This document shows positions 1 through 40,144 of a DNA stretch of 40,144 nucleotides, in pieces (position 1 is the stretch's first letter; the number at the start of each line of letters is the position of its first letter). The translations under genes and the position numbers were made by a program. The notes beneath the pieces are model-generated. The model searched no databases, was not told the origin of the DNA, and saw only the letters and a list, made by a program, of their open reading frames with translations. Source of the DNA: a virus; IMG/VR virus record IMGVR_UViG_3300027708_000005. One strand, given 5' to 3'.

Positions 1-127
1 CCTGTTTTGTCCATCTTGATAATGACGGTGCCTGCTGCGCCTACATCAGTTTCAATGGTACGCAATGCAGTTGCTAATGACTTTACTGAAGGTAAATTTG
101 CACCTGAGAATGTTGTTAAATTTGACA
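1..127. repeat. Terminal direct repeat, left copy (identical to 40018-40144); circular-assembly overlap or true terminal redundancy
   Basis: Read by eye: cctgttttgtccatcttgataatgacgg...gttgttaaatttgaca occurs at both window ends, 127 nt, with no mismatch noticed. Confidence 0.95.
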
Positions 128-128
128 T
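1..128 (-). CDS. 5' end (first ~43 codons, MSNLTTFSGANLPSVKSLATALRTIETDV...) of the wrap-around replication-module gene whose body is 39477-40144
   Basis: ATG at 126-128 (minus) is preceded by AAGGA. It is in frame with ORF 39477-40082 once the 127-nt overlap is collapsed, giving 223 codons in total. The ORF-track start at 40082 is an internal TTG. Confidence 0.8.
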   Translation of the reverse strand, partial: MSNLTTFSGANLPSVKSLATALRTIETDVGAAGTVIIKMDKT

Positions 129-138
129 GATTGAATCC

Positions 139-1278
139 TTAATGAAGTTTAGAAAGGGCTGCGGTGAGTTGCTGCCCGATTTGTAAAACCGCTGGCCTAG
201 GATCTGCATCCTCAACCATCGTACTGCCACTACTTACTGCTACTACTTGATTGGCAGGCAATTGCTTGCCATGCTTTTTCAATACTTTTTCTGCCTGAGC
301 AGGAGATATTACCTTACTTACAAGCAATTCATCTTCAGATAAACCCTCGTTCATCATAGCAACCAAAGCTTGATCTTCATCAACCCATTGGCGAATGGCT
401 CGTTTAGCTACTAATTTGTAACCTGGTATAGGTTTGCCTACTTCTAATACTTGGTGCGCCAAACCACGTAAATCAGCAATCCATTGCTCTAGCGTATCAG
501 CTTTTTTTAAATAGTCAGCTATTTGCGCTACGTTAAGAATATCAATCTGCGCGTGTAGGGCGCGTTCAACTGCGCCTGTCATCATAGGGCAAGTAGGCTT
601 GGCAGCACACCAACGACAATGCTCACCAGCAAACAAAGGCGCATCAGGTTTAGACGCTATTTTGACTGCCGCTTTTAAATCAGTTTCAAATTCTTTAATG
701 CGTTGTGTTGTAGTAACCCAACGCTTTACGCTTGGTGGTTGGACAATAATACACTCGATTTCGTCACAATCATCAAATACCCATTGGACTTCGGGGGTTC
801 GCATAGCTGCGGCTGCGTAGAACATAAGTTGATCGTTTTCTTCGGCATCAACTGCAACTCCTGAACCAAACTTCCAGTCAAGGATGAAAGCTCGTCTACC
901 AATACGGCCAAGCAGATCGGTGCTGCCAAACACATCAGGAAGAAAGTCACCGAAGCCAACACGGGTTTCTGTTGCATATTCCATCTCCTTATTAGGGTCA
1001 ATCTCATCTAATGCCCGCAACGCTGGGTAAACTTTTTCATCAATGAGTTCTTGAGTTAACTTAATATCGCCATACTTCATATCAATACAAGACTCAGGGG
1101 TTTGACCCGTTGTAAGAATAAGATCCATGACGTTATGAAGTAAAGTGCCTTCGTCAGCGTATTTGCTTGAGGGCTTAGGCGGCATAGCAGCGCATAAGGT
1201 TACTGAACCAGGACAAGCTATAACCCGTTTGGCTGTAGAGCCACCAACTACACGGGAATGTAAGACAGGTGCATTCAT
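139..1278 (-). CDS. Cas4/RecB-like PD-(D/E)XK nuclease with Fe-S cysteine cluster (DUF2800-like)
   Basis: 379 aa. Motifs: ILDWKFG (D-x-K), QLMFYAAA (QhxxY), Cys in ACPGS near the N-terminus plus C-x2-C-x5-C (HCRWCAAKPTCP). RBS AAAGGAAAC lies before the ATG. Replication-module context. Confidence 0.85.
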   Translation of the reverse strand: MNAPVLHSRVVGGSTAKRVIACPGSVTLCAAMPPKPSSKYADEGTLLHNVMDLILTTGQTPESCIDMKYGDIKLTQELIDEKVYPALRALDEIDPNKEMEYATETRVGFGDFLPDVFGSTDLLGRIGRRAFILDWKFGSGVAVDAEENDQLMFYAAAAMRTPEVQWVFDDCDEIECIIVQPPSVKRWVTTTQRIKEFETDLKAAVKIASKPDAPLFAGEHCRWCAAKPTCPMMTGAVERALHAQIDILNVAQIADYLKKADTLEQWIADLRGLAHQVLEVGKPIPGYKLVAKRAIRQWVDEDQALVAMMNEGLSEDELLVSKVISPAQAEKVLKKHGKQLPANQVVAVSSGSTMVEDADPRPAVLQIGQQLTAALSKLH

Positions 1279-1311
1279 TTTGTTTCCTTTACTTTAGTTG
1301 ATTGAAATTTA

Positions 1312-1340
1312 ACTATACATGAAAAATAAATGTTGTGCAA
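1312..1340 (-). promoter_or_regulatory. sigma70-type promoter for the minus-strand replication operon
   Basis: The minus strand reads TTGCAC, then 17 nt, then TATAGT (-35 at 1335-1340, -10 at 1312-1317), about 35 nt upstream of ATG 1278. Confidence 0.55.
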
Positions 1341-1368
1341 AACTTTTTTACTGTGATATATTTACCAC

Positions 1369-1644
1369 ATGACAAAAGAAACCGAAATTGAAAAATACTT
1401 TGTTTGGGCTGTAGCGTCCCTTGGGGGCATTACTTACAAGTTCAGATCCCCCAACCAACGCGGCGTAGCTGACCGCATTGCCTGTTTACCTAGCGGCCAG
1501 ACATGGTTTGTTGAGCTAAAAACAACAGGCGGCAAGTTATCTGCGTTGCAAGGCATTCATGCCCGCAACCTTAAACAACTTAATCAAAATTATGCTTGCC
1601 TGTGGACTAAAGAGCATATAGACACTTGGATGGCTAACGTATGA
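1369..1644 (+). CDS. VRR-NUC domain nuclease
   Basis: 91 aa. GVADRIACLP...WFVELKTTGGKLSALQ matches the D...E-x-K core of VRR-NUC. The stop overlaps the next ATG (ATGA). Confidence 0.8.
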   Translation: MTKETEIEKYFVWAVASLGGITYKFRSPNQRGVADRIACLPSGQTWFVELKTTGGKLSALQGIHARNLKQLNQNYACLWTKEHIDTWMANV

Positions 1645-2975
1645 AGTTGCGCCCTTATCAAGACGAAGCTGCTGATTTTTTGTTTGAGAAAGACAGAGCT
1701 ATGATTTTAGCGCCTGTAGGCGCTGGCAAGACGGCTATTACTTTGACAGCTATGGAAGCTATGATTGTTAACAAATATGTTAATCGTTGGCTTGTGTTGG
1801 CGCCCAAGCGTGTTTGTACAGATGTATGGCCTGTAGAACAACCTAAATGGGCGGCGCGGTTAACCCTAAGTGTTGCGGTAGGAACGCCTGCTCAGCGTCT
1901 TAAAGCGTTGCGTAGTAGGTCTAACGTAGTAGTAGTGAACTATGACAGTTTGCAATGGCTATCAGAACAATTCTTAGATTTTGATGGCATTGTATTTGAC
2001 GAACTAACACGGTTAAAGAACCCATCAGGCGCACGATTTAAAGCGCTATCTAAAGTATTAACGCCATTTAAAGTGCGTTGGGGTTTAACTGGTAGCTTTA
2101 CTAGCAATGGTTTAGAAGATGTTTTTGGTCAATGCAAGATTGTTGACCAAAACTTATTAGGACGTGCCAAAGGCGCGTTTATGCAGCAGTATTTTGTCTT
2201 GGTCAATAAAGACTTTGGCGAATGGGAGCCTCGAGTAGGTTCATTAGGAAAAGTCATGGAAAAAATTAAGCCAGCTACGTTTGTTTTAGAAGCAGGTGAA
2301 TACGCTAATACGTTGCCGCCATGCCATGTTGTTGAGTTAAGTTGCGATCTTACAGATCGCGCCCCATACGAAAAAATGAAGAAAGACTACGTTGTAGAGT
2401 TTAAGGACACAGAGATTACGGCAATTAGCGCAGCCGTTGTAACTGGAAAACTACAACAAATGGCGTCCGGCTTTATCTATCAAACCGAAACTACGCCATC
2501 TGATACGCCAGGGCGTATGAATGTAACGCAAACACCGTTGTGGTTTTCACACCACAAGTTTGATCTATTAGATGAATTGTTACAAGAGAATCAACGCGCC
2601 AACACCATTATTGTTTACAACTACATTGAAGAATTAGCTGAATTAAAGCGTCGGTATCCTAACGCACAGACAATCAATGATCCTAGAGCTATCGAACGTT
2701 GGAACGATGGCAAGATTGAATTGTTATTGATTCATCCTAAATCAGCCGGGCATGGATTAAACCTTCAGCATGGTGGTAGCAAAATGGTTTTTGTATCTTT
2801 GCCTTGGAGCCTTGAGTTGTACGAACAAACAGTAGGACGCTTGCATCGTAGCGGTCAAAAACACGATGTATGGGTTTACCTTTTGTTAACCAATAAAACG
2901 ATTGACCAAAGGATTTGGGACGCCCTGAAGGACAAACGGGCAATTTCTGACATAGCAATTGAGGAATTGAAATGA
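1641..2975 (+). CDS. SNF2/SF2-family DNA helicase
   Basis: 444 aa. Walker A APVGAGKT, DExx box VFDELT, C-terminal helicase motifs HPKSAGHGLNLQ and QTVGRLHRSGQ. Confidence 0.9.
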   Translation: MKLRPYQDEAADFLFEKDRAMILAPVGAGKTAITLTAMEAMIVNKYVNRWLVLAPKRVCTDVWPVEQPKWAARLTLSVAVGTPAQRLKALRSRSNVVVVNYDSLQWLSEQFLDFDGIVFDELTRLKNPSGARFKALSKVLTPFKVRWGLTGSFTSNGLEDVFGQCKIVDQNLLGRAKGAFMQQYFVLVNKDFGEWEPRVGSLGKVMEKIKPATFVLEAGEYANTLPPCHVVELSCDLTDRAPYEKMKKDYVVEFKDTEITAISAAVVTGKLQQMASGFIYQTETTPSDTPGRMNVTQTPLWFSHHKFDLLDELLQENQRANTIIVYNYIEELAELKRRYPNAQTINDPRAIERWNDGKIELLLIHPKSAGHGLNLQHGGSKMVFVSLPWSLELYEQTVGRLHRSGQKHDVWVYLLLTNKTIDQRIWDALKDKRAISDIAIEELK

Positions 2976-3139
2976 AATTAATTGAAGAAGCATTAAAACT
3001 AGCCAATGATATTGACGAATACGCGCCGCAAACCAATATTGCTTGGACACTTAGAGAACTTGTACAAGTTATCGTACAACAAGAGAAAGTTATAAATGAA
3101 AAGATTGCAGCTTCTAAAAGCAAAACTAAAAGCCGCTAA
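2972..3139 (+). CDS. Small hypothetical protein (55 aa, below the ORF-track cutoff)
   Basis: The ATG overlaps the helicase stop (ATGA). Open frame: MKLIEEALKLANDIDEYAPQTNIAWTLRELVQVIVQQEKVINEKIAASKSKTKSR. Confidence 0.5.
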   Translation: MKLIEEALKLANDIDEYAPQTNIAWTLRELVQVIVQQEKVINEKIAASKSKTKSR

Positions 3140-3269
3140 AGCTGAAAGCATTATTCGGCACCGAACTTATAACGCTGCTGAACGTGCGGTAATTAAGTTA
3201 GGGAAAATTATTACTGAATTGGAAAGGAGAATTGAACATGAGCAAACTAAGTTGGCGTCAGCTAAATGA
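3096..3269 (+). CDS. Alternative small coiled-coil ORF (57 aa) overlapping both neighbours
   Basis: Open frame MKRLQLLKAKLKAAKAESIIRHRTYNAAERAVIKLGKIITELERRIEHEQTKLASAK. It overlaps 2972-3139 and 3238-3432, so only one reading may be real. Confidence 0.3.
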   Translation: MKRLQLLKAKLKAAKAESIIRHRTYNAAERAVIKLGKIITELERRIEHEQTKLASAK

Positions 3270-3432
3270 TATTCTTTGTAACATGAACGAAGCCGATGTT
3301 TGGAATATGTTAGAAACAGAACGCTTTGGTGATAAACGGGCGTCTGTATTGCAACGCTTACATCAACGCTATAACGTCTTAAGAGTATCCCGTGAGCGTA
3401 TTGAATTGTTAAAAGAGGCAAAGAATCCATGA
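3238..3432 (+). CDS. Hypothetical protein (64 aa)
   Basis: The ORF-track 3232 ORF trimmed to the ATG at 3238, which has AAGGAG 8 nt upstream. Its stop overlaps the next ATG. Confidence 0.7.
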   Translation: MSKLSWRQLNDILCNMNEADVWNMLETERFGDKRASVLQRLHQRYNVLRVSRERIELLKEAKNP

Positions 3433-3638
3433 GCGAACATGACGTTGTAAACCATCCAAAACACTACTGTAGCCATCCGAGTGGGATTGAATGTATCCAG
3501 ATAACCGAACACATGAGTTTTTGCCTTGGCAACGCTGTTAAGTACATTTGGCGGGCTGATGAGAAGCATGACGCCATTGAAGATTTACGCAAGGCAAAAT
3601 GGTACATTGAGCGAGAGATTGCAAGGAGATTGAAATGA
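3429..3638 (+). CDS. DUF3310 (SaV-like) family phage protein
   Basis: 69 aa. NHPKHY...IECIQI...GNAVKYIWRA...EDLRKAKWYIEREI is the DUF3310 signature as I remember it. Confidence 0.8.
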   Translation: MSEHDVVNHPKHYCSHPSGIECIQITEHMSFCLGNAVKYIWRADEKHDAIEDLRKAKWYIEREIARRLK

Positions 3639-3946
3639 AAACTATTTTTATTTTTATAGCTGGTTTAATTGTTGGGTATTTTTTTACTATTACAGGCTGT
3701 AATGCTCAAACAACTTATCTTTATGGCGCTCAAGGACAAAGCTTAGGGACAGTGTATCAATCAGGCAATACGCAATACTTTTATGGCCCACAAGGTCAGT
3801 CTGCTGGTACTGCGTCGCAGTACAGCAATACAACTTATGTCTATGGCTCACAAGGACAAAGCTTAGGTACGGTAATGGCGCCTGTAGCGCCCATCCATAA
3901 TCCATCATCTATGACACCTATTTATGATTCGATATTTGGAAGATGA
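3635..3946 (+). CDS. Predicted lipoprotein with three tandem 20-aa YG-QGQS repeats
   Basis: 103 aa. Hydrophobic N-terminus ending in the lipobox ITGC (Cys22). Repeats TTYLYGAQGQSLGTVYQSGN / TQYFYGPQGQSAGTASQYSN / TTYVYGSQGQSLGTVMAPVA (nt 3710-3889). ATGA coupling at both ends. Confidence 0.75.
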   Translation: MKTIFIFIAGLIVGYFFTITGCNAQTTYLYGAQGQSLGTVYQSGNTQYFYGPQGQSAGTASQYSNTTYVYGSQGQSLGTVMAPVAPIHNPSSMTPIYDSIFGR

Positions 3947-4137
3947 CTTTAAGAACTTGCAATAACTGCCAACAACGCAAAAATAATGTAACTGGCAGCG
4001 TAGTAAATAACCCAGGCGGTCTGACTTACAAATGGTTTTGTCAAGACTGCACCACGAAAAGGAATGAAAATGAACGCTTTAAAAAGATTATGGATACTCT
4101 TAGTCAATCCCCCAGCCGCAAAAACTTTAGCGACTAA
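3943..4137 (+). CDS. Small zinc-ribbon-like protein (CxxC...CxxC)
   Basis: 64 aa. CNNC at residues 6-9 and CQDC at 33-36. The ATG overlaps the upstream stop. Confidence 0.6.
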   Translation: MTLRTCNNCQQRKNNVTGSVVNNPGGLTYKWFCQDCTTKRNENERFKKIMDTLSQSPSRKNFSD

Positions 4138-4264
4138 AGAGCTAGAAAGTGCCAAACGCAGCTATTTAGAAAACAAGACTCATGCTGAGTATTACTCTAC
4201 GCTATGTAGCTTTGATATGCAACGCATTGCACGTCTTGAGAAGTACATAGAGCCAAATGAGTAG
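4070..4264 (+). CDS. Hypothetical protein (64 aa)
   Basis: ATG 4070 is preceded by AAGGAA. It overlaps the 3' end of 3943-4137 by 68 nt in another frame. Its stop overlaps the next ATG. Confidence 0.6.
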   Translation: MNALKRLWILLVNPPAAKTLATKELESAKRSYLENKTHAEYYSTLCSFDMQRIARLEKYIEPNE

Positions 4265-4403
4265 CTGGCTCATTATTGTCACAGGGCTGATATACGCGTA
4301 TATTTCTGCGGAGCAATGCTATAAAGGTAACATTGGCATGGCAATTTGCTACGCAGGATACGCTTTTGGAAACGCGGGCCTGTATTTGATGGCTACAAAA
4401 TAA
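4257..4403 (+). CDS. Small membrane protein (48 aa, below the ORF-track cutoff)
   Basis: MSSWLIIVTGLIYAYISAEQCYKGNIGMAICYAGYAFGNAGLYLMATK has two hydrophobic segments and is translationally coupled to the upstream ORF. Confidence 0.55.
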   Translation: MSSWLIIVTGLIYAYISAEQCYKGNIGMAICYAGYAFGNAGLYLMATK

Positions 4404-4511
4404 ATATACAAATTTCGGACAACAATGTCCTATGTTTGCATGACTTTTTATTGAAATTTCATGCACTTACAAGCGTTTTTAAAATAGGTAAGCTGACAAT
4501 AACCAAGTAAA

Positions 4512-4550
4512 TTTCCCTGTAAAAACAAAGTAATTAAATTTACAGGGAAA
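4512..4550. repeat. Perfect 12-bp inverted repeat TTTCCCTGTAAA / TTTACAGGGAAA with a 15-nt AT-rich spacer
   Basis: Arms at 4512-4523 and 4539-4550 are exact reverse complements. Confidence 0.9.
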
Positions 4551-4554
4551 AACG

Positions 4555-4833
4555 ATGCGTAGGCATTGAAAAAGCAAAACACATATAGCACATACAACAT
4601 AAACAATGCGTAGGCATCGAAAGAAAAAGTTTCCCGAACGGGCAATTTTGATTAAAAAATGTGCAAAAGTAGGAAAATATTCCCGAACGGGATATTTTGT
4701 CAGAAAAAGTTATAACACTCTCAATGTTAATTGTAACAAAAGTATGTTAAATGACTCATTAATAAGGCTTTAAGCTATTTAAGGACTCATTAATAAGTCA
4801 ACAACTTTACAATTAGCCATCAAAACTTTACAA
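4555..4833. repeat. Four different direct-repeat pairs in an ORF-free spacer
   Basis: ATGCGTAGGCAT at 4555 and 4606. TTCCCGAACGGG at 4631 and 4680. GACTCATTAATAAG at 4753 and 4784. AACTTTACAA at 4803 and 4824. Confidence 0.9.
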
Positions 4834-4984
4834 AAATGTCTACAACTCTGCTGATATGTATGCTTTTTGTCAACAAATGTACACATAGAAGTGGCAGGGC
4901 TGTATTTGGCAGTTGCTAACAATGGGCGAGAAAACCGAAAAAGTACCCAATTACTGCATCCTACAATGTCGGCTTAACGCCCTG

Positions 4985-5338
4985 TTATAATTCTAGCCCA
5001 TCTAGGCCAAGTTCATTTGCCACCATTAAGCAACGGGTTCTAAAAGGTTTGCCATGTTGTGTCCATTTAGCGCCTTCTTGTCGGTGAAAACTCATGTGTA
5101 CCATTTCATGCGCTAATGTTGTTATAACAGTGTAATAATGGCCGCAACGCGCAGATGAAATAGTGATGGTATGCTCATAATCTTCGCCAGTATCGTATAA
5201 ATAAGTACCCATCGTTTCAGGGTCAGATGTGACTACAAATTCAATTTCCTCAGGCAATGGCATTTTCCATTTTGTAAATGGATAACAGCAATACAAAGAG
5301 GCGTATAGGTTTTTAACAACCTCTGGTGTCAATTTCAT
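4985..5338 (-). CDS. SprT-like zinc metalloprotease domain protein
   Basis: 117 aa. HEMVH zinc motif followed by QHGKPF, which matches the SprT-like pattern HExxH...HG. Start overlaps the upstream stop. Confidence 0.7.
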   Translation of the reverse strand: MKLTPEVVKNLYASLYCCYPFTKWKMPLPEEIEFVVTSDPETMGTYLYDTGEDYEHTITISSARCGHYYTVITTLAHEMVHMSFHRQEGAKWTQHGKPFRTRCLMVANELGLDGLEL

Positions 5339-6315
5339 ACTTGATGTATGGCGCCACGAAATTCATATTCGCCATTTTCTTCATCTGTAACCATAATCAT
5401 CTCTGGCATTAGCATCCTGCCCTGATCAAAGGACAACATTACAAACCCTGAACGCCAATCTTTTGGGCCATCTTCGCAGTATTCAAAGGTAGGTGACATT
5501 GGATCAGCCAAACAGCCGGTCTGAACCCCCCAATAGGTTCCTTGATAATTTGAAATCGGCTGGCAAACGAGAACGTGCGTATGCCCAGTAATGATGTTGG
5601 TATTACCTGCGGATAGCAAATTGCTGTAGCCCGCCGTTCGCCCACCTTTATGACGATGCTTAACTATGGTTTCTTCGCCAATCCAAAAGCTCCAACAGGT
5701 TTCCCAATTAGGAAAATGATATTTAAGGCTAAAGCCATCTACACCACTGTATTCAGGCACTTTATTTACAAGACAAGCCTCGTAGCGCATGTCGTGATTT
5801 CCAAGACACCACACAAGCCTACACCCTGCTGGTTTGACTTTTTCAATCTCATCTAGATGCCAACGACAAGCGTTTAATTCTTCAAGGACTGTGGGCTTTT
5901 GATCGTAATTAATCGACGGGAAACGGCTTAAAATCTGCCCATCAAATGCGTCCCCGTTGCAGATGACCACTTGGGGCTTAAACTCTTTAATCAGCTTTAA
6001 AAGAGCTTTAAACGCCGTGGTGGGTGTATCGGTAAAATGCGCGTCTGAAAACACTATGACGCGCTTTACTTTTTCTATATCAATGCCTCTACGCACATTG
6101 TGTGCTGCAAGATCTATTTTCTTTGGTTTTTCTTTTTTCTCATCGCGTTGAGAATTATGTGTAGGTAATTTTATGTCGTATCTTATTTCTAGGCTAGCCC
6201 GCCTGTTTAAAGCGCTTCTAGGATTCATACCTAATTCTTTTGCTACTAAAGTAGGCGATCCTAATCTTTTCCAACACGCTATAAACTTTTTATCTTCTTT
6301 TTTAGATATTTGCAT
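5335..6315 (-). CDS. Calcineurin-like metallophosphoesterase with an N-terminal helix-turn-helix-like domain
   Basis: 326 aa. All metallophosphoesterase motifs are present: SDAH, GDAFDG, GNHD, GHTH. The N-terminal ~55 aa (LGSPTLVAKELGMNPRSALNRR) looks like an HTH. Confidence 0.8.
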   Translation of the reverse strand: MQISKKEDKKFIACWKRLGSPTLVAKELGMNPRSALNRRASLEIRYDIKLPTHNSQRDEKKEKPKKIDLAAHNVRRGIDIEKVKRVIVFSDAHFTDTPTTAFKALLKLIKEFKPQVVICNGDAFDGQILSRFPSINYDQKPTVLEELNACRWHLDEIEKVKPAGCRLVWCLGNHDMRYEACLVNKVPEYSGVDGFSLKYHFPNWETCWSFWIGEETIVKHRHKGGRTAGYSNLLSAGNTNIITGHTHVLVCQPISNYQGTYWGVQTGCLADPMSPTFEYCEDGPKDWRSGFVMLSFDQGRMLMPEMIMVTDEENGEYEFRGAIHQV

Positions 6316-6366
6316 ATACGCCTAATAGAATTTTGCCAATTAAATCAGGCAATTATGACAACTTGA

Positions 6367-6810
6367 TTACGCTACTGTACCACCTGCGTCTTTATAAGCT
6401 GTAATTAATTTATCCAATTTGTTTTCATGTTGGCCATAACCAGCGCCAGGAAGCGACGCCCAAATGTTTTTAACTTTATTAATTGCTACGCTAATATAGC
6501 CTTTTTCAATATCTTGCAATGCGCCACGTTCTTTAATTTGCTGTATAGCAATTAAATCTTGAGATATAGGGCTAAAGTTGGGTAGGTTTAGTTGTTTCTT
6601 ATAGGCGTCGTAATAACGGCTTAAGAGTTGGTATCTACCCGCCGCTGTGGACGCAAGGCCGGGACGAAGCCATACCAGCTTTCTTGGATGGTCAGCATAG
6701 CTTTCAAATAAATTGCCGCCAACAATGACATTATAACCATCGTCGCCCTTTCCAGCGGTGCCTTCAGACACCGCAATCATATCAAGAAAAGCTTTTAAAT
6801 TCGGACTCAT
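6367..6810 (-). CDS. R: Endolysin, lambda R-type lytic transglycosylase
   Basis: 147 aa. Long runs shared with lambda R as I recall it: AFLDM, SEGT (catalytic Glu), VIVGG, DHPRKLV, AGRYQLLSR, FSP.SQD, QQIKERGAL, NIWASLPGAGYGQ, AGGTV. Confidence 0.93.
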   Translation of the reverse strand: MSPNLKAFLDMIAVSEGTAGKGDDGYNVIVGGNLFESYADHPRKLVWLRPGLASTAAGRYQLLSRYYDAYKKQLNLPNFSPISQDLIAIQQIKERGALQDIEKGYISVAINKVKNIWASLPGAGYGQHENKLDKLITAYKDAGGTVA

Positions 6811-7175
6811 TTAGTTTTATTTGCATAAAACAAAGTGCGGTCGCCAAATAAATAAAATCCAACAGCCGAAGCAAAATTTGATACCGCCGCGCTAGATTGA
6901 TTACTAAGCTCCATATACGCCCATGTACTTAGCACAATAAGCCCAACAGCGGGGCGCATAAGACGTACAACGGCTTCAACCCAAGGGTATGAGGGGTTAC
7001 TACCACCTGCCTCATTCATAGTCTTAAAGAAGTCTAAATCAACTTGCTTCATTGCAACATATTGTTCAATGGTAGAAGGCTTAAATTGATCTGGCGCAAT
7101 AAAACGAGATATTAGGGATTTCCCTAAGTCAACTGCAAGTGGCCCAAGGGCAGCAAGTATGGTTAATGGATCCAT
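6807..7175 (-). CDS. Holin (multi-TM, resembles the 3-TM GTA-type holin family)
   Basis: 122 aa. Hydrophobic segments, the motif W..AVVRLMRPAVGLIV, and a position immediately upstream of and overlapping the endolysin. Confidence 0.6.
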   Translation of the reverse strand: MDPLTILAALGPLAVDLGKSLISRFIAPDQFKPSTIEQYVAMKQVDLDFFKTMNEAGGSNPSYPWVEAVVRLMRPAVGLIVLSTWAYMELSNQSSAAVSNFASAVGFYLFGDRTLFYANKTK

Positions 7176-7411
7176 TATTCTTTATCTGCCTTTTGATCTA
7201 ATTTGTCCAAAATACGTTGCAAAGTAAACTCAAGCTTATCAAAACGCGCTTCTAAATCTATTTTGCGAACGTAATCTGTTGGTAATGCTACTTCAATCTT
7301 TTGAACGTCTCTTTTTAACTGTTGAACCGAATCCCATATCTGACGGCACCACCAACCTACCCCAAGCATCCCAGCACCGCCAACAAGATTAAATAAGTAT
7401 TGCCAATCCAT
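7175..7411 (-). CDS. N-terminally membrane-anchored coiled-coil protein (second holin/antiholin or i-spanin-like)
   Basis: 78 aa. One TM segment (LFNLVGGAGMLGVGWWC) followed by a charged helical tail. First gene of the lysis cassette. Confidence 0.45.
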   Translation of the reverse strand: MDWQYLFNLVGGAGMLGVGWWCRQIWDSVQQLKRDVQKIEVALPTDYVRKIDLEARFDKLEFTLQRILDKLDQKADKE

Positions 7412-7414
7412 GAT

Positions 7415-9484
7415 TTACCTCGCAAGCGCGTTTTGGTTAGGTTGTTCGGGTGAAGTAAGACGATTTTGATTCATATAAATCGGAACGCCTTTAGCCGTTG
7501 TTTGAGATAATAATTCAATTACTTTATATCGTTGTTCAGCGGGTAAAGTTGAAAGCAATTCTTCAGTACCTTTACCTGATTTAAAACCTTCAGTTAACGT
7601 TTTCATAGTCTTTTGACCTAACGCGCTTTCAAGAATTTGAATACCTTTGTTGGCCGTAGAGAACGTAGCGCTTAAATATGAAGGCAAACGAAACTTATTG
7701 AGATGGGACATAAATAAATCACGCAACGCATCTTGGCCTTGTGAAGCTTGTGCTTCAGCTTCCATTGTGGCTTTAGGAACCCGCGCGGTTTCTTTTAACA
7801 CGCCCATTTGCGTTTGAGCGTTTGGCTTCATTAGATCGTCAGCCATTTGCTTAGCAATATCGTAATTGCCTGGGCCAAATATTTTTTCAACTACATCGGG
7901 GGATTCGCCTTCAACAAGCTTAATAAAACCTTTAGGATTATTTTTGTATAAATCCAAAGCTTCAGCGCTTAACTTTTGTTGAGCAATTTTGTTAGCACCA
8001 ATGGCGTAATCTTCAAGATATTTGCCATAACCTGTACCGCCAGAAGATTCAATGGCGTTAACAATTAAAGGTTTAATTTTAGACAATACACCTGCTGCCA
8101 ATTGTTTTTGAGTTTTAGCGTCAGCAGTAGGATATAGATCACGAATAGCGGCATTAACAGAATTTTTACGAATAGAATCAAGTGCAAATGCATCAATTAC
8201 ACCGCCATCTTTAGTCCATGCTTTAATGTCGTCAGCAACACGACCAAGCGATACGGCAATATCTTTATTGCCCGCAAATTCAGGGTTTTTACTAATTTTG
8301 GCAATATTACCAATAATAGGTGCAGGTTCTAATGGTTTTAGACCATGCGCGGTTAAACTATCAACGGCGGCTTGTTTAAATTGCGCTGCTTCACCAAAAC
8401 GTAAAGAAGCATTAGCTGCTTGACTTGCTACTTCATCAGCTTTGATCGCCAATTCAGCAGGATAGTTATAGACACCTGTACCAGATAGACCTGTTTCAGC
8501 AACTTTAGCCTTAGCCATTGCTTTAGCACGGGGGATAGCGGCTTCAAAGCGACGTACATCGTCAACTTTATTAGCCGCAGCCATAGCCATACGATTTGCT
8601 TCGGTTTGCAATTGTTTGCCTGTTGTGCCTGCTATGTTAGCTGCGGCAAGTTCATTACGCTTAATAGGCTCAAGAGTTGTATTAAGGGCATTTTTAGCGC
8701 TTTCTTGGGCTGCTTTAGCTTCAGTTTGTGTTGTGCCACCTACCAAAGTAGCTAAAGCGTTTTCGCCTTCTTTTTGTTGTAATTTATTAAGCTTTACAAC
8801 AAACGATGGGTCACGCGCTAAACTTTTTTGAATTAAAGCTTGAGCAGTAGGGTTAACAATGCCCGCATCTGCAAGCGTTTGAGATACGCTCATACCTGGT
8901 TTAGCATTACGCAAAGCATTTACAGCTAACTCAATATCTGAGCCAAACGCATCTCTAGTTATTTTAGCGGCTTTTTGCAACGGCATCTGAGCAATGTCAA
9001 CTACTTTACCAACAGCTTTAGCAATAATTGGCGCGGCAACTTGACCGCCAACTTCCATTGTGGCGCCTTCTAAAACATTTTTAGCTGCGCGGCTAACATC
9101 AGCCGCAGGCGTTTGTTGTTTTACATTACCTAATGCAATGTCAGCTAAATTAGTAATTTCTTTACCAATACCATATCCAAGCGCCGCGCCACCAACAACA
9201 CCAGGTGGGCCAGCAGGAGCGCCTAATACGCCGCCCCCAACACTAGCCGCCGCTTCAACAGTTGGGCCAAGGTATTTACGGGCTGTTTGCGCTACTTCAT
9301 AAAGCTTGGGGTTTTCTTGACCCCAAGCAGGTCTATTGTCAATTGGTTTTAAACCAATTTTGACATCAAAATCGGCTTTAGGAATGTCAGCATAGAATTT
9401 TTTATGCAATGCATCAGCCAACGCCGCATCGGGCATATCGGCGTATTGCGGATACTGCGCTCGAATTTCAGCAATTGTTGCCAT
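7415..9484 (-). CDS. Internal virion / DNA-ejection protein (positional analogue of P22 gp16)
   Basis: 689 aa, Ala/Lys-rich and helical. Last large gene of the block that follows the gp4/gp10-like genes. Confidence 0.5.
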   Translation of the reverse strand: MATIAEIRAQYPQYADMPDAALADALHKKFYADIPKADFDVKIGLKPIDNRPAWGQENPKLYEVAQTARKYLGPTVEAAASVGGGVLGAPAGPPGVVGGAALGYGIGKEITNLADIALGNVKQQTPAADVSRAAKNVLEGATMEVGGQVAAPIIAKAVGKVVDIAQMPLQKAAKITRDAFGSDIELAVNALRNAKPGMSVSQTLADAGIVNPTAQALIQKSLARDPSFVVKLNKLQQKEGENALATLVGGTTQTEAKAAQESAKNALNTTLEPIKRNELAAANIAGTTGKQLQTEANRMAMAAANKVDDVRRFEAAIPRAKAMAKAKVAETGLSGTGVYNYPAELAIKADEVASQAANASLRFGEAAQFKQAAVDSLTAHGLKPLEPAPIIGNIAKISKNPEFAGNKDIAVSLGRVADDIKAWTKDGGVIDAFALDSIRKNSVNAAIRDLYPTADAKTQKQLAAGVLSKIKPLIVNAIESSGGTGYGKYLEDYAIGANKIAQQKLSAEALDLYKNNPKGFIKLVEGESPDVVEKIFGPGNYDIAKQMADDLMKPNAQTQMGVLKETARVPKATMEAEAQASQGQDALRDLFMSHLNKFRLPSYLSATFSTANKGIQILESALGQKTMKTLTEGFKSGKGTEELLSTLPAEQRYKVIELLSQTTAKGVPIYMNQNRLTSPEQPNQNALAR

Positions 9485-10665
9485 TATCTAATTCCTAGAG
9501 GATCAGCTTTCCCATTACTACTATTGCTACCACTTGTGGGCGCGTTAGCTTTGTAATCATAAGTCATATCGTATGCTTCACGAACACGTTGTTTAGCCCC
9601 ACGAACATCATCTGCAACGCGTCCAAGTTGTGTACGTAAACTACTAGCGTCTTGCGTACGATTAAGCGTACCAAAAGCGTCTTTAAGTTGTTGACCTTCT
9701 TGGTTTGATACGTTTCCTAAAGCGCCGCCTGTTGGAGATGCGGCGCGCATAGCCGCAAGTTCTTGGAACCCCCCACGAGCAACAATACTGTCGTACAAAG
9801 CTTGTGCTTGACGACCTTCAGCGGTAACAGAAGGTGTACGACCATAAACAGTGCCAGTAATACTATCTAAACCAGGATGATTTTTAAGTGTTTCAATATC
9901 AGCAATTAATTTGTCAGACTTAGCTTCAACAGTTTTAACAGCTTGAGTAGCCAATGGATATTTAGCTTCACGGGCTTGAACTTCTTTAGGCGCTAAAGGC
10001 GTAGTAGTTGGGCCACCGGGAATAGCTTCTAAAGTTTTACCATCAGGCGACATACGATAGCCAGCAGGGATTGTACCGCGGCTTTGGTTTTCTCTAGCAA
10101 TTTGTAAATGGCCGCCAGCAATACCTTCAGTTGTGCGGTTATGACGTAATTGTTCTTGTTGAGAAAAATAATTTTCAGCTTTAAGAGCGCGGGATTTAAC
10201 ATAATCTAAACGTTGTGCTTCATTTAAAGAAGATATAAGTTTAAATTCCTGTTGTGCTTGATCTGGCGCCATTTTGCCACTTTTAACCGCGTCTTCTAAA
10301 TGTGCGGCGAAATTAGTAGGTGAAGGGTTAAATAACAAATTTTTATAGCCTTCACGCGCTATTTCCATGTCTTTTAATGTAACTTCAGCATTTGTCTTTT
10401 TAAGATTCGCCGCAGATAAATCTTGTTCATTTAACGCTTTAGCGTAACCTAAACCCGTTTTACCAAAATTTATTAGCCCACGACGACCTTCAGCCGAAAA
10501 TAAATCAGCACCGCTTTGAAGGTACTCATTTAGCTTGTTTTGCTCTGCAATACCGCGTCCTAACTCACCAAGTTTCATGGTTTCACCCATCATCGCCAAT
10601 TGGTTAACTGGCGACTCTACTTTAAGCGGTTGTACATTTAAGGGGATACTTGGATCAATTGGCAT
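9484..10665 (-). CDS. Internal virion / ejection protein (positional analogue of P22 gp20)
   Basis: 393 aa. Tightly packed between other putative ejection proteins. Confidence 0.45.
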   Translation of the reverse strand: MPIDPSIPLNVQPLKVESPVNQLAMMGETMKLGELGRGIAEQNKLNEYLQSGADLFSAEGRRGLINFGKTGLGYAKALNEQDLSAANLKKTNAEVTLKDMEIAREGYKNLLFNPSPTNFAAHLEDAVKSGKMAPDQAQQEFKLISSLNEAQRLDYVKSRALKAENYFSQQEQLRHNRTTEGIAGGHLQIARENQSRGTIPAGYRMSPDGKTLEAIPGGPTTTPLAPKEVQAREAKYPLATQAVKTVEAKSDKLIADIETLKNHPGLDSITGTVYGRTPSVTAEGRQAQALYDSIVARGGFQELAAMRAASPTGGALGNVSNQEGQQLKDAFGTLNRTQDASSLRTQLGRVADDVRGAKQRVREAYDMTYDYKANAPTSGSNSSNGKADPLGIR

Positions 10666-10674
10666 ATTTATTCC

Positions 10675-11484
10675 TTAATATACTGGGCCAGTAAAATCAG
10701 GGCTTGCTTGATTAGATTGACGCGTTAAATAATTATCCGCCGCATTTAGCCCATACCCAGCATTGCTAGTGTACGCAGAAGTGTTGCCACCACCCATATA
10801 ACGGTTCATCATACTGTTCATTTGATATTGACCTAATGCATTGCCAATACCACTTGTAAAAGCATTGGCTGAACCTACTTGACCTGCGGCGGTAGCATTA
10901 GCGGCGCCAATAGATAGCGCTGCATTAGATGCAGCGGTGTTACCTATGTTAGCGGCTTGTCCAGCAGCAGCGCCTTGACCTTGCGTACTAAGAAATTGTA
11001 GCGGCCCAAGTAAATTATTGCGGTTTAACTGAAACGTATTTTGAGCATTGCTATAATTTTGCAAATATCGATTAAACGAATTTTGATACTCTTGCGAGCC
11101 CATTTCTTGACCATAGGTTTGTCCTGCTTTAAGGGCATTACCAGAAATTAGACCACCTCTTGCCGCCGCCGTAGCGTTCATGGCGTTCATGCCTTCTTTA
11201 AGTCTAAAAGCATAGCCAGGATCAGCTTGATAATCAAAAGGGCCATAGCTAAAATTTTGTGTAGCCGCACCGCCCGGTTGAGTCATAGCGGATAATTGAT
11301 TTACAGCGGTCGTACCTGCTTTACGCCAAGGTTCGCTAATTTCAATTTGACGTTCTAAAGCCGCCGTTTGTGCCGCCGTTGCGTTATTTGCGGCGTTGGC
11401 TTGAGTATTGGCCGCGTCTTTAGACGCTTTTGCGCCAATTAAAGAGCTTCCTAGATTTACTACGGCGCTAATTATGGCTGCCAT
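10675..11484 (-). CDS. Internal virion / ejection protein, Gly/Ala/Asn/Gln-rich
   Basis: 269 aa. Low-complexity A/N/Q/G sequence with the motif DPGYAFRLKEG...ARGGLISG, which I recall from podovirus internal proteins. Confidence 0.45.
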   Translation of the reverse strand: MAAIISAVVNLGSSLIGAKASKDAANTQANAANNATAAQTAALERQIEISEPWRKAGTTAVNQLSAMTQPGGAATQNFSYGPFDYQADPGYAFRLKEGMNAMNATAAARGGLISGNALKAGQTYGQEMGSQEYQNSFNRYLQNYSNAQNTFQLNRNNLLGPLQFLSTQGQGAAAGQAANIGNTAASNAALSIGAANATAAGQVGSANAFTSGIGNALGQYQMNSMMNRYMGGGNTSAYTSNAGYGLNAADNYLTRQSNQASPDFTGPVY

Positions 11485-11486
11485 GA

Positions 11487-11984
11487 TTAAGTCCTTTGTT
11501 CTTCAAGACCAATAATATTGACCTTATTTTGCTTGTTTTTAAGCTGTAAATCAATTCTATTTGATAACAAACCGCATTTTGGTATTACATAAAGACGTTC
11601 TTCTACAAGGGCAACATCGGTGCAATCATCCAGATTTTCGTATACATCAACCCAAACAACTTCATCTTCAAATACTTGCCCTGCCCGTTGGATTCCTGCT
11701 GGCGCATCAAATTCACACGGCCCTGTCAATACTTTGACTTCAATATCCATAGTTACTGCAATTGTACCTTTTTCAAGCCTAACTTTGTATGGCGTTTTGT
11801 GTTCGGCACCCGTAATTAAAGTCCAAGGTGGCACAATCATTTTGCGCTCATAAATACCGGGTTTAAAAGTATGTTCGGTTATAACGGCTACTTGTGGCAT
11901 TTCTAGCATAACATTTTGTAATGCTTGTACTTGTGCTTTTAATGGCACCGCAACTTGCGTAGAAGAAACAACTGTTAACTCCAT
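11487..11984 (-). CDS. Cupin-like small beta-barrel protein (hypothetical)
   Basis: The ORF-track ORF trimmed to the ATG at 11984, one nt after the upstream stop (165 aa). EHTFKPGIYERKMIVPPWTLITGAEHKTPYKVRLEKGTIAV resembles a cupin core. Confidence 0.4.
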   Translation of the reverse strand: MELTVVSSTQVAVPLKAQVQALQNVMLEMPQVAVITEHTFKPGIYERKMIVPPWTLITGAEHKTPYKVRLEKGTIAVTMDIEVKVLTGPCEFDAPAGIQRAGQVFEDEVVWVDVYENLDDCTDVALVEERLYVIPKCGLLSNRIDLQLKNKQNKVNIIGLEEQRT

Positions 11985-11985
11985 A

Positions 11986-12480
11986 TTATTGTAAAAACTC
12001 CACAATATCGCCTACATTCAAGCCTGTTAAGAAGGTAATTGAATTAGCGCTAGTTTCTGTATAGTTAAGCGTTACAACTTGTTTGCTACCATTTACAAAC
12101 ACTTTTAAACTGTTATTGCCAACCGTATAAGTAAGTCCAGAAAATACGGTTTGACCTTGCGTCGCTGTTTGATATGATTGCGTCCCGGCTGAAGGTAAAC
12201 CTGAAAGGTTATCCATAGACCAAATTTGTACGTTAGTAGAATCTTTAAGTACAAATTTAAAACTTACGGGCGATAGCCAAATTTCATTTGATGGTCTGCC
12301 CGCCGCATCTAATACTATAGGATTTGTATTGGCGGTAACACCCGTTGCAGAAGTATACGTCACCGCAGGCGTTGTAGTTCCCGCTGCGTATGTATACAAC
12401 AACCCACCTGCTAAAGGTACGCCGTTATTATCAAAAAATTGCCAACCAGCGCCGCCAAGTGGAGATAGACTAACGACCAT
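11986..12480 (-). CDS. Short tail-fibre-like protein with a tailspike-type N-terminal domain and a duplicated 63-aa C-terminal module
   Basis: 164 aa. The N-terminus GGLLYTYAAGTTTPAVTYTSATGVTANTNPIVLDAAGRP...IWL is a common tailspike head-binding motif. The C-terminal 63 aa match 47/63 with the C-terminus of 14158-14634. Confidence 0.65.
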   Translation of the reverse strand: MVVSLSPLGGAGWQFFDNNGVPLAGGLLYTYAAGTTTPAVTYTSATGVTANTNPIVLDAAGRPSNEIWLSPVSFKFVLKDSTNVQIWSMDNLSGLPSAGTQSYQTATQGQTVFSGLTYTVGNNSLKVFVNGSKQVVTLNYTETSANSITFLTGLNVGDIVEFLQ

Positions 12481-12481
12481 A

Positions 12482-14140
12482 TTAAGCCTCCTTAGCTTCT
12501 AACGCAGCTACACGTTTACGCAAGTTTTGAACTTCAGCAACCAATAGCGCAATCATTTCGGGTTGAGATGAATCAATTTGTTGATAGATAGGCTTACCTT
12601 CGGCATCTACCGCATTAGGTTCGCCTGTTACAGCGTTAGGAATAATTGTTTGTAATTCATCAGCAATAAAACCTAAATCGGTTTCGCCTGTTGATCTCCA
12701 AGTAAATGATCTTGGCAACAAAGCATCTATAAGTTCACCCGAAGTAGTTACAGGTTCTATATTTGTCTTAAGTCTGCGGTCTGATGAAGTGTTATATGAA
12801 GTACTAGTAGAATTTACCGTAACGCTACCAACGGTGGCACTTGTATGGTATAAAAATTGCATAGCGTATATACTTGAACCAAGCGCGTCAACAGCTATTC
12901 CAGTTCCAATTGAGGCATTAGTTTCAAAATAACCAGCACTTTGACTAAGCGCGCCTTTAGCATAAACCGCAAATCCTCCACTACCCCCAGTAGCAGCGTT
13001 GGCAATTATATTATTGCCACTAATAGTAGTCGCGTAAGCCCCCGCAGCGCGGACGTTATCGCTTGTAAAAATAGTGCCATATACACCGTTAATACTGACA
13101 GGGAAATCGGTAATAATAGTGTAAAAACAACCACTTACTAAGTTAAACAATTGCGACCCACTATATTGCGCTTGATCGGCTAAAAACGAAAGTGAAGACC
13201 CGCTATTAGCTGTAATTGCAGGTGAAGTTGAATTATTAGGAACTATTCGACCACTAATAAAATCTACGTTACCGTTTATAGTTACATACGGCGTACTACC
13301 TGAAGATGTTTGCTGTATTAATAAGCAATTTGTAAAACTTGTAATTGAATTTACAACATTGTTAGAAAATAAAGGTACAGAACCACCTTCAATATGACAA
13401 TTTACAAAGTGTAGCTGACCAGCCGAAATACTAATATGGGCTGTGGTAGGATAGTCAAGAGAGCAATTTGTAAAATTAATGTCGCCAGAACCGTTATTTT
13501 GAATGACGTTAGTGCCGTTATTAAATATGGTGCAACCTACGTAGGAAATATTTTCGCCGTTATTTGTAAAACCAGTTAAATTTTGCACACCTACTGTACA
13601 CGCCCAAACATCTGTGTTTTTATGGCTAATTAAGTAGCTATTGGATTCAAATGATTCGCCAACGCCAAAGTTATTAATAGAACAATTATCTACAGAAAAG
13701 TGAGCTACGCCAGTAGAAGATGTGTATTGAATACCTTTGACACTCCCCGCTGTTGAATTACCAATTAGTTGAAGCCCAGAAATAGAAGTAATTGCGTTAG
13801 CGTAAGGGGGTGATACAGTTGAATTAATAACTAACGCTGCGCCGCTAGTTAAAGATGAAAAATTAAGCGTTGCGCTTTCACCCCAAATAGATATAAAAGA
13901 AATATCAACACTTAAAGAAGAATTAATTTTATAAGTGCCAGCCGGAACGTATACTACGCCTTTTTTACCTGTAGCTACAATTGCCGCAAAAGCCGCCGTA
14001 AAAGCAGCCGCATCGTTAGTAGTTCCGTCGCCGACAGCGCCGAAATCTTTAACTGAGATAAATTCACCAAGCTTTAGGTTAATAGGACGGTTAACCGCAC
14101 CGGTTGAGCCTTGGTCATATTTTGGAATTAGCGTAGTCAT
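12482..14140 (-). CDS. Tailspike / depolymerase: pectate-lyase-like beta-helix with a C-terminal peptidase S74 intramolecular chaperone
   Basis: 552 aa. SVKDFGAVGDGTTNDAAAF is the beta-helix entry motif. The last ~100 aa (SDRRLKTNIEP...GFIADELQ...LVAEVQNLRKRVAALE) match the S74 autocleaving chaperone. Confidence 0.88.
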   Translation of the reverse strand: MTTLIPKYDQGSTGAVNRPINLKLGEFISVKDFGAVGDGTTNDAAAFTAAFAAIVATGKKGVVYVPAGTYKINSSLSVDISFISIWGESATLNFSSLTSGAALVINSTVSPPYANAITSISGLQLIGNSTAGSVKGIQYTSSTGVAHFSVDNCSINNFGVGESFESNSYLISHKNTDVWACTVGVQNLTGFTNNGENISYVGCTIFNNGTNVIQNNGSGDINFTNCSLDYPTTAHISISAGQLHFVNCHIEGGSVPLFSNNVVNSITSFTNCLLIQQTSSGSTPYVTINGNVDFISGRIVPNNSTSPAITANSGSSLSFLADQAQYSGSQLFNLVSGCFYTIITDFPVSINGVYGTIFTSDNVRAAGAYATTISGNNIIANAATGGSGGFAVYAKGALSQSAGYFETNASIGTGIAVDALGSSIYAMQFLYHTSATVGSVTVNSTSTSYNTSSDRRLKTNIEPVTTSGELIDALLPRSFTWRSTGETDLGFIADELQTIIPNAVTGEPNAVDAEGKPIYQQIDSSQPEMIALLVAEVQNLRKRVAALEAKEA

Positions 14141-14157
14141 TTTTTAATCCTATATAG

Positions 14158-14634
14158 TTATTGCACAAATTCTACATAATCGCCAGCATTTAATCCACTT
14201 AAAAAAGTAATGCTAGTGTTATTAGTTTCGGTATAGTTTACAGTTACTATTTGTTTGCTACCGTTAACAAATACTTTTAGCCTACTGTCACCCACAATGT
14301 AACTAAGCCCTGTAAATACAGTTTGCCCTTGTGTAGCAATTTGATAAGAGCTAGTAGCGGTAACGGTGAGATTTACAAAGCCTGGGTCATAGCTTATGGT
14401 AACGCCATAACCTCTTAATAAAGCAGGCTCAAAAACATTACTTGTGTTTCCAATGATAATTTCATGGTTATCAATAGTAGCTAATCCAGTACCGCCTTTA
14501 TTAACGGGGATTGTACCTGAACCCGTAAAACCATATACATTCCAAAAAAAGCGGTACCATTCGGTTGTCATTGTTAGTTCTCCCTCATAAACGAGGGGAA
14601 CTTTTGCCGATGGGAGAAGCGTAATATCAGCCAT
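14158..14634 (-). CDS. Tail-fibre/adaptor-like protein carrying the same 63-aa C-terminal module
   Basis: 158 aa. PVNKGGTGLATI fibre motif. C-terminus SYQIATQGQTVFTGLSYIVGDSRLKVFVNGSKQIVTVNYTETNNTSITFLSGLNAGDYVEFVQ. Confidence 0.6.
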   Translation of the reverse strand: MADITLLPSAKVPLVYEGELTMTTEWYRFFWNVYGFTGSGTIPVNKGGTGLATIDNHEIIIGNTSNVFEPALLRGYGVTISYDPGFVNLTVTATSSYQIATQGQTVFTGLSYIVGDSRLKVFVNGSKQIVTVNYTETNNTSITFLSGLNAGDYVEFVQ

Positions 14635-16174
14635 TTGTGCCAGTAAGGGCTAATTCAGCGCCTACAATAGTTACTTTTACTGGATCTGTACCTGATATTT
14701 CATATACTCTATCGCGCAATTTAGTTGTCATACCAAGGCGACGCCAAAACGTGCGGGTACTAAACTCTCCAATACGCCCCATCCTAGCCCAATGTTCATT
14801 TGACCAAGTATGACCGCCGTCATCAGACCAGCGCAGCATTACTTCAGGGTTAGCGCCAACGGTGTTGTTATTAATAGTATCAACATATAACGTAATCGTT
14901 TCGGATGGCCCAATAACAAAAGATTCGCTAGGCCCAATAATAAGGTCTATGCGCGGATTAATGTCAACTTGGCTATTGATGCCTACGCCTGTTTCGGCAT
15001 CTAACTGTAAAGTATGTTGCGCGGTACGCTTAAGATTATTTTGACCTTCAGGTAATGGGCGCCAAGAGCGTAACCATTTTTGGGGCTGACCATTGTCAGA
15101 ATAAACATCTAAGTCTAAAGCATAGATATTGCCATTTTCATAATCGCCAACAATAACTTCGCTATTAAAACTCATTTGGCATTGACCACGATTGCGGTTA
15201 AAAACGCCGTTATTCCAGCTTGCACGTTCGTGCCAAGCATTTGTAGCTACATCATAAACCCAAGTAGCGTTAGCGGTAGGAAAGTTTAAAACATAGAACG
15301 CATGGCCTTCTTGTTGATAAGTGTAGGCTTGCGCGTCAGAAATATCGCCATATTGCTGAATAGCGTATTCTATGGCATGGGTAGATATACGTTTGCCTGT
15401 ATAGCCTTGATTACGATAGACGATACCATAGCCACGTGGATCAGCCCCTAGCCAAAATATGCTGTTATCAAGTTTAGCAATAGAAAAAGGTGCCAAACAA
15501 CCAATTTCGTTATACGCCCCTTGAATTGGTGCTAATGGGAATGGTGTAGTGGCAGCGTCATACCAAACCTCAGTAGTACCTTGCCCAAATACCCAAACTT
15601 CACGGTTATTTGATACAACGGCAACAACTTGGTCGGGAGAGCTTTCAGCCGCGCCAAAAGCCAAAGGATTGATTGAAGTGCCATCAAGAACGTCAGTTAC
15701 CCAAATAATCTGGCTATTAGGCTGATTAAAAGCAAAATAACCATCAATGTAACAAACGGTTGCAGCGCCTGCAAAGTCTGCATCTGTAACTTGTACAAAG
15801 GTATTAGTAGACTCAGTATAAACATAAGCATTAGGGTTGGCAGCAATGAATATCTGAATACCGCTATCTGCAATAGATACTGGCCCACTGCCGCTAACAT
15901 TGCCTAAAAACGTAGCGGTGTAGTCTTGCTGAATTTTATAGAACCCACTGCCAGATACAACATACGCGTCTGTACCGCCAGTAGAATGTGTCCAAAGCCC
16001 ACGAATAGGGCCTGTGCCAATAGTAGCTAAAAGACGAAGCCCAGGCGCTCTATTAAGAAAACCTCTTGTTTGACCGCCTTCGGGTACGACTTCAGGAAAC
16101 AAATTAACCATGCGATTATCCGCAGCGTTAACGCTACGGGCTACATACGCTTGGCCTAAAATCGGCGTTTGCAT
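14627..16174 (-). CDS. P22 gp10-like tail accessory / packaged-DNA stabilisation protein
   Basis: 515 aa. The N-terminal pattern (N.FPE...G.L...PGL) and the C-terminal W.R.GR..R......V pattern resemble P22 gp10 as recalled. It follows the gp4-like gene, as in P22. Confidence 0.65.
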   Translation of the reverse strand: MQTPILGQAYVARSVNAADNRMVNLFPEVVPEGGQTRGFLNRAPGLRLLATIGTGPIRGLWTHSTGGTDAYVVSGSGFYKIQQDYTATFLGNVSGSGPVSIADSGIQIFIAANPNAYVYTESTNTFVQVTDADFAGAATVCYIDGYFAFNQPNSQIIWVTDVLDGTSINPLAFGAAESSPDQVVAVVSNNREVWVFGQGTTEVWYDAATTPFPLAPIQGAYNEIGCLAPFSIAKLDNSIFWLGADPRGYGIVYRNQGYTGKRISTHAIEYAIQQYGDISDAQAYTYQQEGHAFYVLNFPTANATWVYDVATNAWHERASWNNGVFNRNRGQCQMSFNSEVIVGDYENGNIYALDLDVYSDNGQPQKWLRSWRPLPEGQNNLKRTAQHTLQLDAETGVGINSQVDINPRIDLIIGPSESFVIGPSETITLYVDTINNNTVGANPEVMLRWSDDGGHTWSNEHWARMGRIGEFSTRTFWRRLGMTTKLRDRVYEISGTDPVKVTIVGAELALTGTNG

Positions 16175-16887
16175 TAATAGTTACCAGCAAAAATATTAAA
16201 ACGCTGACGTGTAGCCACAATGCTGTACGGCAGGGACATAATGTCGTCAGGATTATTAATTCTTTTAAGATTGCGCTTAGAAGTCATTGCAATACGAGCC
16301 ACATTAGGCGGTGGTTCTACGCCAAACTCATTAGCTATTTCACAAGCCAAATTGTATTTAAACGCCCTTAAATAGCCTGGAGGAAACGATAAATTAGTAG
16401 CAAGGTTAGCTGGCTGATCTAATTCAGTAACTGAAATAAAATGCCATTCCAATGCTTTTGTAGGCACTGGGTAAACATACATATCAATATTAGGGTAATC
16501 CATATTAATCCACATTACTTGTGGATAAGTGGAAGTCACTGTTTTAACCGCAATACCATCGTATTGTTGTTGATTAATAATCTTAATACCAAAAGAAATG
16601 CCATTGGTAGGATCTTTAAAGTACGTAGAATCATCTAATAAAATAGGACGATTACCTACAAAAGTACCTGTTGGGCCTAGTGTTCTATGAATTTGATTAG
16701 GTGTCCAAGTAAATACTTGATCTTGGGTAGAAAATATAGATAGACGTTCAGTATTCCACGAATCAATCATTTGATTCATAGCGTTAAGAGCATCTTGAGC
16801 AGTAGCCGCAGAAGGCGTTTCAGCCTCGGCAAGCATCCCGATTAAGCGTAATGCTCCATTTATTTGATCGGCGGCTGTAGTGGCCAT
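16174..16887 (-). CDS. P22 gp4-like head-to-tail adaptor
   Basis: 237 aa. QINGALRLIGMLAEAETPSAATAQDALNAMNQMIDSWN parallels P22 gp4 DLVRAALRKLGV...MQDAVDDLEAMMAEWY. YNLACEIANEFGVE parallels HNLACRIAPDYALE. Confidence 0.7.
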   Translation of the reverse strand: MATTAADQINGALRLIGMLAEAETPSAATAQDALNAMNQMIDSWNTERLSIFSTQDQVFTWTPNQIHRTLGPTGTFVGNRPILLDDSTYFKDPTNGISFGIKIINQQQYDGIAVKTVTSTYPQVMWINMDYPNIDMYVYPVPTKALEWHFISVTELDQPANLATNLSFPPGYLRAFKYNLACEIANEFGVEPPPNVARIAMTSKRNLKRINNPDDIMSLPYSIVATRQRFNIFAGNY

Positions 16888-16896
16888 AACAACTCC

Positions 16897-17100
16897 TTAC
16901 TCTGCGGTTTTACGACGTCTTTTTACATCCAATGTATTAACAGGATCCGCAATTATTTCTTCTACAGCTTCTTCTACGACTTCTAGTTGCGTGTCCAATT
17001 CGTAGCGTTTCCACCCTTGTGCTTCGTCATGTTCTGCTTCGGCTTCCATTGTAGCAACTTTAGTGCCGTGGTCAGGGTGTTTTAAATAGATTATAGGCAT
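16897..17100 (-). CDS. Small acidic hypothetical protein (67 aa)
   Basis: The ORF-track ORF trimmed to the ATG at 17100 (MPIIYLKHPDHG...). The upstream extension would overlap a stable hairpin. Confidence 0.55.
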   Translation of the reverse strand: MPIIYLKHPDHGTKVATMEAEAEHDEAQGWKRYELDTQLEVVEEAVEEIIADPVNTLDVKRRRKTAE

Positions 17101-17115
17101 GATTTCTTTAGTTAG

Positions 17116-17136
17116 ATAGGGGGACAAGCCCCCTAT
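17116..17136 (-). other. Stable 8-bp stem-loop without a U-tract between the 137-aa and 67-aa genes
   Basis: ATAGGGGG-acaag-CCCCCTAT, with exactly complementary arms. Confidence 0.6.
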
Positions 17137-17139
17137 TTA

Positions 17140-17553
17140 TTACGATGCGCCGTGAATAATAGTGTAATTAATAATGACAGCTTCAGAATATGAAGTTGCA
17201 CTTAAATTACGTAATGAAATTAAAGCAGTACCAGCAGACAAATAAGAAACATAAGTAGTGTAAGCACCAGCAGCGCTGCCAGTAGTATTACTAGATACGC
17301 ACACAATGATCGTGTCATTGGTGGAAATCAAGTTATTGGTTAGTACAAAAGATACTACAGCACCACCAGCCAAAGCAGCGTTGTTCATTGTGATACGACC
17401 AGCAGATTTGTTTAGAGTTACCCCTGTAGACTTATCTGTTGCTTGTGTCACAGTGCCCTGAGCAGCCGTTGAATAGCCAATTTCTTGACTTGCGTAACAA
17501 GTAGTAAATTCGGGATCGCTATATGCAACACCGATTGCTTGTGTATTAGGCAT
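17140..17553 (-). CDS. Small Thr/Ser/Ala-rich beta-type virion protein (candidate capsid decoration protein)
   Basis: 137 aa. Has its own RBS and is bracketed by terminator-like hairpins downstream of the coat gene. Confidence 0.5.
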   Translation of the reverse strand: MPNTQAIGVAYSDPEFTTCYASQEIGYSTAAQGTVTQATDKSTGVTLNKSAGRITMNNAALAGGAVVSFVLTNNLISTNDTIIVCVSSNTTGSAAGAYTTYVSYLSAGTALISLRNLSATSYSEAVIINYTIIHGAS

Positions 17554-17562
17554 AATTTTTCC

Positions 17563-17591
17563 TTAAAAAGAAACCCGCCCCGAAGGGCGGG
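17563..17591 (-). terminator. Rho-independent terminator
   Basis: The minus strand reads CCCGCCC-UUCG-GGGCGGG followed by UUUCUUUUU. Confidence 0.85.
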
Positions 17592-17599
17592 ATATTACA

Positions 17600-17995
17600 T
17601 TAACCAGCAATGCGGTAGAAAACATAGGTTGCGTCAGCGGTCTTACGAACGCGCCATTGGCAAGCTGTGTTTGCTGAAACGGCTGCTACACCAACTAATG
17701 TACAACCTGTATTAGCTGTTACAGTAGCGGCGTTTGTGCCACCAATATTGATAATAAAAAAGTCAAACGAGCTATTTACTTTCATGCTAGTAAAAGCTGC
17801 ATCCAAGTCAGTACCCAAAGGAACTGTCAAGTTTGAAGCTGTACCATTATAGTTAATAATGCCGTTTGCTAATTCAGCAGCAGTTAAAGTTGCTGCGGCT
17901 GCTTTAGCTATTGGTGCTGATTGAACTCCTAATACTACTTCGGTTAAGTTACCGTCGCCTAACTGATAACCACCTGCGCCATTTGGAAGTGCCAT
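17600..17995 (-). CDS. Small Ala/Thr/Gly-rich virion protein (candidate capsid decoration protein)
   Basis: 131 aa. Lies directly after the coat-gene terminator and is followed by its own terminator. Confidence 0.5.
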   Translation of the reverse strand: MALPNGAGGYQLGDGNLTEVVLGVQSAPIAKAAAATLTAAELANGIINYNGTASNLTVPLGTDLDAAFTSMKVNSSFDFFIINIGGTNAATVTANTGCTLVGVAAVSANTACQWRVRKTADATYVFYRIAG

Positions 17996-18017
17996 GATAT
18001 TAATTCCTTAAAAAATT

Positions 18018-18047
18018 GATTTAAAAAGCCCCCGCTTGCGCGGGAGC
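18018..18047 (-). terminator. Rho-independent terminator after the major capsid gene
   Basis: The minus strand reads GCUCCCGC-GCAA-GCGGGGGC (one mismatch) followed by UUUUUAAAUCAAUUUUUU. Confidence 0.8.
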
Positions 18048-18055
18048 ATTTAGGT

Positions 18056-19258
18056 TTAACCCCAGATACGGCAAGCCATTGCTGGGCGAATTGTGCTAAA
18101 GCCATACAGAACGTCAATACGGCAAGGTAAACGGTCGTTATTGATGTCATACTGACGTACAACACGCATAGAAATACCGTTATGAACTTGGCGGGAAGCC
18201 ATGTCTACACCTTGTGGCAACAACAAGTCAGCGGTCGCAAAAGTGATCGCATCTTTGTGGTAAACCAAGTTTTGAGCGTACTGGCTAGAAGCTGAACCTA
18301 ACATTGTTACTACAGCAGAAGCTTGTGGGAATGAATCCACAGTTGCCAATGCGTTAGCAGATGTATAGATAGCTGGGCTGATAGACAAAGTAGCTGTGGA
18401 TGAACCAGTTGCAGCAGCAGTTACAGTGAACTGTTGCAAGCTACCAGTAGACTCACGGGTTTGTGGGTTAACAGCGTATACGTTAGCGATTGTGAATACA
18501 TCACCTACGTTCCAAGTCTTGCTAGAACCAGTAAAGCTAATACCTAAAGTAGCTTGACCTTCAGTAGCAACAGTTGAAGTTACAGTGATAGTTGTACCCC
18601 AAGCGCCAGTTGTATGTTGCTTGATAGATTGGCTCATGTTAATTTCTTCAAAGCCCAATACACCCATACCCATCATGCCATTCTTGAATTGACGGCTGAT
18701 TGTGTCTGTAGGATTAAACAGACCTTTCATACCTTCAACCAAACCTGCGTTAGCTGCTGGGTTAACAGTAGCGTAACGTGGGGACATAACAGCAGCGTTT
18801 TCGTTCAACTTCTGTTGAGCTTGTAACAGCACCAAAGAAGTAGAAGGAGTTGTGCCAGGTGTACCAACTGAGCTATAAACTGCTTTGTAGCTGTTTGCTA
18901 CGTCAGCATCAATAGAAGAAGCCAACTGAGAGATACGTGGTTTCAAAACACGCTCTGCAAAGTCATCTAACTGCATTGTCAATTCAGCAGAGGTGAAGTT
19001 AACACCAATGTGTTTTTGTGACGCTACAGTCAAAGTTGTGTACTGTTCGTTGTCGTCTTGAACTTGCAAGGCGGCACCGTCAGTTACCAAAGCGCGGTCT
19101 GGTAAGCGGATACGGAGAGTAGAACCGATTTTTGCGCCTTCAACAGCGAAAGAATCGTCATACTGGCGGTTTACGTTACGTGTGAGTACAAGGTTGTTCT
19201 CGAGAATTTCGAGAGCTTTTCTTGTAATCATGTCGATGGTTAAAATCGAATTTGACAT
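18056..19258 (-). CDS. Major capsid protein, P22 coat-protein family
   Basis: 400 aa. The N-terminus ITRKALEILENNLVLTRNVNRQYDDSFAVEGAKIGSTLRIRLPDR matches the P22-coat family signature as recalled. It follows the scaffold gene. Confidence 0.85.
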   Translation of the reverse strand: MSNSILTIDMITRKALEILENNLVLTRNVNRQYDDSFAVEGAKIGSTLRIRLPDRALVTDGAALQVQDDNEQYTTLTVASQKHIGVNFTSAELTMQLDDFAERVLKPRISQLASSIDADVANSYKAVYSSVGTPGTTPSTSLVLLQAQQKLNENAAVMSPRYATVNPAANAGLVEGMKGLFNPTDTISRQFKNGMMGMGVLGFEEINMSQSIKQHTTGAWGTTITVTSTVATEGQATLGISFTGSSKTWNVGDVFTIANVYAVNPQTRESTGSLQQFTVTAAATGSSTATLSISPAIYTSANALATVDSFPQASAVVTMLGSASSQYAQNLVYHKDAITFATADLLLPQGVDMASRQVHNGISMRVVRQYDINNDRLPCRIDVLYGFSTIRPAMACRIWG

Positions 19259-19282
19259 AATAAAGTCCTAATTAAAAAATAG

Positions 19283-20071
19283 TTAGCGGTTTCTCTGCGC
19301 TTCCCACTTCTTGATCTGGCGTTGGCGTTCAGCTTCAATCCACTCTGATGTACTCATACTCTTGATAGAGCGAGGGTCAGTCGTGTCTGTTGCTGGAGAT
19401 CCAGTGGATCTCGCCGTAACCGGAGCAATTGGTGCTGGGGCGCTTGAAGTCTTTTTTACAACGGGGCTATCAGCTAATTTAGCTTCAATTTTCCCTAATT
19501 CTTTGGCTTGCTGGAGTGGCGATAAACGAGAAATACGTTCGGCTTCTTTTGGATTAGACCCTAGGTAATAAGCCATATCGGGGCCAACTTCTGAAGCTTG
19601 AATCGTTTGAGCCATAGCGTCCGTGATTGGTAGCTTGGAGTTATATGCGACTTGTTCAAAATCGTCATACTTAGTCCGTGCTTCTTCTTCACGATCGTGG
19701 TACGCCTCAATGATCTCAGACTGCATCCTAGCTTGTTCACGCCTAGCAAGCAATTCTTCTGCCTTACGTTCTGCCAATACATCGGCATATTCGTCAGGCG
19801 AATTAAACTGCTCAATTGGCGGGATTTCAGCAGGGATCTTTCGGGCTTGTGTTTCTTGAGCCTTAGCTGCCTGTTCTCTTTCCCACTTACGTTGTTCTCT
19901 AGCAAGTCGTTTACCAATAGCTGCGTCCAATTCTTCTTGTGAGAAGGTCTTGGGTGCTTCCGCTGCTGGTTCTACTGCTTCCGGCGCTACTTCTTCAGTT
20001 TCAGGTGCAGCCGTTGCCACCTGCTCTGGCGCGGATACTTCCGCTGGTACTACTTCTTGACTTTCGTCCAT
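19283..20071 (-). CDS. Scaffolding protein
   Basis: 262 aa. Acidic Pro/Glu/Ala N-terminus, FSQEELDAAIGKRLAREQRKWE motif and highly charged helices, immediately upstream of the coat gene. Confidence 0.75.
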   Translation of the reverse strand: MDESQEVVPAEVSAPEQVATAAPETEEVAPEAVEPAAEAPKTFSQEELDAAIGKRLAREQRKWEREQAAKAQETQARKIPAEIPPIEQFNSPDEYADVLAERKAEELLARREQARMQSEIIEAYHDREEEARTKYDDFEQVAYNSKLPITDAMAQTIQASEVGPDMAYYLGSNPKEAERISRLSPLQQAKELGKIEAKLADSPVVKKTSSAPAPIAPVTARSTGSPATDTTDPRSIKSMSTSEWIEAERQRQIKKWEAQRNR

Positions 20072-20093
20072 TTCGATGTTTCCTTAAGAAACC

Positions 20094-20110
20094 CTGGTGT
20101 ATCGCACCAG
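20094..20110 (-). other. 6-bp stem-loop between the coiled-coil gene and the scaffold gene
   Basis: CTGGTG-tatcg-CACCAG. On the minus strand it is followed by GGUUUCUUAAGG, which contains the scaffold RBS. Confidence 0.4.
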
Positions 20111-20123
20111 TACGATTTAAAAA

Positions 20124-20621
20124 TTAAACTTCCAAAGACGCCACTTTAGCTTGGAAAGCCTTGATTCGGGCATCTAAAGCAATGCGGTCAGCGTCTATTT
20201 GATCTTGTTTTGCTTGCAAAGCAATTTGTGCTTTGGCTAAAGCTGCATCAGAATCAGCTACAGCTTGTTTTTGTGCGTCGACAGCTTTATTAAACGCAGC
20301 AAAGTCTTTTTCATATTGACCTTCACGTTTGTTTAAATCCGCTTCTTTATCGGCTAACGCTTTTTTTAGTGTTTTAGAAGCATCATTAGCTTCTTTAGCT
20401 TGAGCTAAATTAATATCTGCTTCGGCTTTTACACTTTTTGCATACGCATCTGCGTCTGAACGTAGTTTATTGGCATCTTCAACAGCGGATAAAGCGCCTT
20501 GACGTTTAGCCAATTCATCACGCAAAACAGCCATTTGACCAAGATCTTTAAGAAAATCTTTGGTGAAATAGTCCATTAATTTGCTAGAGTCAATGCCACC
20601 AGAACCATTAGAGAGATCCAT
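20124..20621 (-). CDS. Coiled-coil protein (Ala/Lys/Asp-rich; possible second scaffold or fibre-associated protein)
   Basis: 165 aa, heptad-like charged sequence throughout. Confidence 0.5.
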   Translation of the reverse strand: MDLSNGSGGIDSSKLMDYFTKDFLKDLGQMAVLRDELAKRQGALSAVEDANKLRSDADAYAKSVKAEADINLAQAKEANDASKTLKKALADKEADLNKREGQYEKDFAAFNKAVDAQKQAVADSDAALAKAQIALQAKQDQIDADRIALDARIKAFQAKVASLEV

Positions 20622-20630
20622 AGCTATTCC

Positions 20631-20936
20631 TTATGCGTAGTAGGATATATTGAGTTTAGCACTAGCTGTTTGCTCAATAAATTGAATATTTTTTAAATCG
20701 CCGTCGTATTGTAACGTAACGCCAGCAGCCAAAGGCATACCTACAGAAGCGGTAGGGGCCGTTCCATCATCGCGCCAACGAACGCCTTGTGTTTCAGGTG
20801 TAATTAACGCAAAAGTAGGCTTTTGGTTAAGACCTGTTTTATCAAGCAAAGGCACAGTAAGGCTTTGAGCCGAACTTAAACTAGTAATCTGTTGATAACC
20901 GATACATACGGTTATCGCTTTTAAATTCATAGACAT
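20631..20936 (-). CDS. Small beta-rich hypothetical virion protein
   Basis: 101 aa ORF, tightly packed. Contains ...GVRWRDDGTAPTASVGMPL...NISYYA. Confidence 0.5.
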   Translation of the reverse strand: MSMNLKAITVCIGYQQITSLSSAQSLTVPLLDKTGLNQKPTFALITPETQGVRWRDDGTAPTASVGMPLAAGVTLQYDGDLKNIQFIEQTASAKLNISYYA

Positions 20937-21053
20937 TTAATATCTCCCTCGTTCGGTAAGTGACCGAAGTTTTACGTAAAGTTGTTCTGCTGCCTGAATA
21001 ATACTACCAAAAAACCCGCCTGCAAAGAAATATCCACCAAAAAAGTTGCTCAT
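20937..21053 (-). CDS. Micro-ORF (38 aa), Gly/Phe-rich hydrophobic N-terminus
   Basis: MSNFFGGYFFAGGFFGSIIQAAEQLYVKLRSLTERGRY. It starts 1 nt after the upstream stop, and its stop abuts the next ATG. Confidence 0.45.
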   Translation of the reverse strand: MSNFFGGYFFAGGFFGSIIQAAEQLYVKLRSLTERGRY

Positions 21054-21054
21054 T

Positions 21055-21321
21055 TTAGCAATCCACGGCGCCTTCGTACTGGCTAAAAGTCTTTAATACC
21101 TCATAAATTGCTGGGATTAAATCACCTTTTAAATCTTCCATAGCGATGTAGTGAGCATCTTCACGCACAGTAGACAAATTCTGATGTTTTGCATCTTCGT
21201 TAAAGTAAATAGCTACTTGAACTTGTAATTGGTCTTTAGTGCCGTAAAAGTTAGTAATTTTGGCATAAGCTTCTTCTGCTGGTACGCCAAATTGAGTTGC
21301 TACTGATAGTTTGAGGGCCAT
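21055..21321 (-). CDS. Hypothetical protein downstream of the large fibre
   Basis: 88 aa ORF with normal packing. Confidence 0.55.
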   Translation of the reverse strand: MALKLSVATQFGVPAEEAYAKITNFYGTKDQLQVQVAIYFNEDAKHQNLSTVREDAHYIAMEDLKGDLIPAIYEVLKTFSQYEGAVDC

Positions 21322-21333
21322 ATTGTTTCCTTT

Positions 21334-23826
21334 TTAGTATGTCATTTCTGCTGTTTCGGCTTTTGCAACCCAACGAATTGTTGTAGAAGCCTGTCCTGTT
21401 ACTGTAATCTTTAATCCACCAAATGTTGTATCTGCTGTGGCAGTTACTGCCCAAGTTGCTGCGCCAGTATCTGTTGCTACTACTGTCGTTGTTACTGTTC
21501 CTACAATAGCAGTTGTACCTACACCAGCGCCACGCTTAATAGCACCTTCTAGTGTCCAAGCCTTTGTATCGCCAGCACCAGTTACACCAGCAATAACTCT
21601 GACTTTAAAATAATAAGCAGAGTTATTAGGTAGGATTATTTGGTTTGTGCCAGCAGGAGTATTTACATCTGAAGCCAATACTGTAGCAGTTGCATCGGTA
21701 GTTTGTCTAGCAAGAATTAATAATGCGGCTTGGTTTATTCCAGTACTTGCGGCGACAGGAGTATTACAAGCTGACATAGCTTGCATACCAGAAATGCCCC
21801 TAGTTGTTCCATAATAACCCCCACCAATAAAACTTCCTGCACTATTAGCTTGATTATTGCTACCACCAGCTATTGCTGCATAAGTTCCAGAAGCGTTATT
21901 AGCAACTCCTGCGCCAACAAAACTACTTTGACCAGAAGATGTGTTTCCATTAAATGTTGCAGAAGCTACACCGCCACCACCAATAAAAGCTCCTGTTCCA
22001 GAAGATAAATTTTTTATACCACCACATATAACAGAATAATCACCAGATGCCGCATTTCTATTAGCCGCAGTACCAGCATCACCACCGCCACCGATAAAGC
22101 TATATGAGCCTGTTGCTTGGTTATTACCACCACCGACTATTACTCCATGAGGTGTGTAGAAAGATAAAGTAACACCAGCAGCAGTTGTCGCATTTTGACT
22201 GATTGTGAATGTATAAGCTGTGCCAGTAATCGTTGTTGAGGCTACAGTCTGTGATACAGATACAGTCCAAGAAAGACCTGAACCACTAACAATATAAGTA
22301 CCAGCAGTTACACCAGTACCAGTTAGAACCATACCAGCAATGATTGTGCCTGATGCTAAAGAACCTACAGTTAGCGTTGTTCCGCTAATAGTAGAAGTGT
22401 TCATTACTGCAGCAGTACCAGTAGTTACTGTTGATGTTGCGTAGGTTGCAGAGTTAGAATTTGATATTGCAGTAATACCAGTACCTAATATTAATTGACC
22501 TACTTTAATGTTTGCATTAGTAGATGTTAAATAAAGTGTAGTACTAGCTGTTACTGCAATAGTTGTAACTTGTGTTGTTACTGCGGCAGATGCTGTAGCA
22601 GAATTAGATTCACCACCAACAATTGAATTAAAATAACCAGAAGCAGTATTTAAATGACCACCAACAATACTAGAATAACCACCAGAAATAGTATTTGATT
22701 GTCCAGCTACGATTGCAGATGCTGCGGCGGGACTTCCATTTATTGTGTTATTAATTCCTGAACCAACAAATTGATAACTATATGTAGCAGTATTTTGTGC
22801 GCCGCCAGCAATCACAGAAGATATACCAGCCGCCACTTGAGCCGCAGTAGCCCTACTTGTCTGCCAATCAACCGCATTAGCACCCCTAGCGTTACCGCCT
22901 GTTGCTGATGAAGTAGTTTTTTGTGCTTGTAATGCGCCTGTTCCTAAAGGTTGTAAGACTAATGGGGTATTTGTACCGCCAGTAGCGTAAACTCCAGGGT
23001 AAGAAGCATCACCAATAGCTTGAATATAAGTAGTTGAAGTAGTACCTAATGAAGCTGTACCAGTTGATTCTAAGGTGGTAAATTTGCCAGTATTAGGAGA
23101 AGTATTACCAATAGTAGGTGGGCTAGATAAATCTAAAGTACCGCCTAATGTAAGGTTTCCACTAGAAGTAACTGTGCCGCTAAGACTAATGCCTGAAACT
23201 GTACCTGTACCAGCTACGCTAGTTACTGAACCACTACCTTTGTTATTAAATGTAGTCCAATCAGTTGATGTTAAATAACCATTGGTTGTTGTATTGGCGG
23301 CAGCCATGCTAATTACAGGTGTTGTAGTGCCTGTGGCTACACTTACTGGTGCTGTTCCTGTAACACTAGTAACAGTACCACCGCTTGATGGGCTTGTATT
23401 AGTAACAGTAAAGCTAGGGTATGTTCCTGTTACAGAAATGCCTGTGCCACTTGCAATGGCTACAGTTTGGTCAGGTGCGCTATTAGTAATGGTAAAGCTA
23501 GGATATGTACCGCTAGTAGATATTCCTGTGCCAGCAGTTAATACGACTGTTTGATCTGGAGCCGTATTGGTAATGTTTAAAGTACCACTAGAGGTAATTG
23601 GACTACCAGTTACACTTATTCCTGTTCCACCCGTAGCTGCTACGCTTGTAACACTACCAACGCCTGTAACACCTGTAATTGAACCACCAGTAATATTGAC
23701 ATTATTGGCATCTTGCTCTGCCATTGTGCCAACCCCACTTAATGTGTGGTTAGCATCCCAAGCAGTAGCGCCAGTAGCGCTAAAAGTGCCGTCTGCTAAA
23801 GTAGAGTGTTTTACAACGACGGCCAT
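21334..23826 (-). CDS. Large fibre/adhesin-like protein with tandem 29-aa repeats and Hep_Hag/YadA-like Gly-rich repeats
   Basis: The ORF-track 846-aa ORF trimmed to ATG 23826 (MAVVVKHSTLADG..., 830 aa), which overlaps the upstream stop by 1 nt. Repeats APDQTVVLTAGTGISTSGTYPSFTITNS / APDQTVAIASGTGISVTGTYPSFTVTNT. TNGYLTSTDWTTFNNK motif. Multiple GG.N.A.G.YS.I.GG units. Confidence 0.75.
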   Translation of the reverse strand: MAVVVKHSTLADGTFSATGATAWDANHTLSGVGTMAEQDANNVNITGGSITGVTGVGSVTSVAATGGTGISVTGSPITSSGTLNITNTAPDQTVVLTAGTGISTSGTYPSFTITNSAPDQTVAIASGTGISVTGTYPSFTVTNTSPSSGGTVTSVTGTAPVSVATGTTTPVISMAAANTTTNGYLTSTDWTTFNNKGSGSVTSVAGTGTVSGISLSGTVTSSGNLTLGGTLDLSSPPTIGNTSPNTGKFTTLESTGTASLGTTSTTYIQAIGDASYPGVYATGGTNTPLVLQPLGTGALQAQKTTSSATGGNARGANAVDWQTSRATAAQVAAGISSVIAGGAQNTATYSYQFVGSGINNTINGSPAAASAIVAGQSNTISGGYSSIVGGHLNTASGYFNSIVGGESNSATASAAVTTQVTTIAVTASTTLYLTSTNANIKVGQLILGTGITAISNSNSATYATSTVTTGTAAVMNTSTISGTTLTVGSLASGTIIAGMVLTGTGVTAGTYIVSGSGLSWTVSVSQTVASTTITGTAYTFTISQNATTAAGVTLSFYTPHGVIVGGGNNQATGSYSFIGGGGDAGTAANRNAASGDYSVICGGIKNLSSGTGAFIGGGGVASATFNGNTSSGQSSFVGAGVANNASGTYAAIAGGSNNQANSAGSFIGGGYYGTTRGISGMQAMSACNTPVAASTGINQAALLILARQTTDATATVLASDVNTPAGTNQIILPNNSAYYFKVRVIAGVTGAGDTKAWTLEGAIKRGAGVGTTAIVGTVTTTVVATDTGAATWAVTATADTTFGGLKITVTGQASTTIRWVAKAETAEMTY

Positions 23827-24302
23827 CAGGTACTCCAAATTTCTGTAGGGGCGGTTGGGAATACTGCATCCCATGTAGGGTTTACGGCAATGTTTCTAAT
23901 AGTGCTTCTGTATGCAATAAATTCAGCTTGGTTTGTAAGGTAAGGGTTTGACTTAGCAGGGTCAGCCACATCAGCAATAGAAGTCCAGTCAGTATTAGTA
24001 AGGATTTGTTTTGCTTGTGCAGCGTTTTGGTCAGCTTTTTGTTGCTCGTTATACGCAATTTGTTCAGGCGTTAAGTCTACAACCACCCATACTTGATACC
24101 ATTGGCCAGCGGTTTGCTCTGGCGTGGTTTGTTGAACTGCCTGAGTAATGGGATTGTAAGAAGGTTGTGGCGACTCCAATACAGGCTCATAAGGCGCTGG
24201 CGCTACAAATGGAGTTGGAAAGCTAGTATTAGGGTACTCAGCCTGTATTTGTGATTGATATACAGGGTACGCTAGTGTTTGAGTGTTAATAAATGTTGTC
24301 AT
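23826..24302 (-). CDS. Tail-fibre assembly/chaperone-like protein
   Basis: 158 aa. The C-terminal half (ILTNTDWTSIADVADPAKSNPYLTNQAEFIAYRSTIRNIAVNP) resembles the fibre-chaperone motif tDW...D......W..YR..LR. Confidence 0.5.
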   Translation of the reverse strand: MTTFINTQTLAYPVYQSQIQAEYPNTSFPTPFVAPAPYEPVLESPQPSYNPITQAVQQTTPEQTAGQWYQVWVVVDLTPEQIAYNEQQKADQNAAQAKQILTNTDWTSIADVADPAKSNPYLTNQAEFIAYRSTIRNIAVNPTWDAVFPTAPTEIWST

Positions 24303-24310
24303 AATTTGCC

Positions 24311-26278
24311 TTATGCTATCGCCAAGAAAATGTAAGAAGCACCACTAATATTAACAGTAGCGTTAGCGGTTGAAGTTAAAGTAAACCCTGTAGAAGCAGC
24401 GTAGCAGCCGTTGTTGCCTGTAGTTTGTGCTGCGGTACTATTTAATAAATTGTATGGACTAGAACTACTTGTAAATCCATCAGAAGAATTAAAAGCATAC
24501 CAATCTCCAGTAGAATCTGTACGCTTAATCATTACAAACCTAGCGCCACCAGTAAAGCCACAGTTAATTGTTTGAGTAGCACCTGTGCCTGTGAATGAAC
24601 CAACTTTAGATACTCCAGGGCAAGTAGCAAATAAGTAAATTACTACATTTACTCCAGTACCTTTGGTTGAACCACCAGCGCCATTACGAATTCCCGTTGG
24701 GTCTATTGTTGTTGCATTGAAATAACTTGAATAAACAAAACTTGGTAAGTAACCACCAGATGTAGTGTTTATTGAAAGATTGCGAATATTTCCAGCATCA
24801 TTTACAGCACCCATCCAGTTACTTCCTGAATTTCTAGTTTTAACAAATATTAATTCGGGTGTTACACCTAAATTATGCGTAACTGGAGTGCCGTTAATAA
24901 AATCTGGTGAACAAACCTCATCAAAAAATCCTGGTCTGCGAGAAAAATTGTAACTGCTATACGGTCTTCCAGGGGGGTCAGAATAATTTACATATCCAGT
25001 TGAATCTGGCCCAAGTATAACAGCAGTATTAGATGCAAAACTTGATTGTGCAGTATCTGTAACTTCAGCAGAAACTTGACTAGTAGCTAAACATTTAGAT
25101 GCGCCTCTTAATCTATCAAAAGTATTATTTACCGCTCCGTAATAAGCCATTGTTATGAATAAATCAACAGGAAAATTGGTTGTAATATTATTTGTACTGT
25201 TATTTCCAGTATAAGCTACAGGTTTAAACACAGTAGTAGCATCTGTAGGCACTTTCATTGGTCTACGGATTGCCATGTAGATGTAAGTATCACCAGAAAC
25301 ACCAAAGTTAGGGCTGTAAAAATCAAACCCTGTAGCAGTAGGAATAATTCCTTGACCACCAAAAGAATGTTCGGCGGTAGCAGTATTTGGGTTTAAATCA
25401 TAACAATTTGTTTGGCTCATTCCTCGCATAACATCAAATACATACCAACCTGAAGTACCGCTAGACATTTTTACTAAAACATATTGCGCTTCATATCCAA
25501 GATTAACCGAAACAGTGCCGCTAGTTGTTGTTAAACTACCACAACTAATCACATTGTCTGACCCTGTTGTGCCAAATCCACCAGCGTTATGGGCAAATAG
25601 GTAGGCTACATAAGTACCACCACTAGCATTTACAGTTGCATCAGTTCCAACTGTAAAAACAGAAGATGTAGGGATTGTACTATTCCAACGAGTTGTTCCT
25701 GTAGCTTTTGCTGCTGTGCTATTTAAAACAAGGTATTCAGTATTTGCTAAAGAATTGCTATAAACTTGCCAATCAGCAGTAGTGTCTGTTCTTTTAACAA
25801 TAATCATTCCTGGCACAGAACCAAGGTTGTGATTAATGTTTTGTGCTGAACCTGTACCATTATAAGTAATTACATTAAAAAACTTAGATTGTTTACGAAA
25901 TGTCCAAGAGCAATAAGTATATCCATCTTGATTAGTCCACCCACCTGTATCTGAATCATTCCCTAAAGTAAACCCATTTGAATTAAACGAATTAATTAAA
26001 GAAGTAGCTGCATAATTTGCAGCTGTTGAATTGCTGCGAAGAACATTGTTTGCGCCTCTAACAGTATCACAAAGCACATTACTTTGAGCGCCTGTAGAAC
26101 GACATTTAACCCAAGTCATTCCACCTTTACCAGCTAAATCTATGCCATTGTTTATAGTTTGCGTTGATACACCAGGGTTTCCATTACCTGTATATAAATA
26201 GGTACTAAATACATCTTCAATGTAATTGGCTGTTGTACTAGCACCACTAGCAGCGCTTAATAGGTCACGAACTGGCAT
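24311..26278 (-). CDS. Virion protein built of six tandem ~100-aa beta-sandwich-like repeats
   Basis: 655 aa. The recurring pattern F..V.Y.G.G....I.H.LG..P...IVK.R.....W.V......L.LN.T.A......F......VN.SG..Y...LFA is seen six times. Confidence 0.7.
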   Translation of the reverse strand: MPVRDLLSAASGASTTANYIEDVFSTYLYTGNGNPGVSTQTINNGIDLAGKGGMTWVKCRSTGAQSNVLCDTVRGANNVLRSNSTAANYAATSLINSFNSNGFTLGNDSDTGGWTNQDGYTYCSWTFRKQSKFFNVITYNGTGSAQNINHNLGSVPGMIIVKRTDTTADWQVYSNSLANTEYLVLNSTAAKATGTTRWNSTIPTSSVFTVGTDATVNASGGTYVAYLFAHNAGGFGTTGSDNVISCGSLTTTSGTVSVNLGYEAQYVLVKMSSGTSGWYVFDVMRGMSQTNCYDLNPNTATAEHSFGGQGIIPTATGFDFYSPNFGVSGDTYIYMAIRRPMKVPTDATTVFKPVAYTGNNSTNNITTNFPVDLFITMAYYGAVNNTFDRLRGASKCLATSQVSAEVTDTAQSSFASNTAVILGPDSTGYVNYSDPPGRPYSSYNFSRRPGFFDEVCSPDFINGTPVTHNLGVTPELIFVKTRNSGSNWMGAVNDAGNIRNLSINTTSGGYLPSFVYSSYFNATTIDPTGIRNGAGGSTKGTGVNVVIYLFATCPGVSKVGSFTGTGATQTINCGFTGGARFVMIKRTDSTGDWYAFNSSDGFTSSSSPYNLLNSTAAQTTGNNGCYAASTGFTLTSTANATVNISGASYIFLAIA

Positions 26279-26279
26279 A

Positions 26280-27251
26280 TTAAGCCATCGCCTTTCCTAG
26301 AACAAAGCCATTCCAAGTAGTGCCGCCGTCTTCAGTGAAGAAGCCTAGTACATCACGCCCTGAAGCAGTCAATGTAGGGGCAGTGCCACTAGCCCATTTA
26401 ACACCAGACCACCAAGTAACCGCAGAAGAACCACCATTAGTTAGGTCAAAAATTAAACTATTTACTGTGCCACTAGAGGCTGTATTGCTTACAGTAAAGG
26501 TTGTTGTTGTGCTAATTGTTTTGGTAAAGTAGTTGCCTAAAGACAAATCAATATTAGAAGCTGCAATTGCTATTTGCGTTTCTTTTACACCTGTCATAGT
26601 GGCAGCAGTTGCCAAAGCTAATACGGTGCCTGTTCCGCTAGTCGTATAACTTGTACCCCATGCAGAGCCTGTGGAATTACCAATACCCGCGCCAGGGTAA
26701 GTCATTGGGGCGGTATTTGTTACGGTAATTGAACCGCTAGTAGTAATAGGGCCACCGCTTACAGAAATACCTGTACTTGCGGTTAAATTAACTGAAGTTA
26801 CAGTGCCACTACCCCCACCACCACCTGCGGCATTAATAGTAATTGCTGTAGATCCATTGTAAGTGCTACCAGTACTAAAAGTAATATTAGTACCCGCAAT
26901 TAAGTTAGCTAAATTGCTACCTAAACTAATACCAGAAATAGTAGAGTTAAGTAAACCTGCATTAGGTATACCAGTAATATTAGTGCCAACTAATGTAGAA
27001 GGTGTGCCAAGATTAGGTGTAACTAATGTAGGGCTTGTAGCTAATACGTTATTACCTGTGCCTGTATTAGTTACACTTACTAAAACGCCGCTTGAATCTG
27101 TAGCAACGGCTTTAGAAACATCTAAAGTAGTAGCTGATACAACTAATGCCCCACTTGTATTTGGAATTGTAATAGTGTTGGTTGACGCTGTATTTGGGCC
27201 ACTAATTGTAGTTGACCCGCCAAGCGCCGCATTAAAGACTAAATTACCCAT
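26280..27251 (-). CDS. Thr/Ser/Gly-rich fibre-like protein
   Basis: 323 aa. GSGTVTSVNLTASTGISVSGGPITTSGSITVTNTAP resembles repeats in the 830-aa fibre. Confidence 0.65.
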   Translation of the reverse strand: MGNLVFNAALGGSTTISGPNTASTNTITIPNTSGALVVSATTLDVSKAVATDSSGVLVSVTNTGTGNNVLATSPTLVTPNLGTPSTLVGTNITGIPNAGLLNSTISGISLGSNLANLIAGTNITFSTGSTYNGSTAITINAAGGGGGSGTVTSVNLTASTGISVSGGPITTSGSITVTNTAPMTYPGAGIGNSTGSAWGTSYTTSGTGTVLALATAATMTGVKETQIAIAASNIDLSLGNYFTKTISTTTTFTVSNTASSGTVNSLIFDLTNGGSSAVTWWSGVKWASGTAPTLTASGRDVLGFFTEDGGTTWNGFVLGKAMA

Positions 27252-27260
27252 AATGTTTCC

Positions 27261-27623
27261 TTACGCTAAAAAGCGAAGCTTATAGAGGGTTGATAAATAC
27301 AATTGAATAATATTATCAATCAATTGTTGCATTGATGTATCTGTTTTTTCACAAACATCGTATCTTGCGCTTTCAATTTCTGCAAGTTGAGATTCAAGAA
27401 ATTCAATTACATTGGTTGTTTTTTTAGCCGACATTAGGGTAATCGGGCCAATCAAATTGTGCCGTCCCTGATATGCCTCAGCGAAATCGTCTGCCGCATC
27501 AATAATACTCTCGTAAAATTTTTGCAAAGCTTTATGTTTTGCATAACTACGGGTGTTTAAATGAACTGAATGAGTTACATCACGAGCTAAGAATAAAATT
27601 CCTACAAAATCAGCGGCTTTCAT
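27261..27623 (-). CDS. Four-helix-bundle protein with a faint Dps/ferritin-like pattern (hypothetical)
   Basis: 120 aa. THSVHLNTRSYAKHKALQKFYESIIDAADDFAEAYQGR loosely parallels the Dps pattern HW...G..F..LH..f.e.y.e....D.iAER. The start overlaps the portal stop. Confidence 0.3.
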   Translation of the reverse strand: MKAADFVGILFLARDVTHSVHLNTRSYAKHKALQKFYESIIDAADDFAEAYQGRHNLIGPITLMSAKKTTNVIEFLESQLAEIESARYDVCEKTDTSMQQLIDNIIQLYLSTLYKLRFLA

Positions 27624-29842
27624 TGTGGCATTCCTTGTGGTGGCATTGGTTGACCTTGTGGTTGTTCCATTTGCTGTTCTTTTTGTTCTTCTTCTTGCAT
27701 ATCCATGCTAGTGTCACGTTGCATTTCGGTGACGAGATCGCCGTTTACCATCATTCCATGCACGGTTCCCATAACAATGTCTTGAATTTGCTCAGGTGAC
27801 ATAGACGCTTGAACCGCAGCCAAACGCTTAGTTTCAGCGTCAAATAACTTGATTTGCGCTTCAAAATCTTTGCGTTCTAGGTCTTGCATTTCAATTGAAT
27901 GACCGACATTTTGAAGCATAGAGTGCATACCTTCCATCTCTTTGCCCATTGCTTCAATTTGCTGTTGAGCAGCTTGCAATGCAGGATCTTCGTCAGTATC
28001 AGCCATTAATTTAGGATCAATGGTTTTTTCTAAGCGTTTAGCCATTTCTTGTGCGCCAGGCCAATCCATATTTTTAACAAATAAGTCGCCAGCCACTTTC
28101 CATAGCTCTGGGTTGCCTTGCAAAATCTGAGCCATAGCTTCAAGCGCTTCTTGACGTTTAGTCATATAGCCTGGGCCTGTAGTAGCCACAACGTCATAAA
28201 TACCAACGCTAGGGTTATAAACTTTTTCAATCACAATGCCTTGTTGATCGACAATTTTTTTAACTGGTTCGGGTTGGTCAGGATTAATCTTAACCATAGA
28301 CACTTCACCATCTACACCTACAATGCGAGCAATACGCTCGGTATCGTAAATTTTAGGAATAAGGTCAATTAATTGACGCGTTGCAAAGCGAATCGCTTTT
28401 GTTAAGTTGTCGCCGTAATGGAAAGTACCTACATCGCCTTGACGCTCGCGCGCAAGAATGGCTTTACCCGAACGCTCGTTGCTTGTAGCGCCTAAACTAG
28501 AATCATATTGACCAGTTGTAGATTTAATATCGTCGCTTGCACCCATTTTGGCTTGAATCAAACCAGTTTGTGCCAAAGGTGGCGGGGCGCGTTGCGGTAA
28601 TGGCAACGTAGCGCCCATACCATCGGTTACATCAGGGTTTACCTCTAAATATGGCCAATTGGTTGTGTTAGCGGTTTTCCATTGGGTTTCATAACCTTCA
28701 AATTGACCGCCATAACCGATAAATGGTGCTTTTGGAGCCAATGCAAGCATTTCTGCTTCTTGTGATACCCAATAGTTGTACATACGTTGTGCATCTTTGG
28801 CATTACGAACCAATCCAGACACAAAAATACGACCATCTACTTCAAATTCATTGCCTACAACACGGATCACAGGTATCCATTTGCCTGCCCATTCTTGTTC
28901 TTGTAGCACTTCATAGCCATTGGTTTTCATCCAAATAACTTTTTTGACATCTACCGTGCGAGATTTAATGGGTTTTAAGCCCATTTCTTTCATATTCTTA
29001 TCTTCAGGGCTACCATCGTAAAACGCTTGGTTGCCTGGGTACAAATTGAGCTTAGTTGGAACGTGTTTGTAATAGAAATACTCAACAATACGAATGGTAT
29101 CTTCATTTAGCCATTGGCTTAAAGATTCATCGCCTACACCTTGGGACAAAATGGAACTAATTGGCGCTGCATCAGGATATTGACGTTCATATTCCGCTTT
29201 TTCCATATCTTGACTGATAAAACAATACTCAGCATCACAGCCAGCAGGGTCTTGGATCATTGGATCCATGTAAACGCTAAATGCGTTACGAATACGACCT
29301 AAACGAATGTCTTGGTCAAACGAATTATCGTAACAATACTCAGTTAGAATACGAAAATACCCTTCGCCGTACGTTACTTGGTTTTCGCAAGCAGTGTCGT
29401 ACACTACATCGGCGTCAGACATATACTCAATATGCCGAACCATACCTTCAAACACTTCTGCTACTTCAATATCGCCTTTATCGTCCGCAGGGATTACTTT
29501 TCCAGAGGGTCGGTTTTGACGTTGTTCGTTCGTCACTTGACGAACGTGTTGCGGTAATTTGTTAATTGTTAGGCAAGGTCTTGCGTTAATAGTTTGTCCT
29601 TGAACAGAGCCACGCGTTGCCAATACGTCAGCAGGCCATTGCCATTGATTGTCTGGTGAACCAGCCATAAACCTTAAATCGTCAAGCTCATCTTCTCTTG
29701 ATTCAGAATACGCAGACATCGCCATCGTAAAACGATGACGCATAGTAGCTAGAACATCTGATTGTTCGTCTGGGCCTGCGGGGTTGCCGCCTACGTTGGC
29801 AACTTTGCCAACAATATTCATCGAGGTTTGGTCATACGCCAT
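27620..29842 (-). CDS. Portal protein (P22 gp1-like)
   Basis: 740 aa, close to the P22 gp1 size. Located after terL. The N-terminal pattern (DDLRFMAGSPDNQW, RPCLTINKL, VTNEQRQNRP) matches my recollection of P22-type portals. Confidence 0.8.
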   Translation of the reverse strand: MAYDQTSMNIVGKVANVGGNPAGPDEQSDVLATMRHRFTMAMSAYSESREDELDDLRFMAGSPDNQWQWPADVLATRGSVQGQTINARPCLTINKLPQHVRQVTNEQRQNRPSGKVIPADDKGDIEVAEVFEGMVRHIEYMSDADVVYDTACENQVTYGEGYFRILTEYCYDNSFDQDIRLGRIRNAFSVYMDPMIQDPAGCDAEYCFISQDMEKAEYERQYPDAAPISSILSQGVGDESLSQWLNEDTIRIVEYFYYKHVPTKLNLYPGNQAFYDGSPEDKNMKEMGLKPIKSRTVDVKKVIWMKTNGYEVLQEQEWAGKWIPVIRVVGNEFEVDGRIFVSGLVRNAKDAQRMYNYWVSQEAEMLALAPKAPFIGYGGQFEGYETQWKTANTTNWPYLEVNPDVTDGMGATLPLPQRAPPPLAQTGLIQAKMGASDDIKSTTGQYDSSLGATSNERSGKAILARERQGDVGTFHYGDNLTKAIRFATRQLIDLIPKIYDTERIARIVGVDGEVSMVKINPDQPEPVKKIVDQQGIVIEKVYNPSVGIYDVVATTGPGYMTKRQEALEAMAQILQGNPELWKVAGDLFVKNMDWPGAQEMAKRLEKTIDPKLMADTDEDPALQAAQQQIEAMGKEMEGMHSMLQNVGHSIEMQDLERKDFEAQIKLFDAETKRLAAVQASMSPEQIQDIVMGTVHGMMVNGDLVTEMQRDTSMDMQEEEQKEQQMEQPQGQPMPPQGMPQ

Positions 29843-30110
29843 TTAGTATTCCGATCACATCAGGCTCACGCATCATAAGCAGTTCCTCGCCATCGACTGT
29901 GACCTTTTGCCCGGAAAATTCACCGAATAGCACATGGTCGCCTTCTTTGACGTTCATAGGCTCAAGAAACCCTTTTGGATTTTTCTTGCCTTCACCAATT
30001 GCCACTATGATACCGCTAAATAATTTATTTTGGGGTAAAACTATTAATTGTGATAATTTTTCTATGTCTTGACGAATTAAAACACAATTACTTAGAGGTT
30101 TTAGACTCAT
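29832..30110 (-). CDS. groES: GroES / Cpn10 co-chaperonin homologue
   Basis: 92 aa. KPL..CVLIR, a mobile-loop-like segment retaining IVL, G.IVAIGEG, VKEGDHVLF and DGEELLMMRE.DVIGIL all align along E. coli GroES as recalled. Confidence 0.8.
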   Translation of the reverse strand: MSLKPLSNCVLIRQDIEKLSQLIVLPQNKLFSGIIVAIGEGKKNPKGFLEPMNVKEGDHVLFGEFSGQKVTVDGEELLMMREPDVIGILNGV

Positions 30111-30250
30111 TTTTTGGTTTTGCCTTTGTTGGCTTCTTTTTTGACAGAATAGGCGATTGCGACCGCTTGCTTGACGGGGCGACCGCTTTTGACTTCGGCT
30201 GCGACGTTTTTACGGAAAGCTTCTTTACTTCCTGACTTTTTGAGAGGCAT
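30107..30250 (-). CDS. Micro-ORF (47 aa), basic conserved-looking phage peptide
   Basis: MPLKKSGSKEAFRKNVAAEVKSGRPVKQAVAIAYSVKKEANKGKTKK. AGGAG lies 5 nt before the ATG, and the stop overlaps the groES ATG (ATGA). Confidence 0.65.
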   Translation of the reverse strand: MPLKKSGSKEAFRKNVAAEVKSGRPVKQAVAIAYSVKKEANKGKTKK

Positions 30251-30316
30251 GGTTGCTCCTGTATGTTAGGCTTTTTACGGCCAAAGTTAAAAAGTTCTAA
30301 AATTGTTTTCCACATT

Positions 30317-30472
30317 TTACTTACCTTTTTTAGCCGTCTTAGCAGATTGTTTAAAATCTTTAGCTGTCGGTGCGCCTGCGCTGCCAGGCTTTCTCATTTT
30401 CTCGCCGCTACCTGCTTTAATACGAGCTTGTTTAGCGTGTATGTTTGCGTACAGTCCTGGTTTAGTTGCCAT
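30317..30472 (-). CDS. Micro-ORF (51 aa), basic peptide
   Basis: MATKPGLYANIHAKQARIKAGSGEKMRKPGSAGAPTAKDFKQSAKTAKKGK. The ATG overlaps the terL stop (TAATG). Confidence 0.6.
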   Translation of the reverse strand: MATKPGLYANIHAKQARIKAGSGEKMRKPGSAGAPTAKDFKQSAKTAKKGK

Positions 30473-32001
30473 TATGATCCCATCCATGAGTTAATTGCTG
30501 CGCTTTGACTTTGATACGTTTGTTTTCGCATTGTACCTTTAGATTCCCGATGTGCAACAGGAAACGCAAAAGTTAGTGCAATAGCGTCTGCACTGTCTGG
30601 GCTAGATAGCCCTCGCGCCTTCATGTCTTTTTTAGACTCCAAATAGATGGCGCCTTTACTGTCCGGTTTCATCAGCGGGCTAATCAAATCCGTCTTGAGC
30701 ATCTTCTCTTTAGGGATGCTTGCGCTTTTGAGCCAATCCTTCATCTGTCCCCAAATCTGCGCTCTCATGTTGCCGTACATCATGGGGTTGCGTGACTTGT
30801 TTGCGAAGTTTACGCCTCTGATTTTGTAGCGTTGCTCTTTGAGCCGATCGACCACGCCTGCCCCTAGCCCACCTTCGTCGATTGCCACTACCGCTGGCTG
30901 ATACTGCTCAATCGCTTCAATCACATGACCCACCACCACCATCGTATCATCACCCTTGAAGCGCCTAATCTCTACGATGTCGCGCCCTTGACGCACTGCA
31001 ATAACAGTTGAGTCAGACCCAAATCGTGCAGGGTCTACACCAACAACAATCGGCGCAGAGTCATCTTGCCATTTGTCCCGTTTCATAGCGTCATCTACTA
31101 GTAAGGATGGTATAAATTGATCATCCCCTTCTGATGGAAATGAACCATACACTTCAACGTGCGCTTGGTACGAGTCAGGGCCGTATTCTTCAATAATTTG
31201 GTTGTACACGTTCTTGTCGGTGCCTTCTACATCCCTAGCATCGACTTGCCGAGATTGCCAAAAATCCCGTTTGCTACCCTCGATTGCTTCATAGAAGTAG
31301 CCTGTGTTGCGACGCGGGTTTGAGAAACAACACCAAAAACGGTTCGGTGTGTTCTCTGTAAAGAAGCCGCTTGTCACCGCCCAGATGGAGTCGTCAATAC
31401 CCGATGCTTCGTCAAACACGACCATTACGCCATCATAGTTGTGAACACCCGCGAACGCATCAGGATTCTCAGCCGACCACAGTCTGCCTTCCAAGTTCCA
31501 GTAGCGGGTGCCTTTCTTGAGGTCGCGCTCAACCAGTTCAGTCAGCCATTTGGCGGGCATCACCCGTGTTGCTGAGATTTCCCACCAGTAGGTGTTCACT
31601 GACATCGACGACCATTTAGTGATTTCAGCCCAAGTGACTGACCGAAGCTGCGACTCGGAGTTAGCGGACACAATGACTGTCGAACCAATCCTTGTAGTCA
31701 TCATCCACAAGACTAGCCAACTGACTAGTGCCGACTTGCCAATACCACGACCAGAGGCAATCGCTAGGCGCAGTACATCAAAGTCCACTTTGCCGTTGTT
31801 CTTTTTGATGTGATCTGCCAAGTCAGTCAAGACCTGGCGCTGCCACTTGCGTGGCCCAGTGAAGTGTTCTAGCGGTGTGCCAGGCTCACCCCAAGGGAAC
31901 GCAAACATCACGAACGCTAGTGGGTTGTCTTTAATGGCTGGACTCCATAGCCGCGCCATGAGTTCCATTTCATCTTGGGCGGAATAGCGGGGTTCTTGCA
32001 T
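30472..32001 (-). CDS. terL: Terminase large subunit
   Basis: 509 aa. Walker A SGRGIGKS, Walker B VMVVFDEA, nuclease-domain acidic motifs VGVDPARFG, AIDEGGLG, DSADAI. Confidence 0.92.
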   Translation of the reverse strand: MQEPRYSAQDEMELMARLWSPAIKDNPLAFVMFAFPWGEPGTPLEHFTGPRKWQRQVLTDLADHIKKNNGKVDFDVLRLAIASGRGIGKSALVSWLVLWMMTTRIGSTVIVSANSESQLRSVTWAEITKWSSMSVNTYWWEISATRVMPAKWLTELVERDLKKGTRYWNLEGRLWSAENPDAFAGVHNYDGVMVVFDEASGIDDSIWAVTSGFFTENTPNRFWCCFSNPRRNTGYFYEAIEGSKRDFWQSRQVDARDVEGTDKNVYNQIIEEYGPDSYQAHVEVYGSFPSEGDDQFIPSLLVDDAMKRDKWQDDSAPIVVGVDPARFGSDSTVIAVRQGRDIVEIRRFKGDDTMVVVGHVIEAIEQYQPAVVAIDEGGLGAGVVDRLKEQRYKIRGVNFANKSRNPMMYGNMRAQIWGQMKDWLKSASIPKEKMLKTDLISPLMKPDSKGAIYLESKKDMKARGLSSPDSADAIALTFAFPVAHRESKGTMRKQTYQSQSAAINSWMGS

Positions 32002-32453
32002 TATTTAGCGTTTGCCAGTTCTTTTGTTTGTTTGACTTCGGTATAGGTTACTTCTTGGGCATCTTCTGCCTGCGCTAACGCTACGCGTTGCTGCGCCATT
32101 TCTAGCGCTTGGTTGATGGATATATGTTGGTCTATATCAACATTGATCTGTTGCTTGGCCACCCAATCGTGTTGATTTTGCAAGATGGTTGTGGCTGCTT
32201 TGATGTCGCCTTCTAGCGCTGCGTCATGCAGCACTTTGGACATAGCCATCTCTGATTGGGCGCGAGCTTTCATTTCAGCGTATTCGACAATTGGATCAAA
32301 CTGGCACAACTGGCGGTATTCAGAAGGCAGCATTCCAACAGCGATAGCTAGGCGATCGCCTTTAAGCCCAAGACGTGCAGCTTCCATGATGGCTTCTAGC
32401 CGACCTTCTGTGGCTTTTAGCTGACGAGGTTCGTATGGAAAGCTTTGGAACAT
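32001..32453 (-). CDS. terS: Terminase small subunit (HTH type)
   Basis: 150 aa. Immediately upstream of terL and overlapping it by 1 nt. The HTH-like segment GLKGDRLAIAVGMLPSEYRQL and the following helix pattern are typical of podovirus small terminases. Confidence 0.65.
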   Translation of the reverse strand: MFQSFPYEPRQLKATEGRLEAIMEAARLGLKGDRLAIAVGMLPSEYRQLCQFDPIVEYAEMKARAQSEMAMSKVLHDAALEGDIKAATTILQNQHDWVAKQQINVDIDQHISINQALEMAQQRVALAQAEDAQEVTYTEVKQTKELANAK

Positions 32454-32612
32454 GAAGCGGATGTTATCACTTTTTAATAAAAAATAAAAATTGTTCGTGA
32501 AACCTCCGTAGTTACAACTCCAAATCGCAAGGCCCTACCCGGGGGCCTCAAATTGGAAGCTAAATTCTAGTAGGTTAGCAGCCGCTAACTTTTAGCTGGC
32601 AGCTTGTGGCTT

Positions 32613-32996
32613 GTTAGTCATGTAGTCATGACTACGCAAGTCGCACAAAACAACCAGGCATTTTCTTTTTTGCTGACGGGCGCGGTCATGATGTTAGTCA
32701 TGTTAGTCATTAGTTTTCAGATGACTAACATGACTTACAAATAGCAGGGGGTTTTTTGCCGATAGCGCAGAGCAGGGGCGAAAATGTTAGTCATGTAAGT
32801 CATGTAGTTGACTAACTCAAGTCGCTGGCTTATAACATCTGTGGCGTAAATACAACAAATATACAACCTATTAACATATACCTATTTTAAATGACTACAT
32901 GACTAACATTAAGCATTTTTCCTTATTTCATATAGCCCTTCGCGTTAGTCATCGCATCCAAAAACATGACTAACATTTGACTAACCAATGACTAAC
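32613..32996. repeat. Array of the octamer TGACTAAC / GTTAGTCA (11 perfect and at least 4 degenerate copies, both orientations)
   Basis: GTTAGTCA at 32613, 32693, 32702, 32786, 32944. TGACTAAC at 32722, 32809, 32900, 32967, 32978, 32989. Variants at 32622, 32731, 32795, 32892. Confidence 0.95.
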
Positions 32997-33018
32997 AGAA
33001 CTATTTTTACGAAAAGTG

Positions 33019-33047
33019 TTGACAAGTGTAAAAGAATCTTTTACAGT
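33019..33047 (+). promoter_or_regulatory. Near-consensus sigma70 early promoter
   Basis: TTGACA (33019-33024), a 17-nt spacer, then TACAGT (33042-33047). The first early ATG is at 33104. Confidence 0.75.
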
Positions 33048-33103
33048 TCTAAGTAACGGCAACTTATCGCCGTTTTAATCCACTAATTGAAAGGTAATCT
33101 ACT

Positions 33104-33322
33104 ATGAAAAACTACTTAAATATTGAAAAATCCGCATTTCACCACGGCGAATATGTTGGTTATGCTGGCGGTAAAGTTTACACAATCCGTAAGTCTAATA
33201 GTTCTTATGGTAATTGGTTTGCATATAACCGCGATGATTATAACGATCAAATTTTTGCATTTGGGCTTGATAACTTGTCGCAAAAACTAACCGCAGCCGC
33301 TAACGAACTGGCAGCCGCTTAA
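33104..33322 (+). CDS. Early hypothetical protein (72 aa)
   Basis: First ORF after the early promoter, with an AAAGG RBS. Confidence 0.65.
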   Translation: MKNYLNIEKSAFHHGEYVGYAGGKVYTIRKSNSSYGNWFAYNRDDYNDQIFAFGLDNLSQKLTAAANELAAA

Positions 33323-33343
33323 CATATTTGTAGTGGATCGCCA

Positions 33344-33365
33344 GCCGGCGGGCGTTATCGCCGGC
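33344..33365 (+). other. GC-rich stem-loop between early genes 1 and 2
   Basis: GCCGGCG-ggcgttat-CGCCGGC. The downstream sequence ACTTATTC is only weakly U-rich. Confidence 0.4.
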
Positions 33366-33395
33366 ACTTATTCACTAAACGAAAGGTTTTAAAAA

Positions 33396-33722
33396 ATGAA
33401 AACAACAGTAGATTTATATGATTTTCGCCGCGAATTCGCACAATGCCGGCCCGATAATTTTAGTTATGAGGGTTTAAGCATTTTATTTGATTATCTCGAA
33501 GAATTAGGCGACGGCTGCGGCGAAGAAATAGAGTTAGACGTTATCGCCCTATGCTGCGATTTTTTAGAAGCCAGTCCTAAAGAGATTGCGGACGCTTATG
33601 GTATTGAACTCGACCCTGATGATGATACTGAGGTCAATTTTGATAAGGTGTTTGCCTATCTTGCTGACCACACTAGCGTTATTGGTCATACTGACACCAC
33701 TATCGTCTATCAAAACTTTTAA
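33396..33722 (+). CDS. Strongly acidic early protein (candidate DNA-mimic / anti-restriction type)
   Basis: 108 aa with 15 Asp + 11 Glu versus 3 Lys + 3 Arg (counted by hand). AAAGG RBS. Confidence 0.7.
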   Translation: MKTTVDLYDFRREFAQCRPDNFSYEGLSILFDYLEELGDGCGEEIELDVIALCCDFLEASPKEIADAYGIELDPDDDTEVNFDKVFAYLADHTSVIGHTDTTIVYQNF

Positions 33723-33732
33723 GGGGCCGCAA

Positions 33733-33831
33733 ATGAAAAAAGAACCATCATTGTGGGACATTCTGGGCGCGTGCATCATGGGCGCGATTCTTGGCGCATT
33801 TCTAGCTTATAACGCGCTGGGAGGGTTTTAA
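33733..33831 (+). CDS. Micro-ORF (32 aa), single-TM peptide
   Basis: MKKEPSLWDILGACIMGAILGAFLAYNALGGF, with an AAGGGG RBS. It is the C-terminal, RBS-preceded part of the ORF-track 81-aa ORF. Confidence 0.5.
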   Translation: MKKEPSLWDILGACIMGAILGAFLAYNALGGF

Positions 33832-33833
33832 TT

Positions 33834-34010
33834 ATGCGAATTAGAGCCAAAGCCGACATAGTTTCAGAAATTAAAGAAATATTGGCCGCAATAGAACGCG
33901 ATTTAGACCCATTTTTAAGGGGCGACGTTATGAATTACACCGGCTATTTAGCAGAAAATGCTGACGAGTTAAATATTTTAATTCAAAGCTTATTAGGAGA
34001 GTCAAAATAA
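33834..34010 (+). CDS. Early micro-ORF (58 aa)
   Basis: Open frame checked codon by codon. It starts 2 nt after the previous stop. Confidence 0.5.
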   Translation: MRIRAKADIVSEIKEILAAIERDLDPFLRGDVMNYTGYLAENADELNILIQSLLGESK

Positions 34011-34144
34011 TGTTTACAGTCATCTATAAGACTTATATGGGCGGGATTGAATCCTTAGCCTGTCGCAGATTTACAACCAAAGCCAACGCAACAACATTCG
34101 CCCGCAAAGTGGGTGGAACTATTGAAAAGAGGATATTCAAATGA
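34010..34144 (+). CDS. Early micro-ORF (44 aa)
   Basis: TAATG overlap with the previous ORF. Open frame checked. Confidence 0.45.
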   Translation: MFTVIYKTYMGGIESLACRRFTTKANATTFARKVGGTIEKRIFK

Positions 34145-34308
34145 CAAAAAACTTTTATTTAGTCTATGCCTACTATGCTCACAGACCTAAGTTTTTACAG
34201 GGTTTTTGGTCAAGTAATGAGGCTTTTCAGTTCAAAAAAGAGTATGAGGAAAAAGAAAAAGACACCCCTCAATTTGAAATTTGTTATGTGGAGGTAGAAC
34301 CAAGATGA
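34141..34308 (+). CDS. Early micro-ORF (55 aa)
   Basis: ATGA overlap at both ends. Open frame checked. Confidence 0.5.
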   Translation: MTKNFYLVYAYYAHRPKFLQGFWSSNEAFQFKKEYEEKEKDTPQFEICYVEVEPR

Positions 34309-34505
34309 ACACCTACCAAGTTTTTAGCGTACACAATACGCTGATCAGCGCACACGATAGCCCAAGCGTAGCCCTCAAACACGCTTTGATTTATCAGCAC
34401 GTCACAGGGCAACCCGCCCACGTTGAGCAAGTAACGGACGCAATGTATCAGGCTCAGGACGATCTAGCCGATTGGCAAGCGCAAGGGGGTGAACAATGCT
34501 CATAG
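34305..34505 (+). CDS. Early hypothetical protein (66 aa)
   Basis: The ORF-track ORF trimmed to ATG 34305, which overlaps the upstream stop (ATGA). Confidence 0.6.
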   Translation: MNTYQVFSVHNTLISAHDSPSVALKHALIYQHVTGQPAHVEQVTDAMYQAQDDLADWQAQGGEQCS

Positions 34506-34560
34506 CCCTTGCAATATTGGGAGTTAGCGCCCTGTTAATCGTTCTTTTAGACCTCTAATA

Positions 34561-34587
34561 AAAAGCCCCTTAATTGGGGCTTTTTTT
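34561..34587. terminator. Bidirectional rho-independent terminator between the early operon and the primase-helicase gene
   Basis: AAAAGCCCC-TTAATT-GGGGCTTTTTTT has an A-run upstream and a T-run downstream. It lies between convergent genes. Confidence 0.85.
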
Positions 34588-36886
34588 ATTTCACCAACAC
34601 CATCTTAGGCGGCGGGTTTTCTTCTACCATCCGGCGCAACTCTGATTTAGGCGTATCGCTTAGCTCTGGCGCACAGAAAATATGCTTTTTACTGGTGTAA
34701 TCCCTTGACATTAATCTACCACAATCAACCCAACCCGCTTCTTTTAACGCGTGTAACAATGCGGCCTGTGGCACCTTAACACCGCTGGGCGCCTGCCCTG
34801 TAAGCCGATCACAAAGCGAATGAAAGGGTGAGCCTATAACCCCCCGTGAAAACTCCCCTGTGCGGTTTCTAAGCATTTCTACAAGGTACGATTCAGCCAT
34901 ACTCATGCCATGCTCTATTAAATTCTGTTTAAACTCAGTCATCGCGGGCGCTGCTGATGGGTTAAACGCGCTAACATTACGCGCCATAAACCATTTAGCG
35001 ATTGCAGCAAAGCCACCTGATCTATACCAATCCCAAATCTTGCGGGCGCAATCTGAATTCATACGCGGCGCCGTTGACCATACACAGAACCATCGGCGGT
35101 CTTGCGTTGCAAGCGAAATAGGCACCGGATCATTACTAAACGCCAACACAAACAAGCGGTTGGCCATCTGATAAGGGTGCAAGCCCTTGCGATTGATTGG
35201 CAGCATCTCAGGCGGCGCGGCGATGATTGGCTTAAGTTGATTAGCTAATTGCCGACGCGTTGCAGCGTCAGGCTCTTTTAATTCGTTAATAATCAATATT
35301 TCAGATTCAAGCTGATAACCCCATTGACTGTTTACGCTGTTGTTATCCATGATGCCGCGATTCTTTAAATGATCGCCACAAACCGCCCATATAAACGGCG
35401 CCCAAAATGTATCCTTTCCGCTACCTTCATCACCAGCGTGTAAGATTGCGTGATTGACTTTGATCTTTGGGTTTTGCACTTTGAAAGCCATCACATCAAA
35501 AATATGGTTTAGTTCATCTGACTCTGGCACAAGCTCTTTACAATGATCCATCCACATAGAAATATCAGCGCTGTCAGCTTGAGCGACACTTGGTCTAGCA
35601 TCACGCCAACGATTGCCGAACAAGTCGCCATCACGCGTGACAATGACATCCTCACCAGCAGCGTAGGTCACACCTACTAACGCTTTAGCACCATTAGCTT
35701 GACGATTCTCATCAAAGCAGATTGATGCCTCTACCTTGCGCCCTGTATGAATAGATTTGCATGGAATATGACGAAACAATGCGTTAAATGTCTGGCGGCT
35801 AACTTCGCGTCTATCTTGCATATCAAAATAGGACTCATCGTCTTGAATGTAAGCAAAGCGGTTGTACCAATCAGCCTTTTCGATACGTCCCAACTCTTTA
35901 CGCTCTACCTCTGCAATCAATTCGGCAGCCGTATCACGATAAACATCATTTGGGGTTAATTTTGACAGGGCATCGCTCATCTTTTCTGCAAGCAACTCAT
36001 CACGCAAACCATGATCAACTTTTGGGCCACCATTATTGGCTACCCAATCGAGAAACATCTGAGAACTAAAGTCCACGCAATGACCATGCAAACAGCAGAA
36101 TGACCTATCAAGGGGTTTATACCTACCCTCAATATTTCCATCGGTATGCTCTGCGTTATTAGGGCAAACGACTGCCATCCAACCCTCACCATTAGCAGGC
36201 GACATAATTAGACCTTGCTCGTTAAGCCAAGTCACTACTGAATCTTTACCTGTGTCAGCTAGGCGTATTGCTACATTTGTAGCAGTATCAGCAGGGTCAG
36301 GCACCACATCAAGCGCAGCGCAGATATCTTCAAGGTTATATTCAAGTTCAGGTTTGAAATGTATCAATGTTGATACAAAGTTATTACGTCCAGGTTTTAA
36401 GTTCACAGATCCTGGCAGACGGAAATTACGCACTGCGTTAGTCGCGCCCGGATCCGTGTAGCCTGCCTTGGCAATGGCTTTGATTGCTGCGGTGAAATCA
36501 CCTTTAGTTGGTTGCTCTTTAAAAGCATAACCCCATTGGTATGAACCCTCTGAAGTTTCCATGATCCAAGTAGGCGTAAGCGGTGGCTCTTTAGACTTAG
36601 TGCCAATGTCATCTAACATCATTACAAGGACGTATTCACAATTAGCGGCGGATGCTGATACTTTGCCATCAGCAAAACGGTCTAATATAAACGAGCCTGT
36701 ATTGCCATAAATTGCCCAATCCTTTTTGATTTTAGCTGTTGGTAAAAACGCAGGCCATGTGCATTTAATCGTGCCATCAGCATGAGTTTGCATCATGCCA
36801 TTGCCATCTAGTTGTGGCTTTTGCCTGACAATTAAAGCAGTTTCGCCTTCAGGTGCTAGGTTCGTGATATATTCTACAAAGTTCAT
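34586..36886 (-). CDS. Bifunctional primase-polymerase / SF3 (P4- or D5-type) helicase
   Basis: 766 aa. N-terminal prim-pol-like domain, Cys/His zinc element CPNNAEH...CCLHGHC, C-terminal Walker A GDEGSGKD and a downstream helicase region. Confidence 0.8.
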   Translation of the reverse strand: MNFVEYITNLAPEGETALIVRQKPQLDGNGMMQTHADGTIKCTWPAFLPTAKIKKDWAIYGNTGSFILDRFADGKVSASAANCEYVLVMMLDDIGTKSKEPPLTPTWIMETSEGSYQWGYAFKEQPTKGDFTAAIKAIAKAGYTDPGATNAVRNFRLPGSVNLKPGRNNFVSTLIHFKPELEYNLEDICAALDVVPDPADTATNVAIRLADTGKDSVVTWLNEQGLIMSPANGEGWMAVVCPNNAEHTDGNIEGRYKPLDRSFCCLHGHCVDFSSQMFLDWVANNGGPKVDHGLRDELLAEKMSDALSKLTPNDVYRDTAAELIAEVERKELGRIEKADWYNRFAYIQDDESYFDMQDRREVSRQTFNALFRHIPCKSIHTGRKVEASICFDENRQANGAKALVGVTYAAGEDVIVTRDGDLFGNRWRDARPSVAQADSADISMWMDHCKELVPESDELNHIFDVMAFKVQNPKIKVNHAILHAGDEGSGKDTFWAPFIWAVCGDHLKNRGIMDNNSVNSQWGYQLESEILIINELKEPDAATRRQLANQLKPIIAAPPEMLPINRKGLHPYQMANRLFVLAFSNDPVPISLATQDRRWFCVWSTAPRMNSDCARKIWDWYRSGGFAAIAKWFMARNVSAFNPSAAPAMTEFKQNLIEHGMSMAESYLVEMLRNRTGEFSRGVIGSPFHSLCDRLTGQAPSGVKVPQAALLHALKEAGWVDCGRLMSRDYTSKKHIFCAPELSDTPKSELRRMVEENPPPKMVLVK

Positions 36887-36912
36887 TAATGGACTACCTT
36901 TCGTGAGGGTTA

Positions 36913-36942
36913 CCCCCTAGATTAAAACCTAGGGGGTTTTTT
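36913..36942 (+). terminator. Terminator-shaped hairpin oriented for the + strand, inside a minus-strand operon
   Basis: CCCCCTAG-attaaaac-CTAGGGGG followed by TTTTTT on the + strand. On the minus strand there is no U-tract. Confidence 0.55.
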
Positions 36943-36943
36943 A

Positions 36944-37282
36944 TTATATGTAACGCAATTCACGCAAAAGCTTTTCAGCTTTTTCAATATATTGCTCTGA
37001 GCCAGAATGATGTTTTTGTGAACATCCAACGCCAGCGACACCGCTTGTAGTTTGATATTGCCAAAAGGTTTTTAATCTTTCCATGCTTGAATCAAGGTGG
37101 CTATTTACTACTTCATTTTCTGACATATCAAGCAACGCTTGCACATAAGCACAGACTGCTGCCAAACTTGTCACGTCTTTGCCACGCAATACCATTACAG
37201 GTTCGTCCTCGGAAATAAAATATTCCCCCCCCCTATGAAAAAGCTTATCAGTATCACCGAATTTATATTTTGGGTCATTCAT
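36944..37282 (-). CDS. Hypothetical replication-module protein (112 aa)
   Basis: ORF between the polymerase and the primase. Its start overlaps the polymerase stop. Confidence 0.65.
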   Translation of the reverse strand: MNDPKYKFGDTDKLFHRGGEYFISEDEPVMVLRGKDVTSLAAVCAYVQALLDMSENEVVNSHLDSSMERLKTFWQYQTTSGVAGVGCSQKHHSGSEQYIEKAEKLLRELRYI

Positions 37283-39324
37283 TTACCATATCTTTCCATT
37301 GTTTTAATTTCTACACCTAAGGGTATTCCCTTAGCCCAATCAGGCGGCGTACACATTACGTCTTCCATTCGTTTCATCATCGTTTCGGGTTGATCTGTTT
37401 CTACAACAATTTCATCGTGGACGTGGAGAACAACATCGTCCAACTGCCGTAAAGAATGACGCAATAGGTCATTAGCAACAGCTTGGGTAATATTTTCACA
37501 CGCCAATCCTTTCCATAATCTTGCCCTAGGCCATTCTTTTGCATCCGCTGCTGGTTTCCATGCCGACTTAGCGTACGTTATCCCGTCCGCTTCTGATCTT
37601 GCAAATGGGTAACAAAGAACGCGCCCAGAAGGTAGAGCATACCAAAGATGCAAGCCATCGAACATATAGGTAACCCTACCTGCGCCAAACTCATGATTAG
37701 GGTTACGCATTGCTCTTGTATACGCTTCTTCTAAGCTCTGCCAATAAGGTACTGCCCAAGGATTAGCCAATCTCCAGCCTGCTACCATGCGTTTAGCTTG
37801 CGGTTCGGGCAAAAGAATACCATACGCTCTACCCATAGCCGCAAACGCGCCTATGCCGCCTGCAAAACCACAAGCTAACTCTTGGACTTTGCCAATTTGA
37901 CGTTGTTCGCTGTTTACATCAGCAACAGGAACGTGAAAGGTTGCACTAGCGTTGACTTTGTAAACATCTTCGCCACGCTCAAAAAGGGCTAATTTTTTTA
38001 TTCCCGCGTCACAATTGGATAGCCAAGGATTGACTCTAGCTTCGATACCTGACCAGTCTGCCACAACCAAAGAAGCTCCTCGTCTTGGTATAAGAGATGG
38101 TCTAAGCATTCCTTTGAGGACATCGGTAACGCGTCGTCCAAAGGCAGGAACAATTGAGTGGCCTCTAACCATAGCTTGTCTAACGGCATCAGGATCTTGG
38201 GCGCACTTGCGAGTGAAATTATGCACTTGGGCGCCGTATGACGAAGCTCTGCCTGTAGCGCTTCCGCCAGCGAACACGAAAGCCCCTCGAACCCTGTGAT
38301 CTTCTTCATCTGCCAAATCCTTTAATCGGTTAAATTTCGCGACACTAGACGCCCATAAATCATCCGCACATTGGATAACATCAGCAACTTCCGGCGGGAT
38401 CTGATCTGGATTCTCCTCGGCGAGGATGAGTAAATTTGCCCTAACAGCTTTGTCAATTGAATACTTTTTATCACCATCTTTGTAACTCTCCATGAGTTTT
38501 TTGGCATCTTCACCAACCCGAGCAAGTACCCATTCTTTCATGCGGGGTGAGCGCACCGATGAAATTTCGCCTTGTGTTATTTCAGATACAAGATTCTCAA
38601 TTTCCGCAAGCTCGTGGCTTGCGTAACGAATCGCAGACTCAGCTAGTGGCTTGTCTAATAACACGCCTCGATCATTAATGCGCTCGTTAACATGATAGTC
38701 CATAAGTTCATCTGTTGATAAATCTCGCATAGCTTGTGAAATCGCCCGCATGGTTCTGACGTCTTGTAGGGCGTAATTACCCATTTCTGCCAGCAAGGTG
38801 GGGTCTGTGTTAAATGTACCATCTGCCCTTGGGATACACAACAGGCGTATTAACTGATTGCCTCTGTGGTCTTTACGCATACTGCTACTAGCAAAGCGAC
38901 CAACGTCCTCAAGTGAGCCTGGAGCGCAGTTAGCCCGCGCTTGTGCAGCCGTGCAATACCATTGTGTTAGCAAAGGCGTAGGCACCTTGTGGTCAATGCA
39001 AAGAACAAATTCAGTAATCAGACGATCAAAGCCTGCGTTATGCGCCCTGATCTGCTCGTCACTAAAAAAATGTTGCGCTATGCGCTTGGGAAAAGGTAGG
39101 TCAGGCATCCATAATTGCACGTCCTCATCATCAAACGCATACGCCATACAGATGATTTCGGTGCTGCAATCCTGAGCGTAGTTATAAGAGCCACGACTGC
39201 GTAGATCGCATCGTGAGCGTGTTTCGTAATCAAGCCAAAGTATTGTCATATTAGGTTGGGGTGGCAGTCTTTTTAGTTTGAAATCTCTAAGAGCCATAAA
39301 GCTGAATAGTGTCAGCCACCCCAA
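37279..39324 (-). CDS. Family A DNA polymerase with a 3'-5' exonuclease domain
   Basis: Exo motifs LDYETRS, HNAGFDR, YALQDV. Pol motif A VVADWSGIEARV, motif B RQIGKVQELACGFAGG, motif C VLHVHDEIVVE. The start is uncertain: TTG 39324, ATG 39297 or ATG 39249 (MTILWLDYET). Confidence 0.9.
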   Translation of the reverse strand: MGWLTLFSFMALRDFKLKRLPPQPNMTILWLDYETRSRCDLRSRGSYNYAQDCSTEIICMAYAFDDEDVQLWMPDLPFPKRIAQHFFSDEQIRAHNAGFDRLITEFVLCIDHKVPTPLLTQWYCTAAQARANCAPGSLEDVGRFASSSMRKDHRGNQLIRLLCIPRADGTFNTDPTLLAEMGNYALQDVRTMRAISQAMRDLSTDELMDYHVNERINDRGVLLDKPLAESAIRYASHELAEIENLVSEITQGEISSVRSPRMKEWVLARVGEDAKKLMESYKDGDKKYSIDKAVRANLLILAEENPDQIPPEVADVIQCADDLWASSVAKFNRLKDLADEEDHRVRGAFVFAGGSATGRASSYGAQVHNFTRKCAQDPDAVRQAMVRGHSIVPAFGRRVTDVLKGMLRPSLIPRRGASLVVADWSGIEARVNPWLSNCDAGIKKLALFERGEDVYKVNASATFHVPVADVNSEQRQIGKVQELACGFAGGIGAFAAMGRAYGILLPEPQAKRMVAGWRLANPWAVPYWQSLEEAYTRAMRNPNHEFGAGRVTYMFDGLHLWYALPSGRVLCYPFARSEADGITYAKSAWKPAADAKEWPRARLWKGLACENITQAVANDLLRHSLRQLDDVVLHVHDEIVVETDQPETMMKRMEDVMCTPPDWAKGIPLGVEIKTMERYGK

Positions 39325-39328
39325 TTCT

Positions 39329-39475
39329 TTACTCTGCTACAGGTTCAACTACAGGTGCTTGTTGCGCGTTAATCTGCGCCATGGCTTGTTGTTTGATCTT
39401 ATCTACAAGACCAACATTTAAAGCGCCAAGCAATACATTTATTTCTTCAATAGATAATTTTAAATTAATATCCAT
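39329..39475 (-). CDS. Small hypothetical protein (48 aa)
   Basis: The ORF-track 72-aa ORF trimmed to ATG 39475 (MDINLKLSIEEINVLLGALN...), which has AGGAG 7 nt upstream and avoids overlapping the upstream gene. Confidence 0.6.
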   Translation of the reverse strand: MDINLKLSIEEINVLLGALNVGLVDKIKQQAMAQINAQQAPVVEPVAE

Positions 39476-39476
39476 T

Positions 39477-40144
39477 TTAAACTCCTGAACGACGGCGACG
39501 CGCTGGCGCTGTTTCAACAGGTGCTGCTTCTTCAAACGCCGATTCAATTTCTAAGTTTGGTTCTGCTGGCGCTTCACCATCCATACCAACCCATTCCAAT
39601 ACTTTGAATACAGGTGTAAAGATACGGCCATAGGACTTATGGGTGTAATGCTCTTTACCCAATTCCACCACAGGTACAGGTTTGTCCTGATCTTTTTCTA
39701 CTTGCGTAGCAATGGCAACTGCTAAAGCTTGAACGCCTTTCTTACCACCAACAGAAGTTGTAGTGTAACGGGCTTCCATGCCTTTATCTTCACCATCAAG
39801 ACACTTAATAGACATACCAACTTGTGTTTCCCAACCTTTTTTGGCACCAGGAGGCGCTGCTTCAAGTTCAGGCAATGGCTGGCTTACGCTGACCATTTTC
39901 TCAGCCAACACTTCACCATCACCCCATGCAATATAGCCATGAACAAATGAGAAAGGATTGACTGCCCATGTGGAATCGCTTTCGATTTCGGTCTGATCTG
40001 CACCGAATACCCAATGCCCTGTTTTGTCCATCTTGATAATGACGGTGCCTGCTGCGCCTACATCAGTTTCAATGGTACGCAATGCAGTTGCTAATGACTT
40101 TACTGAAGGTAAATTTGCACCTGAGAATGTTGTTAAATTTGACA
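39477..40144 (-). CDS. Wrap-around replication-module protein (222 aa in the circular genome); possible ssDNA-binding/annealing role by position only
   Basis: Continuous ORF that runs into the window end and continues to ATG 126-128 in the duplicated copy. It sits between the Cas4-like nuclease and the polymerase. I could not assign a family. Confidence 0.8.
   Translation of the reverse strand, partial: SNLTTFSGANLPSVKSLATALRTIETDVGAAGTVIIKMDKTGHWVFGADQTEIESDSTWAVNPFSFVHGYIAWGDGEVLAEKMVSVSQPLPELEAAPPGAKKGWETQVGMSIKCLDGEDKGMEARYTTTSVGGKKGVQALAVAIATQVEKDQDKPVPVVELGKEHYTHKSYGRIFTPVFKVLEWVGMDGEAPAEPNLEIESAFEEAAPVETAPARRRRSGV
40018..40144. repeat. Terminal direct repeat, right copy (identical to 1-127)
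   Basis: Same 127-nt string as the window start. Confidence 0.95.

Follow-up and report, generated by a model that had tools for sequence, protein, structure and literature searches.

The array of short repeats upstream of terS in the analysed window, i.e., the whole phage genome of 40,144 bp, is probably the replication origin of the phage, with iterons that would be bound by a winged helix in the primase-helicase encoded by the phage itself. Origins of this kind, in which iterons are recognised through the winged helix of a self-loading SF3 primase-helicase, are known already; what is new here is the AEP-type primase, the single array placed 1.6 kb from the initiator gene, and a hypervariable specificity code, which is localised to the wing and seen at the level of populations. 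Among the papers listed by literature searches on the group and on the mechanism, we found none with a description of such an array-wing system. An earlier note on this DNA had offered three hypotheses for the array, namely origin iterons for the 766-aa primase-helicase similar to those of P4 alpha, cosB/pac sites for TerS, and an operator array, and it had left the binding protein unnamed. The first hypothesis became strongly supported, with the class of the repeat co-varying with the wing, and on the basis of sequences and a predicted model the winged helix of the primase-helicase can now be put in the place of the unnamed protein as a specific candidate.

The array sits in a 650-bp intergenic region between divergent transcription units. 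The minus-strand unit comprises terS (32001-32453), terL (30472-32001) and structural genes; terS starts at 32453, and the distance of 160 bp from there to the first site, given earlier, was correct. The plus-strand unit is a cassette of small genes (33104-34505), convergent with the minus-strand replication genes, which include the primase-helicase (34586..36886), a family-A DNA polymerase and others. The replication module runs across the window ends and contains a DUF2800 exonuclease, a VRR-NUC-like endonuclease and an SNF2 helicase. Between the array and the stop codon of the primase-helicase, 1.6 kb away, lies the early cassette, and a bidirectional terminator is found at 34560-34585. A sigma-70-like early promoter on the plus strand (33019..33047; TTGACA-17-TACAGT, 10 of 12 positions matching) is placed so that it would drive this cassette, and its -35 region is kept in relatives of other motif classes.

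The octamer TGACTAAC had 11 exact matches when both strands of the whole genome were searched, all of them in 32613-32996; no copy was found outside these positions. The minus-strand copies start at 32613, 32693, 32702, 32786 and 32944, and the plus-strand copies at 32722, 32809, 32900, 32967, 32978 and 32989. The shuffled genome contained the octamer 1.08 times on average and five times at most, and none of 100 shuffles reached 11. The search thus reproduced the count and all positions listed in the earlier note, as well as its remark that about one copy would be expected by chance and that none had been noticed elsewhere; the comparison with shuffled controls, which it had proposed, placed the clustering of the octamer far beyond chance. 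Five degenerate copies, at 32622 (GTAGTCA), 32629 (TGACTAC), 32731 (TGACTTAC), 32795 (GTAAGTCA) and 32892 (TGACTAC), bring the array to 16 sites in 384 bp; the copy at 32629 is additional to the four that had been noticed before. Variants of the octamer with one mismatch were not enriched genome-wide (32 observed vs. 30.6 expected), so the signal lies in exact copies of the motif and in the way they cluster. The repeat unit exceeds the octamer, being about 9 bp long (ATGACTAAC), with an extended consensus of approximately ACATGACTAACAT. The doublets described earlier are present, in the form of 9-bp units arranged head-to-tail.

The sites are organised in several parts. Iteron cluster A (32613..32635; two minus units and one plus unit) consists of GTTAGTCA, GTAGTCA and TGACTAC, includes the perfect 14-bp palindrome GTAGTCATGACTAC (32622-32635), and occurs also in the same-class relatives L060, L083 and L163. 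Cluster B (32692..32739), kept in the same three loci and in L164, comprises two head-to-tail doublets with 9-bp spacing, which face each other across a 10-bp spacer; a 19-nt inverted repeat is found here (32692-32710 / 32721-32739), with arms 95% complementary and 10 nt apart. Cluster C (32786..32816) contains GTTAGTCA, GTAAGTCA and TGACTAAC. It is followed by a class-independent element, GCTGGCTTATAACAT (32824..32838), bordering an AT-rich centre (32834..32933, 70-80% AT) that has iterons of clusters C and D on its two flanks. The centre is a candidate DNA-unwinding element, and an AT-rich block occupies the corresponding place in relatives. The reverse complement of GCTGGCTTATAACAT, ATGTTAYAAG, was present in 43 of 99 arrays, belonging to three motif classes, at about 460 bp from terS; the element could be a host-factor site or a start point of melting or priming. 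Iteron doublet D (32892..32907, plus strand; TGACTAC and TGACTAAC) is the best-conserved doublet position across classes, being represented by TGTGGACAATGTGGACAA in L021, TTGGGTCATTTGGGTCAT in L150 and TGTAGGTAATGTAGGTAA in L132. A single minus-strand iteron, E (32944..32951), is followed by the plus-strand triplet F (32967..32996), whose three copies follow one another with 11-bp phasing, leaving 22 bp between the last of them and the TTGACA at 33019. Left of the AT-rich centre there are six minus and four plus units, and right of it five plus units and one minus unit. The palindrome, the inverted repeat with its spacer and the phased end of the array had all been pointed out before and were found as described. 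An Rfam scan of the region gave no RNA family, and GC skew was uninformative for the location of an origin, since it follows the direction of transcription.

No match to the intergenic region, or to the 20-kb stretch 14000-34000, was obtained among GenBank phages by blastn or megablast, and relatives were therefore found through proteins. The protein search gave two GenBank relatives, MW202483 and DSL-LC05 (OR003940), the paper on the latter being a genome description only (PMC10611076), and hundreds of related uncultured freshwater contigs in IMG/VR. In the related uncultured freshwater phages TerL is 74-96% identical and the layout of the array is kept, i.e., doublets in corresponding places, AT-rich centre, neighbouring early promoter, GCTGGCTTATAACAT and GC-rich spacers, within a surrounding scaffold that is homologous. 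The set for comparison of arrays consisted of 99 non-redundant related loci including the region upstream of terS. As the top k-mers from the entire stretch that follows the primase-helicase gene were contaminated by unrelated GC-rich tandem repeats, the interval searched for units was anchored on terS instead. Only a few relatives carried TGACTAAC itself. Nearly all others had an array in the same place with another unit, among them TTGTCCACA, ATGACAATTTGACC, ATGACCCAA, ACCCACAA, TTGCCTACA, TAGCCTAA, TGACAAAA and TGTAAAC. When the units were aligned in register, T2, G3 and C5 were constant and the remaining positions differed. Every copy within an array is replaced in a coordinated manner (approximately 100 loci), and genomes with replication proteins otherwise about 90% identical have exchanged at least nine classes of iteron. 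A search for arrays with a changed motif in related phages, suggested in the earlier note, thus brought out the same layout with a different unit. Such replacement in concert at positions kept across the loci, together with the failure of any shuffle to reach 11 copies, leaves a practically negligible probability for chance or selfish simple repeats without function.

Scanning of metagenome contigs with a 15-nt motif returned mostly chance matches, the only relatives being L329 and L363, and a scan of genome contigs returned one chance match (Pediococcus) and one small MAG contig.

The primase-helicase combines an N-terminal RepB-type primase of the AEP kind (Pfam RepB_primase, PF16793, E 1.5e-5), a DUF5906/SF3 helicase core (DUF5906, E 3.6e-10; NrS-1 helicase 6k9c, E 1.4e-4) and a predicted C-terminal winged helix; no Toprim/DnaG match was found in the Pfam search of the protein. 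The C-terminal domain (aa 660-760, 34607..34909, minus strand) was modelled by AlphaFold2 with 89 homologues, giving pLDDT 92.5 and pTM 0.84, and the predicted topology, helix-strand-helix-helix-strand-loop-strand, is that of a winged helix. Helix 3 (aa 707-717, PQAALLHALKE) is nearly invariant across classes. The wing loop RLMSRDYTSK (aa 724-733, 34688..34717, minus strand) co-varies with the iteron sequence, and in the model residues 726, 728 and 731 fall within the loop connecting the last two strands, which is the wing tip. Foldseek searches against PDB with a 177-aa and a 101-aa model gave no significant match, the best having E 0.17. The non-significant matches were mostly winged-helix proteins (RTP, PadR/Pex, MarR, cullin WHB), and 1KA8 was absent among the 50 matches listed. 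The winged-helix fold class is supported at the level of a predicted model. No similarity to the P4 alpha C-terminus was detected by hhalign, and therefore the likeness to the P4 alpha domain is functional only, homology not being demonstrated. Among most relatives the primase-helicase is 87-91% identical whatever the motif, with the exception of one short C-terminal stretch, and about 65 different wing sequences were counted among 240 database homologues.

This variable stretch is paired with the repeat unit. The wing of the window, RLMSRDYTSKK, goes with ATGACTAAC, R[LI]KSRE[FY]D[TS]KK with TTGTCCACA, RLASHDYPSKK with ATGACAATT/TTGACC, RVASGDFQSKK with ATGACCCAA, RLYSREYTTKK with TTGCCTACA, and R[LV]KSRE[FY]GTKK with CCCACAA. 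Column-wise adjusted mutual information (AMI) with the motif class was calculated for 54 full-length primase-helicase proteins and was 0.90 for M726, 0.79 for T731 and 0.63 for R728, as compared to 0.29 or less for the other columns of the protein. Columns of TerS reached at most 0.21 and those of TerL at most 0.24, and ORF clusters of the early cassette stayed at or below 0.12. In addition, 15 window proteins, including the exonuclease, VRR-NUC, SNF2 helicase, PolA, gp201 and several small ORFs, were scanned with residue 726 as the class label, so that the value of 1.0 for M726 is definitional and the values for the other proteins are informative; the highest column AMI was 0.42, in two non-replication ORFs with small n. 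Among structural genes the scans extended as far as TerL. The gap in identity between pairs of the same and of different class was 0.32 for the wing, 0.016 for aa 1-700 of the primase-helicase and 0.005 for helix 3, compared to 0.044 for TerS (about 0.04 for its N-terminal 60 aa too) and 0.033 for TerL. Across the compared sequences the unit class tracks wing residues 726, 728 and 731 and nothing else tested. The exonuclease, VRR-NUC, SNF2 helicase, PolA, gp201, TerL and the early-cassette proteins were considered as binders and rejected, being without co-variation.

A tree of primase-helicase aa 1-700 shows 16 changes of class (18 with shuffled labels, the minimum being 5) and 14 changes of residue 726. 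The concordance between residue 726 and class is complete, M occurring with TGACT in 8/8, A with ATTGTCA in 8/8 and K with TCCACA in 35/35 cases. Many switches with full concordance mean that the pairing was kept or re-created through many independent recombination events. The wing codons and the array are 1.6-3.3 kb apart, and the sequence between them is hypervariable and does not co-vary; given this gap and the repeated switches, simple linkage is not an explanation. Out-of-sample cases followed the same pairing. The ENA/JGI proteins P0004 (RLMSRDYTSKK) and P0046 (RLMSRDHTSKK) adjoin TGACT[AGT]AC arrays, P0090 (RLKSREFGTKK) adjoins a CCCACA array, and L329, which was found through the DNA motif, has the wing RLMSRDYTAKK. 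For the novel wings P0152, P0163 and P0155, the encoding contigs either stop short of the array or carry a very long early cassette.

The same comparison bears on the proposal that the small terminase recognises the repeats as sites of the cosB/pac type, which we now consider very improbable. The array begins 160 bp from the start of terS, and in lambda the R sites lie upstream of Nu1. However, the two TerS types, about 80% and 60% identical to that of the window, are shuffled relative to the repeat class: L066 has the window motif with a TerS only 59% identical, whereas L011, L039 and L046 have a TerS 81% identical and yet a different motif. The low AMI of TerS columns and its small class gap, N-terminal 60 aa included, leave TerS without co-variation, and this contradicts recognition by the terminase. 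The block 32484-32537 described below, which is nearer to terS, is better suited as a candidate packaging or late-promoter signal.

It also appears unlikely that the array serves mainly as an operator field, by which the winged helix of the primase-helicase, as a repressor, or another regulator would silence the early promoter at 33019 and/or the divergent terS/late operon or control their timing, as had been the third suggestion. The location between divergent transcription units and the short distance of 22 bp from triplet F to the -35 are in line with such a role, and iteron-binding plasmid initiators often regulate promoters too. Nevertheless, no site overlaps the -35 or the -10, and triplet F is poorly conserved in relatives. 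L060, L083 and L163, of the same class, keep only one of the three promoter-proximal sites intact; the distance from site to -35 varies from about 22 to 47 bp in same-class relatives, and it is the doublets round the AT-rich centre that are kept instead. Moreover, no small early protein co-varies with the class, and the initiator gene is not under the early promoter. Binding of the initiator near the early promoter might still influence regulation in a secondary way.

The co-variation, as a result obtained from sequences, is a specificity pairing and by itself does not prove replication initiation as opposed to some other transaction of the initiator with DNA. The sites might accordingly be bound by the winged helix for pairing or handcuffing, for partition-like anchoring, or for exclusion of co-infecting relatives, and P4 does need a second cis site, crr, with a role which is not simple initiation (P4 annotation). 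We give these options a low probability, somewhat above that of terminase recognition, as there is a single array in the genome, an AT-rich centre between opposed iterons is the classical layout of an origin (PMC9371898), and no other candidate origin repeat was seen. Three marks expected of an iteron origin were found here: both the repeat cluster above chance and the AT-rich region flanked by iterons are present, and the initiator of matching specificity is represented by the predicted winged helix with its wing co-varying with the iteron class.

Binding, melting and the start of replication at this place are what we infer from the anatomy of the array and the specificity pairing, together with the precedents of P4 alpha, pRN1 ORF904 and SaPI Rep. 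In the origin model, about 16 iterons (ATGACTAAC, on either strand and for the most part in head-to-tail doublets) flank the AT-rich centre of 100 bp, and the 9-bp iterons would be recognised by the C-terminal winged helix of the 766-aa primase-helicase. The nearly invariant recognition helix PQAALLHALKEAG probably reads the core T2-G3-C5, and M726, R728 and T731, at the tip of the beta-hairpin wing, probably account for recognition of the variable positions of the unit. By analogy to self-loading SF3 initiators, multiple protomers bound to the doublets would form rings on both flanks of the AT-rich centre, 32834-32933, and would then melt it. The first primers would be made by the N-terminal AEP primase, after which the family-A DNA polymerase of the phage may take over.

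Among known systems, P4 alpha carries primase, SF3 helicase and a C-terminal winged-helix origin-binding domain in one polypeptide (PMC2777425), and the same combination is predicted for the primase-helicase here. The 8-bp repeats of P4 ori and crr, TGTTCACC, are likewise found in both orientations, as doublets and triplets with 9-11 bp spacing (P4 annotation). The differences are that the P4 primase is of the bacterial DnaG type (PMC2777425), whereas the present one is of the RepB/AEP type (PF16793); that P4 depends on a pair of separate arrays, ori and crr, whereas there is one array here and no copy of the motif beyond 32613-32996; and that no match in sequence or fold was detected between the two winged-helix domains. 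In SaPIs a C-terminal winged helix recognises short iterons with element-specific specificity, and the origins have six to twelve iterons split by a central AT-rich region, in opposed orientations (PMC9371898). The present array resembles those of SaPI Rep/PriRep in having iterons on both sides of an AT-rich centre, predominantly opposed (6-/4+ on the left, 5+/1- on the right). SaPI iterons are, however, penta- or hexanucleotides, compared to 9-bp units at 16 sites here, and the SaPI origin is immediately downstream of rep, whereas our array lies 1.6 kb off, past an unrelated early cassette, between the early promoter and terS. The order of AEP prim-pol and SF3 helicase is shared with pRN1 ORF904 and NrS-1, and pRN1 ORF904 has also a winged helix C-terminal to the SF3 helicase, for which the cognate site could not be found experimentally (PMC2777425). 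In the present phages, by contrast, natural co-variation points to the cognate site. Another point of comparison is the lambdoid phages. There the specificity of the N-terminal domain of the initiator O and the ori iterons co-diversify among near-identical phages, the iterons are contained within the O gene, and the O protein is neither helicase nor primase. Here, the iterons are intergenic, and the determinant appears to be the wing loop in a winged helix fused to a helicase.

An extension of the origin model, which we hold with slightly more doubt than belief, is that abundant freshwater podophages possess a diversifying system of replication specificity, with selection for private origins in co-infection and a readable wing code. 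If true, private origins would act in the manner of replicon incompatibility or anti-cheating, and residue 726 (M/K/A/Y) together with residue 731 (T/D/G/Q/P) would determine the bases at positions 1, 4 and 6-9 of the 9-bp unit. With the origin model itself, replication specificity would be a fast-evolving, recombining trait in natural phage populations, like the immunity specificity of lambdoid phages. The assignment of the origin would provide widespread uncultured freshwater phages with an origin and an initiator-DNA recognition element from sequence alone. Dozens of wing variants with paired 9-bp sites, on an otherwise constant protein and origin scaffold, form a natural swap series, usable to learn how the wing of a winged helix reads DNA and to design orthogonal origin/initiator pairs.

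Several further observations were made on the region and its relatives. A conserved, class-independent block, which is a candidate for a late promoter or a packaging signal, is located on the minus strand at 32484-32537, at a distance of 30-85 bp upstream from the start of terS. At fixed distances from terS, GGCCCTA (TAGGGCC on the terS strand) was present in 76 of the 99 related loci and ATAAAAATTGTT (AACAATTTTTAT) in 65. The two TerS types are shuffled among phages with TerL 92-96% identical, which indicates that a recombination boundary separates the two genes. In the cassette that extends from the early promoter to the primase-helicase, gene content is hypervariable and length ranges from 1.6 to more than 6 kb; the cassette of L163 includes a DNA pol III beta-like gene, and the first early gene of the window (33104-33322, 72 aa) had no homologue among the 82 related loci searched (L001-L082). 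The early cassettes of MW202483 (L001 4510-4806) and DSL-LC05 (L002 1245-1556) carry the annotations "DnaA protein helix-turn-helix" and "repressor protein C", genes of which no homologue was detectable in the window. In several relatives, GC-rich short tandem repeats closely downstream of the primase-helicase (CAGACCAG, repeated 22 times, CTGGCATC, AGCTGCCG and CAGGCGGG) were seen about 250-3400 bp past its stop codon in L031 and L116, and also in L061, L151 and L018, with none in the window. Small ORFs over the array of the window (e.g., 32604-32744) are probably spurious; in L165 (11677-12087) the public gene call puts a 136-aa ORF over the iteron array.

The commonest iteron class among related loci was TTGTCCACA (e.g., L021 5890-6230 and L091), which is one base off the bacterial DnaA-box consensus, TTATCCACA. 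Some related arrays contain TATCCACAA, and host DnaA might use or compete for origins of the TTGTCCACA class. Doublets of TGACTAAC/TGACTAC in both orientations were also observed in L280 (ENA OBLH01000826, 9.6 kb; 1989-2440), where no BLAST-detectable homologue of the window proteins tested was found; L280 is possibly an independent replicon with a convergent or related iteron. Finally, one homologue of the primase-helicase is labelled as a protein of a Polynucleobacter MAG, which gives a hint at the host, and this freshwater podophage group may possibly infect Polynucleobacter.
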